Part shown: in pieces, positions 1 to 64,000 of the stretch
Position numbering within the stretch: position 1 is the first letter of the stretch
Layout: every line of letters begins with the position of its first letter
Assembly: GCA_039208735.1 (NCBI GenBank)
Contig: JBCCQY010000010.1
Span: 1-64,000 of the forward strand
From: Myxococcota bacterium
GTDB lineage: Bacteria > Myxococcota_A > UBA796 > GCA-2862545
Length of the DNA stretch: 64,000 nucleotides
Reading direction: 5' to 3'
Program-made: the position numbers and the translations under genes
The notes under the pieces: generated by a model
Seen by the model: only the letters and a program-made list of their open reading frames with translations
Databases searched by the model: none
Told to the model about the DNA's origin: nothing

Positions 1-547
<547 letters not shown>

Positions 548-659
548 GATATTCTCACTCTATTCTTTGAACACAATTACCAAAGTATTCGTGTTCAGGA
601 ATCGACGACGCTTACGCCCAACCCCGAAGGGTCGGCCGTCACTGATTCTTCTGCTTGCA

Positions 660-670
660 TTTCAAAGACC
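660..670 (-). promoter_or_regulatory. boxA-like rRNA antitermination element in the rrn leader
   Basis: Minus strand reads GGTCTTTGAAA between the promoter and the 16S start, resembling the boxA consensus TGCTCTTTAACA. Confidence 0.55.
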
Positions 671-760
671 GACCCGTTCGAGCTTAATCAACTCTTTGGG
701 TGGTGTTTCGTGCGCGTTGGTCACGCTCTCCAGGAGAGCGGCCGTCGCGGCAACCCCCTC

Positions 761-788
761 ATTCTATCGAAGAAGTGAGGAGCGTCAA
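761..788 (-). promoter_or_regulatory. sigma70-type rRNA promoter (proximal)
   Basis: Minus strand TTGACG-16 bp-TAGAAT with an upstream A-tract (GAAAAAGATG). A 16-bp spacer is typical of rrn promoters. Confidence 0.8.
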
Positions 789-856
789 CATCTTTTTCGA
801 ACCGAGTTCGAAGCGATGCGTCCCGACAGCGCGTCGCGCCGTCAAGACTCCCCCTT

Positions 857-883
857 AGTATGGGTGCCCCGACGGAGCGTCAA
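857..883 (-). promoter_or_regulatory. possible second (distal) rRNA promoter
   Basis: Minus strand TTGACG-15 bp-CATACT; shares GTTGACGCTCC with the proximal promoter. Spacing is suboptimal. Confidence 0.45.
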
Positions 884-985
884 CCAAAGGAGATCAACTT
901 TCTGATAAGCCAGGCCACTGGCAGAGAGTCAGCGGCAGCGCGAATGACCGTTCAGAACCTGAAGGTTCTCACCACATTCAGTGGA

Positions 986-1420
986 TCACACCGAAGACAT
1001 CTGGGCCATTTTGTAGACCCAGCCTAGTCCCATCAACAGCAGGAACCCCAACGCGAGGGTGCCCTCAAGAGGCTCCAACCAACGGTAGATCTTCTGCCAT
1101 CGATCGCGTGGATCGATGCTTTCTGCGGTGGCGATCGCGAATACACCCACCGCGATGGCAAACAGCAACGAAGCGAACGGTTGGTTCACGATCGCGCGGA
1201 TCGGTGAGAAGTGAGCCATCAGCGACCACGACGTCGTGGCTCCACACATGGGGCAAGGCTGACCCGTCATCTGCAGAAACGAGCACGAGGCCAATCCGAG
1301 CTGCGTGTGCGTGCCATGCCCTTCGGCCGACGGCTCGAGGATCGCGGCCAAGGTGAACACGCCCGCGAGGCCAAGCGCGATCGCGGCGGAGATCAACCGT
1401 TGCTGGGTCTTTGCCGTCAC
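986..1420 (-). CDS. DUF2752-family membrane protein
   Basis: CSFLQMTGQPCPMCGATTS motif (C...GxPCPxCGxT) plus hydrophobic helices. GTG start at 1420 follows an AGGAGG SD just after the ftsY stop. Confidence 0.75.
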   Translation of the reverse strand: MTAKTQQRLISAAIALGLAGVFTLAAILEPSAEGHGTHTQLGLASCSFLQMTGQPCPMCGATTSWSLMAHFSPIRAIVNQPFASLLFAIAVGVFAIATAESIDPRDRWQKIYRWLEPLEGTLALGFLLLMGLGWVYKMAQMSSV

Positions 1421-1430
1421 GCGATCCCTC

Positions 1431-2552
1431 CTAGAGCAGCGCCTGGACAAAGGCTTCGGGTTCGAAGTCGCGAAGATCGTCCGCTCCTTCACCCAGGCCA
1501 ACCAGTTTCACGGGCACTTCAAGTTCACTGGCGATCGCGAGCACGATCCCCCCCTTGGCCGTCCCATCGAGTTTGGTGACGACGACCCCAGACACCGGGG
1601 TGGCCTCGTGGAACAACCGCGCCTGTGACATGCCGTTTTGACCCATGGTGCCGTCGATCACGAGCAAGGTTTCATGGGGGGCGTCGGGGACTCGCTTCTG
1701 GATCACCCGGCGGACCTTCGACAACTCTTCCATCAGCGGCTTACGCGTCTGCAAGCGGCCCGCGGTGTCGATGATCACCACATCATGCCCTTCGGACTCT
1801 GCCTTTTCGAGCGCTTGGTAGGCGACCGCGCCAGGATCGGCCCCCTCATCGAGCCGAACGAACGAAGCTCCAGTGCGTTCGGCCCAAACCTGCAACTGCT
1901 CGGCGGCTGCGGCCCGAAACGTGTCGCCTGCGGCAAGCAGGACCCGCTTGCCTTGATGGGTGAGCCGGTGTGCCAGCTTGCCGATCGTCGTGGTTTTCCC
2001 ACTGCCATTCACGCCCACAACCAACCACACCCGCGGCCCGTCAGCCTCCCACTGCAGTGGCGCATGGACCGCCGAGAGCTTCGCTTGCATGGCATCGGCC
2101 AGGACGCGACGTAGCGCATCGGGATCTTCGGCGTCGTCGGTCGCACCTTCACGTACCGCCTGCACGAGCTCTCCGGCCGTGGTCACCCCAACGTCGGCGA
2201 TGATCAAGGCCTCTTCGAGTTCCTCGAGGGCCGATTCGTCACGCGGCTGACCGAGCCAGCGACGCAGGCCATCCGACAGCGTGGATCGGCTGCGATCGAG
2301 CGCAGCGCGAAACCGCTCAAAAAGGGACGGTTCGGGTGGCGCTTCAACGACCGGTGGCTCTGTGACCGGAGCTTCGGTCTCCGGTGCCTCAACGGGGCTC
2401 TCAGGCGCTGCGGTGGGACCCGGAAGACGTGCGACCGTCTCGGGAACCGGGCTTCGAAACAGGACATAAGCCACGATAAAGGAGGAAAGAACCGCCACAA
2501 TCGCTAGGCCGTAGGCCACGGCGGGATGCCCCGCCGCCATCACCATCAACAT
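1431..2552 (-). CDS. ftsY: SRP receptor FtsY with N-terminal hydrophobic anchor
   Basis: GVNGSGKTTT, DTFRAAA, DTAGR, TKLDGTAKGG and GLGE..DDL motifs; lies downstream of smc. Confidence 0.97.
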   Translation of the reverse strand: MLMVMAAGHPAVAYGLAIVAVLSSFIVAYVLFRSPVPETVARLPGPTAAPESPVEAPETEAPVTEPPVVEAPPEPSLFERFRAALDRSRSTLSDGLRRWLGQPRDESALEELEEALIIADVGVTTAGELVQAVREGATDDAEDPDALRRVLADAMQAKLSAVHAPLQWEADGPRVWLVVGVNGSGKTTTIGKLAHRLTHQGKRVLLAAGDTFRAAAAEQLQVWAERTGASFVRLDEGADPGAVAYQALEKAESEGHDVVIIDTAGRLQTRKPLMEELSKVRRVIQKRVPDAPHETLLVIDGTMGQNGMSQARLFHEATPVSGVVVTKLDGTAKGGIVLAIASELEVPVKLVGLGEGADDLRDFEPEAFVQALL

Positions 2553-2559
2553 GCCGTCA

Positions 2560-5500
2560 TCATAGCTGAACGCTGACCAGACGGCTCACCCCGGGCTTGG
2601 CCATCGTGACCCCAAACAGTGTGTCGGCACACTCCATGGTCTTGCGGTTGTGCGTCACGACGAGAAACTGAGACTGCGAGGCCATTTCGCGGAGCATCTC
2701 ATTGAACCGTGCGCCATTGGCCTCATCGAGCGGCGCATCCACCTCATCAAGAACGCAAAACGGCGAAGGCTTGACGCGAAACAACGCGATCAGCAGGGCA
2801 ATCGCGGTCATGGCCTTTTCGCCCCCCGAGAGCAGCTGCAGGTTCTGCAAACGCTTGCCCGGGGGTTGGACGAAGATGTCGACGCCACACTCGAGCAGGT
2901 CCGCCTCATCGGTCAAGGCCAGCCGGGCTTGGCCACCTCCCACAAGGCGAGGATAAGCCACCTGAAAGTGCTCATTGACCGCAGTGAATGCATCCCGGAA
3001 GCGCTCGCGACATTCTTGGTTGAGCTTTGTGATCGCAGCTTGAATGCTGCGTACCGACTCTTCGAGGTCCAGACGCTGCGCTTCCATCTCGTCGTAGCGG
3101 TGCTTCAGTTCCCGGTACTCCTGGAGCGCCGCGACGTTCACTGCGCCAAAGCCTGCGAGCCGGCTACGAAGACGCTCGAGATCCCGCACGCGGGCCACGA
3201 TCCGCGGTTCGTCTTCGAGATCTTCGGGCTCGATGAAGATCGGTTCGACGGGTTCAATGCGGCGCTCGCCGATCGTCACGCCATCGCGAACGTCGTCGGG
3301 CACGCCCAGTTCAAGCTCCCGGTCCACGAAGAGCTGCTGCAGCAATTCGTTCACATCAATTTGGTAGCGATCGGCCATCCGTTGATGGATCACTTCGAGT
3401 TCGGTGCTTGCCGCCCGCACCCGCTCGGCAATGGCCTCGGCACGCTGTCCGAGCCGTTTGACTTGGGCCATCGACGAACGCTGGTGTTCCTCGATTTCCG
3501 ACAACGCCGCCCGTTCCGTTCGCAGGCGTGCACGCGCCGTCTCATACGCATCGAACGCGGCTCCCCGCTGCTCACTGGCCTCATCCACCTGCTTTGACGC
3601 CTCATCCCGGGCGGTCTTGGCCGCTTCAATCGCCATCGCAGCGGTTCGGGAACGCTCTTCGGCCCGTTCGATCGTCTGCGCGGCCCGTTCAAGCTGTCCT
3701 CGAGCCGCCTCCAAGCGGGCCAGGAGCGCGGCTTGAGCGGTTCTAATCTCCGTTCGCACATCTTCGGACTCGCCCACGGCAGCCCTCGCCGTAGACTCTG
3801 CTTCAACGGCATGAGCCACCGCAACACGTCGCTCCTCCACCTGTCGCAGCCGATCCGCCACTTCGGCCGAACGTTGCTCCCACGCCTTGTCCGCTTGTGC
3901 CTCCTCCTCGCGCAAACGGGTGTGCTCGGCCTCCAGCTCCCGCGACTCGGTGTCGCGCTTCGCCAACTCGCCGCTCACCCTCACCACGTCACGCTCGGCG
4001 GCGTTGAATTCCGCTTCAGCCCGTTCCCAGCCCCTCGATCGTTCCAGCGCGGCCTGTTGCGCTGCGTCACGCTCCATCAGTCGAGCCCGCACCCGCTCCC
4101 GAGCACTGGCCAACGCCTGCTGCAGTGGTTCAAACCCCGCGTCGTCTTCGATGACGGGACGGTCGAGCAGCGCCGCTTCGATACGTTCCGCTTGTGTTCG
4201 CATCGAGGCAAGCCGCGCCTCGCTCTGATCCCTCGCCAGCGCAATCGCTCGGTCGCGCTCGAGCGTCCGTTCGCGACCTTGGGTTCCCGCGGATGCCCTC
4301 ACCTTCTCGCTGGCCTCTCGTTCGGCCTCGGCCACTTGCGCCCGGACCGTAGACCGCGCTCTTCCTTCCTCATCTTGTGCGTGCTTCCAGGACCGTTCCG
4401 CGGTGTTTCGCGTGACCGAAGCATCCGTCCAGGTGGCCTCCGCCACATCCCGATCCACCTCGAGCTGCTCGAGCACATCTCGGAGTCCTCGGCACGCCTT
4501 GGTCAGCCGACCGGCCTCATCGGCAAGAGCCCCGAGATCCTCGGGAGGCCCCAACCGAACGAAGCCCTCGACGTCTATGCGGAACCCTGGTCCCGCGATG
4601 GGACCGTCGGAACGCAACGCCTGCGAAAGGTCCGTCTCCCAACGCCCCGTCGCGGAAGGCGGCAAGTCCCCTTGAGGACGAAACCACAGGACCAGGCGAT
4701 CGTCGCCCTGACGTCCCGCCGCCGCTTCGAGCACCCGTTGTGGTTCGGTCACGAAGGGCGCCAACGCACGATCGCCCAGCCGGTTCAACACCGCCGACTT
4801 GGACCCCTCTGGAATGCGCTCGATGAGCGGCGGCTCGTCGAGTCCCGAGTCTGCAGCGAGCCGAGCCTGAATGGCGACAAGGCGCGCCTCTTCCTCGGCG
4901 AGTTCTGCGCGGGCGGTGCGAATCTGGCCGTCGATCGCATCGATCTCGGATCGAGCGTCGTCCATCGCTTCCACCGCCAAATCTCGGGCCGACTTCGCAG
5001 CCGCGGTACGCGCTTCGGCCTGTTCGACCACGTGATGTGCTTCGTCTTCAAAGCGTTTGCGCACACTCGCTACGTGCGCGGCTCGTGCGTCGGCGGAAGC
5101 GCGTTCGGCCTCGACCAGGCGAACCCGCCAACCCTCCTCCAGTTGCTGGATCCGTTGGCGCTCATGGACCTCGGCGGCCGCCACCCACCGACGACCGCGT
5201 TCCTGAACATCCCGAACCTCGGCTTGATGCGCATCGAAACGCGCCTGTTGCGCCTGTTGCGCGTCGGCCAGAGCACGCTCGGCGCTGGCTTGATCCTCAA
5301 GGGCCGCGTCGTACTGATCCTGCGCGGCACGCACGGTGGCGGCCGCGTCGTCTCGATCCCCTTGGTGCGGAGAGAGGCGTTCCTTGGCTTCATCACGAAG
5401 CCGCAGGGCGGTGGTGTGCTCCTCTCGAAGGGTCGTCCGAGCCTCATCGAGGCGCGCCATTCGGTCCACCAACGCTTCACGCCGAGCCACTAAGGAGGCC

Positions 5501-6720
5501 CGCGTGGTCTCGAGCTGTTGCCGAGATTCGGTGAGCGCAGTCAGTTCGGCCTCGGCTTGCGTCGCCGCGGCCCGCGCCGCTTCAGCCTGCGAATGCGCGC
5601 GCTCGACGGTGGCTTGGCGAGCTTCGACCTCCGTCCCCACCGTCGCCAAGCGTCCATCGACGGCCTGGGCCTCTGCCTCGAGTGCGGTGACTTCGTCGGC
5701 CGCAACCGTCGCATCATTCTTCGCCAATGCGACGTCATCGTGGGCCTGAGCGACCTGCGCCACCAACTCTTCACGACGCTCTTCGTGGAGCCGTCGCGTG
5801 GCTTCTTGCTCTCGAATTCGAGCGTCGAGTTCGGCGAGCTGATCCCGCAGCTGGCCCGCATTTGTCTCGACCAGCTCAGCCTGGGTGCGACGCTCATCCA
5901 TGTCACGCGACTGCGCCACGAGCTTCGCTTCCGCCTCCTCAAGCGCGGCGCGAAGGTCATGATCTTCTTCACGGAGGGCCCGCCGTTCGGCCTTCAACCC
6001 GAAGGTCTTGGCCAAGGTGAGCAGCAGCTCAGCATGCCGGATCCTCGTGGCGAGCCTGCGATACTCCGCAGCACGAAGGACCTGCTCCTCAAGACCGACC
6101 AACCGGCGATGCATCTCTTCGACCACGTCGGAAGCTCGGTCCAGCTGGGTCGACGTCGCCTCCAATCGCACCAAGGCCTCGGCTCGGCGGGCTTTGTAGC
6201 GCCCGATGCCCGCGGCCTCGTCGATGACCCGGCGGCGTTCAAGAGGACTTGCCGTGATGACCTTGTCGATCTCTCCCTGTTCGATGAACGAGTAGAGATT
6301 GTTGCCGATGCCCGAGTCCATCAGCAGCTCGACAACGTCTTTTCGGCGCACGCGGTTCTGGTTGATGAGATACTCGGACGCGCCGGTTCGATGAAGGCGA
6401 CGGCCCACCTGAACCTCGGCCATCGCCGCGTAGTCCCCCGGGAAAGGCTCTTCATCTCGCTCGGTGCGTAAGGTGAGCTGCACCTCCGCGAATCCGACCG
6501 GTCGTCGATCCTCGGAACCTGCGAAAATCACGTCGGACATCTCGGACCCGCGGAGGCTCCGAGCCGATTGCTCCCCGAGGCACCACTTCAACGCATCGAC
6601 AACGTTCGACTTGCCGCTGCCATTGGGCCCAACCACGCAGGAAATGCCCTGGCCGAAGTAAATCGAAGTGCGGTCCACGAAGGACTTGAAGCCAAACAAG
6701 TCGAGGCGCGCGATCCGCAT
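2560..6720 (-). CDS. smc: Chromosome segregation protein SMC (1386 aa)
   Basis: GFKSF, Walker A GPNGSGKSN, Q-loop IEQG, DEAAGI, long coiled coils, LSGGEK signature, Walker B/D-loop LDEVDAPLD, VTHN; smc-ftsY synteny. Confidence 0.96.
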   Translation of the reverse strand: MRIARLDLFGFKSFVDRTSIYFGQGISCVVGPNGSGKSNVVDALKWCLGEQSARSLRGSEMSDVIFAGSEDRRPVGFAEVQLTLRTERDEEPFPGDYAAMAEVQVGRRLHRTGASEYLINQNRVRRKDVVELLMDSGIGNNLYSFIEQGEIDKVITASPLERRRVIDEAAGIGRYKARRAEALVRLEATSTQLDRASDVVEEMHRRLVGLEEQVLRAAEYRRLATRIRHAELLLTLAKTFGLKAERRALREEDHDLRAALEEAEAKLVAQSRDMDERRTQAELVETNAGQLRDQLAELDARIREQEATRRLHEERREELVAQVAQAHDDVALAKNDATVAADEVTALEAEAQAVDGRLATVGTEVEARQATVERAHSQAEAARAAATQAEAELTALTESRQQLETTRASLVARREALVDRMARLDEARTTLREEHTTALRLRDEAKERLSPHQGDRDDAAATVRAAQDQYDAALEDQASAERALADAQQAQQARFDAHQAEVRDVQERGRRWVAAAEVHERQRIQQLEEGWRVRLVEAERASADARAAHVASVRKRFEDEAHHVVEQAEARTAAAKSARDLAVEAMDDARSEIDAIDGQIRTARAELAEEEARLVAIQARLAADSGLDEPPLIERIPEGSKSAVLNRLGDRALAPFVTEPQRVLEAAAGRQGDDRLVLWFRPQGDLPPSATGRWETDLSQALRSDGPIAGPGFRIDVEGFVRLGPPEDLGALADEAGRLTKACRGLRDVLEQLEVDRDVAEATWTDASVTRNTAERSWKHAQDEEGRARSTVRAQVAEAEREASEKVRASAGTQGRERTLERDRAIALARDQSEARLASMRTQAERIEAALLDRPVIEDDAGFEPLQQALASARERVRARLMERDAAQQAALERSRGWERAEAEFNAAERDVVRVSGELAKRDTESRELEAEHTRLREEEAQADKAWEQRSAEVADRLRQVEERRVAVAHAVEAESTARAAVGESEDVRTEIRTAQAALLARLEAARGQLERAAQTIERAEERSRTAAMAIEAAKTARDEASKQVDEASEQRGAAFDAYETARARLRTERAALSEIEEHQRSSMAQVKRLGQRAEAIAERVRAASTELEVIHQRMADRYQIDVNELLQQLFVDRELELGVPDDVRDGVTIGERRIEPVEPIFIEPEDLEDEPRIVARVRDLERLRSRLAGFGAVNVAALQEYRELKHRYDEMEAQRLDLEESVRSIQAAITKLNQECRERFRDAFTAVNEHFQVAYPRLVGGGQARLALTDEADLLECGVDIFVQPPGKRLQNLQLLSGGEKAMTAIALLIALFRVKPSPFCVLDEVDAPLDEANGARFNEMLREMASQSQFLVVTHNRKTMECADTLFGVTMAKPGVSRLVSVQL

Positions 6721-7172
6721 GGGCCCCCGTTATCCAACCTTCGCGGATCGTGAGGGTCAACGGATGACCGCCTTCGCGACTGCGTAGCGAACTTCGCAGT
6801 GAGGTGAACTCGACTGCCCAAGCCCAAACGATTGGGAAAACCTCGTTCTCTATCCCAGCGTGCGCAACCAACAACGCGAGTGGTCATCCAGGTGCGAACT
6901 CGACCTCGCACTTCGCGCGAGGGCGTACGAACCAACGCCAACAACCCTCGCCTGTACGCTGGCATGGCCTCTGCAGTACCTACCTACGCAACCCAGCGTT
7001 GCGGAGGCATCGTGCGCCCAGCTGTTCTTGCTGCGACTCTGACCTTCCACCCAAAGACGGCGTGGGCTCGGGTTCCTTTCACGATGTTGGCCAAGCTCGC
7101 GGGCCCTGTCGTCATTCGTTGGTTGGACCGTCGACGCGAACGCAACAACGGTCGGTAGCGCCAGCAGACCGG

Positions 7173-8546
7173 TCAGACGAGCATCCCGACGACGGCACCC
7201 GTCATGCACGCGGCAAGCATGCCTGCGGCCATCGCTTTGAAGCCCAGCGAAGCGAGATCGCCCATCCGTTCCGGGGCGATTCCACCGATTCCCCCAAGTT
7301 GGATGCCGATCGAAGCGAAATTCGCAAACCCGCACAGCGCGTAACTCGCGATGATGGTGCTGCGTTCGGAGAGGACCGGAACGTCTTGCGAGGCCCACTC
7401 TCCGAGGTGCGCGTAGGCGACGAACTCGGTGAGCACGATCTTCTCGCCCAACAACCGCCCCACCTCGTCGCATTCCGCGAAGGGGATGCCCATGAGAAAC
7501 GCGAGCGGCGCGAACAGCGTACCGAGCAGGACGGAGAGGGAAAGCGGGGTGCGCTCGACGCCGGGGCCGCAGTAGCCCGGCGACCACCCCTGCTCCCCGC
7601 ACTGGGACCACGGCACAAGCCCCACGGCCACATCGACCATTGCGACCAACCCAACGATGGCGATGAGCATGGCGCCAACGTTGATCGCCAACGACATCCC
7701 GTCGGAAGCGCCGCGGGCTGCGGCCTCGACCACATTGGTGGCGGGGCTGGGAAACTCGATCTCAACCTCACCTTGGGTCTGGCTTTCCTCGGTCTCCGGG
7801 ACGACCAACTTGGCACAAACCAACGCCGCTGGCGCACTCATGATCGACGCCATCACGAGATGACCAGCGATATTAGGAATGTCCTCGAGAAATTTCACAT
7901 AGGCGCCCATGACCCCGCCGGCGACCGTGGCGAACCCCGCCGTCATCACAGCCATGAGTTCCGATCGCGTCATGCTGGCCACGAAGGGTCGAACCAGTAA
8001 CGGCGCCTCGGTCTGCCCGACGAAGATGTTCCCCGCCGCAGCCAGGCTCTCAGAACCGCTGGTGCCCAAGGTGCGCACCATCAACCAAGCAATGCCTCGC
8101 ACGAGGCGCTGCATGACCCCCAAGTGGTACAGCATCGACATCAGCGACGAAAAGAAGATGATGGTGGGCAGCACGGTGAACGCGAAGGTGCGCAACGGAG
8201 GCGACAAATTGCCGTCGAAGGTCTGCGACGTTCCGTCCACCACGATTTCGTGCGGCAAGATGGTGCCGAACAGAAAGGCAGCTCCTTCATCCGAAAATCC
8301 CAGCAGCCCTTCAACCGCGCCCCCGACGAACGTGTAGAAGACATCGGCCAGTCGGACCTCCCCCATCGGGGTGGGCAGCGCTGGGGACAGGAGCACCAGT
8401 CCCAGCGCAAGTTGCAGCCCGACCCCCCAAGCAATCGTCCGCCAGCGGATGGAACCCCGGTCTTCAGACGCCAACGCCGCAAGCCCGACCATCACCCCCA
8501 AACCCAGCCCCGAGGTGAGCCGAAGGACCCACGGCTCATCCATCAT
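7173..8546 (-). CDS. nupC: Concentrative nucleoside transporter (CNT/NupC family)
   Basis: FAFTVLPTIIFFSSL, GNIFVGQTEAPL, GFATVAGGV, EFVAY and YALCGFANFASIGIQLGG motifs. Confidence 0.95.
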   Translation of the reverse strand: MMDEPWVLRLTSGLGLGVMVGLAALASEDRGSIRWRTIAWGVGLQLALGLVLLSPALPTPMGEVRLADVFYTFVGGAVEGLLGFSDEGAAFLFGTILPHEIVVDGTSQTFDGNLSPPLRTFAFTVLPTIIFFSSLMSMLYHLGVMQRLVRGIAWLMVRTLGTSGSESLAAAGNIFVGQTEAPLLVRPFVASMTRSELMAVMTAGFATVAGGVMGAYVKFLEDIPNIAGHLVMASIMSAPAALVCAKLVVPETEESQTQGEVEIEFPSPATNVVEAAARGASDGMSLAINVGAMLIAIVGLVAMVDVAVGLVPWSQCGEQGWSPGYCGPGVERTPLSLSVLLGTLFAPLAFLMGIPFAECDEVGRLLGEKIVLTEFVAYAHLGEWASQDVPVLSERSTIIASYALCGFANFASIGIQLGGIGGIAPERMGDLASLGFKAMAAGMLAACMTGAVVGMLV

Positions 8547-9775
8547 GGGGCGGTCGCCCTCACGACGGCCAAAATGGTCCGCGAGCCGATTCCGTGCGTG
8601 CCGGCGAAGGCTTCGATCGTCTGAAAGGGCCGTTGCTTCACGATCTGCGCCACACCCGGCGCATGGATGCCCGCCGCATCGAGCGCATCCTTAGGGGCCT
8701 GGTTTACGAAGCGAAGCGCACGAGAAGCCTCTTCAACCGTGAGCACCACACCATCAACCCTGACCTTGGCGTCGTCGCCGACCCCTGGCGCGAACGTCGT
8801 CACTCCGGGCAGCTCACCCTCCCGTGCCAACGTCCGGTGGGCCTCGTTCCAGATCGACTGGGTAACCCCCACGCCGCCAAGCCCTACCAGCAACAGGGAA
8901 ACGAGCGTGACGCCAACACTCCCAAACACCCACCACCATCCTGACGGCGCGTCGTGGGCCGGCTCGAGCACTGGAGGCTGGTTTCGGCTCCAAAGCGTTC
9001 GCGAAAGGGTATCGGGTGTGCTCGCAAGCCAGCTTTGAAGCGCCTCCAGCACGGCTCGCGCGGTGGGGGGAGGCCGCTTTCCGTTCGGCGCGAGTAGCCG
9101 CATGACCAATTCATCGAGGGCGAGCGGAACGGCGGTTGGTCGACGGCGCTCCCCTTCGAGCATGCGTCGGAGCAACTGGCCAAGCGCTCGGAGGTCTTCG
9201 GCAATCGTGGCGTGATCTGCGCGAATCAACCCATCGTCGAGGAGGCGAGGCACCACGCGGCCTTCTTCGGTGACCAATCCCACCCGAATCGGAGCGATGG
9301 CACCGTGCGCGAGACCCGCCGAGTGCAACGCCACCAATGCTCCAGATACGCCGATCCCGACCTCAACCGCCCGCCGAGGCTCCAGAGGTCGACCATCGGC
9401 CACGAGGTTCGCCACCGTTTGGTCAGGAGGCGGCTCTGTGACGAGGAATCCTTCGGCCGCATCCGTGCCGTAATCGATCACGCGCTGCAGATTCGCGTGG
9501 CGAATGTGCGTCCGACGGGCGGCCGCGCGCAAGAACGCCAATTCGTCTCGGACCGACGCCCCGCCGAGGTCCTCGTGTTCGAACGGGCGCATCCAGACTG
9601 CGGTGAGCCGCGACCCGGGCTCGCGATGGGCTTGAACGATCGGACCTCGATGACCGCGGCCCACGACCGACCCCAGTCGATAGTGACCGCTGTGCTGACC
9701 CTCGACCCGTTCGGCAATAGCCGGACGTTCGCTACCTGGGCCGTGGCCAAAGGCACCGCGATCGGTCTCGGTCAT
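8543..9775 (-). CDS. Membrane-anchored Ser/Thr pseudokinase with C-terminal helix-hairpin-helix (ComEA/PsbU-like) domain
   Basis: Kinase-like N-terminus (YRLGSVVGRG, HANLQRVIDYG, FLVTE) with degenerate catalytic motifs (HGAIAP for HRDIKP, DDG for DFG, no VAIK Lys); TM segment WWWVFGSVGVTLVSLLLVGLGGVGV; C-terminal VNQA...IVKQRPFQTIEAF...GIG. Stop overlaps the nupC start (ATGA). Confidence 0.75.
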   Translation of the reverse strand: MTETDRGAFGHGPGSERPAIAERVEGQHSGHYRLGSVVGRGHRGPIVQAHREPGSRLTAVWMRPFEHEDLGGASVRDELAFLRAAARRTHIRHANLQRVIDYGTDAAEGFLVTEPPPDQTVANLVADGRPLEPRRAVEVGIGVSGALVALHSAGLAHGAIAPIRVGLVTEEGRVVPRLLDDGLIRADHATIAEDLRALGQLLRRMLEGERRRPTAVPLALDELVMRLLAPNGKRPPPTARAVLEALQSWLASTPDTLSRTLWSRNQPPVLEPAHDAPSGWWWVFGSVGVTLVSLLLVGLGGVGVTQSIWNEAHRTLAREGELPGVTTFAPGVGDDAKVRVDGVVLTVEEASRALRFVNQAPKDALDAAGIHAPGVAQIVKQRPFQTIEAFAGTHGIGSRTILAVVRATAP

Positions 9776-9855
9776 TCATGCCCTCCGTCCGCGCGCCGAG
9801 ACGCCTATCACTCTTCCACCGGGACGACGCCAACTGGTTGCGTTACCGGTCGCGG

Positions 9856-10947
9856 ATGTCCGACGGCATCCTCGTCAGTCAGACCCTCCGCGACTTGATC
9901 GCCGGGGGCTCAATCCAAGCTCTGATTCCCGTTCGGGACGATCAGATCCAGCCCTCGAGCCTGGACCTGCGACTCGGCGCGAACCTCTGGCAACTCCAGT
10001 GCAGCTTCCTGCCCGGTGAAACCGGAATCCAGCGCAGGCTGGGCCAGCTGGCCACCGCGTCCCACCGCCTCGACCGAGACCACCCCATCGTGTTGCATCG
10101 GGGTGGGGTGTACCTCGCCGAACTGGAAGAGGTGGTGGAACTCCCTGCCGATGTCTGGGGACGAGGAAATCCCAAAAGCAGCACCGGTCGTCTCGACGTG
10201 TTCGTACGGCTCCTGTGCGAGCGCGGCCACGCGTTCGACACAGTGCCCGCGGGCTACCAAGGGCGTCTCTTCCTCGAGATCACTCCCCAATCGTTCCATG
10301 TCGCGGTACGTCGCGGAGATTGCTTAGGGCAACTTCGCCTGGGTCGGGGTCTCCCTGGTCTTTCGGTCGAAGCCCTTGCCCACCACCAAGCCGAAAGCCC
10401 GTTGTGCATTTGGTCCGACGGCACGGCTGCGCCGATCGACGCACGCCCCCCAAGCATCATCCTTTCGGTCGAACTCGAGCGCGCCGACGACGGGCCCATC
10501 GGCTACATCGCCCGCCGCCACATGCCGCCCATCGACCTGCAGCAACGCGGGCTGCCCATCGACCGCTACTGGGTTCCCTTGGGCCCAGCAAGCGATGGCC
10601 AGGTGCTCGAGCCAGAACAGTTCTACATCTTCGCCACGCGAGAACGCCTGCGCATCCCCCCAGACCTCTGCGCAGAACTCGTGCCCTTCGATGCCACCAA
10701 AGGTGAGCTTCGCACTCACTATGCAGGATTCATCGACTCGGGCTTTGGCTGGGACGAATCTGATCCACGGGCAGGGGCCAAGCTCGTCCTGGAAATCCGC
10801 ACGCATGACGTGCCATTCCTCCTCGAACATGGACAGCCGCTGTTCCGCATCGAATTCGTTCGAAACGAAGCGCGCCCCGACACGGTGTATGGCCGAGGCT
10901 CGAACTACCAGATGCAGGGATTGAAACTGGCTAAACAGTTCGGCTAA
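9856..10947 (+). CDS. dcd: dCTP deaminase, long two-domain type (dUTPase-like fold)
   Basis: QIQPSSLDLRLG, NPKSSTGRLDVFVRL, GELRTHYAGFIDSGFG, HDVPFLLEHGQ and SNYQMQGLKLAKQF motifs. Start re-picked to ATG 9856. Confidence 0.9.
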   Translation: MSDGILVSQTLRDLIAGGSIQALIPVRDDQIQPSSLDLRLGANLWQLQCSFLPGETGIQRRLGQLATASHRLDRDHPIVLHRGGVYLAELEEVVELPADVWGRGNPKSSTGRLDVFVRLLCERGHAFDTVPAGYQGRLFLEITPQSFHVAVRRGDCLGQLRLGRGLPGLSVEALAHHQAESPLCIWSDGTAAPIDARPPSIILSVELERADDGPIGYIARRHMPPIDLQQRGLPIDRYWVPLGPASDGQVLEPEQFYIFATRERLRIPPDLCAELVPFDATKGELRTHYAGFIDSGFGWDESDPRAGAKLVLEIRTHDVPFLLEHGQPLFRIEFVRNEARPDTVYGRGSNYQMQGLKLAKQFG

Positions 10948-10948
10948 G

Positions 10949-12370
10949 CTAGCGGCTCCCATAGGTCGAACTCACGGGGAGCCCCTTCGGGAACGCTTCG
11001 AGGGACACCGAACCTGCCCGATCGAACAAGATGGCTTCCAGCGTCTGCGCGCGATGAGCCAGATCGGAAGGTGGTGGGCGACGGCATCCTCCGTCCACCA
11101 GCTCCTCAGCGAGAAAGCGGACCGCCGCGGCTCGGTCGGGTTGGCGGACCGGATCGATGGCGCAGGCCTGAAACAACGCGATGGACGCAAAGTCGGGGAC
11201 GGCGAACGTCGAGAGGTAGGCCGAGCCCTCCCACACCCCAAGGGCAGGAAGCTCCTCGGGGCATCCTCGACAGACCAAAGGCGTTCCCTGGGCACGCTGG
11301 GCGAAATCTGCCGCATGCCGCGCTTCATGCGTCACGACTGCGGTAGCCACGAACGCCACCAATTGCTCCAGCGCATCCCGAACCCCGGGAATCTGACGCA
11401 CATGCATGCTGCGAACTGCAAAGACGAGAGCTTCTTGCTCGGTCACATCCGGGCATGGATTCTCACCCGTCTCAATGGCCCGATTTCTAAGGTTCGCTTG
11501 TTCTCGGGTCGAAACGCCGTTCCACGGAAGCCCGACGATGCGGTACTCGCTGCCGCAGCTGGCTCGACGATGTACCGATTCAGTAGCTCGAAGCAACCAA
11601 AACCGATCCGCGGCGGTGTCGACCAAGGCATTGACGGATTCGGGGGGAAGCGCTGCGGCCACCTCGGAGCGGACGGCTTGTGCAAACCGGGACGCCAGAG
11701 GGTCCGTCTCCGTATCGAGCACCGGGTCGAGCAGCGGCCAAATCCGGTCTAGCGTGAAGGACGTGACCCGATCGAGCAGGATGACCACGCGCTCTTGGTG
11801 AGCGTGGATTTGGCCAAGCCAGGCGTCGACCGGCCCCGCTTCGTCGACTCGCCGACGCACGGTGACCCCATAGGTACCCCCATCCACCGTGACCGACGCA
11901 TCCATCAGCACGTTGCGGTACGCCTTGAGGAACCACCCGCGGGCCGTAAACTCATCGGCGAGCCGATACGGGACCTCCGCCGACGCCATCACGTCGTTCC
12001 AGGTGCGCACCACGACCTCGAGTTCATCGAGGTGTTGGGCCGGGCCTTGATCGATGAGATGGCCCATGCGGTCCAGAAGGGCCGAGAGGTTGGGGTCGCT
12101 GGCCACCTCGCGTTGCAGACGTTCCCAATGCAGGGCCTTCAATCCGCCAGTGGCTCGAACCCAATCCGGAATCAACTGTTCGTGGACCAACTCGTGATCG
12201 ATGGCCCTCACCACGGCAGGGTTGACCGAAAGCACAGCCCCTTCCACGATTTCAGGGAGTGGAGTCGGGTCGGGAGCGGGGGCTGACCAGGGATAGACCG
12301 CCGCCAGTCCGACCGCACCCACGACCATCGCTCCGCCCATCCAAAGGACGCCCGCTGTCATGCGGTCCAT
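10949..12370 (-). CDS. Membrane-anchored hypothetical protein with HExxH zinc-metallopeptidase motif
   Basis: N-terminal hydrophobic segment and Pro linker; HEARH followed by EGSAY; several Cys. Confidence 0.7.
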   Translation of the reverse strand: MDRMTAGVLWMGGAMVVGAVGLAAVYPWSAPAPDPTPLPEIVEGAVLSVNPAVVRAIDHELVHEQLIPDWVRATGGLKALHWERLQREVASDPNLSALLDRMGHLIDQGPAQHLDELEVVVRTWNDVMASAEVPYRLADEFTARGWFLKAYRNVLMDASVTVDGGTYGVTVRRRVDEAGPVDAWLGQIHAHQERVVILLDRVTSFTLDRIWPLLDPVLDTETDPLASRFAQAVRSEVAAALPPESVNALVDTAADRFWLLRATESVHRRASCGSEYRIVGLPWNGVSTREQANLRNRAIETGENPCPDVTEQEALVFAVRSMHVRQIPGVRDALEQLVAFVATAVVTHEARHAADFAQRAQGTPLVCRGCPEELPALGVWEGSAYLSTFAVPDFASIALFQACAIDPVRQPDRAAAVRFLAEELVDGGCRRPPPSDLAHRAQTLEAILFDRAGSVSLEAFPKGLPVSSTYGSR

Positions 12371-12414
12371 GATCCCCCCGGTCTCCGCGTTCCCACTACG
12401 TTAGCTTCGCGCTG

Positions 12415-12894
12415 ATGGCGACCAAGCTTCTCTTTGTCTGCAGCGGCAACATCACCCGTTCGCCCATTGCGGCAGCCCTGGCGGTTGAACAAGCTCTGAC
12501 GCTGGCGATCGACGTCGAGGTCCAATCGGCGGGCACGTTGCGTATCGACGGCGCTCCTGCGAACGTTCAGATGGAGGCCGCGGCGCGCGAGGTCGGAATC
12601 GACCTGTCCCGGCACCGCAGTCAACCGCTCACCGAGGAACTCGTGCGCTGGGCCGACTTCATCGCGGCGATGGAGCCCCATCATCTCGAAGCCATCGAAG
12701 CGCTCGACCCGGTGGCCCGGGACCGAAGCCGAGCCCTGGGCTCCTTCGTTGGCAAGCCCGAAATCGTGGATCCGACGGGCAGCTGGTTCATCGGACCCTA
12801 TCGCCGTACCCGCGACGAGCTTCGCTTGGCGGTGGAACGCTTCCTCTTCGACGTGCTCAGGCCGTCTCGACCGTCGCCCGAGCCCGGCGAATGA
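12415..12894 (+). CDS. Low-molecular-weight protein tyrosine/arginine phosphatase
   Basis: LLFVCSGNITRS (CX5R P-loop), SAGT, GIDLSRHRS and IVDP motifs. Confidence 0.9.
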   Translation: MATKLLFVCSGNITRSPIAAALAVEQALTLAIDVEVQSAGTLRIDGAPANVQMEAAAREVGIDLSRHRSQPLTEELVRWADFIAAMEPHHLEAIEALDPVARDRSRALGSFVGKPEIVDPTGSWFIGPYRRTRDELRLAVERFLFDVLRPSRPSPEPGE

Positions 12895-13465
12895 ACCGCA
12901 CCGCCACAAAGATGCCGATCAACACAAGCAACAAGGTGAGGCCGGGAAGCAGCAGCGACAGGATGACGGTGGAGATGGCGACAACGTCTTCGATGAGTGA
13001 AAGCGCGGCGTTGCCCACCCCGGCTGTGGTTACGCTCGCCACGGCCCGAACCTTCGCTTTGACAAGGCCCAATGCACTGGCCGACGCGCCGCCCCCTACC
13101 AGCCCGAGCACGGCGGCCAAGAGGGGATCGAGGTCGGTCAACACAGCCGCGGCGAGAACCGTGGCCGCAGCGGGCTTGGCAAGCACCCCAATGGCATCGA
13201 GCGTGTGATCCACGCCAATGATCTTGTCGCCCAACACTTCGACCAGCGTCGCTGTGCCGAAGACCACGGTGGCTCCCCAATGACCCACGAACGCGTAGCT
13301 CTCGTTGAGCTCGAGCATGCCGGACATCGCCACGAGATTCACCGCGAGCAACGGCAGAAAAGTACGCAATCCCGTCGTCGCCGCCAAGCACAGTCCGAGT
13401 GTAATTTGCACCGCAAGTGACGGCGCTACCGAAGCCACGCTCGACCAATCCACTCCGAGGTCCAT
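12857..13465 (-). CDS. DUF4126-family membrane protein
   Basis: LAATTGLRTFLPLL, EVLGDKIIGVDHTLD and SLIEDV motifs; several TM helices. Confidence 0.8.
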   Translation of the reverse strand: MDLGVDWSSVASVAPSLAVQITLGLCLAATTGLRTFLPLLAVNLVAMSGMLELNESYAFVGHWGATVVFGTATLVEVLGDKIIGVDHTLDAIGVLAKPAAATVLAAAVLTDLDPLLAAVLGLVGGGASASALGLVKAKVRAVASVTTAGVGNAALSLIEDVVAISTVILSLLLPGLTLLLVLIGIFVAVRFIRRARATVETA

Positions 13466-13500
13466 GTCACCCCCAACCCGATGGCTCAACCCTAATGCGC

Positions 13501-13938
13501 CTAGAGGCGCAGCTCCTCCATGAGGATGCCGAGCAGGGTGTCGAGCGGCGCCGGTTTGGGAATCATGCGGGCCACGCGGTCCTCGAACAGCTCGTGGAGC
13601 ACAGGGTCCGTGCAGGCGGTGTGTGAAATCACGAGCGGAGGGGTCGGCAGTCGATCGATTTCCTCGAGCAGGACGAGTCCGCCCAGGTGCTCCACGTTCT
13701 CTTGGTACTTGCGGGCCCGCGGACCCAAAATGCGATGAGCGTGGTCGCCAAGAGGAATGAACAGGTCCATGATGACGGCTCGCCAGGGCCGGCTCTGGAG
13801 CAGCTCCACCGCACGCTCGACCGTCTCTACGACCACGACTTCCGTCTCGAGAGACTCTCCAAGAATCTCCGCGGCAAGCGCGACGTTGTCCCGTTCGTCG
13901 TCGACAAACAACAGCCCTTCGTGGGTTCCCTCACTCAT
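13501..13938 (-). CDS. Single-domain response regulator (receiver)
   Basis: LLFVDDE acidic pocket, phosphoacceptor in IMDLFIP, HTA and KP motifs. Confidence 0.85.
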   Translation of the reverse strand: MSEGTHEGLLFVDDERDNVALAAEILGESLETEVVVVETVERAVELLQSRPWRAVIMDLFIPLGDHAHRILGPRARKYQENVEHLGGLVLLEEIDRLPTPPLVISHTACTDPVLHELFEDRVARMIPKPAPLDTLLGILMEELRL

Positions 13939-13951
13939 CGAGCCCGCTCCC

Positions 13952-15541
13952 TCATCGGCGCCACTCCATCCGCTCGAAGTCCCAAACTCGCTTCAGCCGC
14001 TTGTCGGGCAACACGTCGATCTTGAAGGTTCGCCTTCGGCCATCCGCCGCCACCAGCATGATGGTGTGAGGGCCCGCCGCCATCATCTCTCGAAACGGCA
14101 CCGACGAGACGTAGACACCATCGACGTAGACTTCAGCCGGTTGCCGGGCGTCCAGCAGAACTAACCCTTTGCCCGTGGGAGGCGGGGGTGGCGCGACGGC
14201 AGGACCCTCACCGGTGTCGCCCTGGCCCGCTTCGTCGTCGAGGACCGCCACCGCATCTTCCTGCAGTTCCGGCGGGGGCACGACGGGCTTCGGCTCCTCG
14301 ACCGGTTCGACCGGAGGAGGCCCCATCGGGAGCACCAGGGGAGGGTCCGCCTGAGCACCGCGCAGCTCGCCAGGTTGCGGCGGGGTTCCTTCGGCCATGG
14401 GCTCTGGCACGGGCCGGAACCGGATCACGAACAACGACAACGCAGCCAGCACCACGAACGAAACCACCATGCTGGCGAGCAGGGGCACGAGGCCGTGGCG
14501 CAACGAGGAGGGTAACGGCTCGGTTTTTCGTGGAGGCAGAGGGCGGCGGGGCGGCGGTGGCTGAACGATGGGCCGCGTCCCGGGCGGCAAGCCACCTTCG
14601 GTCTGGCGGATCTGCCGCACCATCCGCGTGACTTCATCACGCGCGGTCACCGGGTCGGGCAGCATCCGCGACAACGCTCGTCCGAAGTGGGCCGCCGACG
14701 CAAACCGATCCGCTGGATCCCGCTGCAGCGCTTTGATCAGCACATCGACGAGCGGACCAAAGGTCGCCGGATCGAGGGTCGCGGCATGACGCGCGGCCCA
14801 GTCTGCCTCGAGTTGGTCGCGGATCGTCGCCTTGTCCGCTTCCGGAAACAACGGCTGTCGGGCCGCTAGCTCATAGAGCACCACGGCCAGGCCAAACACA
14901 TCTGCAAGGGGCCCCACCGCCCCACCGGTGGCCTGCTCGGGCGACATGTAGCCCCAGGTCCCACGAATGCTGCCGCGACGCTCGCTCCGCAACACCCCTT
15001 TGGAGATCCCGAAGTCCAGGACTTTCACCAATCCCTGATCCGAAAGGATCAGGTTGCTCGGCTTGATGTCGCGATGCACGAGCTGGAGCGGCTGACCTCG
15101 ATCGTCGGTCGCCATGTGCGCAAAGTGCAACCCATCACATGCCTGGCGCCCCACCTCGGCCACAAACCGAAGCGGCACGGGCATGCCGGTCCGCTCGGTA
15201 TGCGCGAGCACCTTCCGAACGGTCACTCCCTCGACGTACTCCATGACAAGGAAGTACTGGTCCTCGTCTTCGTCATGAGAGAAATCCTGGATTTGAACCA
15301 GGTTCTGGTGCTGCATGGAGGCGCCGAGCCGCGCTTCGTTGATGAACAACTCACGGAAGGTCTCGGACTTCTGGTGCTCGGGCAGAATGATCTTGATCGC
15401 AACGCGCGGCGCCACCCCCTCGACGCCCTCGCGTCGAGCCTCGTAGACGAGCGCCATCCCCCCCCGAGAAAGGGGACGCACAATGCGATATCGCCCGATG
15501 CGTTCCAGCAGCTCGGGCCGAGCCGATCGGCCGTCCGGCAA
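13952..15541 (-). CDS. Transmembrane Ser/Thr protein kinase with C-terminal PEGA-like domain
   Basis: RGGMALVY, VAIK, HRDIKPSN, DFG, GTWGYMSPEQ; TM helix; Pro-rich linker; AEVYVDG...GPHTI beta domain. GAGGAG SD precedes the TTG start. Confidence 0.93.
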   Translation of the reverse strand: MPDGRSARPELLERIGRYRIVRPLSRGGMALVYEARREGVEGVAPRVAIKIILPEHQKSETFRELFINEARLGASMQHQNLVQIQDFSHDEDEDQYFLVMEYVEGVTVRKVLAHTERTGMPVPLRFVAEVGRQACDGLHFAHMATDDRGQPLQLVHRDIKPSNLILSDQGLVKVLDFGISKGVLRSERRGSIRGTWGYMSPEQATGGAVGPLADVFGLAVVLYELAARQPLFPEADKATIRDQLEADWAARHAATLDPATFGPLVDVLIKALQRDPADRFASAAHFGRALSRMLPDPVTARDEVTRMVRQIRQTEGGLPPGTRPIVQPPPPRRPLPPRKTEPLPSSLRHGLVPLLASMVVSFVVLAALSLFVIRFRPVPEPMAEGTPPQPGELRGAQADPPLVLPMGPPPVEPVEEPKPVVPPPELQEDAVAVLDDEAGQGDTGEGPAVAPPPPPTGKGLVLLDARQPAEVYVDGVYVSSVPFREMMAAGPHTIMLVAADGRRRTFKIDVLPDKRLKRVWDFERMEWRR

Positions 15542-15642
15542 AGGACTCCTCGACGTTCGAGCACGGGTTGCATCGTAACCAGTCCGGCCTCGCGCAGGGG
15601 TTCACGAAGCCGAACGACGCCCCCTCCGCTAAGGGACGCCAC

Positions 15643-16989
15643 ATGTCGTTACCCGACTTGAGCGCGGCGAAGGCGTGGCTTGCCGGACGGTCGCCGCAAC
15701 AACGAAAACAACTCGGGCAATGGCCCACCCCCTTCGATCTCTGTTGCGCGGTGATCGAGCGGGTCGCGCAACGCCTCCCGAAGCGGCCGCGCATCGTGGA
15801 TCCCGCCTGCGGCGATGGACGATGGCTCGTGGCGGCCGCCGCCGAATGCCCTGACGCAGAGCTATGGGGCATCGATCTCGATCCCACCGCCCTCGATGCT
15901 GCGAACGCCACGCTTCGGCGGGCCGGCGTCACCGCAACCTTGCATCAAGCCGATGCGTTGCTCGACGACGTCGTTCCCGAGTGCGACGCCGTGGTTGGGA
16001 ACCCCCCGTACGTAAGGCCCCAGCATCTCAATCGGGACGTAGCCCTCGCACTTTGGCGCCGGTTCCCTGCGGTGACCGATAAGTGCGACCTTTCCGCGTG
16101 TTTCGTCGAACTTGCCTGTGAACGGGCAGATCGGATGGCCTTCGTTCTGGGCCGTTCCATGCTCTCGCTTCGCAGCTTCGCGGCCTTGCGTTCCCGTGTC
16201 CTTGGGTTCGGCCTTAACGGAGCTTTTGCCGTCCCGGATCGCACGTTCGAAGCTGCGGTACGCACCTTCGTGCTCGAACTCGGTCCCGAGGACGAACGCC
16301 TGGCGGGAGCCTATCGACCATCGAAAGGCCAACGCTCTGCGGCACTTGAGGTCACAGGGACCTTGGGCATCAGCCGCGAAGCGTGGTCACTGGATGGTCC
16401 ACCGCCCGAACTCCCTGGGACGCCCTTAGGTGACGTCGCGCGGTTTCACATGGGCGTCGTGTGTGGCGACTACGCCCGCTACGTTCACCAAGGCCCGCCG
16501 GGGCCGCTCGACGAGCCAACGTGCCGCGGTCGTGATGTCAGCCGATTTCGCATTGCGGACCGCGGAGAGTGGCTCCACTACGACCCCACCGACATGTTGG
16601 CGCGAAAACCCTACGTCGCCCCAAAGTCAAGGGAGATCTTCGACGTCGCGGAGAAAATCGTCGTCGCAGGGACCACGGGCCGCCGCATCGTCGCGGCCAT
16701 GGACGAGCGCCGGCGATTCCCTTTGGACAGCTGCTACGTGGTCCATTCTCGTCCCGACATCGATCTGTGGGCCGTCCTCGGTTGGTTGGCGAGCCCCGTG
16801 GTGGGCGCCTGGTATGCCGCCCGGTTTGGCGCTCCACGGGTGAAAGCCATCGAACTCGCCGGCATTCCACTGCCTCCCCAGGACTACTGGGGCGAACTCG
16901 GGGCTGCGGTCCGTGAGCAGGACGAGCCAGCCATCGATCGCATGACACGGGCTGCGGTAAGCGCAATGCGCTTTATTGCGCGATCGTAA
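15643..16989 (+). CDS. N6-adenine DNA methyltransferase, gamma class (TaqI/Eco57I-like) with C-terminal target-recognition region
   Basis: LGQWPTP, DPACGDG (SAM binding), GIDLD and VVGNPPY motifs; TaqI_C-like GRDVSRF...EKIVV. Start re-picked to ATG 15643. Confidence 0.85.
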   Translation: MSLPDLSAAKAWLAGRSPQQRKQLGQWPTPFDLCCAVIERVAQRLPKRPRIVDPACGDGRWLVAAAAECPDAELWGIDLDPTALDAANATLRRAGVTATLHQADALLDDVVPECDAVVGNPPYVRPQHLNRDVALALWRRFPAVTDKCDLSACFVELACERADRMAFVLGRSMLSLRSFAALRSRVLGFGLNGAFAVPDRTFEAAVRTFVLELGPEDERLAGAYRPSKGQRSAALEVTGTLGISREAWSLDGPPPELPGTPLGDVARFHMGVVCGDYARYVHQGPPGPLDEPTCRGRDVSRFRIADRGEWLHYDPTDMLARKPYVAPKSREIFDVAEKIVVAGTTGRRIVAAMDERRRFPLDSCYVVHSRPDIDLWAVLGWLASPVVGAWYAARFGAPRVKAIELAGIPLPPQDYWGELGAAVREQDEPAIDRMTRAAVSAMRFIARS

Positions 16990-17680
16990 GTTCCACCCGA
17001 CGGTTCTGGGCCCATACCGCCTCGCCCCATCCCGTTTTGGCGGGTCGTTCCTCGCCCCACGAGGTGGTCGAGACCCGAGACATGGGCACACCAAGCTGAC
17101 CGATGTGTTGCTCGACCGCACGCGCCCGACGCTGGCCCAGGGCCAGGTTGTAGTCGGTCGTGCCACGCTCATCGGCATGACCCGCGATGTCGATCGGCGA
17201 ACCCGTCGATGACAAGCAGTCCCCAAGGCCCGAGAGCAACGTCTTGGCGGCCTGGGTGAGGCTCGACTGGTCGGTTTCGAAGTAGATGACGACGTAGCCA
17301 CACTTCGACAGATCGACGGCCGCTTCCACCGTCAGGCCCGAACGCAAGCGGGCCTCGCTTCCGTCAGGGTTGGTGACGACCACATCGTGGTTGCCGACCG
17401 GAAGCGCCGGCGACGAGATCAGCAACTCGTTGGCGCTGCGGAACGTGACGGTGGCCGGCGAGGGACCGAGGGTCACGCGGGACTGGGGCGTGAACCCCGA
17501 TCCCATCACGGTTCCGCTCAGGATTTTATTGGCCCGAACGGTCGATGGGGACACTGCGGCGATCTGCAGTGAGACATCCACCGAGTTGACGGGAGGGGGA
17601 ACCGAAGCAGGCTCGGGCGCCTTCTTTTGACACCCGATGAGCCCAACCAGGACCAGCGAAGTGAGGATGTACGGTTTCAC
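16973..17680 (-). CDS. Pal-like OmpA-family lipoprotein with an IPT/TIG-like domain
   Basis: Lipobox LIGC; AVSPS...GSGF...DVVVTNPDG (TIG-like); IYFETD, GHADERGTTDYNLALGQRRA, SWGEERP, NRRVE. Confidence 0.88.
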   Translation of the reverse strand: MKPYILTSLVLVGLIGCQKKAPEPASVPPPVNSVDVSLQIAAVSPSTVRANKILSGTVMGSGFTPQSRVTLGPSPATVTFRSANELLISSPALPVGNHDVVVTNPDGSEARLRSGLTVEAAVDLSKCGYVVIYFETDQSSLTQAAKTLLSGLGDCLSSTGSPIDIAGHADERGTTDYNLALGQRRARAVEQHIGQLGVPMSRVSTTSWGEERPAKTGWGEAVWAQNRRVELTIAQ

Positions 17681-17743
17681 AGCGATCGTCTAGTCCCGCG
17701 CTATACTCCGCGCCACCGTCGGCACACAATCCCGACAAAGTCC

Positions 17744-18892
17744 TCAAGAATGGGCGCGAAGCAGCTCACGGGCGATGATCAGCCGCTGAATTTGCGACGT
17801 TCCCTCGTAAATCTGGAAGATCTTGGAGTCACGGAGAAGTTTCTCCACGGGGTACTCCGTGTTGAATCCGTAGCCGCCGAAGATCTGGACGGCGTCGGTG
17901 GCAATGCGGTGGGCCGAATCGGCCGCGAACGCCTTGGCCATGGACGCCACCATGGTGTTTGGCTTGCCATGGTCCTTGAGCCAGGCGGCCTTGTGCACCA
18001 ACAACCGGGCGGCCTCCACGTCTCGTGCCATCTCGGCCAGCTTGAAGGAGACGGCCTGATGCTTCGCGATCGGGCGTCCCATCGTTTCGCGCTGCAGCGC
18101 GTAGTCGATCGCGTGCTCCATAGCCGCGCGCGCCAACCCCACGGCGCCGGCCGCCACAAGCGGACGGGTGTGGTCAAACGCGCCCATCGCAAGCAGCCAA
18201 CCATCGCCTTCTTGGCCTACGACGTTCTCGACCGGGACCTCAACATTGCTAAACGTGATGCCGCGCGTGTCTGAACAGCGCTGCCCGAGGTTGATCTCCT
18301 TTTTACCGGGTTCAACGCCATTCCACCCGCGCTCGACGATGAAGGCGGTCATGCCTTTGTGCTTCGCGGCGCGGTCCGTGTAGGCCAGCACGAAGTACCA
18401 GTCGGCCACGCCGCCGTTGGTAATCCACATCTTCGTGCCATTGAGGATGTAGTGGTCCCCGCGACGCTCCGCCGTCGAACGAAGGGCCGCAACGTCGCTA
18501 CCCGCCCCGGGCTCCGTCACCGCATAGGCCGCGAGAATGGGCTTCTCCGTCATGGGCTGGACGTACTTTTCGAGCAGGGCATCGGAGGCCCCTTCGATGA
18601 CCGGTTGCAGCGCGAGTCCGTTGGCTTCGAGCGCGGTGGAAATCCCCGTGCATCCCCATGCGAGTTCCTCGGCGATGAAGGCGGAATCCAGTGCGCCAAG
18701 GCCCACGCCACCCCACTTCTCGGGGATGTGCGTGTTGGCGAGCCCCAACTCGTGCGCCTTTTCGATGACCTCGAAGGGGTACTCCATGGTCTCGTCAAAC
18801 TGCTTCGAGACCGGTCGGATGACCTCGGCAGCGAATTGGTGGGCCAGGTCACGCAGCTGTTGCTGCTCTTCGGTTGGCTCGAACCCGATCAT
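17744..18892 (-). CDS. Acyl-CoA dehydrogenase
   Basis: YAVTEPGAGSD, LNGTKMWITNG, QIFGGYG and IYEGTSQIQR motifs. Confidence 0.96.
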   Translation of the reverse strand: MIGFEPTEEQQQLRDLAHQFAAEVIRPVSKQFDETMEYPFEVIEKAHELGLANTHIPEKWGGVGLGALDSAFIAEELAWGCTGISTALEANGLALQPVIEGASDALLEKYVQPMTEKPILAAYAVTEPGAGSDVAALRSTAERRGDHYILNGTKMWITNGGVADWYFVLAYTDRAAKHKGMTAFIVERGWNGVEPGKKEINLGQRCSDTRGITFSNVEVPVENVVGQEGDGWLLAMGAFDHTRPLVAAGAVGLARAAMEHAIDYALQRETMGRPIAKHQAVSFKLAEMARDVEAARLLVHKAAWLKDHGKPNTMVASMAKAFAADSAHRIATDAVQIFGGYGFNTEYPVEKLLRDSKIFQIYEGTSQIQRLIIARELLRAHS

Positions 18893-18963
18893 CGCGGACC
18901 TCCTCCGGCTGGTAAGTTGCTCGCGTAACCAGCACTACGCCGCCCCGCCGGCCAGGGAGCCCC

Positions 18964-19908
18964 ATGCTGTTCTTCATCGCGACTGCTGCCGCACAGGTCA
19001 CTGGGCACTACCACCCCGAGGACATCCAGATGCAGTCGGAGATGTTCGCTGAGGCTTCGGAACGCTTGTCCGGCGTGTTTGACCAGCGGTCCCGTGACCT
19101 TCGCCGGTTCGCGATCGCGCTGAACGAGTATCAGGAAGCCCTCGACCTGCTTGGCGACCGTGCCTCAGAAGTCGAGCGGACCCGGCTGCTCGAACTTCGG
19201 CGTGCGTACAGCAAACAAGAATCCGAAGTGCAGTTCGTGGCCGACGGCGTCATCGAAGACTTCGACACGGCGATGGTGGCGGCCATGCAACGAGCCATCG
19301 AGCCGTTTGGCGACGCGCAACGGTGCAAAGCACGACTCCAGAAGGGACCTCAGCTGCCTGGGATGCCCGTCAAGGACGAGCCCAACCCCGAATGCAAGGG
19401 CCAGAACCTCAATGAAGCCATCGCCAAAGCCATGGATGAGGACACCACCCTGGCCAAGGTCGTCGACGAGGTCCTGGAACGCCCTTGGCCCGCCATCGCC
19501 ATGCCTGACGAACCACAGCCCGTCTTGGGTGAGGGAGCGACCGAGTGGATCTTGGTTCGTGACCTCATGACGACAGCCGCCAAGCCGTCCCTCAGCGACA
19601 TCACCCGTCGCGACGACGAACGGCGCCAGGTCATCGATGCGGCGCTTGAGGAGGAGGGAGAGCTGGACATCGACGCGTTGCGAACCGAGGTCCGGCGGAT
19701 CGAACAGCAGACCGCAAACGCGCGGACCGCCTTGGCGACCCCGGTGATCGAGATGGCCGAAGCGCGTCTCGCGAAGAAGGTGAAAGAGGCCACCATTGGC
19801 TGGTGCGCGAATCCTCGCTCGTTCGGTGGATGCGCCGGGACGGATGCCACCAAGGCCCGGGTGAGCCTCCTCATGGAGGATCGGAAGTTCAAGAAATCGC
19901 TCCCTTGA
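18964..19908 (+). CDS. Hypothetical exported, helical protein
   Basis: Signal-like N-terminus, GGGAG SD, coding-like codon usage, four Cys; no family recognised. Confidence 0.75.
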   Translation: MLFFIATAAAQVTGHYHPEDIQMQSEMFAEASERLSGVFDQRSRDLRRFAIALNEYQEALDLLGDRASEVERTRLLELRRAYSKQESEVQFVADGVIEDFDTAMVAAMQRAIEPFGDAQRCKARLQKGPQLPGMPVKDEPNPECKGQNLNEAIAKAMDEDTTLAKVVDEVLERPWPAIAMPDEPQPVLGEGATEWILVRDLMTTAAKPSLSDITRRDDERRQVIDAALEEEGELDIDALRTEVRRIEQQTANARTALATPVIEMAEARLAKKVKEATIGWCANPRSFGGCAGTDATKARVSLLMEDRKFKKSLP

Positions 19909-19998
19909 TCGAACGCATTCGATGGGTCGGCCTTCCCCCGAGTCACGAATCCGTCACATCAAGGATGCTGGTCCCGTCAGCGTGATCTAGAATAAGGC

Positions 19999-20340
19999 AT
20001 GCCGCTGGATCTGGAGTTTGATGTCGGCCAGCTGCGGTGCTTGATTGGAGAGCACCGCCTGGTTTGCACCACACAGCGGCTCGCCATCGGGCGTCTGCGT
20101 CTTCCATTCGTGCAGATTCTCGACCTCCGAGTCAGTCGCCATCTGTTCTTCGTTGAGGTCGCTACTCGCACGGGGACGCACCGCTTCTACGCGAGCCCTC
20201 GCCCTTGGGAGCACCGGGATTGGGAGCGCCTAAGCGACCACCTGTTGCACTGGCACCAACGGGCCCACCAACAAGGCGACCGTGCCGATGTGCCTTCAGA
20301 ACTCCTCCGCCTGCGCAAGCGCCCCTTGCTCGTGGGGTAG
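19999..20340 (+). CDS. Small hypothetical protein
   Basis: 113-aa ORF filling an intergenic gap, with TAGAAT 5 nt upstream of the ATG. Confidence 0.55.
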   Translation: MPLDLEFDVGQLRCLIGEHRLVCTTQRLAIGRLRLPFVQILDLRVSRHLFFVEVATRTGTHRFYASPRPWEHRDWERLSDHLLHWHQRAHQQGDRADVPSELLRLRKRPLLVG

Positions 20341-20580
20341 GGTGCCGGGGTCGACAATGGAGAGTGGTGGGCGTGTCCGTCCTCGATCGCACCGCTTACC
20401 TTGGAGTAACCTGGACTCATTCGTTTTCAGGGACCTGCGGCGATCGGGGCTACACGCTCGAATGCCGAGACACCTTCCTTCCGCCGGACGCCGCCTGCGC
20501 GCTGCAATGACGAGGATTTGAAGTGGGCCGAGCCCGGCTTGGTTTCGCGCGCGGCAAACCGCATCGCGGTATTGCACCAC

Positions 20581-22239
20581 ATGGATCGTTGGCAGCGTCA
20601 GTCCCTCGACGAGTGGTACCTCCATTTGCAACTCGGTCCTGCCGATGCCGCGGGGTGGAATCCCAAGCGAATCTGCGGATTTTGGATTGAGTGGCATGCG
20701 CTCGCGGAAGCGTTGGGTGAGCGAGGCGTCGTCGATGTCTACACCGGGTTTGTGCACCCTGCCTTGCGGGGGGCGATTGCCGGGTTGCTCGGTTGGAGCC
20801 GCGACCAGCTTTACGATGTTCTGAACGGTCGCCAGGTGCTGCGTCCGGATGGCACGCTCGGCCCCGCGCTGCCGGGAACCCCCGATCGGGTCGTGGGCGC
20901 CCGCGTGGTGCGCGCCATGCTCGCCGAGGTGGAGGTCGACGCGACGTGGCGCCGCGCCCTCGACCATTTCGGACTGCAAAACATCGAATCGCTGGTGTTC
21001 CATCAACTTGTCGGACCGCCCCCTGCGTTTCGGGCTCCCCGCTATTTGCACGATGGTTCGCGCACGATGCGACGACCGTCTCCGGTCCAGCATCCGCTCG
21101 CCCACGCCTTCGACGAATTGCGGTCCCATGTGGACCGGTACCGCAAGCTCGTCGAACTCCACGCTCCACCGCCCATCCTCGACGCGGAACTCCGGGAGCA
21201 GACCCGCCCTCTAGAGACCTACTTTGCGGTCGCACGCAAGACCGCGCGCGAAGGCCTGGAACCCCGCACCGGCTGGGTCGTGCCCTTGCGGCCGAGCTAC
21301 GAACCCGTGCCCATCGAGCCGCATCCCGAAGAGCCGCCTCCGGTAGACGAGCCCGCCTCGGCGATCTTCATCGATCCCGAGCACCTTTTGGTGCAACGCG
21401 CTTCGCGGGTCGAGCGCCTGCACGTTGCCACTGGTGAGGTCACCCCCACCTCCATCCCGGATACGGGTTTCCGGCTTGTCGGCGCCGATGACCGCCAACA
21501 CCTGTTGTTTGCTCGGGGTGGGTTGCGGGTGTGGGACCAACGAGGCGATCGCTGGCTCGACGTGGTGCCCTCGGAGATGCCCGCGGTCATCGTGCAAGAT
21601 GCAGACCCTGAAGAAGCCCCCTTTCGCAACGTGCGCGGAGGGGTCGTTCAACGCATCGAAGACCTCGTTGAAGCAGGTGATCGCCCCACGCTACTCGCGC
21701 TTTCGAACGACCTGCGCTTCGCCCTGCTCGGTGCGGCCCATCAACCGACAGGCATTTTCGCGATCGAAACCGGCTTCGTCCACCAGCACCTCACCGAACC
21801 GGACTGGTTGGTTCAGCCCTGGACGAACACCGAAAATCCCGAGGCGTGGAAACGAGGATGGACCGCCCATCCCCTCCGTCACGTGCCGGTGGCCCTCACA
21901 GACGGCACCGTTCAGCCCGCCCGAGAGTGGGCCTGGACCGACGAGCACGCGAAACTAGGGATGCCTCGCCCCGAACGCCGCTCCGCCCTCTGCAGTTCCA
22001 ACCATGGCTTCCGGCTCCTCCTTCCCAGCGGGTTGTGGATCGACGTGATGGAAGACCGCGTGATTCCACGGGCCCTCTTCATTCGTGATTGGGAGGCCGC
22101 CGCCTTCTCGAGCGACGGCACCCGGCTCGCCCTTGTGGACGCGGCCCACTTTGCGGTGTGGGACCTCCGCACGTTGGCCCTCGTTCAGACGGGCTCGTTG
22201 GCCCCGGCTCCGTTCCGAGACGTACGCTTGGTGCAATAA
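20581..22239 (+). CDS. Hypothetical protein with beta-propeller-like C-terminus
   Basis: Long ORF (track start 20518 TTG; ATG 20581 preferred); WD40-like AAAFSSDGTRLALVD...VWDL near the C-terminus. Confidence 0.65.
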   Translation: MDRWQRQSLDEWYLHLQLGPADAAGWNPKRICGFWIEWHALAEALGERGVVDVYTGFVHPALRGAIAGLLGWSRDQLYDVLNGRQVLRPDGTLGPALPGTPDRVVGARVVRAMLAEVEVDATWRRALDHFGLQNIESLVFHQLVGPPPAFRAPRYLHDGSRTMRRPSPVQHPLAHAFDELRSHVDRYRKLVELHAPPPILDAELREQTRPLETYFAVARKTAREGLEPRTGWVVPLRPSYEPVPIEPHPEEPPPVDEPASAIFIDPEHLLVQRASRVERLHVATGEVTPTSIPDTGFRLVGADDRQHLLFARGGLRVWDQRGDRWLDVVPSEMPAVIVQDADPEEAPFRNVRGGVVQRIEDLVEAGDRPTLLALSNDLRFALLGAAHQPTGIFAIETGFVHQHLTEPDWLVQPWTNTENPEAWKRGWTAHPLRHVPVALTDGTVQPAREWAWTDEHAKLGMPRPERRSALCSSNHGFRLLLPSGLWIDVMEDRVIPRALFIRDWEAAAFSSDGTRLALVDAAHFAVWDLRTLALVQTGSLAPAPFRDVRLVQ

Positions 22240-22242
22240 GGC

Positions 22243-23505
22243 CTACAGGTCCATCGCCTTAAGCACGCCGTCGAGGGTCGCCTCTGCCGTCACCGGGGGG
22301 TTTGCATAGGGCGACGCCAGTCCTTCGAGCTGACCAGCGTGGTAGTTCACGACCAGTTCGGGGTCCTTGAGCAGGTGGCCCGTGAGAATGCCCACCACTT
22401 GGGCATCCCGCGCCACCACACCGCTCGCCACCAGGCGCTTAAGGCCGGCGACCGTGGCACAAGATGCTGGTTCGGCCCCGATGCCCGACGCATCCACCTG
22501 GGCCTTCGCATCGACAATGGCCTGGTCATCGACGCGCACGGCAACCCCATCCGTAGCGCTTAAACCCCGAAGGCTCTTGCGCCATGACACCGGGTCTCCG
22601 ATGCGAATCGCCGATGCGATGGTCTCCGCCTGAACCGGAACCACGTCCGCCCCCTCGTCAAACGCCGTCACCAGGGGACTCGCGCCCGCAGCTTGGACCA
22701 CCGCAATCCGAGGCAAGCGATCGATCAACCCGTGGGCGTGCAGTTCTTGAAGCCCTTTCGCAATCGCCGAGTTGTTGCCCAGGTTGCCCCCGGGCATCAC
22801 GATCCAATCCGGCACCTGCCAACCCAAGTCCTGCAGGATCTCGAACCCAATCGCCTTTTGACCCTCGATGCGGAACGGGTTCACCGAGTTGACGAGGTAG
22901 ACGTCCTGGGTGTCGCACACCTCGCGCACGAGTTGAAGGGCCCGGTCGAAGTCCCCTTCGATTTGGATGGTGCGCGCGCCGTACGCAATCGCCTGCGACA
23001 ACTTGCCGAAGGCGACCTTGCCGGCCGGCACGAAGACGTAGCCCTGCATTCCGGCAATCGCGGCATAGGAGGCCATGGAAGCACTGGTGTTTCCCGTCGA
23101 TGCGCAAGCCACCCGGGTTTTGCCAAGCACGCGAGCCATCGTGACGGCCACCGTCATCCCACGGTCCTTGAAGGATCCGGTTGGGTTCTCCCCCTCGTGC
23201 TTGAGCCACAACGCGTCCAGACCGGTGTAGCGCGCAAGCGTAGGCGCCTCGTACAACGGCGTGTTGCCTTCATGTCGCGCCACCACATGGGCGGGATCGA
23301 CGGGCAGAATGAACTCGCGGTACCGCCACACGCCGCTTCGATCAAGGGGATCGCGCGATGCCCGACGTGCATCGAGCGCCGCGAGATCGACATCGGGGCG
23401 TTCGTGGTGAACGACGTCGAGCGTGCCTCCGCAATCACAGACGTAGCGAGGTTCAAAGGCGGGATACCGCGCCTGGCATCGCACACAGCACAAATCGATG
23501 GTCAT
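22243..23505 (-). CDS. thrC: Threonine synthase
   Basis: N-terminal Cys knuckle, EGNTPL, KHEGENPTGSFKDRG (PLP Lys), ASTGNTSAS, PGGNLGN, TGHLLKD. Confidence 0.95.
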   Translation of the reverse strand: MTIDLCCVRCQARYPAFEPRYVCDCGGTLDVVHHERPDVDLAALDARRASRDPLDRSGVWRYREFILPVDPAHVVARHEGNTPLYEAPTLARYTGLDALWLKHEGENPTGSFKDRGMTVAVTMARVLGKTRVACASTGNTSASMASYAAIAGMQGYVFVPAGKVAFGKLSQAIAYGARTIQIEGDFDRALQLVREVCDTQDVYLVNSVNPFRIEGQKAIGFEILQDLGWQVPDWIVMPGGNLGNNSAIAKGLQELHAHGLIDRLPRIAVVQAAGASPLVTAFDEGADVVPVQAETIASAIRIGDPVSWRKSLRGLSATDGVAVRVDDQAIVDAKAQVDASGIGAEPASCATVAGLKRLVASGVVARDAQVVGILTGHLLKDPELVVNYHAGQLEGLASPYANPPVTAEATLDGVLKAMDL

Positions 23506-23512
23506 CGCGTCC

Positions 23513-24451
23513 TCAGACCTGCCGCACACCTGGACAATCCGCGGGCGAAAGCAACACGCGGCTTTCAACGCCATTCGCCCGCAGTGCATCTTGGGCCGCC
23601 CGGGCGACGTGTTCCGCCTGCCTTTGGGAACGGCAGAAGGCAAACAAGCTTGGTCCCGCGCCGCTCACCGAACTTCCGAGGGCTCCTGCAGCAAGTGCGG
23701 CCTCGATGGCATGGGCCCCGCCACGAATCAGCTCGGTTCGCTTGGGCGCGACCACCGCATCTCCGATCGACCGTGCGAAGAGCGTCAGGTCGCCCGTGAA
23801 GCACGCGGTGACGAAGGCGGCGATGTCGGCAGTGTTGGACACCAACGACGGCAGAGGAATCGCGTCGGGCAGCACTTCACGGGCCATCTTGGTGTGGACC
23901 ACGAGGTCGGGCGTGATCACGGCGAGCACGAGCCCCTGCGGTACGGGAAGGCGCACCACATCGAGCGGATCCACACGACGAACGAGGACCAGCCCGCCCA
24001 ACAACGACGGAGCCACGTTGTCAGCGTGCCGGCCCGCAATGGCCGCTTCGGCCTCCAAGCACGCCTCGATGAGGTCGCGCTTGCGCAGGGGTTTGCCCAA
24101 CAGAAGGTTGACCGCCCAAGATGCGGCCACCGCAGAAGCGGCCGAACTCCCGAGCCCCGACCCGATGGGCAGCCCTTTGTCGAGTTCGAGGGCCACCCCA
24201 ATGTCGACCCCAGCCAATTCGAGGGTCGCCTTGGCCGCAATGCCCGCGGTGTTCGCTTCCGCCGTGGTGGGAAGCACACCCCCATCTCCCCGAACCGCAT
24301 CGAGGCGGACGCCGGGCTCCGCGATTCGGCGGGCCAATACCGTGTCCCCCGCGCCGTCCACCGCCAACCCCAGCACATCGAAGCCCGACCCGAGATTCGA
24401 GACCGACGCCGGTGCAAAGGCCCGCACCGTGGTTCCGATCGGCAGCGCCAT
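23513..24451 (-). CDS. thrB: Homoserine kinase (GHMP family)
   Basis: APASVSNLGSGFDVLG, KGLPIGSGLGSSAAS, HADNVAPSLLGG and SGAGPS motifs. Confidence 0.96.
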   Translation of the reverse strand: MALPIGTTVRAFAPASVSNLGSGFDVLGLAVDGAGDTVLARRIAEPGVRLDAVRGDGGVLPTTAEANTAGIAAKATLELAGVDIGVALELDKGLPIGSGLGSSAASAVAASWAVNLLLGKPLRKRDLIEACLEAEAAIAGRHADNVAPSLLGGLVLVRRVDPLDVVRLPVPQGLVLAVITPDLVVHTKMAREVLPDAIPLPSLVSNTADIAAFVTACFTGDLTLFARSIGDAVVAPKRTELIRGGAHAIEAALAAGALGSSVSGAGPSLFAFCRSQRQAEHVARAAQDALRANGVESRVLLSPADCPGVRQV

Positions 24452-24454
24452 GGC

Positions 24455-26971
24455 CTAGCTCCTCACCGCGGCAATGCGCAGGATGTCGCTCAGCACGCCC
24501 ATGGCGGTGACCTGCACCCCCGCCCCGGGCCCCACCACAACCAATGGCCGATCGGCATACCGGTCGGTTTCGAACTGGACGAGGTTGTCGGTGCCTCGCA
24601 ATTGGCCCAACGCCGAGGTGGCCGGTACCGCGGTTGGCCCTACCCGGACGCCATCTGGGCGCACAGACGCCACGTAGCGCAACACCTCGCCGCGCTCCTT
24701 GGCGGCCGCGACCTTCGCCGCCAGTGGTTCATCGACCTCTCGGCGCAATCGTGCCAGCAGCTCATCGACCGGTAACCCACCCCAATCGTCCGGAACCAAG
24801 CCCTGTCGCTCCACGACGACGTCCGGCGCAGCCACCCCCGACCACCGAGCCAAGATGAGGGCCTTGCGCGCGACGTCCCAGCCGGACAGATCGTCGAGCG
24901 GATCGGGTTCGGTAAACCCCCGTTGCATTGCGTCTTGCACGGCGTCGGACAGGGACATCCCCGCCTCGACCGCGCCCATGAGGAAGCCTAGCGTGCCCGA
25001 GAGGCTCCCTTCGATGGCCCGCACTTCATCTCCGGTGGCCATAAGCATCTCGAGGGTGTCCACGATGGGCAATCCTGCACCCACCGTGGCCTCGGCCCGC
25101 AACACCCGGCCTCGTTCCTTGCGAATCGCGCGAATTCCCGCAAAGGTGGCGGCATCGGCGGCAAGCGGCTTCTTGTTCGCCGTGACCACGTCCGCACCGG
25201 CTTTGAGCGCGCTCACAAACGCCTCGGGGGCCGCATCGGCGTCGGAGACATCCACCAAGATGGGTCGCGACAAGCGATATTGAGCCGCCGCTTCGACCAG
25301 ATCGCTCGGATGCCCCGGCTGGCCTTCCGGCAGGTCGACCAAGGCCCCCTCGGCCTCCTTGTGGGCCAACAACGCGGTTTGCGCCTCAGGCTCGAGGCCC
25401 AAGGGCGCCAGTACGTACCCCGTGCGGTCGACCACCCCCACGATGCGCGGCTGCAACGACAGACGCTCGAAGGGTTCAGGATGCTCCGCGATTCGCCGCA
25501 CAAGGGCCCGGCCGATCTGTCCGCATCCCATGAGCAAAAGGTCGAGCCGCCGTTCGGCCGAGTCGCCCGTATCGAGGCGGTCGAGCCCGAACTCGCGGTG
25601 AATGGCCCGCAGCGCAAACACCGTACCGGCCTGCTCGATGGCCAACGAGACGTTGAGTTCGCTCGAACCTTGGGCGATCGCCAACACGTTGATGCCTTGG
25701 TCCGCCAGCGCGGTAAACAGACGGGCCGCGACCCCAGGGGTCTGGGCCATGCCAAGGCCAACCGCCGCGACGAGCGCAACATCGCGGCGCACCACGATTT
25801 CCTCCACCTCAGCCCCCGCGATGGCGTCTGCCAACGCACGTTTCAGGACCTGTTCGCCAACATCGGACGCAGCGCTCGGAATCGCGAAGCAAATCGAGGA
25901 CTCCGAAGACGACTGACTGATCATTGTGATCGAGATGCCCGCCTCGGCTAGGGCACTGAAGACCCCCGCGGCAACCCCAGGCCGGCCTGCCATGCCTTTG
26001 CCTTCAATGCTCACCAACGCTTGGTCTCGAACCGCGGTCACCGCCTTCACGGGATGAGACCCCGGCGTGAAGCGGCCATCCACCACCGTTCCTGGCGCAT
26101 CGGGATGAAAACTGTTGCGGATGTAGACGGGAATGCCAGGATTCACCACAGGAATCATGGTCCTGGGATGCAGCACCTTGGCCCCGTAGAACGAGAGTTC
26201 TGCGGCCTCCCGGTAGTTGAGCTGGGGAACGAGCCGCGCTTCCGTGACGTCGGTGGGATTGGCGGTGAAGACCCCATCCACATCGGTCCAAATCACCACC
26301 TCGTCGGCTTCGAGGACGGCCCCGAGGTACGTGGCCGAAAGGTCCGTCCCCCCTCGACCCAAGGTGGTGGTCGCGCCATCGGGAGCTCGACCACAGAACC
26401 CGGTCACGATGGGCACCATGCCCTGCGCGAGGAGCGGCAGGATGCGATGCCGGGCCGGTCGAGTCCCCGTCGCGGGATCGGGCTGCGCCGCACCGAATCG
26501 GTCGTCGGTCTCGAGGAACTCGTCCGCGTCCAGGACGACCGGACAGATGCGGCGTCGCTCGAAGGCCACCGCCAGCAAGCGTACCGAGAGCTTCTCACCG
26601 ATCGAAAGCAGCCGATCCCTTGCTCGGGCGGGCAATTCGCCAATCGCCACCGCCGCTTGCAACAGGGCTCGGGCTTCGGCGAGCGTCGCGTTCACCGCCG
26701 ACTCGAAGCCCTGCGCGTCAGACCCGCCCGTCAACTCGTACAGCGCGGCCATGTGCAGGTCATGCAACTCGACGATGGCAGGCTCGACTTCGTCTGCGCG
26801 GCCGGTCGTCACCCGCTCCGTCAATCCCACGAGCCGGTTCGTGACGCCGGCCATCGCCGAGGCCACCACCACACGGTCGCCCGGACACCCCGCAATGAGG
26901 TCCGCGACGGCCGCGATGCGCTCCGCCGAGCCAACGCTCGTGCCCCCGAACTTGTGCACCACAATGGTCAT
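24455..26971 (-). CDS. thrA: Bifunctional aspartate kinase/homoserine dehydrogenase
   Basis: KFGGTSV, TTTLGRGGTD, WTDVDG, two ACT domains, GCGQIG, VVTANKK, EATVGAGLP, GFTEPDP, GPGAG. Confidence 0.96.
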   Translation of the reverse strand: MTIVVHKFGGTSVGSAERIAAVADLIAGCPGDRVVVASAMAGVTNRLVGLTERVTTGRADEVEPAIVELHDLHMAALYELTGGSDAQGFESAVNATLAEARALLQAAVAIGELPARARDRLLSIGEKLSVRLLAVAFERRRICPVVLDADEFLETDDRFGAAQPDPATGTRPARHRILPLLAQGMVPIVTGFCGRAPDGATTTLGRGGTDLSATYLGAVLEADEVVIWTDVDGVFTANPTDVTEARLVPQLNYREAAELSFYGAKVLHPRTMIPVVNPGIPVYIRNSFHPDAPGTVVDGRFTPGSHPVKAVTAVRDQALVSIEGKGMAGRPGVAAGVFSALAEAGISITMISQSSSESSICFAIPSAASDVGEQVLKRALADAIAGAEVEEIVVRRDVALVAAVGLGMAQTPGVAARLFTALADQGINVLAIAQGSSELNVSLAIEQAGTVFALRAIHREFGLDRLDTGDSAERRLDLLLMGCGQIGRALVRRIAEHPEPFERLSLQPRIVGVVDRTGYVLAPLGLEPEAQTALLAHKEAEGALVDLPEGQPGHPSDLVEAAAQYRLSRPILVDVSDADAAPEAFVSALKAGADVVTANKKPLAADAATFAGIRAIRKERGRVLRAEATVGAGLPIVDTLEMLMATGDEVRAIEGSLSGTLGFLMGAVEAGMSLSDAVQDAMQRGFTEPDPLDDLSGWDVARKALILARWSGVAAPDVVVERQGLVPDDWGGLPVDELLARLRREVDEPLAAKVAAAKERGEVLRYVASVRPDGVRVGPTAVPATSALGQLRGTDNLVQFETDRYADRPLVVVGPGAGVQVTAMGVLSDILRIAAVRS

Positions 26972-27004
26972 GTCCCCCCCTACCACTCCGTCGGCGGCCG
27001 AGGG

Positions 27005-27754
27005 TCAGACCATGACCCCTCGCGTAATTCGGCCCCACACCAACCAGGGCGAGACCACGAGGCGCACGAGGCCTCCGTGGTATTGGCCGACCACCGCCTC
27101 CACGGCTCGCCGGAAGGTTTCGGTGCGTTCGGGACCAAGTTCCTCGCGCGACAGCCCGGGATGACGATGGAGCGACCGGACGAACACGGGTACGGGTTGC
27201 AGCACCGTCTGCGGGCGAGCGCGCCATAGCCCTACGCGCCGAAACCTTGAAAGCTTGGTCACGAACATGGCCTCGTCGCTGGTCCGTCTCGCCCCGCGGC
27301 CCGGCACCCAGTGGGTGAGCAGCTCATCGAGCTCTTTTGCTCCCCCATCGAGCTTGTCGCCCCGGCCCACGGCGACGAACCAGCCATTGCTGGCTCGCCC
27401 GAGCTTGGGGAGCGCCCGACTCCAATCCAGCCGGTGCACCGGGTCGCTCGCCACCACAACGTCGTAGGGTCCGCCCAGATTGGCCCGTTCCGGAGGGCCT
27501 TCCTGCCACCGCACCCGACGACCGTACGGCAAAGCCTGGGCCTTTTCAATCTGGCTCGCCTGCGCTTCGAGGGCCGTTACTTCGAGGCCTCGCGCGGCCA
27601 GCCGACGCGCGATCTCCCCCTGTCCTGCAGCGACTTCGAGTACCGTGCCCTCGTCCGCCAAGCGCACCAGTCGGTTGACGAGGGACACTGGATAAGCGGG
27701 CCGCGAAACACCCTTCAACCATTCGGGCTCGTCTGAGTTCGACTCAACTTGCAT
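27005..27754 (-). CDS. Class I SAM-dependent methyltransferase
   Basis: RPAYP, VLEVAAGQG motif I, VTALE, YDVVV. Confidence 0.75.
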   Translation of the reverse strand: MQVESNSDEPEWLKGVSRPAYPVSLVNRLVRLADEGTVLEVAAGQGEIARRLAARGLEVTALEAQASQIEKAQALPYGRRVRWQEGPPERANLGGPYDVVVASDPVHRLDWSRALPKLGRASNGWFVAVGRGDKLDGGAKELDELLTHWVPGRGARRTSDEAMFVTKLSRFRRVGLWRARPQTVLQPVPVFVRSLHRHPGLSREELGPERTETFRRAVEAVVGQYHGGLVRLVVSPWLVWGRITRGVMV

Positions 27755-29024
27755 CGATCACCGTCCGCGCCTTCTCGAGGTCGTTCGAATCGACGTAGAT
27801 CCGACCAATGACGCGTTCGTCGGCGTAACGTTCGAAGACCTCGGAGACTTGAGCGAGCGGCCGCACGCGCTCGACAGGCATGCCCTTCGTGCGTTCGAGG
27901 ACGTAGATGGGATCTGCATTCCGGCGCTTGGCGCCGTATTCGGCGTAGCGCGACAATCGACCGGTGCTCGCGGCCGCAATCGTCGCGATGCCGGCCTCTT
28001 CAAGCCGGTCGGTCATCGTCTTGAGGTCGACGTTGTCGGGGCTTCCATGGCGCTCGAAGACCCGGCGAAAGGGTCGATGCTCGACAATGCGCCGGGCCCA
28101 AGGCTCCGAACTTCGGCGCAGGTCCGCCTGAAGCCCCACATCATCGGCGTGTAAGTAGCGATCGAGGTCACCCGGCAGGGCGTAGGGCGCCTCGTCGGTG
28201 GCTCCGACGTGGCGCCGCAACATCTCCTCGTACACCACGGACTTGTGGTGGAAGTAGACCATCAGGAACATGTGGTGGCGGGCGAGCAAGAAGTGGTCGA
28301 AGGCGTAAACGGCTCGACCTTCGAGGGCGAGGTTGACGCGATCGTCATCGGTCCACGTCGTAAGGTTGCCCAACAGCCAGCCTACATCCACCTGGCCATA
28401 GCGAGCCCCCGAGTACACCGCGTCACGGGGCAGGTAGTCGAGCCGGTCGACATCCAGCTCGGAGCTGACGATCTGGGAGAGCACGCGGCGATAGTCTAGT
28501 CCGCCATCTAAAAAGAAATCGTCGCCGGGCGATAGCTCTGGACAGACAAGGGAAGCCACGTGTCGCGCAGTGAAGTCGAAGTGCGCCCCGATTGCCGCTC
28601 TCAGGCTCGAGTGCTCCAGGATCGCGATCGTGTAGTCCTCATGGGTGGCACGGCGATCACCAGGTTCGAGCCACCCCAGATTCAGTTCCCGCACATGGGG
28701 CATGGAAAACTCCATGCAGTGCGAAAACGGCGGGTGTCCAAGATCATGGCAAAGCGCGGCAATGCGGACCACCGTCCGCAGTCGATCGCGCATCGTTGGC
28801 GTCGAGAACGCCGTGTGGCGCAGAGCCGTATCGAACGCCTGCCCCGCAAGGTGCATCACACCAAGACTGTGCACATAGCGGGTGTGCATGGCCCCCGGAA
28901 AGGCCATTTGACTGAACCCCATCTGGCGGATGGAGCGCAGCCGCTGGACCCACGGATCGTCGAGAATCGCCATCTCACTTGGCGACAGCTCGATGGCGCC
29001 GTGAATCGGGTCGCGAACCTCCAC
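27744..29024 (-). CDS. HD-domain phosphohydrolase (SAMHD1/YwfO-like dNTP triphosphohydrolase family)
   Basis: RDPIHG, QRLRSIRQMG, HTRYVHSLG, HDLGHPPFSH, DVDRLDYL, VYFH. Confidence 0.92.
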   Translation of the reverse strand: MEVRDPIHGAIELSPSEMAILDDPWVQRLRSIRQMGFSQMAFPGAMHTRYVHSLGVMHLAGQAFDTALRHTAFSTPTMRDRLRTVVRIAALCHDLGHPPFSHCMEFSMPHVRELNLGWLEPGDRRATHEDYTIAILEHSSLRAAIGAHFDFTARHVASLVCPELSPGDDFFLDGGLDYRRVLSQIVSSELDVDRLDYLPRDAVYSGARYGQVDVGWLLGNLTTWTDDDRVNLALEGRAVYAFDHFLLARHHMFLMVYFHHKSVVYEEMLRRHVGATDEAPYALPGDLDRYLHADDVGLQADLRRSSEPWARRIVEHRPFRRVFERHGSPDNVDLKTMTDRLEEAGIATIAAASTGRLSRYAEYGAKRRNADPIYVLERTKGMPVERVRPLAQVSEVFERYADERVIGRIYVDSNDLEKARTVIDAS

Positions 29025-29110
29025 CGTACCTCCCTCTGTTGGTCCTGGTACCGAGGCAACGTTCGAATCACCAATGCGGGAGCGCCACGGTGTTAGGCTG
29101 CCCCCCAGTC

Positions 29111-31834
29111 ATGAACCCCATCCGGGACATTACCGACGTCAAGAGCGGCGCGGTCCTCTACCATTCCGCGTTCGGATTCGCGAAGGTCGAGGGCCTCGAC
29201 AGTCAATGGGTGCACCTCGATTGGGAGGGCCAGGCGGACTCCTTGCCGAGCCGAGTGGGCCACGAGGTTGTGCTGCGGGTCTACGCCCTGTGCCCCGAAG
29301 ACGGATTTTTCCATCGGGCCCTGCACGAACCGGACGCCTTGCAACGACTGTTGCAGGAGAATCCAGGTGAAGGTCTGGCGCTGATGCTGGCCGACCTCCA
29401 CGGTCCGCAGCGGGAGCAAGACCTCAAAGAGTGGATCGTCGGCCGGGGCCTCATGAACCCAGGCGCGTTTCAGCACTGGTGGGAGTCCGTCCGACCGAGT
29501 CTCGTCGAAGACACACGGTTCTTCTCGGGCGCCGATGGCGTGGCCCTTCGCCCGGCCGATGCGGTGGACGGTCCGCGCATTCGTCTCGAGAACCCTCTCC
29601 TCACGCCAGGGCGTCGGCTCGATCTGGCGCTCGCTAGTCGCGAGGAACTCGACGACGACTTCTTCTTCCAACAGGTCCTGCTCGCGTGGCGCACGGGAGG
29701 CACCCAAGTCCGTGACCTCGCCCTGGCCGCCCTGCGGGAGCGGGATCCCGACGACATCGTCGAAGGACTTCTCGAGGCAGGAACGCCGGCCATCGAAGCC
29801 TTGATCCACGGCCTGCGACACGGAGGATGGGACCCTCGGGGACTCCGCTCCGAGCTGCATTCGGGCATGCTCGCCCTCGTGCTCGATGGGCTGGAGCGTG
29901 GCGGCACCCTCGACGAAGAAGGGCGCCTCGCCGCCACGCTTGCTCGCTGGCGGCCGCGGTCCGCAGATGACGAACCCGCCTTCGACGATCCGCTTTCAGA
30001 ACCGACGGGAATTCACGAACGCATCGATTTGGCGGAGTTGGAGTCAGCCCTTCGCGAGGACGTAGACGACACGTCCGAAATCGAGGACGCCGACGACGAA
30101 GCCGCGGCCGACGTGCCCAGCGGTGACCTCCCTTCGGGTGAGGCGTCGCTCGACGATCGGCCGGACCCCAGTGAGCACGTGGTCAAGGTGTTGTCGAGCC
30201 AGGCTTCTCACACCGATGGCCGACGCCTTCTTCGAGCCACGTTCGCCGCCCTTCCCCCGCGCCGCGCTCAGGCGCTAGCCCTCGACCTCCTCGAGACATC
30301 GCTGCAGGGACCCGATCCACAAGCCTCCCAGTGGATGGGTGGTGAGATCTTGGCCTTTGGACTTGTCGACGAAAACGACATGGCCTCCCGACTCGATGAG
30401 GAACGCCCCCAAATCGCCCAATGGTTCAGGGAGGAGTACGTTGGCGTGCAAACGGTGAAGGAAGGTCCTCCCGAATACGAGGATCCCACGGACGAAGCGC
30501 CCTCGACGGCCGAGATCGAACTTTCGGATGTGTTGAAACAGCCGATCCCCCTCGCCAAACTTCCGCCACGGTCGGGCGCCAGCCTGCTGGGACTCGGACT
30601 TGCGATGGGTCGCGCGCTTGCGGCGCACCACAAGGACAGCCGGGTCGTCAACCCGACCGCCAACTCGGTCATGGTGTTGCCCGACGAGAGCATGACGATC
30701 GAGCCAGGCCCCGCCGAGGCACCGGGCTGCCCTCGGCCCGCCACCGAACCGCCGTCCCTCGCGAGCGACGTCTTCGCGGCCAGCGTGTTGCTCCTCGAAG
30801 CGTTGCTCGGACGCCGATGGCCCGCCACGGTGCATCCTTCGCGCGCTGTCCCCTACCTGCGCTCAGCGGTGCCCATGTTGCCCTTGTCGAGCCTCGCGGC
30901 CCTCGATGCAGGGCTCCATCCCGACCCCACCCAACGCCCGCAAGACGGATTGGACTGGCTCGCTCGCTGGCAGACCTCGGCGGTCACGGAAGAGAGCCGG
31001 GGCTACGCAGCTCGCAACGCCACGGCGCGGCTGTCGATCGGCTACGACACCCACGTCGGGCGCATGAAGATCCTGATGACGCAGACCAACCAGGACTGTC
31101 TGTTCATCGGGAGCCGGGGGCCGGTGTCGCTGCTGGTGGTGTGCGACGGAATCAGCACGGCGAATGCTGGTTCTGGCGACGTTGCATCGTCTATCGCATG
31201 CCACGTCATTGCCAACCTTTGGGAACAGCGGCTGTCTCGACTTGAGAGCGCCGGGCCAGCCGAGCTCAAGGAGTTCCTCGACCAGGCATTGCAGATGGCC
31301 AATACGGCGGTTTGCGAGGCGGCGTTGCGGTTCGCAGGGGGGAACCTCGACGGCCGGGTGCCCATGGGCACGACGTGCACGGTGGCGGTCGTCCACGGCA
31401 ACTGGGTCAGCCTGGCGTGGCTCGGCGACTCCCGGGCCTACCTCGTCGGGCCTTACGGGGCGTCGCTCGTAACGGCCGATGAAAACCAGGCTGGCGAACG
31501 CTTGCGGGCCTGGCACCTTTCGTTCCTTGAAGAGTGGGATCCGGCAGGCTTTGCCCTGGTCGGCTACCTCGGCCACTTCGATGAACTGGTGCGACCCGAA
31601 GCGTTGTCGGCCCACCATGTGGCGTTCACCATGCTGCCGGGAGAACGGCTGCTCATCTGCTCGGATGGCGTCACCGACTACGTGAGCGAGACCCATCCCG
31701 AGGTGTCCTCCATCCTCGCCAAGATCGTGATGGATCTCGATCCGGAAGAAGCCTGTCGCCAACTCGTTGCGCTCGCCAACCGAGGCGGAGGCGGCGACAA
31801 TGCGACCTCGCTTATCGCACAGCTCTGGGGCTGA
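29111..31834 (+). CDS. Multidomain PP2C/PPM protein phosphatase with large N-terminal extension
   Basis: C-terminal PP2C motifs THVGR...NQD, VVCDG, MGTT, LGDSRAY, CSDGVTD, GGGDNAT. Start re-picked to ATG 29111. Confidence 0.88.
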   Translation: MNPIRDITDVKSGAVLYHSAFGFAKVEGLDSQWVHLDWEGQADSLPSRVGHEVVLRVYALCPEDGFFHRALHEPDALQRLLQENPGEGLALMLADLHGPQREQDLKEWIVGRGLMNPGAFQHWWESVRPSLVEDTRFFSGADGVALRPADAVDGPRIRLENPLLTPGRRLDLALASREELDDDFFFQQVLLAWRTGGTQVRDLALAALRERDPDDIVEGLLEAGTPAIEALIHGLRHGGWDPRGLRSELHSGMLALVLDGLERGGTLDEEGRLAATLARWRPRSADDEPAFDDPLSEPTGIHERIDLAELESALREDVDDTSEIEDADDEAAADVPSGDLPSGEASLDDRPDPSEHVVKVLSSQASHTDGRRLLRATFAALPPRRAQALALDLLETSLQGPDPQASQWMGGEILAFGLVDENDMASRLDEERPQIAQWFREEYVGVQTVKEGPPEYEDPTDEAPSTAEIELSDVLKQPIPLAKLPPRSGASLLGLGLAMGRALAAHHKDSRVVNPTANSVMVLPDESMTIEPGPAEAPGCPRPATEPPSLASDVFAASVLLLEALLGRRWPATVHPSRAVPYLRSAVPMLPLSSLAALDAGLHPDPTQRPQDGLDWLARWQTSAVTEESRGYAARNATARLSIGYDTHVGRMKILMTQTNQDCLFIGSRGPVSLLVVCDGISTANAGSGDVASSIACHVIANLWEQRLSRLESAGPAELKEFLDQALQMANTAVCEAALRFAGGNLDGRVPMGTTCTVAVVHGNWVSLAWLGDSRAYLVGPYGASLVTADENQAGERLRAWHLSFLEEWDPAGFALVGYLGHFDELVRPEALSAHHVAFTMLPGERLLICSDGVTDYVSETHPEVSSILAKIVMDLDPEEACRQLVALANRGGGGDNATSLIAQLWG

Positions 31835-32378
31835 TCGGCTCGATCCCTTCGATCTCGGTCACCGATCGTCCCTCGATGAGCGCCCGCAACCCTTCGACGA
31901 ACGCCGACTCTTGATAGGTCGCTTCGACGTAGGCGCAGCTGGTGAATTCCCGCACCACCACCGACCGCTCTGGGGGATCGCGAAACCCAAGAGCCTCGAT
32001 CTGCTCAACTTTCCCGGCGATCGTAAACGCGATCGGCGCCTGGGTGCCTGGAGGATGGAGCAAGCCCAACATCACGCAGCCTCCTTCGCGGTGGCCGATC
32101 ATGACCGAGACGGCGGGTGCCCGGCAGCCGTCCTCTCGGGGGCACACCCGTTCGGGAGCCGGCCGAACATCGACCCGACGGTAGGGCACCACTTTGGCGG
32201 CCGCCGCGTACAGTCGATCCTGCATGCGATCCGCGAGATCGCGAATCGACGGATCGTCGGTCTCGGGCACGACGCGAGGCCACAACACCACCACGCCTCG
32301 CGAGGATCCTCTCGAGCGACTGACCTCGTCGCCTTGGGGGCCCGCCAACGCGAGCGACGCCACGATCCACCCAATCAC
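31812..32378 (-). CDS. Hypothetical exported protein
   Basis: Signal-like N-terminus; GTGA overlap with the upstream OmpA gene; four Cys. Confidence 0.7.
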   Translation of the reverse strand: MIGWIVASLALAGPQGDEVSRSRGSSRGVVVLWPRVVPETDDPSIRDLADRMQDRLYAAAAKVVPYRRVDVRPAPERVCPREDGCRAPAVSVMIGHREGGCVMLGLLHPPGTQAPIAFTIAGKVEQIEALGFRDPPERSVVVREFTSCAYVEATYQESAFVEGLRALIEGRSVTEIEGIEPISPRAVR

Positions 32379-34198
32379 GGGGCCTCCGAAACCGGGTCGG
32401 CATCGAGCAACCGGAACGTCACGCGGCGATTGGCCTCGCGACCGGCTTCCGTCTTGTTGGAGGCGACAGGATCGGACTCGCCGTAGCCCTTTGCCACGAG
32501 TTGATCGGCCGGCACACCCTGTCCCACGAGGTAGTCGCGCACCGATTCAGCTCGGGACTGGGAGAGTTGCTGGTTGAAGTCTTCGCTGCCTCGGGAGTCG
32601 GTGTGGCCTGCGATCTCGACGCGTCCGAGCCCCTTTGTGGCCTTGAGGAGTGCGGCCAATTCATCGAGAAGCCCTTGGGACGACACCAGCAGTTCAGCGC
32701 GACTCTCGGCGAAACGGAGCTTCTCTAGCACCTGGATCACATGGTCCTGGATGACCACGCGCGAAGGCTCGAGGGCCACCTGCAACGTCTCCTCCGAACC
32801 CGGCAAGACGGACACCAACTGCTCGTAGACATCAAACCCCGGCGCGGTGACCACAAGCGTGTGCAGCCCGCTCGCGAGGGCCTGCTGAAGGCGAGCCTCC
32901 TCTCCGACCGACATTGGTGCTGGAGGCACGCAGTCCGGCGTTTCCGACCGCCAGCTCACCTGCGCCTTCGGTACCGGTACGCCTCGTCCGTCTCGCACCT
33001 CGATGGTCACGCTGGCGTCGTAGACCGGGGCCAGTTCCACCACCAGGGTCGCACCCTCCTCTTTGGCGACCGCCCGCGCCTCTCCACGCAAGCATCCTTC
33101 GGTGGCCCGCACCGTCCAGGTGGTGCCGGGTAGAACGTCCAGCGAGAGCCCTTGCGGACCAATGCGCTGCCGACGGGTCTCGGTAGGACCTACGATTTCG
33201 GCGTTGGCGGGTCGTGACGCATCCCGAAACCGAACATCGACGGCCAACGTGCCGAGCCGGTCGGGGCAGCCGTCGTCATCACGCCATCCGTTGACCGTCT
33301 CGACTTCCATCGGGCAAAGGTCCAGCGATCGAAGCGGCAAGATGGGATCGCGATCCTGACGGGCTCGGGCCCTCCGACGGGCCAAGCCAAACCCCACAAA
33401 CGCCCTCGCGCGCGGAACCCCGATGTCAGGCACGACGCCGAATGCTCCGCCTACGGTCACCGCACGACCGCGCTGCGAAACGACCCGCAACGCGCCGATG
33501 GCCTCGACGTTGAGGTCTGACTCGGCGGTGCCCAACTGCGCAAGCCGACTCGTGGCCACCGTTTCAAAGGTGACCCCCACCGACGATCCCAACCCTACAG
33601 AAACCGCGGCTCCCGCGGTCGCTCGCGAGTTCTCGGACCGCATGTGAACGCCCGCATCCGCCGAAAACCCAACGGCGCCGGCTCCCACCGACAAGGCCAG
33701 GCGCCCCCCACCGGCCCAACTTGGCTGCCCCAACCAACGCGCGGGAGCCCCTGTGGGGGCGTCGACGTGCCCCACCAAACCGATGCCCAACCCATCTCGG
33801 CGGTCGCGAGGGCGAGCGAGCAACCACATGGAGGTGAGTCGGACGTCCCCCAGTGCGGGGGTGGTCGGCTGGTCCTCGCCGGAGGCCCACGCAAAGACCG
33901 GTGCCCGCACGTCGACCCGCCAGCGGTCGAACAACGCGATTCCTGCGGACAGGTTGAGGGTCGTCAAATCACGCAGGACGATGCGATCGGGTTGCGACGC
34001 GAGACGCGCATCCACCCGCGCGTACTCCACCAATGCGGTGGCAAAGGCATCCCCCGCCAGAAACGCGCTGGGTCGCTGGACCACCATGGTTCCTCGAGGA
34101 TCACCATCCTGAGGCGCCAACGCAAACCCGTGCGCATCGCCCCCTGCGTCCTGCGCAAGGGCGACTTGGAGCCAGATTGTGCCCCACGCCAAACTCAA
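32375..34198 (-). CDS. OmpA-family outer-membrane protein (beta-barrel + TSP3-like + Ig-like + OmpA_C)
   Basis: Signal peptide, amphipathic beta strands, DLCP...NGWRDDDGCPD, and IAGHTDSRG...NQQLSQSRA...KGYGE...NRRV. Confidence 0.88.
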   Translation of the reverse strand: MSLAWGTIWLQVALAQDAGGDAHGFALAPQDGDPRGTMVVQRPSAFLAGDAFATALVEYARVDARLASQPDRIVLRDLTTLNLSAGIALFDRWRVDVRAPVFAWASGEDQPTTPALGDVRLTSMWLLARPRDRRDGLGIGLVGHVDAPTGAPARWLGQPSWAGGGRLALSVGAGAVGFSADAGVHMRSENSRATAGAAVSVGLGSSVGVTFETVATSRLAQLGTAESDLNVEAIGALRVVSQRGRAVTVGGAFGVVPDIGVPRARAFVGFGLARRRARARQDRDPILPLRSLDLCPMEVETVNGWRDDDGCPDRLGTLAVDVRFRDASRPANAEIVGPTETRRQRIGPQGLSLDVLPGTTWTVRATEGCLRGEARAVAKEEGATLVVELAPVYDASVTIEVRDGRGVPVPKAQVSWRSETPDCVPPAPMSVGEEARLQQALASGLHTLVVTAPGFDVYEQLVSVLPGSEETLQVALEPSRVVIQDHVIQVLEKLRFAESRAELLVSSQGLLDELAALLKATKGLGRVEIAGHTDSRGSEDFNQQLSQSRAESVRDYLVGQGVPADQLVAKGYGESDPVASNKTEAGREANRRVTFRLLDADPVSEAP

Positions 34199-34409
34199 CC
34201 CGCCCTCCGCCCACAGCGTGCCGACGTATCTTCATCGGCGCATCTGACGCGCCGCTTCGTCACGGGAATCGTGCTCATTCGCAAGTCGCCGCAACCAATG
34301 GTGGCTCCGTATCCGTAAGATCGATGTTGTGAAGACACACGAGATGCTGCACCGCGTCCTCACGAAGCGTCACGGTTGGGTACGAGGTCGCAAGAGGCCG
34401 AGGAGTGAC

Positions 34410-35411
34410 GTGTTGCGGATTGCCCAGGTTGTCGTACTCATCGCCATCGTCGTGGCCAGCGCCTGGTGGCTGGTGCAAGACCTCGACTGGGCGGTGGTCA
34501 GCGCGACCGTGGCGAGCGCCAATCCCCTCTACCTGCTCGGCGTCGTGCTCCTGTTGGGGGTCAACCATGTGGCGCGCTCCTTGCGCATCGGTGCCTTGAT
34601 CGAAGCGCCGATCGGCAATTGGGACCTCTTGCGCATTTCGGCCGTGGCCTTCCTCGCCATCCAGCTGATTCCTTTTCGGCTTGGAGAGTTCGTTCGCCCT
34701 CAACTTCTCGTGCGCCATGGCGTGCCGTTTGGCGAAGGACTGGGCGCGATTGCCGTCGACCGAGTGCTCGACATCCTCATGCTGCTCGGTCTGATGGGCA
34801 TCGTGGCGTTCGTCGTGCCGCTGCCGGCTAACGCTATCGAGGTCAACGGCATCGATGTTGTGGCCGCGGGTCAGCGAGCCAGCGCCGTGGCGGTGACCAT
34901 CGCGGGGCTGGGAATGGGCGCGTTGGCCGTAGCCGGGCGTCCCATCCAAGCGTGGGTGTCGACCTTGCCCTGGATGGGACCAACGGCGGGACGTCTCGTG
35001 TCGGGGCTGGTCGACAGCTTTCAGCGCCTGGGCCATCGGCCCGCCTCGGGCTTCATCGCCCTGGCGTGGTCGATGCTGTCCTGGACCTCGACCATTGCGC
35101 TCGTGTGGGCCGCTCAGCATGCGTTTCCCGCCATCCCGACCGCCTTGACCGTCAGTTTGGTTCTTTGGACCTCGATCATCACTGCGATGTCAGCCGTGCA
35201 TACGCCCGGGTTCTTCGGGACGTTCGAAGCGGCCAGCGTGGCCGCGTTGGCCTTGTTCGGTACGGACCCGACCACGGCGAAAGCCTTTGCCTTGGTCTTT
35301 CACCTGGTCATGTTCGCGTTTGCCGTCGCGATTGCGGTGGGCTCGATGCTGTCGATGCGTCTATCGTTCGACGATCTTCGGCCCCCCAATCCTCAATCGA
35401 GCCCCTTGTAG
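34410..35411 (+). CDS. Lysylphosphatidylglycerol synthase TM / flippase-like membrane protein (UPF0104)
   Basis: IPFRLGEFVRP, VDRVLD and TPGFFGTFEAA motifs; many TM helices; AGGAG SD before GTG 34410. Confidence 0.85.
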   Translation: MLRIAQVVVLIAIVVASAWWLVQDLDWAVVSATVASANPLYLLGVVLLLGVNHVARSLRIGALIEAPIGNWDLLRISAVAFLAIQLIPFRLGEFVRPQLLVRHGVPFGEGLGAIAVDRVLDILMLLGLMGIVAFVVPLPANAIEVNGIDVVAAGQRASAVAVTIAGLGMGALAVAGRPIQAWVSTLPWMGPTAGRLVSGLVDSFQRLGHRPASGFIALAWSMLSWTSTIALVWAAQHAFPAIPTALTVSLVLWTSIITAMSAVHTPGFFGTFEAASVAALALFGTDPTTAKAFALVFHLVMFAFAVAIAVGSMLSMRLSFDDLRPPNPQSSPL

Positions 35412-37192
35412 CCAAAGGCCACGGAAAGCCGTTCGTCGATCACAAGAAGCTTCTCGAAGCGAACCGGCTGGCCATCGATGGGCAAGGTGACCCGCACTGG
35501 AGCCGCGCCCTGGCTCAACGCCCCCGACTGCGCTCGCGTCGCCGCATTCTGCTCCCGCTGCGCGCCTGCTTGGAGCTTGGCGTTGGGCACCGGACGGCTC
35601 AACGTCTTGACGTGCCGCAAGCTGCCATCCGGCTTGCCCTTCTGCTTTGCGCCCTCGGGCAGGTAGACGGTCCAGGCAACGTAGGTCGTCGGGGCATCCA
35701 CCAGGGGAAGATCAGCCTCAAACCTGCCCTTACCCTTGCGATTCGGCGCTTGACCATTCTCTACGTACACCAGTTCAATGCCAAACGCAGCCAGTGACCC
35801 TTGGGCGGCCGCCGACCGAACGAGCGGCACGAGCAACTCGCCTTCGCCCGACAACGCAGGCTGGACGGCCCGGCCCGCGACGGACGCCGACCACAGCTCC
35901 GCCCCTTCGGGCAGCCGCGCCCGCAAGAATTGACGACGATTGTTGCGCACCTGGTACTTCACCGAAGACAGCCGGCGCCCATCGCTCGTGAACATCGTCT
36001 GGGCGTTGACCTGGTCCACCAGGGTGACCAACACGTCCACCTCGCGGTGTTCGCGAACTTCAAGGGGCAGCACCGCTTCGGTGCCGAAGTACTTGAAGCC
36101 GAGCAGCACGGGCTGTGTGGTCACACCTACGATGTTCCCCGGAAGCGTTCGCACATCGACGGGAACTGCACCGTCAATCGCTCCCGGTCGGATCTCAACG
36201 TTCGACAACGGCTGGACCCCCACAAATCCCTTCGACCGTTCAACCCCGAGGGGAGCGATGAGGGGGGCGGTGACAGAACCGTCTTCGAGCAACCGTTCGA
36301 GTTCGATCGTGAGCGCGTACTGCCCTTCCGCCGCGAAGTTCAGCGATGCGGTGAGCGTGCCAGACTCATCGACCGACCAGTCCTGAAGCCCGGCTCCTCG
36401 TACGTCGAGCACCGTCATGCCATCAGGAATGGCGGTGCGAAACCGATCCACGCCCGTAAACAAGATCGTGTGTTCGATGGTCGTGCGAGTCGTCAACAGC
36501 CCATCACCGACCCCCACCAAGGTGTGCACCTCGGCGTAGACTCGCGGATCGAGCTTTGCGGTCTCCTCGACCTCTCGCTTCCACATGACCTGCAAGGTGC
36601 CCACCGAAGGGAGCGAGGCCTCCACGATGCGGTTTCCGCCAAGCTTGCGGTCCGATTTCAGTTTGGCATTCGCCACCGTAAAGTCGAGATCTTCGCTCGA
36701 AGGAACCGAGAGGACCAATTCCGCGGCCCCCGCACTCATAAGGGGAAACGAAAACCCGGTGTTTCCACCCGATGTGGTAACGGCCGCCGCGAAGTCGATG
36801 TCCACGTCGAACGCCCCCCGGCGGTCCGTCACCAGGCGGTACTGCCCCCCATCGAGCACCACCGGAGCGGTCTGACCCCCGATCGTTGCTTCCCGAACCG
36901 CGACGGTGCCGGGGAGCAACGGGACGCGAATCCACCCGCCGTCCGTCCGCAGGTTCTGGACGCGGAACCGTCCCCGAAACACCGCCGAGGTAGGCTCGCC
37001 GTCGTCCAACACCACGCGACCGTTGTAGCGCGCCTGAGCGAGGGCGAAATCCTGCGGAGGCTTCGGATCAGGGGTTCGATCCTTCGTGGCCTCGTACAAC
37101 TTGAGGAACTCTTCGAGCCCCATGGTGACTTGTTCAGGCGCGGGCTGTGCAGTCGCCACGCCCAGCCATGCGCCAATCAGTGCGAGAATCAT
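35393..37192 (-). CDS. Hypothetical secreted beta-rich protein (paralogue of the upstream gene)
   Basis: Signal peptide MILALIGAWLGVATA; ATGA overlap with the upstream gene; GGAGG SD. Confidence 0.82.
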   Translation of the reverse strand: MILALIGAWLGVATAQPAPEQVTMGLEEFLKLYEATKDRTPDPKPPQDFALAQARYNGRVVLDDGEPTSAVFRGRFRVQNLRTDGGWIRVPLLPGTVAVREATIGGQTAPVVLDGGQYRLVTDRRGAFDVDIDFAAAVTTSGGNTGFSFPLMSAGAAELVLSVPSSEDLDFTVANAKLKSDRKLGGNRIVEASLPSVGTLQVMWKREVEETAKLDPRVYAEVHTLVGVGDGLLTTRTTIEHTILFTGVDRFRTAIPDGMTVLDVRGAGLQDWSVDESGTLTASLNFAAEGQYALTIELERLLEDGSVTAPLIAPLGVERSKGFVGVQPLSNVEIRPGAIDGAVPVDVRTLPGNIVGVTTQPVLLGFKYFGTEAVLPLEVREHREVDVLVTLVDQVNAQTMFTSDGRRLSSVKYQVRNNRRQFLRARLPEGAELWSASVAGRAVQPALSGEGELLVPLVRSAAAQGSLAAFGIELVYVENGQAPNRKGKGRFEADLPLVDAPTTYVAWTVYLPEGAKQKGKPDGSLRHVKTLSRPVPNAKLQAGAQREQNAATRAQSGALSQGAAPVRVTLPIDGQPVRFEKLLVIDERLSVAFGYKGLD

Positions 37193-39339
37193 GGGTTCCT
37201 CCTGGGTTTCCTGACACACAAGGTCAGGGTTGGGGTTTCGTTTGCCGGCAGCAAAACGCGTTGGAATCGGACTTCAGTCCCCGACAATGGCACGAGGACC
37301 GACGCTGTCGTGGCCTGCACAATGAGGGGCGGGAGAGGGGCCTCGGCCGGCTCCGCCTTGGGCATCCGTTCCGTGCGGGTCGCGGGAGCCCCCGTGGTGG
37401 TCGACAGGTCGCTCAGCTTCTGCCGAATGTCGGTGTTCTGCGTTTGCTGAACGACGTCTTCTTCGGCGGCGATGCGTTCGAGCCGATCGCCAATCGCCAG
37501 AGCCGATTCATAGGATCGGCGGGCATTTTTGTAGTCGCCCTTTGCCAGATACTCGTCGGCCTCGTCGACGGCCTGTCGTTGTTCAATGAGATCTCGTTCT
37601 GCACGGGCTCGGGCCAGCGACTTGAGGCGTCGGGTGGCGGCCTTCTCGGCTTGCGTGACCTCCGACGCCTCCTCTTCGCTGGGCCCCTGCACCACTGCGA
37701 GGTTGGAGCGCAAACGGCTCACATCGGCGTTGTCAGCCCCGATCGCATCGAGCTGGTCGACATACTGCTGACTTAGGTCGAACCGGTTGTCGAGCCACGC
37801 GTCTACAGCTCCCTGCAGCAGGGCATCCGCTTGGCTGGCTCGGCCATCTCCGTCCCGAAAGCCGTAGTTAATCCCGTTGCCTTCGGTGAACTCGTCGACC
37901 ACACCTTGCTTGCCGATCTCCACGCGTGGATGAACCCCCGGGGGCAACCCCAGACGCGCCCGATGCACCGCGACCGGCGCGTCATAGGCCGGTAGGGCCA
38001 CCACCATTTCGCCGCGCTTGGGCCAGGGCTCCGTGGTGCCGAGATAGGCCAGCTCGACCGGAAACGACAGGGACCCCTGCACACTCTGTACGGACCGGGC
38101 AAGGGGCACGAGCACCTGTCCGTCGTCGAGTTCCGTCACCAAGGCGGTCTTGCCCTTGACCCGCGCGCTGACGAGCCGCATCCCAGGGGGCGGACGCACG
38201 GTCAGAAAGGCGCCGCGATCGTTACGAACGGCCAGTCGCGACCGCAGAAGCAGGCCCCCCGATGCACTGGTCGCCACCTCGGACTCGATCACGTCGATGA
38301 CGGTAGGGGGCTGGTCCACCAGCGTGGTTCGCAGGAGCTGCAGCCTCGCGCGAGCCGCCTGGCTCCCGAGGTAGGCGGCGGTGGGTGCACCATCGACGAG
38401 TCCACGCGCCCACGGCGGCAGGGCCGACGCCACCACCGGGGTCATTCCTATTGGAGCGGGGAGAACTTCACGGTCGGTGTCTCGGGCAATTTGAAGGGCC
38501 GTCGTCTCGCGAAAGATTCCCTGCAACGCGGGTAGTGACACGCTCACCTGCGCGTCCGCCCCCGGTGGCAAATCGCTCGTCCACGTCGCTTGCAAATCCA
38601 CCAAGCTGCGCTCGGGACGGGCAAGCGTGACCACGACACGATTGCCCTGCACCTGCAGACCCGCCATCTGGTCCCCTTCGAGTTCGAGGTCCGCAGGCAC
38701 CTGGGCCATGGTGAACACCACCTGCTTCACCGCCCCACGGGCCACTCGAAACCGAAGTCGCGCCTTCGCGGCCAAGGACGCATCCCGCACGGTCAATCCC
38801 ACGGCGGACTCCCCGAGGACCACGGTCCCTTGTGCCTGACGGGGTGGAGGGGTGGCTTGCAACGTCGTCCGCGGCCCGACCCACCAAGTGTTGGCCTTCA
38901 CCTTCGGCGCATTGGTCACGTAGGCCGTGCCCACCACGGTGAGCGCTGCGCCGGCGGGGGTCTGCAAGACCGACGTCCGGGGTGGAACGAAGCTCCGAAC
39001 TCGCAATTCCGCCGCCCCATCGACAGGAAACGCCGCCACCCACGCGTCGCCTTGAAGGGTCACCGGAACGTCCTTGCCATCAACCGTCACCCGATCCAGC
39101 GTGACCTGACGAGGAGCCACGGGGACAATGAGGTAGCCATCCCGTGGCGCGACGACCGGATTCGTCACATCGAGCAACCACCGTTGGGTGTCGAGCGAGG
39201 CCGTGCCCGGCAAGACCATCGGAGGCGGCGGCGGTGAGACCGTCGTTGAGTCGTCTGGAAAGAGCAATGGCCAACGACGCTTCTCGAGCCGCACTTCTGC
39301 GGCTTCGGCAAGCGCCATGACCATGCAAAGTCCCCACAT
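37189..39339 (-). CDS. Hypothetical secreted protein with TPR-like/coiled insertion
   Basis: Signal-like N-terminus; GGAGG SD; shares C-terminal motifs with 35393-37192. Confidence 0.8.
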   Translation of the reverse strand: MWGLCMVMALAEAAEVRLEKRRWPLLFPDDSTTVSPPPPPMVLPGTASLDTQRWLLDVTNPVVAPRDGYLIVPVAPRQVTLDRVTVDGKDVPVTLQGDAWVAAFPVDGAAELRVRSFVPPRTSVLQTPAGAALTVVGTAYVTNAPKVKANTWWVGPRTTLQATPPPRQAQGTVVLGESAVGLTVRDASLAAKARLRFRVARGAVKQVVFTMAQVPADLELEGDQMAGLQVQGNRVVVTLARPERSLVDLQATWTSDLPPGADAQVSVSLPALQGIFRETTALQIARDTDREVLPAPIGMTPVVASALPPWARGLVDGAPTAAYLGSQAARARLQLLRTTLVDQPPTVIDVIESEVATSASGGLLLRSRLAVRNDRGAFLTVRPPPGMRLVSARVKGKTALVTELDDGQVLVPLARSVQSVQGSLSFPVELAYLGTTEPWPKRGEMVVALPAYDAPVAVHRARLGLPPGVHPRVEIGKQGVVDEFTEGNGINYGFRDGDGRASQADALLQGAVDAWLDNRFDLSQQYVDQLDAIGADNADVSRLRSNLAVVQGPSEEEASEVTQAEKAATRRLKSLARARAERDLIEQRQAVDEADEYLAKGDYKNARRSYESALAIGDRLERIAAEEDVVQQTQNTDIRQKLSDLSTTTGAPATRTERMPKAEPAEAPLPPLIVQATTASVLVPLSGTEVRFQRVLLPANETPTLTLCVRKPRRNP

Positions 39340-39433
39340 TCACGCCCTCCCGCCACGCCGTTTGTCGCGCCGGCGTCTATCCGATTCCGGTGTCGCGATC
39401 GCACGCACCGCAAACGGGGAAGGGAAACGGGAC

Positions 39434-39970
39434 TTACAGGTAGGGCTCCCATTCTGGGGGCGCGTCTCCGACGACCATGCCGCGCCGACCGAGCTGCAAC
39501 GCAGACGGTTCCCGTGGCGTTTCACGCAACGGCATGCCGGCCTCGTCGGGCGTCTGATTGCCTTTGCGGCGATTGCACGCCGGACAGGCGGTCACCACAT
39601 TGGACCATTCGGTTCGGCCCCCACGCGAGCGGGGCTGGATGTGGTCGATGGTGAGCTGCGCCGACGTGCCTTCCTGACCGCAATAGCCACACGCATATCC
39701 ATCACGTAGAAGGACGTTGCGCCGCGTGGGCGGGACGACCTGGGGCAGTCGGTGCATCCAGCCAGGCACCCGGATGACGGCGGGAATGGGGAATTCTGCG
39801 TGAGCGGTGCGAATCGTGCGCTCATAGTACTCGAGCACTTCGACACGGTCACCGAGGTCGAGACACACCGCACGTCGCCAGCCAATCGCTCGTAAGGGCC
39901 TGAACGCCTTGTCGAGAAGCAAGGCGCGACACAACTCCAGCGGAAGGATGGAGACCACCACAGCAGACAC
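39434..39970 (-). CDS. HNH endonuclease (small Zn-finger type)
   Basis: RRNVLLRDGYACGYCG, LTIDHIQPRSRGG and NVVTACPACNRRKG motifs. Start uncertain. Confidence 0.92.
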   Translation of the reverse strand: MSAVVVSILPLELCRALLLDKAFRPLRAIGWRRAVCLDLGDRVEVLEYYERTIRTAHAEFPIPAVIRVPGWMHRLPQVVPPTRRNVLLRDGYACGYCGQEGTSAQLTIDHIQPRSRGGRTEWSNVVTACPACNRRKGNQTPDEAGMPLRETPREPSALQLGRRGMVVGDAPPEWEPYL

Positions 39971-39999
39971 TTATCGCATTGCACCGTTAAAGACCGGGC

Positions 40000-41265
40000 G
40001 TGAACGGAACCCAGCTCCCCGAAATCGTGACTCCGGTCCCCGGCCCAGAATCCGTGGCCCGCATCGACGTGCTCGCACGCCACGAATGCCCTGCCATCAC
40101 CGCGCGCCGGGCCCGACGGGCCGAGCACCTTGGGACAGCAAATGACGATCCGGTGGTCTGGGACGAGGCCGTAGGGTCGAACATCCGCGACGTCGACGGA
40201 AATCGATTCGTGGACTGGTTGTCCGGCTTCGGGGTCACCCTCGTCGGCCATCGGCATCCTACGGTGGTCGCAGCCGCCCAAGCGCAAGCGGACAAGTTGC
40301 CCCACGCGATGGGCGACGCCTGGCCCGACCAGTCCCGCATCCGATTGCTGGAACGGCTCGCCGCCTTCGCCCCCGACCCCTTGTCGGTCATCGTGCTGGG
40401 GCTTTCGGGGTCCGATGCCATCGATGCCGCGGTGAAAACCGCCCGATTGGCCACCGGTCGCGCCGGGGTTCTCACCTTCGAAGGCGGCTACCATGGCTTG
40501 GCTTTGGGTGTGGTGGGCCTTCAAAGCGCACGGCCCCAGTTCACCGAGCCGTTTGCCGACATCGTGCATCCCCACGTTCATCGATTGCCCCTCGGTGCGT
40601 CGCCGCACGACGTCGAGGCGCTCTTGCAGCACGGGGAGATCGGGCTCGTGCTGGGTGAACCGATGCAGGGTCGCGGCGGGTTTCGGGAGGCTCCGCAGGG
40701 ATTTTGGGCCGAAACCGCGGCCATCGCTCGTCGACACGGTGCCTTGTTTGCCTTCGACGAAGTGCTGACCGGGATGGGACGCACCGGCGTGCCGTTCGCC
40801 TGTACCGATGAAGGGGTCATCCCCGACCTCCTTTGCGTAGGCAAAGCACTCGCTGGAGGATGGCCTCTGTCGGCATGCATCGGAACCCCCGAGGCCATGG
40901 CCGCGTGGGGAGCGAGTCAGGGCGAGGCCATCCATACGCAGACCTTCCTCGGTCATCCGGTAGGATGCGCCGCCGCGCTCGGCGTCTTTGAGCTGTTCGA
41001 CCAGGGCTTACTCGACGCGATTCAAGCTCGATCCCGCGCCCTCGACGACCGGTTCGAGGGACTTCGGGGACGGGGCCTCATGCGCGCCTTGGCCCTCCGA
41101 CCAGGCAGTGATGCCCTCGCAGTGAGCCGACAGCTCCTGCAGGAGGGGCATCTCATCCTGCCGGCCGACGCCGAGTCGCTGCAGATCACGCCCGCCGTGA
41201 CGTTGTCGGATGCCCAAATCGACCACTTCGCGGGTCGTCTTGAAGGGTTGGGAGCACTGTTGTGA
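40000..41265 (+). CDS. Class-III PLP aminotransferase (GABA/ornithine AT family)
   Basis: DVDGNRFVD, SGSDAIDAAVK, GGYHG, EPMQGRGG, FDEVLTGMGRTG, PDLLCVGK, HTQTFLGHP. Confidence 0.93.
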   Translation: MNGTQLPEIVTPVPGPESVARIDVLARHECPAITARRARRAEHLGTANDDPVVWDEAVGSNIRDVDGNRFVDWLSGFGVTLVGHRHPTVVAAAQAQADKLPHAMGDAWPDQSRIRLLERLAAFAPDPLSVIVLGLSGSDAIDAAVKTARLATGRAGVLTFEGGYHGLALGVVGLQSARPQFTEPFADIVHPHVHRLPLGASPHDVEALLQHGEIGLVLGEPMQGRGGFREAPQGFWAETAAIARRHGALFAFDEVLTGMGRTGVPFACTDEGVIPDLLCVGKALAGGWPLSACIGTPEAMAAWGASQGEAIHTQTFLGHPVGCAAALGVFELFDQGLLDAIQARSRALDDRFEGLRGRGLMRALALRPGSDALAVSRQLLQEGHLILPADAESLQITPAVTLSDAQIDHFAGRLEGLGALL

Positions 41266-42272
41266 ACTGGACTGGCCCTGCTCTTGCGCTCGCCGAGCGC
41301 ATCCTTGCCTTCATGGAGGCGTCACTGAAAGGAGAGGTGCCCGAACCCTTCGAAGCGTTGGCGCTCGATATCCACGCGTTCCAAACCGAGCGGGCGCCGG
41401 TCGTCGCGGCGCTGCGTCCCGACCGCGTGGACCACTGGACCCAGATCCCTGCGGTGCCGGTTGGCTTGTTCAAGGACCTTCCGGTGGGAACCCTCCAGGC
41501 GGACGAACCAGCCACGGTCTTCCGCACGTCAGGCACGACCGGCGGAGGTCGTGGGGTCCATCGGATTCGGAGCACCGCCTTGTATGACCAAGGTGCATTG
41601 GCGTGGGCTCGACGTTGTGTACCAGGTGCGCCGGCCCGTATCGTGGCCCTCCTCGACGACGCCCGGCAGGTGCCCGACGCCTCGCTTTCGCACATGGTTG
41701 CGCAGTTCGGCGAGGCCACCTGGACCGTAGACAACGGCGTGCTCGACGTGGCCGCAACGCAGCAAGCGACGCTGGGCGAGGCGGTATTCGTCACCACGAC
41801 AGCCTTCGCCATGGCCGAGTACCTCGACAGTGGGCCACCCCCATTGCCCCCCGGCTCGGTGGTGATGGTGACCGGCGGCTTCAAGGGACGGGTGCATCGG
41901 CTCGAAGGCGCATCCCTCTACCGCGCCATCCGGGAACGTCTGGCCCCCGCGCGACTGGTCACAGAATACGGCATGACCGAGCTTTCGAGCCAACTCTGGG
42001 GGACTCCCCAAACGGCTTACGCCCCGCCCCCATGGCTCAAGGTGCTCGCGGTGAACCCCGTGACCGGAGAGGTCCTGCCGGCCGGTACCGAAGGGCAGCT
42101 CCGGTTTGTGGACCTTGCGAACCTCGACAGCACTATCGGTATCGAGACCATGGACGCCGGGGTCGTGCGGCCCGACGGCACCGTCGAGCTACGCGGTCGC
42201 TTGGCCGGCGCCCCCTCTCGAGGGTGTTCGCTCACGGTGGAGGAAGCATGGGGCCGCGCCTCGAACGCGTAG
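41262..42272 (+). CDS. LuxE-like acyl-protein synthetase
   Basis: IPAVPVGLFK, FRTSGTTG (adenylation loop), TGGFKG, EYGMTELSSQ, DLANL, and C-terminal RGCS acylation Cys. GTGA overlap with the aminotransferase. Confidence 0.88.
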   Translation: MNWTGPALALAERILAFMEASLKGEVPEPFEALALDIHAFQTERAPVVAALRPDRVDHWTQIPAVPVGLFKDLPVGTLQADEPATVFRTSGTTGGGRGVHRIRSTALYDQGALAWARRCVPGAPARIVALLDDARQVPDASLSHMVAQFGEATWTVDNGVLDVAATQQATLGEAVFVTTTAFAMAEYLDSGPPPLPPGSVVMVTGGFKGRVHRLEGASLYRAIRERLAPARLVTEYGMTELSSQLWGTPQTAYAPPPWLKVLAVNPVTGEVLPAGTEGQLRFVDLANLDSTIGIETMDAGVVRPDGTVELRGRLAGAPSRGCSLTVEEAWGRASNA

Positions 42273-43243
42273 TGGCGTGGCTTGAGGCCCTGCACCACTT
42301 CGACCCGGCCCCGCGCTGTCCGCATTTGTCGGCGCAGGGCGCCCGTGCGGCGTGGGAAGCCGCGCTGGCCTCGCTGACCCCCGAAGCCCTCACTCGGGCC
42401 GTGACGCGTCCAGGGGAGCCCTACGACCGTGCGGTGATGGTCGTGGCGCGTACCGTCTTTACCGCTCCCCTCGAATGGGCGGCCGTGCTCCTCGCTCGGG
42501 GGACCGAACTGACCCTCAAGCCCTCGTCCGCCGATGCTGGATTTGCAGAGGAACTCGTGCAAATGGCCCAGGCGCAAGGCCTCCCTCTCTTTGCGACCTC
42601 CGACCGCGACATCGTTGGCCAGTTGCCTCTCGTCGTGGTCATGGGAACCGATGAAACGGTCGATCAGGTGCGTGCAGCCGCGGCTCCAGACGCCCGTGTC
42701 CTCGGATTTGGCCATCGTTTCGGGGCCGCGTACCTCACGACCGCAGAGGGCTTTGCCGCAATCGGCCCTGACCTTGCTCTTCACGACGGCCTTGGCTGCA
42801 TGTCACCCGCGATGGTCTTTACCGACTGGCCAGAAGACGAGGCCACCGCTGCCTTGGCGCAATCCTGGCGTGCGATCGACGCCCAGTGGCCGAGCGGCCC
42901 CATCGACCCCATTGCGGGCGCGCAAATCCGCCAGCGTGAGGCATTGGCCCGCGTACTGGGTCAGGTCAGCAAGGACCGGGGGTGGTCCGTTCACGCCCTG
43001 CCGCGCGACCGGTTCGCTCCGGGAGCCCTCCCGCGCAGCGTGGTCGTCCACGCGATGAGCCACCGCGAACACGTCGAAACGGTGTTTCGAGACCACGAAA
43101 AGCAGCTATCGACGGTAGGTACCGACGACCCTCACCTCAGCGTTCCCGACTCGGCACGGGTCTGTCGCCCTGGCGAAATGCAACGACCGCCACTGGTGCG
43201 TTTCCACGATGGGGTCGATTGGCTCGGTGCGACACTCCGTTGA
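42248..43243 (+). CDS. LuxC-like acyl-CoA/acyl-protein reductase
   Basis: LKPSS, MGTDETV, GFGHRFG, HDGLGCMSP (catalytic Cys), GEMQRPP...HDG. True start taken as ATG 42248 inside track ORF 41603-43243. Confidence 0.85.
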   Translation: MGPRLERVVAWLEALHHFDPAPRCPHLSAQGARAAWEAALASLTPEALTRAVTRPGEPYDRAVMVVARTVFTAPLEWAAVLLARGTELTLKPSSADAGFAEELVQMAQAQGLPLFATSDRDIVGQLPLVVVMGTDETVDQVRAAAAPDARVLGFGHRFGAAYLTTAEGFAAIGPDLALHDGLGCMSPAMVFTDWPEDEATAALAQSWRAIDAQWPSGPIDPIAGAQIRQREALARVLGQVSKDRGWSVHALPRDRFAPGALPRSVVVHAMSHREHVETVFRDHEKQLSTVGTDDPHLSVPDSARVCRPGEMQRPPLVRFHDGVDWLGATLR

Positions 43244-43297
43244 AAAATTGTTGACACCTCACCGAGCCGACAGCCACAGTGCGTTCCGAACGGTCGA

Positions 43298-43371
43298 TGG
43301 GCCCGCCAGGACTCGAACCTGGGCACTGCCGGGTATGAGCCGGCTGCTCTGACCAACTGAGCTACAGGCCC
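43298..43371 (-). tRNA. tRNA with CAT anticodon, most likely tRNA-Ile2 (lysidine); CCA not encoded
   Basis: GGGCCTG/CGGGCCC acceptor stem, TAGCTCAGTTGG D-arm, GCCGG-CTCATAC-CCGGC anticodon arm, GGTTCGAGTCC T-arm. Paired G1:C72 and C4/C5 acceptor bases fit Ile2 rather than initiator Met. Confidence 0.93.
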
Positions 43372-43431
43372 TCGAACCAGTTCGGAACGTCATGACGTCC
43401 GGTACGGACCAGATACCGCAAGTTTGACGAG

Positions 43432-43440
43432 ATTTTAACA
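43432..43440 (-). promoter_or_regulatory. Extended -10 promoter candidate for the tRNA
   Basis: Minus strand TG-T-TAAAAT about 60 nt upstream of the tRNA. Confidence 0.5.
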
Positions 43441-43471
43441 ACCGCGGAGTGAGCACTCCCTGAGATCCGCT

Positions 43472-44881
43472 TCAGCGGCGGCGATTCGTCGGGCGTCGCT
43501 TCCGACGGTCTCCTCTCCGAGGGTCGCGCCCGCGGCGCGCAGTCCGGTCTTCCTCGACCCGCTTGATGCGGCCGGTACGAACTCGTTGAATCACTTCGAC
43601 CGGGCCTGGTGCGAGGCGCAGCACGTCTCCGTTTCGCATGCGCACCGCGCCGAAACCTTGATCCTCGGCCAGCGCCGCGTGGGCTTCCAACTTCGAAGGG
43701 GTCCCATGCACCGGGACAATGAACTTCGGCTGTACCCACTCGTACAGTGCGCGCAGTTCGTCGCGCCGTGGATGTCCGCTCACATGGACGGCCGCGGTGT
43801 CACTCCGAACAATGTTGACCCCACGCTCATTGAGCAGCTTTTCAATGCGCGCAATGAAGAGTTCATTGCCCGGAATCGCCCGCGCGCTGAACACCACGGT
43901 GTCGTCAGGCTCAAAATAGGCATCACGATGCTGATCGGCGGCCAACCTCGACAGTCCTGCGCGTGGTTCACCCTGGGATCCGGTACAGAGCAACAACACC
44001 CGATCGCGTGGAATGAAGCCGAACTCTCGTAGCGAAACGAACGGGGGTAGATCGGTGAGGTAACCCGCCCGTTGGGCAGCTTGGACGGTGCGCTGAAGCG
44101 AACGTCCCAACAACATGGGATGCCGATCTGCCTCAAGCGCGGCCTTCACGATGGTCCGAATTCGCGCGACGTTCGATGCAAACAGCGTAAACGCGACCCG
44201 ATGTTCGCACCCTGCAAGGAGCCGCTGGATCGGAGCCTTCAGGCTTCCTTCGCTAGGCGTCCAACCCTCCTGGTCGGCATTGGTCGAGTCGCTCACACAG
44301 GCCACGACCTGCTCATCGGCGAGGCGCTGGAGCGCCCGCTGATCGCTCGTGCGGCCTTCGACCGGGTCTGGATCGAGCTTCCAATCTCCGGTGTGCAGCA
44401 CCGCCCCTCGGCTCGTGCGAATGATCAAGGCGCCCATCTCGACCGTGGAGTGGGTGAGGGGGACCCGCTGCAACTCAAAGGGCCCCAACTTGATCTTCGC
44501 TCGCTCGTCGAGCAGTCGAATGGGCACTTCATCGGTAAGGTTGGCCTCGGCCAATGCAGATTGCAGCATCGCAGCACAGAAGCGGGTGGCAAACACCCGA
44601 CAGCGCAACACCGGCCACAGGTCGACCACGGCTCCGATGTGGTCTTGGTGCGCGTGGGTGAGGATGAGCCCTTCGAGCTGATGGCGCCGCGCAACGATGA
44701 AGGAGGGATCTGGGTAGACCGCGTGCATGTCGTGCGGGCCATCACGGCCGAACATGACCCCGCAATCCACCATGAGCCATCGGCCCGAGGTGTGGTACAG
44801 GTTCAGGTTCATCCCGATTTCCCCGGTTCCCCCAAGGGGTAGGAAGTGCAGGGCCGCGGGGTCGAGTGATTCGGGTTGCAA
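43472..44881 (-). CDS. rnj: Ribonuclease J
   Basis: PLGGTGEIGMN, THAHQDHIG, HTGDWK, SDSTNA, FASNVAR, TGSQGEP, IPGNE, HVSGH, PVHG; AGGAGG SD. Confidence 0.95.
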   Translation of the reverse strand: MQPESLDPAALHFLPLGGTGEIGMNLNLYHTSGRWLMVDCGVMFGRDGPHDMHAVYPDPSFIVARRHQLEGLILTHAHQDHIGAVVDLWPVLRCRVFATRFCAAMLQSALAEANLTDEVPIRLLDERAKIKLGPFELQRVPLTHSTVEMGALIIRTSRGAVLHTGDWKLDPDPVEGRTSDQRALQRLADEQVVACVSDSTNADQEGWTPSEGSLKAPIQRLLAGCEHRVAFTLFASNVARIRTIVKAALEADRHPMLLGRSLQRTVQAAQRAGYLTDLPPFVSLREFGFIPRDRVLLLCTGSQGEPRAGLSRLAADQHRDAYFEPDDTVVFSARAIPGNELFIARIEKLLNERGVNIVRSDTAAVHVSGHPRRDELRALYEWVQPKFIVPVHGTPSKLEAHAALAEDQGFGAVRMRNGDVLRLAPGPVEVIQRVRTGRIKRVEEDRTARRGRDPRRGDRRKRRPTNRRR

Positions 44882-44961
44882 GACCGCCTCCTAACGCTTG
44901 AACAAGACATCTGGCGGGACGGGGTGAATCAGTGGTACGCCGTCGTCGCGGAGGAGTAGGC

Positions 44962-45459
44962 GTGACCGTTCGATCGATGGCAATTGGGCTCGCTGGCCTT
45001 GTGGCCTGCACCGGCGGAGACCCATGTGAGGAGACGGCTGGAATCAGCCCAAGTCTCGTCCTTGGTGAGGGGGAGGACGAGTTCGAACGTGAGCTAATGG
45101 AAGGCGACACGATGCTCGCCGAACGGGGCCCCCAAGGGGGCATCCACATCTGGCCGGCCGTGCAAACCACCGGGTTCGCACCGGGCACGCGAGGCGGACC
45201 GCTGCAAGCCGACCGCAATCCGCCCATCTTCACGGCTGCTCTCTACGACGGAGACGCCCTGCTCGAGAGCGTGTCGACCCAGCTCGCGATGCAAGGAGAC
45301 GCGAGCTTGGCCGAACTGTCGTTGTTCCGTCTGCCGTTGAGCTACGCCCCCGAAGAAGTCTACTACCAGGCCGTGCCCTTCCGGCTCGAGGTCTCGGGCA
45401 TCGACGTCTGCGGTACGACCGTCTCGGCCGAGCGAAACATCAACATCCAGTTTCAGTGA
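44962..45459 (+). CDS. Hypothetical lipoprotein
   Basis: GGAGGAG SD, lipobox-like LVAC, GPQGGIHIW motif. Confidence 0.7.
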   Translation: MTVRSMAIGLAGLVACTGGDPCEETAGISPSLVLGEGEDEFERELMEGDTMLAERGPQGGIHIWPAVQTTGFAPGTRGGPLQADRNPPIFTAALYDGDALLESVSTQLAMQGDASLAELSLFRLPLSYAPEEVYYQAVPFRLEVSGIDVCGTTVSAERNINIQFQ

Positions 45460-45461
45460 AG

Positions 45462-45794
45462 TCAGCCTCCGGGCTCGATCTCGTACTGGCACTGCCAACA
45501 CACCGCAAACCCGGGTTCCCAAGTGGCTCCACAGTTTGGGCACGTCTTGGGCCCCGTACTGGGTGCCTGCGCGGCCGCGACCTCTTCCAAAGCGGCGAGG
45601 GTCTGACGGGCCAACTCGGCCTGATGATCAGGAACAAGCACCCGAACGGGTAAGATGTGCGCCCCCGCTCCCACCGAAGCGGCCAAGTCGGGCGACGTGA
45701 CCACCACCTGGATTCCCCGATCCTTCAGCACAGACGCCTTAATTTGCGCTTCTGCGGTGTAGGAACTCCGGAACACCTCGACCAGATCTGCCAC
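45462..45794 (-). CDS. DUF2007-like (putative signal-transducing) protein with C-terminal zinc ribbon
   Basis: EAQIKASVLKDRGI...VRVLVP...AELAR, then CPNCG...FAVCWQC; GAGG SD before GTG 45794. Confidence 0.8.
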   Translation of the reverse strand: MADLVEVFRSSYTAEAQIKASVLKDRGIQVVVTSPDLAASVGAGAHILPVRVLVPDHQAELARQTLAALEEVAAAQAPSTGPKTCPNCGATWEPGFAVCWQCQYEIEPGG

Positions 45795-46066
45795 GTCACA
45801 CCTCTGCGGAGGGCTACCGTTTCTACGACCCGTGGTCCAGGGGACACCCGCGCCCCACCCGGTCCGAGACCAATTTGCCGCACCTGATGCCGGTCCCGTT
45901 CCACGAGTAGGCTCTCTAGCGTGTTGTCGAGGGCCGATCCGCTCGGACCGGTCCTTGCAAGCTGAACACCGACTCGTGTGCGAGACCTTCACACGACAGA
46001 TCAGGTTTTCTCTCGTCTTTTACGGAAGAAGCCTCGGTATGCCACCGGTTTCAGGAGCACGGCTAC

Positions 46067-47614
46067 ATGGTGTCGATCCCTCTCCTCCTCTTTGGGTGCG
46101 GCGGCGGCGAAGACCCTGCCCCAACCACCGAACAGGCCGCCCCATGGGCCACTCGGCGGCTCACGCGCGAGCAACTGCAGTTCACCCTGCTCGACACTCT
46201 CGGGGTCGACATTACCCCCCGATTGAGCTGGCTTCCGCAGGAGGTTCGCGCCGAGGGGTTCACCAATACCGACATCGCCCTTGTGGCCACGGCCGACCAC
46301 ATCGAAGGCTGGTCACAGCTCGCACCGTGGGTCGCCGAGCAATGGGATGTCGAAGGATGGCGCGCGAACCAGCCCGCCTGTGATGACCCCTCCGCCGCCT
46401 GTGTCAATGCGCTGACCGAAGCCCTGTTGACCCCCTTGCTACGTCGAACGGCGACGACCGAGGATGTGGAGCGACTGGGACCGCTGTGGACGGTGGCCGC
46501 AGACGAGGACCTCGGGGTGGCAGGAGGGCTGCAGCTCATCCTCGAAGCAACCCTTCAAAGTACAGGATTTATCTACCACATCGAGGAAGAAGAGTTCAGC
46601 AACGGGGTACGGGAGGTCACCGGCACCGCACTTGCGAATCGGCTGGCCTACTTCGTGTGGCAGTCGGCTCCCGACGAAGCGCTTCGTCGTGCGGCGTTGG
46701 CCGGCGAACTCGATTCGGTCGAGGGTCGCCTCTCGGCCGTTGATCGCATGCTTGCGGATGAAACCAAGGCTCGCCGCGCAACCGATCGCTTCGCCAGAGA
46801 CTGGCTGGCCCTCGATGGCCTGCTCGGCTTGCAACGCAACGACGCCGATGCCGACGTCACTCGTGCCATGCATGAAGCCGCGGTGCGGAGCTGGCATCAC
46901 CACTTGTGGACGCGAGACGCGTCGGTCTACGAGGTGCTCGATGCCACCGAAGTGGTGCTCGATGCACGGTTGGCGCCCTGGTACGACGTCCCGCCACCCG
47001 ATGACTGGAGCGTGATCGATGCAGGCTCCTTGTCATTGCCCCGAAGCGGCGTCCTCACGTGGCCGGGCGTGCTGACCTCCACCGCGGACTCCGACGTTGG
47101 CGGCATTGTCGCGCGAGGGCTGTTCATCCGGGAGCACCTGTTCTGCGACACCGCCCTGCATCCCCCTGAAGAGCTGAACCTCTCGGAGTTTCGCACGCAC
47201 CTCGCTGCGGATGCCACGGAGCGCGACTACAGCGAGGACCGGCTCGCACGGGCGGACTGTGCAGGCTGTCACGCACAATTCGACCCCCTCGCCTATGGAC
47301 TGGTGCCGTTCGATGGGGTGGGTCGCTTCGACGCCACGGTCCGAGGCGACGGTTGGGTGCCCGACGCCCAAGGCCCCCTCGACTACGAAGATGCCGAGGG
47401 CTTGGGCGCGATCCTGGCCACCTCGTCACGGGCCCGGGAATGCCTCACTCGAAAGCACCTTCAGATGGCGTTGGGCCGCCCTCTCGAGGCCGAAGATCAG
47501 GTCACCGTCGACGCTGTCCATCGTGCGGCAGAGGCGGCCGGCGGAGCCTGGCCCGACCTCGTACGCGCCATCGTGGCGCACCCGATGTTTGTCACTGTCG
47601 CGGAGGAGCTGTGA
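46067..47614 (+). CDS. DUF1592/DUF1588 (PSD/PSCyt3) multidomain lipoprotein with CxxCH
   Basis: Lipobox LFGC, RRLTREQ, LANRLAYFVWQSAPDEAL, RGLFIREHLFC, CAGCHAQFDPLAYGL..FDGVGRF, ALGRPL. Confidence 0.88.
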   Translation: MVSIPLLLFGCGGGEDPAPTTEQAAPWATRRLTREQLQFTLLDTLGVDITPRLSWLPQEVRAEGFTNTDIALVATADHIEGWSQLAPWVAEQWDVEGWRANQPACDDPSAACVNALTEALLTPLLRRTATTEDVERLGPLWTVAADEDLGVAGGLQLILEATLQSTGFIYHIEEEEFSNGVREVTGTALANRLAYFVWQSAPDEALRRAALAGELDSVEGRLSAVDRMLADETKARRATDRFARDWLALDGLLGLQRNDADADVTRAMHEAAVRSWHHHLWTRDASVYEVLDATEVVLDARLAPWYDVPPPDDWSVIDAGSLSLPRSGVLTWPGVLTSTADSDVGGIVARGLFIREHLFCDTALHPPEELNLSEFRTHLAADATERDYSEDRLARADCAGCHAQFDPLAYGLVPFDGVGRFDATVRGDGWVPDAQGPLDYEDAEGLGAILATSSRARECLTRKHLQMALGRPLEAEDQVTVDAVHRAAEAAGGAWPDLVRAIVAHPMFVTVAEEL

Positions 47615-48957
47615 GCGTCGACCGTCGAACCGTGTTGCGCGGCTTGGGGAGCGTGGCCATCGGCCTGCCCTTCATCGAAGGCCTCACGTCAGGCCGCGCC
47701 CGTGCCGCTACGGGTGAGCCGCCAGTGCGCTGCATCACCCTGTTCTTTGGCCTAGGAATCCCCAAGGACATGCAGGCCGAAGGTTGGGACGGCCCGCTTG
47801 GCCCGCTGCGTCGCCATCGGTCGAAGCTGCGCATGTTCCGCAATGTCCAGGTGCCCGAAGCGGGCGGAGGCGGACACCCCAAGGGCGGCACCTGCGTGTT
47901 TGTCGGCGAAGGAGGCCCCAACGGGGAACGGTCGGCCGGCGCAAGCATCGAGCAGATCGTCAAGAAGGCCGTGTACCCAGACGGCGTGCCGGTCGCTCAT
48001 GGCACCTTGGCCGTTGGCCAGTTCTTCCGTCGCTCCCACGGCACGTATCAGCGGATTCGCTGCTGGAACGACGATGGCAGTCGAGTGGTGGAGCCCATCG
48101 AAGCTCCGTCAGACCTCTTCGAGCGACTGTTCGGAAAGGAGACCGCTTCGGACGATCCAGCGGCCCAGCGTACCCTTCGCCTACGGCGGAGCGTGCTCGA
48201 CTCGGTACTCGACGACTACCGCCACTACACCCAAGACCGCGCCGGACTGTCGGGCACCTCTCGAGCCCGGCTTCAGGATCACCTCGATCGGTTGCGCGAA
48301 CTCGAACGACGGGTGTTTGGCGTGGAGGGCCCTGAATGCGAGCGGCCCCCCTTGCGCACCGACCCCGACCTCCCCTACGGCCTCGCGGGGGCGACCGAAT
48401 ACAACGCGGTGCTCGTCGATGCCCAAGCCTTTTCCGACGCCTACCAGTTGAACGCGTCGTTGTTCGCACTGGCCTTGCAGTGCGACCTCATGCGCTTTGG
48501 CAACCTCATGTTCGAATCGTCAGGGGGACATACGGCGTTCGACGGCGAGTACGTCCACGACGAAGGGACCTACACCTTCCGGTCCGAAGCGTCCGACCAC
48601 AACAACTGGCACGAATCCCGTTGGGAAGACGTGCGATGGCATGCCCATTGGTTCCAGCACAACATCGCGATGGCGCTAGACCGCCTCGATGACCCTGCAT
48701 TCCCCGATGCCAATGGGGGCACCGTCCTTGACAACGCGCTCGTCGTTCTGGGCACCGAGACCGGGACCAACCACGACATGGACGGTGTCTTCCACGCAGT
48801 CGGCGGTGGGAATGGGCGGTTCGCCTTGGGCGAATTCGACGATGACGAAGTCCGAGGCGTCGAAATCTACAACACGTGCCTACAAGCCTACGGAATCGAC
48901 ACGTTCATGGGCAGTGCAGACCACTACCGCAATCCAGTGAGCAATCTGTTGACATAG
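47611..48957 (+). CDS. DUF1552-family protein with Tat signal
   Basis: DRRTVLRGLG..IGLPFIE Tat signal, SIEQI, FERLFG, RSVLDSV, LDRLRELE, LALQCDL, GTVLDN; GTGA overlap with the upstream gene. Confidence 0.88.
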   Translation: MSVDRRTVLRGLGSVAIGLPFIEGLTSGRARAATGEPPVRCITLFFGLGIPKDMQAEGWDGPLGPLRRHRSKLRMFRNVQVPEAGGGGHPKGGTCVFVGEGGPNGERSAGASIEQIVKKAVYPDGVPVAHGTLAVGQFFRRSHGTYQRIRCWNDDGSRVVEPIEAPSDLFERLFGKETASDDPAAQRTLRLRRSVLDSVLDDYRHYTQDRAGLSGTSRARLQDHLDRLRELERRVFGVEGPECERPPLRTDPDLPYGLAGATEYNAVLVDAQAFSDAYQLNASLFALALQCDLMRFGNLMFESSGGHTAFDGEYVHDEGTYTFRSEASDHNNWHESRWEDVRWHAHWFQHNIAMALDRLDDPAFPDANGGTVLDNALVVLGTETGTNHDMDGVFHAVGGGNGRFALGEFDDDEVRGVEIYNTCLQAYGIDTFMGSADHYRNPVSNLLT

Positions 48958-49014
48958 GACCCGGGGAAGGCCAGGGGCGGTGTCTAAATCGTCCTAGCCG
49001 ACCTCGGAGGCCAC

Positions 49015-49815
49015 ATGGTCCCCCTTGCCCTATGTTCGCTGTCCGCTTGGGCCGAGCCCGAACCACAACCCGCGAGTGAACCTGAGTCCGCGAGTGAGTC
49101 CCCCCGCACCATCGAACTCGACATCCCCGAGGACGTCGGGGGGAGCGCGCTCGAGGGGCTTGACGAAGATGCACGCGACGAAGCGAGCGGGGGCTTTCCC
49201 TTGCCCCTCCAGCTTCCTCAAGTGCCCATTCGAGGGCGATTCACCGCACGCCCTATGATTCAGGCGGCGCTGCTCACAGGCCGCGAGGACCGCACCTTCT
49301 GGGGCAGCCGCGTCGGCGTTGCGGTGAGCCATCGGTATTGGCGCCTGTCTGATGCAACCGTGCAATGGGGCGGTCACACCGAGCTGCAGGCGCTGTTTCC
49401 GATTGGGGGCTTTGATGGTCGAAGGGTCCAGCTTTCCTCGACCTTCGGCCCTTGGATAGGCCCTGTGGGACTTGCGTTAGGCGCCGTCGTACGCTCGGAC
49501 CGGGTGCAGTGGCGCAACGCCGATGCCCTCCTGCCCGACACCCTGGCCCTCGGGGGCCGCGCCGACCTCTCGGTGCAGCTCGGTGAATGGAGAGCGACGG
49601 CCGGCTTCGAAAGCGCCTGGCTCGTCGCGGGAAACCGGCCTCCCGCGGATCCCGACCGCGCCACATTGCCCGTGGTGGGTGACGAAACCGCTTATCGACT
49701 CGGCGTCGGTCGCCAGGGCAATCGGATTTTCGTTGGACTTCGGGGTCTGTGGCGGGAGACCGCGATCGGCGCCGAGGTCGATGTCGGCCTTCAATTCGGC
49801 CTGAGGTCGCTGTGA
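49015..49815 (+). CDS. Hypothetical exported protein, possible outer-membrane beta-barrel
   Basis: GGAGG SD, signal peptide, acidic linker, alternating beta-strand pattern to the C-terminus. Confidence 0.7.
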   Translation: MVPLALCSLSAWAEPEPQPASEPESASESPRTIELDIPEDVGGSALEGLDEDARDEASGGFPLPLQLPQVPIRGRFTARPMIQAALLTGREDRTFWGSRVGVAVSHRYWRLSDATVQWGGHTELQALFPIGGFDGRRVQLSSTFGPWIGPVGLALGAVVRSDRVQWRNADALLPDTLALGGRADLSVQLGEWRATAGFESAWLVAGNRPPADPDRATLPVVGDETAYRLGVGRQGNRIFVGLRGLWRETAIGAEVDVGLQFGLRSL

Positions 49816-50723
49816 TGATGGGAGGTGTGATGGTCGTTGCATGGTGGGTGGGCACGGCCCTCGCGGCTGCCCCCGAGGGCGTAGACATCGAAGCGGTGGA
49901 GGTCTGGCAGGGCCGCGCGGCCGACCTGCGTAAGGGCCCCAAGGCCTGTTGGCGCCTCTCTGGCAAAGCCGAGACGCATGTGGCCGTGTTCCGGCCGCCG
50001 ACCGTGTTCGGGCGAGCCAGTCAGACGGACTACGTCTTTGAGGGGACCTTTTCAGGCACCTTCGAAGACGGAAACTGGACCGCGTTCACCGCCGACATGA
50101 AGCCCACGTCGAAGGCCGCTCAGAACTCAGAGGAAGAGGACGTGGGGATCGACTGGGACGTGCCGGTTCGACCCCTTGTAGGCCGGGCACCGGAGGATGC
50201 ATCCTCGCAACGGCGCCGGGGCGACGACACGAGCCAGGATGATGAAGCGGCAAGTGCGTCAGGCACGCGCGAGGCCATCACCATGCTCGACACCATTCTC
50301 GATGCCGTCGACGCGGACGTCACGACCACCTATGCCCAATGGTCGGACGAACCTCCAGGGGTCGAATTGTTCGAGGAGTACCCCATCAAGGATGGCTCAG
50401 GACGCAAAACCGTCGACTTGCGGACGTTCTTTCCCAACGGCGACGCGGTGCCTGCCTCGCTCGATGTGACCTTCCCCAAGCGGCATCGGATCAAGGCCTC
50501 ACCCGTCCGCATCACGCTGTTGCGTCCCCAATTGCACATCCGGACCCAGAACATCGACGGTGAAGCCGTCCCGATCTACGAATCGGTGTCGTTGGCGGGC
50601 GGAGCGCTTGGCTTTACCGTCGGTTTCGAACAGGTCTTGCAGTACGAACGCGCCACCGCCTGCGAAGCCCCGGCTCCCGAGGTCGAAAGCGAGTCCGACA
50701 CGCCGTCGCAACCTGAGCCCTGA
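49815..50723 (+). CDS. Hypothetical exported protein
   Basis: Start overlaps the upstream stop; signal peptide ([11 protein letters not shown]). Exact start lies between 49812 and 49830. Confidence 0.7.
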
Positions 50724-50769
50724 CGTGCGCGCGAGGCGGGTTACGGCGTTCCTTCCCCCGGAGGACGCC

Positions 50770-52017
50770 ATGGAGCCGCTTGCCTCTCATGATCCAGAGG
50801 TTTTTTCGGCGATCGAGAAGGAGTTCGCTCGCCAGCAGGACGAACTCGAACTCATCGCTTCGGAGAACTACGCCTCCCTCGCCGTCATGCAGGCCATGGG
50901 CACCGTACTCACCAACAAGTACGCCGAAGGGCTTCCTGGAAAGCGGTACTATGGCGGTTGCGAGTACGTCGATATCGTCGAAAACGTGGCACGCAGCCGG
51001 GCCAAGCAGCTGTTTGGGTCGGTGGGCGCGAACGTCCAGCCCCACTCGGGAGCCCAGGCCAACGCAGCGGTCTACCTGGCGGCCCTCGAACCTGGCGACA
51101 CCATCTTGGGCCTCAACCTGACCCACGGCGGGCACCTCACGCATGGGTCTCCCGTCAACAGTTCGGGCCTCATCTACAAGGGCGTGCACTACGGCGTCGA
51201 CGAGGCCACGGGACGCCTCGACCTCGACCAGGTGCGAGATCTCGCCAAACAGCACCAGCCGCGCATCCTGATGACGGGCGCGTCGGCCTACCCTCGGTTC
51301 ATTGACTTCGAAGCCTTCCGGTCCATCGCCGATGAGGTCGGTGCACTGCTCGTGGCCGATATCGCCCATATTGCGGGCATCGTGGCCGCAAAGCTGCACC
51401 CTGACCCCGTGCCTTACTGCGACTTCGTCACGACGACGACGCACAAGACCCTTCGAGGACCTCGGGGTGGGCTCATTCTCTCCAACCGGGAATGGGCTCC
51501 CAAGATGAACAAGGCCGTGTTCCCCGGCACCCAGGGCGGACCGCTCATGCATGTGATCGCCGCCAAGGCGGTGGCTTTCGGTGAAGCCCTCAAGCCGGAA
51601 TTCAACGACTACATCCAGCAGGTGCTCGACAATGCAAAAGCCATGGCCGAAACGCTGCTGGCGCGAGGCCTGAACCTGGTCACCGGGGGCACCGACAACC
51701 ACCTCATCCTCATCGACCTCGGCGAGACGTGCAGCGGCAAAGACGCCGAAGAGGCGTTGGGGCGTGCAGCCATCACGGTCAATAAGAACACCGTCCCCGG
51801 TGAGAAGCGCAGCCCCTTCGTGACGAGTGGGGTTCGCATTGGCGTCCCTGCCATCACGACCCGGGGCATGGGAACGGCCGAGATGACCCAAGTGGCGGAG
51901 TGGATTGCGGACGTCGTGCAGAACACGGAAGACACCGAAGGGCAGGCCCGCATTCGCGGTCAGGTCAACGAACTGTGTGGGCGCTTCCCCGTCTACCCGA
52001 CAGACCTGCTCGCCTGA
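50770..52017 (+). CDS. glyA: Serine hydroxymethyltransferase
   Basis: [58 protein letters not shown]. Confidence 0.98.
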
Positions 52018-52469
52018 TGCGCTGTCCGGCCTGCCAACACGACGAAAGTCGCGTGATCGACTCCCGAACCATCCGTGATGCGATTCGGCGCCGGCGCAGC
52101 TGCCAAGCGTGTGGCCATCGGTTCTCGACCCTCGAACGGGTGGAACTGAAGCTCCCCTGGATCGTGAAAAAGCAGGGGGGACGAGAGCCCTTCCAGCGTG
52201 ACAAGGTGCTTCACGGCATCGCTTTGGCGTGTCGCAAGCGGCCCGTCGATGCCGAACAGCTCGATGAGGCGGTCCGACAGGTCGAACAGCGCTTGATTGG
52301 ACTGCGCAAGAACGAGGTGAGCGCCGAAGCGGTCGGACGCATTGTGATGGACGTGCTGCGCGAGGTCGACGAGGTGGCCTACGTCCGGTTTGCCAGCGTC
52401 TACCAAGAGTTCGAAAGCGTCGAGAAGTTCGCGGAGATCGTGCTGCCGTTCGAGAAAACCTCGTCATGA
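52017..52469 (+). CDS. nrdR: Transcriptional repressor NrdR
   Basis: MRCPAC...VIDSR...IRRRRSCQACGHRFST.E zinc ribbon plus ATP cone (DEVAYVRFASVY). Confidence 0.97.
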   Translation: MRCPACQHDESRVIDSRTIRDAIRRRRSCQACGHRFSTLERVELKLPWIVKKQGGREPFQRDKVLHGIALACRKRPVDAEQLDEAVRQVEQRLIGLRKNEVSAEAVGRIVMDVLREVDEVAYVRFASVYQEFESVEKFAEIVLPFEKTSS

Positions 52470-53602
52470 CCGATGACCAGCGCTTCATGCGGCGAGCGCT
52501 GGAACTCGCCTCCATTGCCACGGGCACCACGGCTCCCAATCCCCCGGTCGGCGCGGTCATCGTCCGCGACGGACAGATCATCGGCGAGGGCTACACCCAA
52601 CCGATCGGGGGCCCTCACGCCGAGGTACGAGCCCTCGCCAATGTTTTGGATCGAGGAGACGATCCGGCAGGCGCCACGATGTATGTGACGCTCGAGCCCT
52701 GTTGCCATTTCGGGCGCACCCCACCCTGTTCGCAAGCGCTCATCCGCGCGGGCATCGGCCGCGTTGTGATAGGCGTGCTCGACCCGTACGAGAAAGTGCA
52801 GGGCCGATCCGTCGAAGAACTCCGCACGGCCGGGATCGATGTCGATCTGGGGGTCGGTGCAGAGCCCAGTGCGCGGACCATTCTTGGCTTTGCTCGCGCC
52901 CATCGGCTTGGGCTGCCTGAAGTCACTGCCAAGGCTGCGATTTCGCTGGATGGTCACATTGCAACCGCCGCTGGCGAGAGCCAATGGATCACCGGAGAGG
53001 CTGCCCGGGCCGATGGACATGAACTCCGGGCTCGCCACGACGCCCTGCTCGTGGGCATCGGCACCGTCCTCGCGGATGACCCCCGCCTCACCCTGCGGCT
53101 ACCCGACGGTGAGAACTTGGTGCCACCCACGCCAGTGGTCCTCGATACCGAACTCCGGATTCCCGCAGACGCCCGGCTGCTTCGCAACGAAGAGGCCATC
53201 GTCATCTGTGCCGAGGACGCCCCGCAGCGCGACCTGCCCGGCCGCATCGTGCGAGTGCAGCGTGGAGACTCTGGGCACGTCGACGTCGTGGCTGCGCTCA
53301 AGGCGCTCGTCCGACAGGGCCGTCACCGCATCCTCGTGGAAGGGGGCGGCATTATCCATCGGGCGTTCTTCGATGCAGGCGTGGTCGACACGTTGCAGAT
53401 CTATGTGGCGGGACGGTTGGTGGTCGGGGGGAGACCTTGGATGGCGGGGCCCCCGCTTGAGGGGCTGGTGAACGCGCCACGGCTGCGCCTGCGAGACGTC
53501 CAACGCCTAGGTCCCGACCTTCGCCTCACCTACGCGGTGCCCAACCGCCACGATCCCGACGGCATCACACGACTCGTCAGTCAGGTGCCGGGGCCGCGTT
53601 AA
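52466..53602 (+). CDS. ribD: Riboflavin biosynthesis deaminase/reductase RibD
   Basis: PNPPVGAV, HAE, VTLEPCCHFGRTPPC, SLDG, SQWITG, TVLADDP, VEGGG; glyA-nrdR-ribD synteny. Confidence 0.97.
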   Translation: MTDDQRFMRRALELASIATGTTAPNPPVGAVIVRDGQIIGEGYTQPIGGPHAEVRALANVLDRGDDPAGATMYVTLEPCCHFGRTPPCSQALIRAGIGRVVIGVLDPYEKVQGRSVEELRTAGIDVDLGVGAEPSARTILGFARAHRLGLPEVTAKAAISLDGHIATAAGESQWITGEAARADGHELRARHDALLVGIGTVLADDPRLTLRLPDGENLVPPTPVVLDTELRIPADARLLRNEEAIVICAEDAPQRDLPGRIVRVQRGDSGHVDVVAALKALVRQGRHRILVEGGGIIHRAFFDAGVVDTLQIYVAGRLVVGGRPWMAGPPLEGLVNAPRLRLRDVQRLGPDLRLTYAVPNRHDPDGITRLVSQVPGPR

Positions 53603-53612
53603 CCAAAGCCCC

Positions 53613-55364
53613 ATGGATTCGTTGTTTGCGGAACTTCGGGCAAACCCCGCAGATGGTGCGCTTCGGGAAGTCGTTCTCGACCATTGGCTCGAACATGGAG
53701 ATCCCCGCAGCGCTTGGGGTTCGGCGCTGCGACGTCGGGATGAAGCCACCGCCACCCTCGAACGGCAACGACTCGTCCAGGGACCGTGGCCCGCTCCGCC
53801 CCGTCGAATTCGCGCAGAGGCAGGGTTCGTCTTGGAGGTCGAAGTCCACCTCGAGGACTTCGTAAACGCCACCCCTCGGGCGCCAAGTTTCGACGCGCAT
53901 CCTTTGGCCATCGTGACCCTGCGCATCCCTAGCCAGCGTGAGGTCCGCGAAGGTTCCGCGCTCACCCCTGACAAGCTCGATGACGCGTGGACCCGCTTCG
54001 TCCTCGCCTGTGGCTCCGTTTACGGCCTTCGCCTTCTCGACGTGGGCGAATGGTCGTTGCCCCTTGCCGTTGAAGCCATCCAGCGATCGAAGCCTGCGGT
54101 AGCCCAGATCGCGTTTGTCGAACCGATCCCTGCGCCACCAACCTCCTGGCCCTGGGTACGGGACATCGGCCTCGAAGGAATCACCGCCGACCATGTCGCA
54201 GACTGGCTACAAGCCGTACCCAACGCCGGCCGAATCGCCTTGCGGAGCCCACCTCGCGGGCATGGCCAAGAGCCAGATGAAACCTTGGTTAGGGCCTGGC
54301 TCGACCTTGACCGCAGTTGGCGGGAAGCCGACCTCCGGGGATGCGATATTGCGGCCCGCGATCTGGCCCGCATCGACAACCGAGCCGCGTGGATTCGCCA
54401 TCCGCATCGCCATCTGCACGCGGCCCACCCACTCGACGACCCCTTTGGAGACCGGGGCCATCGCATCCTAAGCCACACCGGCCAACGTCGCGGCGCGGTG
54501 ACCTGGAGCGAAGAGGTCGACAATCGCTGGGCCCTAAGCGAAGGCACGATTTGCAGGTGGAATCTCGATGATGCGCCGGAAGACCGATTCACCCACGAAC
54601 ACCCCATCACCGCGTTGTTGGGCTTACCCCAGAACCTGGTGGTGGGAGACGAAAAGGGGCACCTGCTCTTGCGTTCGTTCGGCTCCCATGCGGCCGCTCG
54701 GGGGATGGGGTCTTTCGCCAAAGTGGACGGGCCCGTTCTTCAGCTCGCCTGCCCCTTACGGGCAAAACCGAGCATCGTGTTCCGTACGCCAACCCAATAC
54801 GGAGAAGTCGACCTTCAGGGACGATTCATCGCATTGCACGAAGAATCGGTTGATGGAATCGCAGCTTTGGCGGATCGCGTGCTCGTCGCCCGAGGGTCCG
54901 TGCTCTCGGGCTTCAAAAACGGCCGTGAGATCGACTTTGGGGACTCCATCACAGGGCTTGCGGGCTGTCCTCGAGGCACTGCCGCCGTGATTGCGGGAAC
55001 GTGGGTTTACTGGCTCAACGCCACGCAGGTGTCGTGGGTGGGACGTGCGGAGCCGGGCATGAGCCGGATTTCGATTTGGGACGACGCCATCGCCTGGGTG
55101 GAACGCCCACAGGGAGTGCGGCTGGTCGATCTCCCCTTCGAACGCCACCACCTCACCTACCCCAATCGCTACCAGAACGGCGACGAGTCGCTCGAGGTAG
55201 CCGACGTGTCGCTACACCCGGATGGAACGCTGCTCGTCGTCCTCGAAAGGGGAGGGGCCAACCTGCGGGTCGGCCGCGACCTTCTCAAACTCGACGAACA
55301 TCCCGGTGAGCCCTACCGGCGCTGGATCTTCGTGCACGACGGCGACATTCTCATCGCCAGTTGA
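53613..55364 (+). CDS. TIGR02996-like N-terminal domain protein with beta-propeller-like C-terminus
   Basis: N-terminal LRANPADGALREVVLDHWLEHGDPR resembles the TIGR02996 motif; repeated ITAL/IAAL/ITGL blade starts in the C-terminal half. Confidence 0.7.
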   Translation: MDSLFAELRANPADGALREVVLDHWLEHGDPRSAWGSALRRRDEATATLERQRLVQGPWPAPPRRIRAEAGFVLEVEVHLEDFVNATPRAPSFDAHPLAIVTLRIPSQREVREGSALTPDKLDDAWTRFVLACGSVYGLRLLDVGEWSLPLAVEAIQRSKPAVAQIAFVEPIPAPPTSWPWVRDIGLEGITADHVADWLQAVPNAGRIALRSPPRGHGQEPDETLVRAWLDLDRSWREADLRGCDIAARDLARIDNRAAWIRHPHRHLHAAHPLDDPFGDRGHRILSHTGQRRGAVTWSEEVDNRWALSEGTICRWNLDDAPEDRFTHEHPITALLGLPQNLVVGDEKGHLLLRSFGSHAAARGMGSFAKVDGPVLQLACPLRAKPSIVFRTPTQYGEVDLQGRFIALHEESVDGIAALADRVLVARGSVLSGFKNGREIDFGDSITGLAGCPRGTAAVIAGTWVYWLNATQVSWVGRAEPGMSRISIWDDAIAWVERPQGVRLVDLPFERHHLTYPNRYQNGDESLEVADVSLHPDGTLLVVLERGGANLRVGRDLLKLDEHPGEPYRRWIFVHDGDILIAS

Positions 55365-55366
55365 CC

Positions 55367-55918
55367 TTACGCGAGCAGGTGGCTGCCGAACGAAAGCAGG
55401 CATGCCACACCGCTCACCAACAGCAAGCCCGCGAGCGCGGAAACCCAGATGAGAACAGGGGCAAGCAACACCGCGGCCGTGGCGGCAAACCCCTGTTCGG
55501 TCATTTGCAAGGTGGCTCGAACAAACCACAGGTTGTGGACCCAGGCCACCGTCGCCCCCAGGGTCGGGAGGCCGACGGCAGCCAGATTGAGGGGGGAACC
55601 TCCGCCACCTCTTTCCATCCACCAGCTGGCGTAGTCCACCGCCACCAGACCCCCTCCGGCCAGGGCAGCGACCGCAGGTACGATGGTGGTCACCCAGGCG
55701 ACCTCGCGGCCCGGACGAGCATGCGCCAACACGTGCTCGGTCAATCGCCCAAGCCCCGCGCCAATGAGTGCCGTCAGCGCCAGCAACACGGTCACCTGAA
55801 AGACGCGTTCCACCGCGATGGGAAGCAACAATCCCGCAACCGACAACACGGCAAACCCAGCATAGTGAAGCGGCCAGTCGATTTCGTGCAGGGGTGGATG
55901 CCCGTGCTTCGCCTTCAT
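55367..55918 (-). CDS. Hypothetical integral membrane protein
   Basis: About 5-6 hydrophobic helices; ATG 55918 is preceded by TATGGT 6 nt upstream. Confidence 0.65.
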   Translation of the reverse strand: MKAKHGHPPLHEIDWPLHYAGFAVLSVAGLLLPIAVERVFQVTVLLALTALIGAGLGRLTEHVLAHARPGREVAWVTTIVPAVAALAGGGLVAVDYASWWMERGGGGSPLNLAAVGLPTLGATVAWVHNLWFVRATLQMTEQGFAATAAVLLAPVLIWVSALAGLLLVSGVACLLSFGSHLLA

Positions 55919-56063
55919 GGCACTACCATAGGCCAAGCGTAGACGGATTCGCGACTCGGTTTGCGCCTGATGCCGAAAGGCCCAACCTATCACGATCACC
56001 CCATGAAAGCGTGGGGTATGCTGCGCGAGCGCGGCCAGGATTGGCTGACAGTACGGGAGACGA

Positions 56064-59000
56064 ATGACGCCCCGACGCTTAGCGATCGGCATCGATGTGG
56101 GTTCCACCACCGTCAAAGCGGTGGTCTGTGACCGCGACACCCTCGAAATCGTCTGGCAGGACTACAAGCGGCACGAGACGCGGCAGCCCGAGATGGTTCA
56201 GGAGTTCCTGGTGCGCATCGGCGATGCGTTTCCCCACGCCGAAGACCTTCGGGTGTTCTGCACCGGGTCCGGTTCGGGGCCACTCGCCAAGCCCATCGGC
56301 GCCAAGTTCGTGCAGGAAGTCAACGCCGTCACACTTGCCGTGGAACGGCTGCACCCCAACGTGGGCAGCGTCGTCGAACTGGGTGGGCAGGATGCCAAGA
56401 TCATCATGTTCCGCGAGCAGCAGGGCCCAGATGGCAAGGTCGAGAAGACCGCGATCACCTCGATGAACGACAAGTGTGCGTCGGGGACCGGAGCCACCAT
56501 CGACAAATGCATGCTCAAGGTGGGCATGGAGCCGTCGGTGATTGGCAATCTGCGTTTCGACCCCACGCGGCTGCACCACGTTGCCGCGAAGTGTGGTGTG
56601 TTCGCCGAAACCGATATCGTAAACCTCGTCAAATCGGGCATTCCGAGTGACGAAATCATGAACAGTCTGGCCGACGCCATCGTGCACCAGAACCTGTCGG
56701 TGCTCACGCGCGGCAACACCCTGCGCGACGAGGTGCTGCTGCTCGGGGGACCCAACAAGTATCTGCCCTTCCTCGTCACCTGCTGGCGCATGCGCATTCG
56801 CGAAAGCTGGGAGTCCCGCGGCTACGACTATCCGAAGGACCGCCCCATCGAGGAGCTGGTCTATACCCCTGACAACGCCGAGTATTATGCGGCGTTTGGC
56901 GCGGTGCTCTACGGGATTACTGACGCAGCGGCCAAACTCGAAGGCCAGTACCTCGGCCTCAACGGGCTTCGCGACTACATCGCGAACGGTCGTTCGGCAC
57001 GCCTTGGCGATTCTGCGGCCGGACCGTTGGTCGAAACCCAGGACGAACTCGACGCGTTCACCGCCGAATACACCATTCCGAAGTTCGAGGCTCGGGAGTT
57101 CAAGAAAGGCGAGGTCGTCCGTGGCGTCATCGGGCTCGACGGTGGCTCGACCTCATCGAAGGCGGTGCTCGTCGACTACGAGGATGGGGAGGTCGTCTAC
57201 AAGGCGTACACCCTGTCGAAGGGCAATCCCATCCAGGACACCAAGGACATCCTGGCCGAAATCAAGGGATACGTCGAGTCTTTTGGGGCTTCGCTTGAGT
57301 GTATGGGCTTCGGGGCAACCGGCTATGCGGCCGACGTGCTCGAGGAGTCCGTTCGTGCCGACGTCAACATCGTCGAGACCGTCGCCCATATGCAGAGCGC
57401 GGTTCGCTACGTACCTGACGCCGACGTGGTCTGTGACATCGGCGGACAGGACATCAAGGTCTTGTTCCTCCGCGAAAACGAGAGCGGGGGCCGTGATGTC
57501 AAAGACTTCCGCCTGTCGAACCAGTGTTCTGCAGGCAACGGAATGCTCCTGCAGGCGATGGCCGACCAGTTCGGCGTGCCCCTCCAGGAGTACGCTTCCA
57601 CCGCGTTCTCAGCCGGCTTGGCGCCCAAGTTCTCCTACGGCTGCGCGGTGTTCCTCGACGCCGACCGCGTGAACTTCCAAAAGGAAGGCTTCCAGAAGGC
57701 CGAGATGCTCGCGGGGCTCGCCCAGGTGCTGCCCAAGAACGTGTGGCAATACGTCGTTCAGGTGCCCCGGCTCGCCGAGTTCGGTCGGGTCTACGTCCTT
57801 CAGGGAGGCACCCAGCGCAACCTGGCCGCGGTCAAGGCCCAGGTCGACTACATCAAGGACCGCGTGCCCAACGCCAAGGTCGTGGTCCATCCGCACTGCG
57901 GGGAAGCGGGGGCCATCGGCGCGGCCATGGAAACGCTTCGTGTCGTCAAGAAGCGCGGGGAAAGCACCTTCATCGGCATCGATCAGGCCATCGACCTCGC
58001 GTACTCCACCAAGAACGACGAGTCGACGGTTTGCCATTTCTGCCCCAACCTCTGCAGCCGCACCTTCATCGACACGGAAACGCCGGACGGGCGTACATCG
58101 CGCTACATCTCGGGCTTTTCCTGTGAAAAGGGCACGGTCGAGAGCAAGGATGCGCTGAAGGCCCTCCAGAAGGAGCGGAACGCAACGCGCAAGCAGTTCC
58201 CCAACCTCGTCGAGTACGAATCCAAGCTGGCATTCCAGCACTTCCGCGAGCCTGCGCCACTGCCCCACGCCGGTTCGAGCAAAAACGACGTCCACGTGAG
58301 GCGTTTGTCGTTCCGCCGGGTGGTTCGCAAAGCCATCCAGCGCGGCTTCAAGCGGAGCAATGTCGACCTTACGAAGGTAAAAATTGGCATCCCGCGCGTG
58401 CTCAATCTCTACACGGTGGCGCCGTTCGTTCGCACGTACTTCGAGACCCTCGGCATGCCGAAGCAGAACATCGTGTTCTCGACCCCCACCTCCGAAGAGA
58501 TGTGGCAGGAGGGCGGCCGGTACGGCTCGATCGACCCGTGCTACCCGTCAAAGGTCATTCAGGCGCACGTCCATGAGCTGCTGTTCCACGCCCACAAGGA
58601 CGAGCGAAAGCGTCGGGGCCCCCTCGACTACATCTTCTTCCCCTGCATCACCCACATTCCTACATGGATGGACGGCGTGATGGACAGCACCAGCTGCACC
58701 ATCGTGGCCGGAGCTCCGAACGTGACCAAGGCCGCGTTCACCAAGGAAATCGACTTCTTCGCCCGCGAAGGCATCGAATTCCTCGACCCTTCACTCAACT
58801 TCACCGAGCCTAACCTCCTCAAGAAGCAGCTCTTCGACGGGTTCGGGCCTGTGCTCGGCATCACCGAAGACGAAAGCGACTGGGCGGTCGACGAAGCCTT
58901 CAAGGCGATGGACGACTTCGCGGAGCGCATGCAGAAGGCGGGTCGCGAAATCCTCGACCGGGTGAAGCGTGAAAACAGGGTCGCCATCTTGATGATCGGC

Positions 59001-59537
59001 CGCCCCTACCACATGGACCCTGGCCTCAACCACGGGATTCCCGAGGAATTCCAGGTTCGTGGGTACCCGATCCTCTCGATTCGCAGCCTGCCGCAGCAGC
59101 GCGAATGGTGGCAGCAGTACTTTGGGGCCGACGACCCGCTCGACATTCGCGACGTCTGGCCCGAGAACTTCTCGACGAACTCCGCGCAGAAGGTCTGGGC
59201 GGCAAGGCTCGCCTCGCGCCACCCGAACCTCGCGCTGCTCGATTTGTCGAGCTTCAAGTGCGGCCACGATGCGCCGACCTACGGCATCATCGACAACATC
59301 GTGAAAGCGGCCAACGTCCCCTATGCGGCGTTGCATGACCTCGACGCGAACAAGCCCGGCGGATCCATCCTCATCCGCGTCCGGACGTACGTGCACAAGC
59401 TGAAGCTCGTCGAGGACGAACTCCGCGAGAAAGCCGAGGCCCACGCCGAACTCGACCGCTTGCTCGAGGCCAAACGAGCCGAACTCAAGGCCCAAATCCT
59501 GGCCCGCCGCCGCGAACTCATCAATGCTGCCAAGTAG
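56064..59537 (+). CDS. CoA-substrate activase with two BadF/BcrAD ATPase domains plus DUF2229-like reductase domain (PlsA/Ger-like)
   Basis: GIDVGSTT, GGQDAK, NDKCASGTG, KCGVFAE; second copy GLDGGSTS, GGQDIK, NQCSAGNG, GCAVF; CHFCPNLC...FSCE; GIPRVLN, PCYPSK, GRPYH, SFKCGHD. Confidence 0.9.
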   Translation: MTPRRLAIGIDVGSTTVKAVVCDRDTLEIVWQDYKRHETRQPEMVQEFLVRIGDAFPHAEDLRVFCTGSGSGPLAKPIGAKFVQEVNAVTLAVERLHPNVGSVVELGGQDAKIIMFREQQGPDGKVEKTAITSMNDKCASGTGATIDKCMLKVGMEPSVIGNLRFDPTRLHHVAAKCGVFAETDIVNLVKSGIPSDEIMNSLADAIVHQNLSVLTRGNTLRDEVLLLGGPNKYLPFLVTCWRMRIRESWESRGYDYPKDRPIEELVYTPDNAEYYAAFGAVLYGITDAAAKLEGQYLGLNGLRDYIANGRSARLGDSAAGPLVETQDELDAFTAEYTIPKFEAREFKKGEVVRGVIGLDGGSTSSKAVLVDYEDGEVVYKAYTLSKGNPIQDTKDILAEIKGYVESFGASLECMGFGATGYAADVLEESVRADVNIVETVAHMQSAVRYVPDADVVCDIGGQDIKVLFLRENESGGRDVKDFRLSNQCSAGNGMLLQAMADQFGVPLQEYASTAFSAGLAPKFSYGCAVFLDADRVNFQKEGFQKAEMLAGLAQVLPKNVWQYVVQVPRLAEFGRVYVLQGGTQRNLAAVKAQVDYIKDRVPNAKVVVHPHCGEAGAIGAAMETLRVVKKRGESTFIGIDQAIDLAYSTKNDESTVCHFCPNLCSRTFIDTETPDGRTSRYISGFSCEKGTVESKDALKALQKERNATRKQFPNLVEYESKLAFQHFREPAPLPHAGSSKNDVHVRRLSFRRVVRKAIQRGFKRSNVDLTKVKIGIPRVLNLYTVAPFVRTYFETLGMPKQNIVFSTPTSEEMWQEGGRYGSIDPCYPSKVIQAHVHELLFHAHKDERKRRGPLDYIFFPCITHIPTWMDGVMDSTSCTIVAGAPNVTKAAFTKEIDFFAREGIEFLDPSLNFTEPNLLKKQLFDGFGPVLGITEDESDWAVDEAFKAMDDFAERMQKAGREILDRVKRENRVAILMIGRPYHMDPGLNHGIPEEFQVRGYPILSIRSLPQQREWWQQYFGADDPLDIRDVWPENFSTNSAQKVWAARLASRHPNLALLDLSSFKCGHDAPTYGIIDNIVKAANVPYAALHDLDANKPGGSILIRVRTYVHKLKLVEDELREKAEAHAELDRLLEAKRAELKAQILARRRELINAAK

Positions 59538-59572
59538 ACTTTCCCGACCCGTGAGATGGATGGAGCGCCCCC

Positions 59573-61171
59573 ATGATGTCCGATGAAGCCGATCTGGACC
59601 CCAGCGAATCGCTGAACGACGCCGAACGCGAAGAACTCGAACGGGAACTCGCGGGATTCCGTGCCGAGCAGGTCAAGGCGCTTGGCCTCGACCGGCCGCA
59701 GTACACCGAGCAGGTCTCGGCCGAATTCTGGGCGGATCAGCGTCCCCACACCACCATCTTGGTCTCGGGACTTTCGCTGGCCCACGACCACCTCGTGACC
59801 GCGGCGCTCGCCGGGATTGGCTACAAAGTGGCCACCCTCGACGTTCCTGACGTTGAGTCCCTCCAGGTGGGTAAGGAATTCGGAAACCGGGGGCAGTGCA
59901 GCCCGACGTACTTCACGGTCGGCAACCTGGTAAAGACGCTCATCCACAAGCGCGACGTCGAAGGCGAGTCGGTCGAAGACATTGTCAACAGCTACGTCTT
60001 CCTGACGGCCGGGGGCTGCGGCCCGTGCCGGTTCGGCATGTACGTCACGGAGTACCGCAAGGCCTTACGCGACGCGGGCTTTGACGGCTTCCGGGTCATG
60101 ACCTTCCAGATGGCGGGCGGCATCAACCAGGCCACGGGCAAGGAACTCGGTCTCAAGATCGACCCCACCTTCGCCTGGCAGATCGTCCGGTCGCTCATCG
60201 CAGGGGATGTGCTCAACCTCATGGGCTACCGTCTGCGGCCCTACGAAGTGGTGCCCGGCAGCACCAACGAAGCCATTGAGCAGTGCAAGGCCGTGTTGTC
60301 GCACACGCTGCGGAACCGTGGCCGCATCTCGCTCGCCATGCTGAAATGCCGCCGCATCCTTGGCAAGGTCAAGGTCGACCGCACCCAGCCCAAGCCGGTG
60401 GTCAGCCTCATCGGTGAGTTCTGGGCCATGACCACCGAAGGCGACGGCAACTACCACATGCAGAAGTTCCTCGAGAAGGAGGGCGCCGAGGTCGACATCC
60501 AGGGCATCACGAACTGGTTGTTGTTCCTGTTGTGGGAAGCCGGGTACGACACCGAGGTCCGGCAGGAGCTGCGCAACGAAGACGAAGCGCGCAAGGGCCT
60601 CAAGGGCAAGGACGCGACCAAGAAGATCTGGGGCGTCAAGGCCGGCTACTACGCGGTTCGGGCCATCTTCCAGACCTACGCGAACATCGTCGGGCTGCAC
60701 AACTACCACCTCCCCGACATGCACGAAATCGCTCGAATCTCGAAGGAGCACTACAGCAACGACGTCCGCGGTGGCGAAGGCCACATGGAAGTCGGCAAGC
60801 TCATCCACTTTGTGGTCGACAAGGTCAACCACATGACGGTGTCGGTCAAGCCGTTTGGCTGCATGCCGAGTTCGGGCGTTTCGGACGGCGTGCAAAGCCG
60901 CGTGCTGGGGGACTACCCCGAGGCCATCTTCGTCGCGATCGAGACCACCGGCGACCAGGAAGTCAACGCTCACTCGCGCGTGCAGATGCAGATGTTCAAG
61001 GCCCGTCAGCGGGCCCAGGAAGAGTTCGAGCGCGCACTCGAAGAGACGGGCCTCACCAAAGAGGAGTTCAAGCGGCGGGTTGCCAAATCTTGGCGATTCC
61101 GCAACAGCTTCGTGCGGCCGAAGCACCGGGTGGCGGGCCTCGCCGCCAACCTCGTCTACGCGGTGGCGTGA
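59573..61171 (+). CDS. 2-hydroxyacyl-CoA dehydratase-like Fe-S subunit (PlsR-like)
   Basis: GQCSPTYFTVG, GGCGPCRFGMY, IGEFWA, GGEG and KPFGCMPS motifs; directly downstream of the activase. Confidence 0.87.
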   Translation: MMSDEADLDPSESLNDAEREELERELAGFRAEQVKALGLDRPQYTEQVSAEFWADQRPHTTILVSGLSLAHDHLVTAALAGIGYKVATLDVPDVESLQVGKEFGNRGQCSPTYFTVGNLVKTLIHKRDVEGESVEDIVNSYVFLTAGGCGPCRFGMYVTEYRKALRDAGFDGFRVMTFQMAGGINQATGKELGLKIDPTFAWQIVRSLIAGDVLNLMGYRLRPYEVVPGSTNEAIEQCKAVLSHTLRNRGRISLAMLKCRRILGKVKVDRTQPKPVVSLIGEFWAMTTEGDGNYHMQKFLEKEGAEVDIQGITNWLLFLLWEAGYDTEVRQELRNEDEARKGLKGKDATKKIWGVKAGYYAVRAIFQTYANIVGLHNYHLPDMHEIARISKEHYSNDVRGGEGHMEVGKLIHFVVDKVNHMTVSVKPFGCMPSSGVSDGVQSRVLGDYPEAIFVAIETTGDQEVNAHSRVQMQMFKARQRAQEEFERALEETGLTKEEFKRRVAKSWRFRNSFVRPKHRVAGLAANLVYAVA

Positions 61172-62130
61172 TCGGGCTGCGTGGGCGAACGCCTCGGGGT
61201 CAACACCTCGACGAGTTCGGTCACGCGGTCAAGGGCGGCGCTCACGTCGAGCGCGCCGTCCGTGACAACATGAATCACCTCGCCGGTACGCAGCTCGGAA
61301 GCGGGGTGCGCTGCCAGCACGTCGAGCACGGGCCCTCGCACCGCATCTCGGGCCAGTCGCCGCCCGAGTTCTCCGAGATCGCTCGAGCTGGCGCTTAGCG
61401 CCTGATCGAGGACCAGATCGCCCAGCGGCCCCCCGGGGCCTTGGCGTGCCTTCACCCGAGTGCTGATGGGCAACGGAACGGGCAGCTCCGCGCGAATGGA
61501 CAAGGTCCAGTGGTCATCCTTGAGGCGGGGGCCCACCAATGACAGGCCCACCCCATCGACCATGCCGCGCAGCTCGCCGGGACGTCCGGGCGTAGGCACG
61601 GGGCGAGGCACGGCCGGCAGGACGCGCTCCAATCCCGTTTCGATGAGCTCCCGGTAGCGGCGCTGCAGTTGTCGCACCATCGTCACGACGCTCTGGATGC
61701 CGTCGGCGAGTTCGACCTGGCGTTGCGCACTGGTGAAGGGCGAGAATTGTCGGGGGCGACGCAAGATGACCGAAGCCCCGAGTTCGACTCGCCAGCCTCG
61801 AGCCTGGAGCCGATCCACGATGGGTTGGATGGGCACCATCAACCGCTCTCCGTCGCGGCCCGCCTTCTTCGTGCCAAGGCGAAACCCTCGGGGCGTGGGA
61901 AAGGGTAGCTTGGCCCGAACGCTCCAAGGGTCGTTCGGTTCAACGTCCACCTGGACCACCACGTAGACCCCGTCGCGACGTCCGCTCCAGCGCCCAAGTT
62001 CGGTCACGACAAGCCCATGTTCCCGGGCTTGTCGTGACTGCTCGACCCACAACTGCGCGCGGCGCTGCCGGAGGGCGCCCATCAGCGCCGCCATGGCCGA
62101 CAGGCCAGTGATCACGATCCACGGATCCAT
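61156..62130 (-). CDS. Hypothetical membrane-anchored protein with internal duplication
   Basis: N-terminal TM segment; two similar segments G..DGV......W...RA.LP.P. Confidence 0.7.
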   Translation of the reverse strand: MDPWIVITGLSAMAALMGALRQRRAQLWVEQSRQAREHGLVVTELGRWSGRRDGVYVVVQVDVEPNDPWSVRAKLPFPTPRGFRLGTKKAGRDGERLMVPIQPIVDRLQARGWRVELGASVILRRPRQFSPFTSAQRQVELADGIQSVVTMVRQLQRRYRELIETGLERVLPAVPRPVPTPGRPGELRGMVDGVGLSLVGPRLKDDHWTLSIRAELPVPLPISTRVKARQGPGGPLGDLVLDQALSASSSDLGELGRRLARDAVRGPVLDVLAAHPASELRTGEVIHVVTDGALDVSAALDRVTELVEVLTPRRSPTQPDHATA

Positions 62131-62149
62131 GACTCAACCGTAGCCTGCG

Positions 62150-64000
62150 CTACCCCTCGGGCGACGTCCAATTGCGCTGGAACGAAAACCGGAACGTCGA
62201 TCCGATGCCCACCTCGGATTCAACGCTCAGATCACCCCCCAATTGTTCAGCCAAGCGCTTTGCGATCGACAGGCCAATGCCCGCTCCACCACCGGTCGAG
62301 GAAAGGCGAACGAACGGCACGAACAGCATCTCCAGACGATCCTTGGCGATGCCTACCCCATCGTCCGCCACGGTCACGAAGACCGTGTGCGCATCGGCAT
62401 GGACGCAAAGCCGCACCGTCCGACCTTGGCTGTGCTGAATCGCATTCATGAGCAGGTTGGTACAAACCTGGCGAACCCGTCGATGATCCGTCTTGGCGGT
62501 GCCCAACCCTTCAGGCACTTCAACATCGAAGCGGGCCCCCACGTCGAGAACCGCAGGACGGGTGATGGCAAGGATCTCGTCGAAGACCACGTCCAACGGC
62601 TGCTCGACAACGTTGAGATCGAGACGACCCGCTTCGATCCTAGAGATGTCGAGCACATCGTCGATGAGGCCGAGCAGGTGCCGACCCGCAGACAAGATCC
62701 GCCCCAAGTCGACCTGCGCGTCTTCTTCAAAGACATCTTCGAGAACCAACTCGGTGTAGCCAATGATCGCGTTGAGCGGTGTGCGCAGCTCGTGGCTCAT
62801 CGAAGCGAGGAACCGGTCTTTGGCCGCACTCGCCTCCCGTGCCGCCGCGATGGCCCGAATCTGCTGGGCTTCCGCCGCAAGTCGCGGGGTGAGATCCGCA
62901 AGGGCATACACCATCCGGGGCTGGCCCTCGGGGGTCTGCACGCGCGCGCGATTGACGTGGACGGGCACCGACCACCGTTGTCCCGGCACCCGCAGTTGGT
63001 ATTCATCGGCGAGCCCGTCTTCGAGGCGTTCGAGGCACGCTGAGAAGTTCGTCGGCAGCGCCGCGCGCTCGCCATGGGCCAACAACGTCACCGCGGCATC
63101 GTTCGTATCGACCGTCGTGCCGTCCTCGCCCGCCACCACGACGGGTGCGGGGACCGAGCGAAGCAGCGCATTGGCAAACCGATGGGCTCCTTCGGCATCG
63201 GCCACCCGCTCTTCGAGTTGCTCGGCCAGCTGCGCGTTGCGCACCGCCACCGCGGCATGCGCAGCCAAGCTCCGGGTCAAGGACGCCGCCTCGCGCAGTT
63301 TGCCGCCGGGAAGGCCCTGGCTGTCCAGATACAACGCCCCAACGACGACATCGTCGACCACCAGTGGCATGCACATCGCCGCCCGCAGGTTCATCGCCAC
63401 AACGCTGGCATTGCCACGCAGGTCGCCTCGCTCTTCCAGGTCGGACGCCACCACCTCCCGACCCGACTGCAGGACGCGGCGAACGATCGACATGGAAGGT
63501 GGGCTTGCGAGCCCCCGCCCCGCACGCGCCACGATGTTGACCTCCTGGCCGTCCGCCAACACCACCAACGCACGGTCCACCTCGACGAGATCGACGGCTG
63601 CATGGGCGAGATCTTCGAGGACTTGGCCAAGCGACGCTTGCATCGCAACCCGAACCGCCACCGTGGTGAGTCGTTCGAGATCCGACAACGTGCGATCGGG
63701 ACGCGCACGCTCGAGGATCGATCGGGCCCACTCGAGGAGCGGGGGACGAACAAACTCCTCGGCGTAGTGAACCACCGCTTCCGCCTCGGCCACGGCGCGG
63801 TCCGGCTGCCCAGCGGCCACCCACGCTTCCGAAATCCACAACCGAGCAATTGCGAGTTCGCCGGTAGCGCCGAGTTCTCGGAGTTGGGCCAACGCCCGTG
63901 AGGCGGGCTCGTCGACCGCGTCAAACCGACCGGCCCGCGCTTCGGCCAGGGCGCGCATCGCCCACACCCGGGCCACCTCGTCCTTCGCTTCGACGGCGGT
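62150..64000 (-). CDS. Sensor histidine kinase, C-terminal part (TPR-like helices, GAF, PAS-like, HisKA, HATPase); 5' end beyond the window
   Basis: Frame is open to position 64000; GALYLDS (GAF), FLASMSHELRTPLNAIIGY (H-box), NLLMNA, DDGVGI, GIGL, GSTF. Confidence 0.93.
   Translation of the reverse strand, partial: TAVEAKDEVARVWAMRALAEARAGRFDAVDEPASRALAQLRELGATGELAIARLWISEAWVAAGQPDRAVAEAEAVVHYAEEFVRPPLLEWARSILERARPDRTLSDLERLTTVAVRVAMQASLGQVLEDLAHAAVDLVEVDRALVVLADGQEVNIVARAGRGLASPPSMSIVRRVLQSGREVVASDLEERGDLRGNASVVAMNLRAAMCMPLVVDDVVVGALYLDSQGLPGGKLREAASLTRSLAAHAAVAVRNAQLAEQLEERVADAEGAHRFANALLRSVPAPVVVAGEDGTTVDTNDAAVTLLAHGERAALPTNFSACLERLEDGLADEYQLRVPGQRWSVPVHVNRARVQTPEGQPRMVYALADLTPRLAAEAQQIRAIAAAREASAAKDRFLASMSHELRTPLNAIIGYTELVLEDVFEEDAQVDLGRILSAGRHLLGLIDDVLDISRIEAGRLDLNVVEQPLDVVFDEILAITRPAVLDVGARFDVEVPEGLGTAKTDHRRVRQVCTNLLMNAIQHSQGRTVRLCVHADAHTVFVTVADDGVGIAKDRLEMLFVPFVRLSSTGGGAGIGLSIAKRLAEQLGGDLSVESEVGIGSTFRFSFQRNWTSPEG

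Follow-up and report, generated by a model that had tools for sequence, protein, structure and literature searches.

A motif-dead receptor kinase with a ComEA-related domain in a Myxococcota bacterium, likely brought beside nupC by erosion of a deoxynucleoside catabolic locus

Introduction

Few bacterial receptor kinases have a known ligand. The locus described here raises the question of why a kinase fold that has lost its catalytic residues, and that is joined through a transmembrane (TM) helix to a candidate DNA-binding domain, is encoded directly before a nucleoside transporter. It lies in a window of 64,000 nucleotides, the whole stretch of DNA analysed, from contig JBCCQY010000010.1 of a Myxococcota bacterium (assembly GCA_039208735.1). 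The original prediction had viewed it as a dedicated module, shared with the dCTP deaminase Dcd, in which a catalytically dead receptor would capture incoming DNA and act as scaffold or regulator of nucleoside uptake through NupC. Below, G000 denotes the genome of this window, f1 its family, P0001 the pseudokinase, and other G0xx and P0xxx labels the compared genomes and proteins.

Results

The features of the locus are as follows.

8543..9775, minus strand: pseudokinase-TM-HhH gene (P0001), an open reading frame of 410 aa
9020..9691, minus strand: pseudokinase domain, residues 29-252, from Pfam/PknE profiles and alignment with intact orthologues
8855..8938, minus strand: single TM helix, residues ~280-307, from hydrophobicity; rich in small residues and conserved in the dead clade
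8546..8776, minus strand: ComEA-related helix-hairpin-helix (HhH) domain, residues 334-410, from the family profile and a model
8543..8546, minus strand: ATGA stop/start overlap with nupC, read in the sequence
7173..8546, minus strand: nupC, CNT-family nucleoside transporter of 457 aa, from Pfam
9776..9855, no strand: divergent intergenic region of 80 bp, read in the sequence
9856..10947, plus strand: dcd, dCTP deaminase of 363 aa, from Pfam

This layout agrees with the original prediction, as both the ATGA overlap and the 80 bp gap to dcd on the opposite strand are present in the sequence. The identities of the two neighbours are likewise borne out: the nupC product, to which the CNT matches of the genome are confined, matches Nucleos_tra2_N, Gate, and Nucleos_tra2_C in Pfam, and the dcd product matches DCD_N and DCD_C. 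The start of P0001, MT(E/D)TDRG, is also found in relatives. Because the order of dcd divergent from pseudokinase-nupC-smc-ftsY is repeated in a second genome, G001, an assembly artefact can be ruled out; contigs of run X1, possibly the source of the assembly, also cover 8002-11500 in one record with no differences.

The kinase fold of P0001 is readily recognized. Its kinase region matches Pfam Pkinase (E 5e-4) and PknE (E 2.5e-5), and its AF2 model matches Aurora-A in a Foldseek search against the PDB (E 7e-13), with PknB among the matches. Motifs were called by alignment against 18 intact orthologues. In P0001 the VAVK Lys is replaced by W61, the αC Glu by A84, and the HRDxKxxN catalytic loop by HGAIAPIR (residues 157-164), while DFG has become DDG (residues 180-182) with its Asp kept; GxGxxG is retained. 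The activation segment/APE region and the αG region are deleted, which had escaped the earlier description. P0001 thus has the fold of an active Hanks-type Ser/Thr kinase and lacks its Lys/Glu pair, HRD, and DFG/activation segment, just as had been proposed for a dead kinase without the Lys, HRD (HGA here), and DFG (DDG here). From this loss of motifs, the protein is predicted to bind neither ATP nor Mg.

The single TM helix also stands, since P0001 contains one hydrophobic helix, at residues ~280-307. Its flanks give no positive-inside signal, with no Lys or Arg in the 15 residues before it and two after it. Proteins that carry the HhH domain with no kinase mostly have N-termini that, read by eye, are signal- or lipoprotein-like. 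Taken with the architecture, these exported carriers lead us to infer that the C-terminal domain of P0001 would lie outside the cytoplasm.

The C-terminal domain (residues 334-410) has an extra N-terminal β-hairpin and helix ahead of the HhH, and its model has a pLDDT of 92.8. Its proposed ComEA-like character is supported at the level of the family but not by P0001 alone. A family profile searched against the PDB places ComEA on top (2DUY, E 1.3e-8; 8DSS, E 2e-6), and HHH_3 is matched at E<=0.1 by 29/45 family members; the P0001 domain by itself gives E 0.04 and 14.5 bits, under the Pfam cut-off of 27. The single domain sequence found no match in the PDB, the query alone came back when homologues of the C-terminal part of P0001 were sought by a word-based search, and scanning GTDB with a single HhH domain yielded 4 loci. 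Foldseek with the domain model had no match at E<=1e-3 (2DUY was second in rank, E 0.71). The VIA structure comparison with ComEA gave Z 5.0 and an rmsd of 2.4 over 55 residues, under the Z values for Fft3 (8.1), TEFM (7.9), and KIF22 (6.5). Extra nuclease-related domains were rare among kinase-free proteins: NuiA occurred in only one of the 45 kinase-free top matches scanned, and four locus proteins included one NuiA fusion and one PLD fusion.

Like ComEA (PF12836; 2DUY, 8DSS, 8DFK), the kinase-TM-HhH family has an N-x-A start, an RPF motif, and a second hairpin of the GIGxKT type, and Gram-positive ComEA is membrane-anchored (PMC9747964), as these proteins are. It differs in the added β-hairpin and helix, in the fusion to a kinase fold, and in hairpin 1. 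The hairpin 1 Gly (G60) and Lys (K63 Vc / K164 Bs) of ComEA are required for DNA uptake (PMC3879209, PMC9747964). The family hairpin, G-V/I-Y/H-x-R/P-G, has no third Gly and no such lysine: the G60 site is Tyr or His (Tyr in 14/19 deo-linked copies) and the K63/K164 site is Gly (also in 14/19). Hairpin 1 of P0001 is degenerate (GIHAPG). Hairpin 2 of P0001 is canonical (GIGSRT), the pattern G[IV]Gx[KR]T is kept, and the deo-linked copies retain its last Gly (19/19), Lys/Arg (17/19), and Thr (19/19). The net charge of the domain is about neutral (-4 to +3).

The kinase-TM-HhH family is present in all seven families of one Myxococcota order. Before counting, we dropped G071 (a kinase-free carrier), kinase-free carriers that were second copies, and G130, G134, G136, and G078; G062, G097, and G137, which are cut by contig ends, were scored neither intact nor dead, and G037, with kinase and HhH in different frames, was counted as intact on its kinase motifs. 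HRD and DFG-type motifs are kept in 58 of the 61 full-length copies examined. The thymidine phosphorylase gene deoA occurs in 139/154 genomes of the order, in the genomes of all 58 intact copies (in G060 as a contig-end fragment only), and in none of those of the three dead copies. Queried with an intact orthologue, Atlas gave generic kinases only. A full-text literature search, extending neither to subscription journals nor to the kinome paper on myxobacteria from 2008, yielded no receptor Ser/Thr kinase whose external domain is ComEA-like. The family is therefore apparently undescribed, and apparently a new receptor architecture.

Linkage to nucleoside genes is conserved in f1 and wider than first noted, as it takes in deoC, aldehyde dehydrogenase genes, deoA, and nupC. 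In 16 of the 21 non-dead f1 copies, from eight genera, deoA lies <=102 bp downstream, making it, rather than nupC, the usual downstream gene; deoA or deoC is <=5 kb away in 19/21, and the typical placement is deoC divergent from kinase-deoA-nupC. Stop/start overlaps join kinase and deoA in G002, G010, and G022, and in G004 the kinase is separated from dcd by deoC together with two genes for aldehyde dehydrogenases. All of these catabolic genes are missing at the window locus, where only dcd divergent from pseudokinase-nupC remains, and neither deoA nor deoC has a match in the genome of the window. One genus provides an erosion series: G004 and G002 are intact with deoC and deoA, G000 and G001 are dead and have neither, and G003 keeps dcd and nupC with receptor gene, deoC, and deoA all absent; deoB had no match in the five genomes of the genus. 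Deletion of the intervening DNA-breakdown genes is thus the likely reason that the pseudokinase adjoins nupC, and the ATGA overlap, with GTGA as its counterpart in G001, would be where the two genes were joined once deoA had gone.

The survey of neighbours supports recurrent nupC/deo linkage within f1, and supports neither the dcd half of the claim nor linkage in other families. The trio of dcd, pseudokinase, and nupC, a deletion remnant, occurs in 2/49 f1 genomes, dcd is near receptor or deo genes in 5/23 f1 genomes having dcd, and linkage to deoA, deoC, nupC, or dcd was seen at 0/40 loci of the other six families, some on contigs with short flanks. As a result, the deo link may trace to one old translocation. 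No family member was found in 17/38 deoA-bearing f1 genomes.

The dead clade comprises at least seven sequences; five others aligned are 40-48% identical to P0001, share its deletion, and show, with it, conserved residues of their own. Between P0001 and the G001 copy, dN is 0.50 and dS 1.61, and the dN/dS of 0.31 compares with 0.11 for nupC, 0.05 for dcd, and 0.15 for a neighbouring kinase. The TM helix is 71% identical between these two copies, and TM identity is 52% in the dead clade versus 28-30% between intact copies whose kinase domains are about equally alike. Judged from these comparisons, purifying selection acts on the dead clade, whose TM helix is unusually conserved. In the kinase tree, G053 groups with the g1 dead clade, an AU test rejects its placement with its own genus (p 0.013), though its deoC and aldH resemble g36 counterparts. 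Because G053 joins this clade, the association of dead copies with absence of deoA represents one or two events. Metagenome scans for the contexts of P0072, P0103, P0107, P0151, P0152, and P0140 gave nothing useful.

Discussion

The probable role of P0001 is that of a non-catalytic membrane tether or scaffold, and its parent family may sense DNA outside the cytoplasm. Our preferred reading, to which we give a probability of roughly 0.4, is that P0001 is a motif-dead but maintained descendant of a Myxococcota receptor kinase that would hold DNA fragments near NupC through its predicted periplasmic HhH domain, with no phosphorylation involved. The intact ancestor would have formed clusters when a periplasmic ligand bound, with DNA the likeliest candidate, and autophosphorylated in trans as other Hanks receptors do. 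In f1 it would have been co-transcribed with deoA-nupC, and its phosphorylation may have acted on deoxynucleoside breakdown, the likely target being DeoA or the control of DeoA. Loss of deoA and deoC would then have made catalytic output dispensable. Selection would have continued on the TM helix and HhH, the former gaining constraint, as if packing against itself or a partner. Since a thymidine kinase is present in the genome, imported nucleosides are proposed to enter salvage rather than deoxyribose breakdown. Counting against this reading are, besides the points listed below for a passenger, the deoA-bearing f1 genomes in which no family member was found, the scarcity of nuclease-related extra domains, and the more typical ComEA-like genes of the genome. 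A more specific version, which we consider rather unlikely, would make the whole intact family a periplasmic-DNA receptor kinase working by HhH cross-linking and trans-phosphorylation, with a thymidine-phosphorylase switch in f1, and would have enzyme loss leave a dead, short-linker DNA tether with a constrained TM helix.

A serious possibility, though short of even odds, is that the receptor is a passenger whose function has nothing to do with nucleosides and lies in envelope, motility, or predation signalling, its ligand being a protein or polysaccharide. It would have inserted a single time between the promoters of deoC and deoA in an f1 ancestor and been inherited there, the dead form being an allosteric partner of one of the many other kinases. 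Consistent with this are the lack of linkage outside f1, the unrelated genes that fill the same gap in several f1 genomes, and the adjacency of the functionally unrelated nupC and smc, a control kept in 23/26 f1 loci with flank and as frequent as that of kinase and deoA. The degenerate hairpin 1 and neutral HhH charge, the HhH-like folds that also turn up in PsbU and T2SS K clusters, and the many other kinases of the genome (163 kinase-like frames, 146 with HRD/DFG-like motifs) point the same way. However, in eight genera the receptor opens a deoA-nupC run whose junctions overlap or are only large enough for an RBS, all three dead copies with genomes fall among the rare deoA-less genomes, and ComEA is the top sequence-profile match. 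Direct scaffolding or regulation of NupC in a dedicated module with Dcd, as originally predicted, is improbable. Although the stop/start overlap in G000 and G001, the more conserved TM helix of the dead clade, and the absence from the NupC of these two genomes of the signal-like N-terminal extension present in relatives would fit it, nupC is directly adjacent in only 2/24 f1 carriers, no nupC lies within 9 kb of the G053 dead copy, G003, G008, and G041 retain nupC with no receptor gene beside it, and dcd is mostly unlinked. Complex prediction for NupC with pseudokinase residues 25-410 scored 0.00 in two runs and was counted for neither side.

That the gene is a decaying relic, retained only through translational coupling to nupC, is very unlikely and largely refuted by the selection data. 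Its dN/dS exceeds that of its neighbours, G003 has lost the gene, and G053 and P0140 have still shorter versions, but an open frame, TM helix, and HhH persist in six full-length sequences that are 40-48% identical to P0001, with dS near saturation, as do the clade-specific residues. Least credible is an anti-phage sensor of DNA injected into the periplasm that depletes nucleotides via Dcd or DeoA. The PADLOC profiles PD-T4-6, mad6, and Stk2 do match, but only the generic kinase domain, for which reason we rejected an anti-phage kinase; the gene is mostly single-copy and sits among housekeeping genes (smc, ftsY), the family tree roughly tracks taxonomy, and dcd is of the housekeeping type, its orthologues in G001 and G004 passing PRK07559.

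Returning to the preferred reading of a maintained tether, P0001 resembles PASTA-type kinases (PknB, PrkC, StkP, Stk1) in its N-terminal Hanks kinase, single TM helix, and C-terminal extracytoplasmic module, and the ligand-induced dimerization described for them (PMC6213207) is the model we borrow for the family. In contrast to them, its sensor is an HhH domain, with no PASTA repeats in Pfam scans of P0001, and its catalytic motifs and activation segment are lost. Bacillus subtilis YabT is a DNA-activated membrane Hanks kinase that lacks an external domain and contacts DNA with a Lys/Arg-rich stretch in the cytosol (PMC3708118), whereas the candidate DNA-binding domain of P0001 lies beyond a TM helix preceded by no such stretch. 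Loss of the VAIK Lys and HRD Asp likens P0001 to Class I pseudokinases, which bind neither nucleotide nor cation and for which a scaffold or allosteric role is to be expected (PMC8141879), but P0001 is a bacterial single-pass receptor with a deleted activation segment.

Deoxynucleoside catabolic genes form deo and nupC-pdp clusters in E. coli and B. subtilis. The f1 locus similarly groups deoC, thymidine phosphorylase, and a CNT importer, but has a receptor kinase embedded as the first gene of the deoA-nupC arm, and in the window genome the catabolic genes are missing. If true, the reading as a periplasmic-DNA receptor kinase would give prokaryotes an equivalent of DNA pattern receptors, observed here in the course of neofunctionalization. 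One genus supplies matched intact, intermediate, dead, and deleted versions, a clear natural series for the origin and retention of a bacterial pseudokinase, and the family offers a small candidate sensor of 77 residues that is predicted to be well folded; therefore, kinase signalling on extracytoplasmic DNA becomes testable. Elsewhere the genome has comEC and two ComEA-like genes of more typical form, which rules out P0001 as a stand-in for a missing ComEA.

Results

The gene of P0001 (410 aa) lies in a three-gene layout, as the original prediction described:

7173-8546, minus strand: nupC
8543-9775, minus strand: pseudokinase gene (410 aa)
9856-10947, plus strand: dcd

The nupC start overlaps the pseudokinase stop (ATGA), and dcd diverges across an 80-bp gap. 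P0001 has a kinase fold both by profile (Pfam E 5e-4; PknE E 2.5e-5) and by comparison of its AF2 model with the PDB (E 7e-13). Alignment against 18 intact orthologues places Trp61 at the catalytic Lys site and Ala84 at the αC Glu site, reads HRDxKxxN as HGAIAPIR and DFG as DDG, and finds the activation segment and αG region deleted, which bears out the predicted loss of catalytic Lys, HRD and DFG. Judged by these residues, P0001 is not an active Hanks kinase (pseudokinase classes after PMC8141879). The single TM helix was also recovered, as one hydrophobic helix at residues ~280-307. The source genome, G000, is 9.4 Mb (completeness 92.7%), and close homologues carry the source label Myxococcota or Myxococcales bacterium.

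The domain profile matches 68 of the order's 154 genomes, mostly with one copy each and with every one of the 7 families represented; in the rest of the class, weaker matches occur in 4 of 28 genomes. Among 1.84 billion representative proteins, 48 of the best 150 of 1315 matches carry a kinase domain, and these comprise 39 with Lys and HRD, 3 N-terminally cut and 6 dead. At the 64 genome loci examined (24 in f1, the family of G000, with G000 included; 40 in other families), HRD and DFG-type motifs are kept in 58, contig ends cut 3, and 3 are dead (G000, G001, G053), which makes the P0001 gene, on sequence evidence, a derivative of a kinase-TM-Pro-rich linker-HhH receptor that is normally intact. 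Variants include P0140, a third degenerate form that lost the N-lobe and kept the first hairpin GVYxRG of intact copies; P0003, whose intact kinase and TM helix are followed by two HhH domains in tandem; and L039:6959-8570 (G037), with HhH and kinase in separate frames (frameshift or assembly error).

The prediction of a ComEA-like C-terminal HhH domain stood in part. A 45-sequence profile of the domain has ComEA as its top PDB match (2DUY, E 1.3e-8; 8DSS, E 2e-6), and 29 of the 45 members match HHH_3 at E<=0.1; however, the P0001 domain alone scores under the Pfam cut-off for HHH_3, and by the first-hairpin test its sequence is not that of a ComEA. The domain model (pLDDT 92.8) shows an additional β-hairpin and helix preceding the HhH pair, and fold searches with it ranked HhH-type domains first, none significantly and with ComEA not at the top. 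The first hairpin of ComEA is described as holding key contacts (PMC3879209, PMC9747964): substitutions at G60 (G60V/E) and K63 weaken or block uptake in Vibrio (PMC3879209), and K164A lowers transformation more than 100-fold in Bacillus (PMC9747964). Across 19 deo-linked copies, the ComEA-critical first-hairpin sites hold Tyr in 14 (G60 site) and Gly in 14 (K63/K164 site), and the K62 site holds Arg/Lys in 14; the P0001 hairpin, GIHAPG, lacks basic residues altogether. The second hairpin follows the canonical pattern in the deo-linked copies (Gly 19/19, Lys/Arg 17/19, Thr 19/19), and the net charge of the domain is near zero. Given the altered first hairpin, canonical second hairpin and near-zero charge, DNA binding is plausible and, if real, would be weaker than or different from that of ComEA. 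The N-termini of kinase-free carriers, mostly signal- or lipoprotein-like when read by eye, favour an extracytoplasmic location of the domain. Only a few of these carriers have nuclease-related fusions. The same HhH variant is fused to a NuiA nuclease-inhibitor domain at L131:1-1026 (G000:C18:34029-35054, plus strand; NuiA E 9e-12), in G050 (L060) and in P0116, and several f1 genomes encode kinase-free membrane-anchored forms with an N-terminal TM, a Pro/acidic linker and HhH (L056-L059, L064, L065).

In f1, the intact gene stands upstream of deoA (thymidine phosphorylase) and nupC and diverges from deoC and two aldehyde dehydrogenases. Of 21 non-dead copies, 16 (8 genera) have deoA <=102 bp downstream of the kinase, and 19 have deoA or deoC within 5 kb. 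Within g1, the genus of G000-G004, the order is dcd-ald-ald-deoC / kinase-deoA-nupC in G004; ald-deoC / kinase-deoA-nupC in G002, with an intact active site and an already short linker; dcd / dead kinase-nupC in G000 and its relative G001, so that the predicted gene order does recur; and dcd / nupC, with no kinase gene between, in G003. Neither deoC nor deoA gave a match in G000, G001 or G003 (92.7, 94 and 95% complete). This series suggests that the trio, proposed as a dedicated nupC-dcd module, is instead what remained after gene loss on both sides.

deoA was found in the genomes of 58/58 intact copies (in G060 as a contig-end fragment) versus 0/3 dead copies; across the whole order, 139 of 154 genomes have a deoA match. 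The third dead copy, in G053, is further reduced and sits beside deoC-ald-ald-dcd, with no deoA match in that genome. On a long branch, its kinase clusters with the dead clade of g1 (SH-aLRT 92), and grouping with intact copies of another genus, g36, was rejected (AU test, p 0.013), while its deoC and aldH group with G052 in g36. The association between dead kinase and missing deoA therefore amounts to one or two events and is suggestive only; draft genomes can also miss genes.

Phosphopentomutase (deoB) had no match in G000-G004, including two genomes with deoA and deoC, so the two steps may be connected by a different mutase in g1. A short aldehyde-dehydrogenase-like gene (~290 aa) always follows the full one in the deoC arm (L023:3815-4759, L028:11920-12780). 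Microcompartment loci with an rpiB-deoC fusion, shell proteins and aldehyde dehydrogenase adjoin the intact kinase in G023 (L026:1-4780) and G044 (L053:4200-9300); they resemble the sugar-phosphate (SPU) microcompartment.

Simple counting against the G001 copy gives dN 0.50 and a nearly saturated dS of 1.61 for the P0001 gene. Constraint is clearly present, though less tight than on the neighbouring kinase, nupC or dcd, and the TM helices of the two copies share 71% identity. Across the dead clade (at least 7 sequences), mean pairwise identity in the TM region is 52% (15 pairs). Intact copies with comparable kinase identity reach 28% in f1 (156 pairs) and 30% in the remaining 360 pairs, and the same-genus intact pair G002/G004 reaches 28%; the windows are crude and the pairs non-independent. 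Linkers measure 14-31 residues in 8/8 dead sequences versus 74-147 in 18/19 intact f1 copies. The conserved helix and short linker suggest that a membrane function was retained in altered form.

Discussion

The most likely reading (probability about 0.42) is that P0001 descends from a receptor whose signalling was directed at deoxynucleoside catabolism and now serves as a non-phosphorylating tether or scaffold. On the outer side of the inner membrane it would hold fragments of DNA, and it would be co-expressed with the nucleoside importer; the imported nucleosides would feed salvage, as G000 has a thymidine kinase.

A close second, itself quite conceivable, is that the location is historical and that neither ligand nor partner has to do with nucleosides. 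The survey of neighbourhoods upheld the proposed linkage in f1 but not beyond: deoA, deoC, nupC and dcd are absent from the fetched flanks of 40/40 loci in six non-f1 families, where the common neighbours are a beta-helix protein and, on the opposite strand, another kinase, and dcd lies near the cluster in only 5 of the 23 f1 genomes possessing it. The nucleoside link is thus confined to one family. Moreover, 17 of 38 deoA-bearing f1 genomes yielded no family member, and in several of these unrelated genes fill the deoC / deoA gap (by eye, chloride channel-, repeat surface protein-, ABC transporter- and microcompartment-like). As an internal control, smc lies <=1.7 kb behind nupC in 23 of 26 f1 loci with enough flank; therefore a pair of genes whose functions have no obvious connection stays together as often as kinase and deoA. 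Possible partners are not scarce, with 163 kinase-like frames in G000.

Both readings are preferred to direct regulation of NupC, which we regard as unlikely, to decay of the gene, which is improbable, and to phage defence, the most remote of all. In most relatives (L021, L022, L023, L026, L028, L032), NupC carries a signal-peptide-like N-terminal extension ahead of helix 1; G000 (7173-8546) and G001, both without deoA, lack it.

We file P0001 as a variant of the single-pass receptor kinases and pseudokinases. PASTA receptor kinases, as described in PMC6213207, share the build of the kinase-TM-HhH family and differ in the sensor domain. YabT, the one DNA-activated bacterial Hanks kinase found, is described in PMC3708118 as sensing cytosolic DNA through a basic stretch and, unlike this family, as having no external domain. 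In agreement with the original prediction, no kinase-TM-HhH receptor was found in the literature searched, at main-text level; a myxobacterial kinome may list this architecture. The architecture is real, conserved, apparently undescribed and directly testable, with a putative DNA-sensing step and a nucleoside link in f1 only.

Beyond dcd, 10949-12370 (minus strand) encodes a protein of 473 aa that has a hydrophobic stretch near its N-terminus and gives no Pfam match; its gene adjoins dcd also in G001 and G004. The genes at 12415-15541, 2.6-5.8 kb from the pseudokinase, encode a low-molecular-weight phosphatase, a DUF4126 membrane protein, a receiver domain and an intact TM Ser/Thr kinase, a candidate partner.

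Follow-up and report, generated by a model that had tools for sequence, protein, structure and literature searches.

PMC11570991 presents the queuosine pathway as completely worked out and QueC and QueF as fixed parts of it. Genomes that lack these two enzymes are currently taken to be salvage-dependent. The LuxC–LuxE pair known from luminous bacteria such as P. phosphoreum (PDB 7XC6; PMC9157457) shares both of its folds and its CoA-free acyl-Cys relay with two of the three proteins described here, and the catalytic lysine, the arginine and the two cysteines are also common to them. However, the lux operon contains luxAB and luxD, whereas the present unit has neither, is coupled to an aminotransferase and belongs to the core genes shared across a non-luminous phylum.

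In the window, the whole 64,000-nucleotide stretch of DNA that was analysed, three co-directional genes on the plus strand overlap one another, by a 4-bp GTGA at 41262-41265 and by 25 bp at 42248-42272:

40000..41265, + strand: class III aminotransferase, 421 aa, from a subfamily of its own, with the PLP lysine K282 encoded at 40843-40845

41262..42272, + strand: LuxE-like acyl-protein synthetase, 336 aa, with an ANL N-domain, no C-subdomain and a C-terminal RGCS; C322 is encoded at 42225-42227

42248..43243, + strand: short LuxC-like acyl-protein reductase, 331 aa, with the ALDH fold; C184 is encoded at 42797-42799

The ORFs, overlaps and family matches bear out the preliminary description, which had recognised these three genes and had noted that luxAB and luxD were missing. 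Neither a luciferase nor LuxD was found by a Pfam scan of 48 window proteins, whose genes were picked by a script that small or mis-picked genes may escape. No promoter consensus was found, terminator-like sites are fewer than in shuffled sequences, and no viral relative was found. The best reading, to which we assign a probability of roughly 80%, is that the three enzymes convert 7-carboxy-7-deazaguanine (CDG) through 7-formyl-7-deazaguanine to preQ1, bypassing the nitrile, and are a candidate replacement for QueC and QueF.

The aminotransferase matches Aminotran_3 (PF00202, E = 2e-72) and has the features of a fold-type I PLP enzyme, with the DE motif and with D253, K282 and T315 conserved; K282 is kept in 147/147 relatives. 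The subfamily carries the signature YHGL, EPxQGRGG and W..GEAIHTxT. The protein lies below the cut-offs of all the best 25 NCBIfam models listed (top score 221 bits, cut-offs 372-850). Assignment as a GabT, ArgD or putrescine aminotransferase equivalog was rejected, as the curated cut-offs are missed and the HG-R/K and QG-E-GG substrate residues are absent; the family has Leu167 (141/147) and Arg225 (145/147) at these positions.

The LuxE-like protein alone scores 17.8 bits, under the Pfam LuxE cut-off of 24.9 and also under the NCBIfam LuxE cut-offs, and the best match of its family profile is P. phosphoreum LuxE (7xc6_E, E = 6e-35). Residues K208, R313 and C322 align with K238, R355 and C364 of LuxE and are conserved in 169/169, 165/169 and 167/169 relatives, respectively, with C322 lying in the RGCS motif. 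A Foldseek search with the model of this protein gave weak ANL-family matches (ClxA, MatB and PaaK, TM about 0.5-0.6), 7XC6 being absent among the matches listed, and is silent on the substrate. The LuxC-like protein exceeds the Pfam LuxC cut-off (PF05893, 46 bits versus 21); its family profile matches 7xc6_A with E = 3e-33, and its structure model superposes on the same chain with a TM of 0.85. C184 aligns with LuxC C296 and is kept in 144/144 sequences; the catalytic residues of all three proteins are intact. In contrast to the 488 residues of LuxC, the LuxC-like protein has 331, without the oligomerisation segments (134-151 and 454-488 in LuxC) that shape the long-chain hydrophobic cleft. 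The family profile is missing LuxC residues ~128-146 and ends near 450, most of 454-488 is absent from the family, and the tail after HDG has a median length of 12 aa (120 loci) versus ~44 in LuxC.

The LuxE-like gene is present in 245 of 301 Myxococcota genomes, mostly as a single copy; matches weaker than E 1e-4 in three genomes (G149, G269 and G289) were scored negative. The preliminary description had suggested surveying neighbourhoods for the three genes together, and of 169 loci centred on LuxE-like genes, 127 carry both the aminotransferase and the LuxC-like gene; some of the loci come from genomes represented more than once and some end at contig edges. This co-occurrence is not due to chance, and the trio is a core, near-universal, mostly single-copy unit of Myxococcota, not a niche fatty-amine cluster. 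It is retained even in a 1.8-Mb genome (G094) and, with this distribution, is a poor fit to a signal or antimicrobial lipid. Neighbour clustering in Myxococcota yielded no conserved partner beyond these three genes; the leading clusters consist of housekeeping genes, each linked to a single lineage. One luciferase-like monooxygenase cluster, at 4 loci only, was present among the recurrent neighbours, with no other luxAB or luxD there.

The trio and QueC/QueF are mutually exclusive, save for a few exceptions. Among the 245 LuxE-positive genomes, QueC matches occur in 6 (4 over the cut-off) and true QueF in none, and QueE in 243, as counted with a 15-sequence profile that was built from the same genome sample and whose single matches were not individually checked; it replaced a TIGR04322 survey that was too insensitive (181/301, most at threshold). 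Tgt is present in 80/80 and a QueD-family gene in 75/80 of the LuxE-positive genomes sampled. Of the 56 LuxE-negative genomes, 49 have QueC and 43 have QueF. The QueF counts derive from 69 PF14489 matches, of which 43 were kept (3 read for the Cys) and 26 set aside. The latter comprise 13 mid-scoring matches from LuxE-positive members of the order to which the window belongs; 12 of these were translated, and none of the 12 has the catalytic Cys motif. The other 13 matches are weak, and the 2 translated are FolE-like. The retention of QueE and Tgt where QueC and QueF are missing leaves a hole in the pathway, which counts for the preQ1 route.

An orthologue of the aminotransferase tracks the LuxE-like gene, being present in 37/38 LuxE-positive genomes and in 0/32 QueC-positive, LuxE-negative genomes tested. 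Two genomes, G137 and G284, carry both queC and queF, are devoid of the family-level LuxE-like gene as well as of the orthologous aminotransferase, and belong to families in which their relatives have the LuxE-like gene. Both the tracking and these within-family switches argue for the preQ1 route. The PVC genomes tested (n=5) are likewise without QueC. Among the exceptions, two of the four full QueC matches sit in dpdA/dpdB DNA-modification islands, which favours the preQ1 route. Two other genomes count against it: G296 combines the LuxE-like gene and the orthologous aminotransferase with QueC, no dpd gene being recognised on its short contig, and G278 pairs luxE-luxC with QueC but has no such aminotransferase. 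The genomes are related, and the presence and absence counts therefore overstate independence.

The window's genome (G000) has FolE, a divergent QueE, two Tgt, QueA and QueG, with Tgt, QueA and QueG over their cut-offs (QueA and QueG were checked in this genome only), and shows no match to QueC or QueF. A third, divergent Tgt accompanies the two main ones, and two copies occur in many of the genomes surveyed. Both main Tgt proteins retain the usual DxC and GGLSVGE pocket motifs, which are linked to preQ1 specificity. A canonical QueD was not found in this genome, whose one PTPS-family gene is atypical and lies in an unrelated cluster, and PF01242 (QueD) has no match in 5 of 8 genomes of the same family, one of them a single contig. 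The QueD gap leaves the supply of CDG in the window's family unexplained and counts against the preQ1 route. A Cys-less QueF-like protein was rejected as the QueD replacement: three genomes (G096, G106 and G000) have neither and two (G131 and G276) have both.

Three different que genes abut the trio unit in separate branches. At metagenome loci, queE lies directly upstream of aminotransferase-luxE-luxC in 15/79 cases (6 abutting), and the aminotransferase there has the same signature as that of the window; the 15 loci fall on one branch and hence count as about one event. The queG gene lies upstream at 3 loci, with an aminotransferase of another subfamily, and queD directly follows luxC in G313 and L314. 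An adjoining que gene is found at 8 of 209 Myxococcota loci (4 lineages), not much more than the 1-2 roughly expected by chance, and the window has none beside the operon. No Rfam riboswitch was found at 12 queE/queG-linked loci or at 9 others. A sister branch of the family lies behind TPP riboswitches together with a ThiXYZ-like transporter, an SDR and thiD, and the family therefore probably acts on small heteroaromatic acids. At the window's locus (L001), no TPP riboswitch was found in the ~240 bases scanned upstream, and no SDR or importer lies beside the operon.

In the proposed preQ1 route, the LuxE-like protein would adenylate the CDG carboxylate with ATP and load it onto its C-terminal Cys322. 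The LuxC-like protein would accept the acyl group on Cys184 and, using NAD(P)H, reduce it to 7-formyl-7-deazaguanine, and the aminotransferase, a predicted 7-formyl-7-deazaguanine aminotransferase, would convert the aldehyde to the aminomethyl group of preQ1. What is shown directly is how the genes are arranged, to which families they belong, which catalytic residues they keep, and where they occur and cluster; the substrate and product, the direction of the reactions, the cofactor and the amino donor are inferred. The net change, COOH to CH2NH2, is exactly that of QueC plus QueF and counts for this reading. The acid-to-amine proposal of the preliminary description is partly supported: the predicted chemistry (acid, acyl-Cys, aldehyde, amine) is backed, as is an aminotransferase co-conserved with the pair, and the fatty acid substrate is probably wrong. 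Neither a tie of LuxE or LuxC to queuosine nor a route free of QueC and QueF was found in the mostly open-access literature searched.

A different role within queuosine metabolism, with amination after tRNA insertion, with the acid of a CDG nucleoside or nucleotide, or with reverse breakdown or recycling of preQ1, is unlikely. The comparative evidence as a whole connects the trio with the gap between QueE and Tgt without fixing the substrate form or direction, and the duplicated and divergent Tgt copies would suit such a role, as would the further variation hinted at by the QueD gap; against it stand the usual pocket motifs of the two main Tgt, the loss of QueC and QueF, which a catabolic route leaves unexplained, and the ATP-driven adenylation that makes the LuxE–LuxC pair reductive (PMC9157457). 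The function first favoured was reduction of a fatty acid to its aldehyde, followed by transamination to a fatty amine that would serve a lipid, a signal or an antimicrobial, and we now judge it very improbable. The Leu after HG in the aminotransferase, compared with Lys/Arg in putrescine/GABA-type enzymes, suits an uncharged substrate, and TabE/TabA and TamH yield dodecylamine by such logic (10.1101/2025.08.11.669332). However, a fatty amine fits poorly with a core gene set of the phylum and leaves the QueC/QueF exclusion and the queE, queG and queD links unexplained; an acyl carrier, LuxD, a condensing enzyme and an exporter are all absent among the annotated recurrent neighbour clusters, and the LuxC segments that form the long cleft are missing.

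The riboswitch-associated branch, with its thiamine genes, raises the prospect of thiamine salvage, in which the pyrimidine acid PCA, an orphan product of thiamine breakdown according to PMC11223231, would be reduced and aminated to aminomethylpyrimidine for hydrolysis by TenA to HMP. This is highly doubtful, since that branch has an SDR instead of the aminotransferase, its proteins differ from the que-type ones at 7 near-fixed columns, and the riboswitch is absent from every trio locus scanned; moreover, TenA is found in no more than 21/80 of the LuxE-positive genomes and is missing from G000, where the ThiC motif is matched. The trio might instead carry out a housekeeping acid-to-amine step unrelated to queuosine, on some other cofactor or a derivative of an amino acid, and shared ancestry would then account for the QueC/QueF pattern. 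This would agree with the non-independence of kin genomes and with the variable housekeeping neighbours of the trio in most Myxococcota. We give it hardly any weight in view of the switches in G137 and G284, the shared absence of QueC in the PVC genomes and the three que genes at the unit in separate branches.

If the preQ1 route is correct, about four fifths of the sampled Myxococcota use a different chemistry to reach preQ1, and reconstructions that predict queuine suppliers need revision. A function would be gained for a large family annotated as 'acyl-protein synthetase', 'acyl-CoA reductase (bioluminescence)' and 'GABA aminotransferase-like', and a three-enzyme cascade from aryl acid to amine would be on offer. 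Taken together, we consider it probable that a nitrile-free de novo preQ1 route predominates in Myxococcota and extends to other phyla. Non-luminous LuxE/LuxC would then be a general CoA-free heteroaromatic-acid reductase, paired with an aminotransferase for queuosine and with an SDR for thiamine salvage, of which the fatty-acid reductase of bioluminescence is a specialised offshoot, and the window's family may hide a QueD replacement.

Like QueC and QueF, the trio is predicted to use ATP activation and NAD(P)H reduction via a Cys adduct, which is how QueF reduction proceeds. The folds are unrelated, and QueC/QueF pass through amide and nitrile intermediates, whereas an aldehyde is predicted for the trio, which would form no preQ0; the nitrogen comes from ammonia in the former and would come from an amino donor via PLP in the latter. 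The OarX-linked TPP-riboswitch operons (PMC11223231) include a branch of the same LuxE-like/LuxC-like family, with an SDR and an importer in place of the aminotransferase and a predicted alcohol product; LuxE does not occur in the main text of that paper. The tambjamine enzymes TamA/TamH and TabE/TabA (10.1101/2025.08.11.669332) likewise lead from an activated acid through an aldehyde to a primary amine with a reductase and an omega-transaminase, but employ an acyl carrier protein, a C12 chain and a specialised cluster, in contrast to the carrier-free core genes of the trio. The substrate CDG, the product preQ1 and the position in the pathway are predicted to be common to the trio and to QueC plus QueF (PMC11570991), and the trio, whose proteins belong to other families, is therefore an analogue of the CDG-to-preQ1 step rather than a member.

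The three overlapping genes at 40000-43243 are predicted from sequence to take 7-carboxy-7-deazaguanine (CDG) to the queuosine precursor preQ1 in place of QueC and QueF, at a probability of about 0.8. The open reading frames lie where the preliminary description placed them, all on the forward strand, with genes 1 and 2 sharing GTGA and genes 2 and 3 sharing 25 bp.

40000-41265, +, gene 1, class III aminotransferase (open reading frame, Pfam match)
41262-42272, +, gene 2, LuxE-like (open reading frame, profile match to P. phosphoreum LuxE)
42248-43243, +, gene 3, LuxC-like (open reading frame, passes Pfam LuxC)

Gene 2 alone scores 17.8 bits against Pfam LuxE, under the cut-off, and aligns over its full length with P. 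phosphoreum LuxE. A profile of 99 relatives retrieves the chain of that enzyme (E of 6e-35), with other adenylating enzymes far behind. The LuxC-like profile (76 sequences) matches 7xc6_A with an E of 3e-33, and the predicted model of gene 3 (pLDDT 97) matches the same chain with a TM of 0.85. In the LuxE-LuxC system an acid is reduced by way of an acyl-AMP and two Cys thioesters, and PMC9157457 names LuxE K238, R355 and C364 and LuxC C296 as catalytic. The aligned residues are conserved among relatives: K208 (169/169), R313 (165/169) and C322 (167/169) in gene 2, and C184 (144/144) in gene 3. Among the 48 window proteins scanned there is no luciferase or LuxD family member, in agreement with the preliminary description.

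The aminotransferase reaches no cut-off among the best 25 NCBIfam models listed. At positions where putrescine aminotransferase and a paralogue in the window's own genome (G000) have Lys/Arg and Glu, it has Leu167 and Arg225; Trp303 is invariant and His312 near-invariant. These four positions fit a dedicated, uncharged and possibly aromatic substrate, a class rather than a particular compound.

In LuxC, according to PMC9157457, an oligomerisation domain (residues 134-151 and 454-488) closes off the long hydrophobic cleft. Unlike LuxC of luminous bacteria, the LuxC-like family lacks the matching segments: its profile skips about residues 128-146 and ends near 450 (LuxC numbering), and the tail after the HDG motif has a median of 12 residues (120 loci). 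Judged on these features, the LuxC-like protein is probably not a long-chain reductase. Distant relatives on Azospirillum and Pantoea plasmids combine luxE and luxC with an SDR gene, and in Azospirillum also with an ABC importer; a TPP riboswitch precedes 3/3 of these loci and 8/13 metagenome loci, and these thiamine-side loci nest within the same family tree as the trio proteins. We read the cleft loss and the riboswitch-associated relatives as pointing to a small heteroaromatic acid. A route from fatty acid through fatty aldehyde to fatty amine had been proposed; its acid-to-aldehyde-to-amine chemistry is supported by the families and catalytic residues, but a fatty substrate is unlikely. 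The arrangement of TPP riboswitch, luxE-like, luxC-like and SDR genes was seen at L172-L174, L352, L356, L358, L361, L366, L377, L385 and L390, most of which also carry a ThiXYZ-like importer or thiD; such loci are candidates for salvage of oxidised thiamine acid and for a function of OarX.

The LuxE-like gene is present in 248 of 301 Myxococcota genomes; three matches weaker than E 1e-4 were scored negative, giving 245 positive and 56 negative genomes. The expected co-occurrence of the aminotransferase with luxE-luxC was borne out, both partners being present at 127 of 169 fetched loci, nearly always in the window's gene order; Sorangium and Polyangium records are among them, as is a 1.8-Mb genome (G094). 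The aminotransferase, if not adjacent, sits elsewhere in the same genome. No fourth recurrent partner was found among neighbour clusters, and this, with the phylum-wide, mostly single-copy distribution, indicates that the trio serves a core function rather than forming a specialised cluster.

Around the operon, a tRNA-Met(CAT) at 43298-43371 (-) converges on its end, and 29 bases before its start an HNH endonuclease gene (39434-39970, -; relatives near the operon in five loci) runs in the opposite direction. Elsewhere the window encodes two adjoining large proteins (35393-39339, -; 608 and 716 aa) that resemble each other in their C-terminal motifs and lack a significant Pfam match, a concentrative nucleoside transporter with a two-domain dCTP deaminase (7176-10944, 30 kb from the operon), and an ATPase of the BadF/BcrAD type fused to DUF2229 (CoA-enzyme activase type), with an unassigned 538-codon frame after it (56049-61168, +).

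In the queuosine pathway, QueE yields CDG, QueC and QueF convert it through preQ0 to preQ1, and Tgt inserts preQ1 (PMC11570991 and 10.64898/2026.04.15.718813). QueC matches occur in 6/245 LuxE-positive versus 49/56 LuxE-negative genomes (4 versus 47 over cut-off) and QueF in 0/245 versus 43/56, not counting 13 QueF-like matches that lack the Cys and 13 weak ones resembling FolE. These counts cover the 301 sampled genomes; because counts over related genomes overstate independence, a Fisher value computed from them is given no weight. QueE is found in 243/245 and 51/56, respectively. Among 80 sampled LuxE-positive genomes (about every third one), 80 have Tgt, 75 a QueD-family gene and 21 TenA. 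In chosen genomes, the orthologous aminotransferase is present in 37/38 LuxE-positive versus 0/32 QueC-positive, LuxE-negative genomes; its presence in 3/7 genomes with neither marker suggests assembly gaps there.

Two of the four full-length QueC exceptions sit in dpd islands. L188 (G191:C41) and L189 (G246:C20) are dpdA/dpdB islands for 7-deazaguanine modification of DNA, each carrying queC, queE and folE2 of its own. G137 and G284 carry queC and queF, and the LuxE-like gene is found in relatives of their families; LuxE-positive G296 and G278 also have QueC and, as exceptions to the pattern, count against the replacement. Of 151 genomes in the phylum to which a Verrucomicrobiae record belongs, six have the LuxE-like gene, with no QueC over cut-off in the five LuxE-positive genomes tested; the aminotransferase has orthologue-level matches in G301, G398, G416 and G437, only partial matches at contig ends in G313, and no orthologue match in G344. 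QueF works through a thioimide adduct. Thirteen LuxE-positive genomes from the window's order encode a conserved QueF-like protein without the catalytic Cys (EFTFxGxxNQPDF replacing EFTxxCPxTGQPDF; L196-L207 in 12 genomes, for example G271:C2:952635-952862); it was not found in G000.

G000 (completeness 92.7%) contains FolE, a divergent QueE, two Tgt, QueA and QueG (the last two checked in this genome only), with no match to QueC or QueF; its two main Tgt keep the usual DxC and GGLSVGE pocket motifs, which are linked to preQ1 specificity. Two full Tgt genes are common in Myxococcota, and G000 has a third, divergent Tgt-like gene adjoining an FmrO-type methyltransferase gene (C35:50778-52196) and a second, divergent QueA-like gene (C59:14921-15838). 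Canonical QueD was not found in G000, whose sole PTPS-family gene (C12:59386-59751) is without the usual Cys-x-His-Gly-His motif and sits between RibD_C and lysylphosphatidylglycerol-synthase-like genes; five of eight same-family genomes have no PF01242 match. Both points count against the proposed route. QueE without canonical QueD recurs in this family, f1 (G000, G201, G096, G106, G151, G181), a possible second pathway hole.

A que or folE gene lies near the unit in 8/209 genome loci from four lineages, against a rough chance expectation of 1-2; the only tight link is in G313, where queD comes immediately after luxC. Scanning metagenomes with the G313 protein as seed added 79 loci, with no QueC or QueF match seen in them. 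In 15 of the 79, queE precedes the unit in the same orientation, abutting in six; among the 16 loci that carry the orthologous aminotransferase and have 1.5 kb or more of upstream sequence, it does so in 12. The aminotransferases of the queE-linked loci share the window's signature. These 15 loci are 44-88% identical and form one branch, and so represent about one event. L340:7947-10505, downstream of queE and the aminotransferase, is a natural LuxE-LuxC fusion (853-aa open frame), and at L314 queD is downstream of the unit. L347, L353, L378, L357 and L364 pair luxE-luxC with a different class III subfamily (YHGD, QGEGG); in the first three, which lie on another branch, queG is directly upstream, which suggests independent recruitment.

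In the predicted route, CDG would be adenylated to CDG-AMP and passed to the LuxE-like protein as CDG-S-Cys322; the acyl group would then move to the LuxC-like protein as CDG-S-Cys184 and be reduced to 7-formyl-7-deazaguanine, which a PLP-dependent step would aminate. A search of mostly open-access literature listed no description of this route. On this reading the trio would match QueC plus QueF by its outcome and LuxE-LuxC by its mechanism, yet it belongs to neither system.
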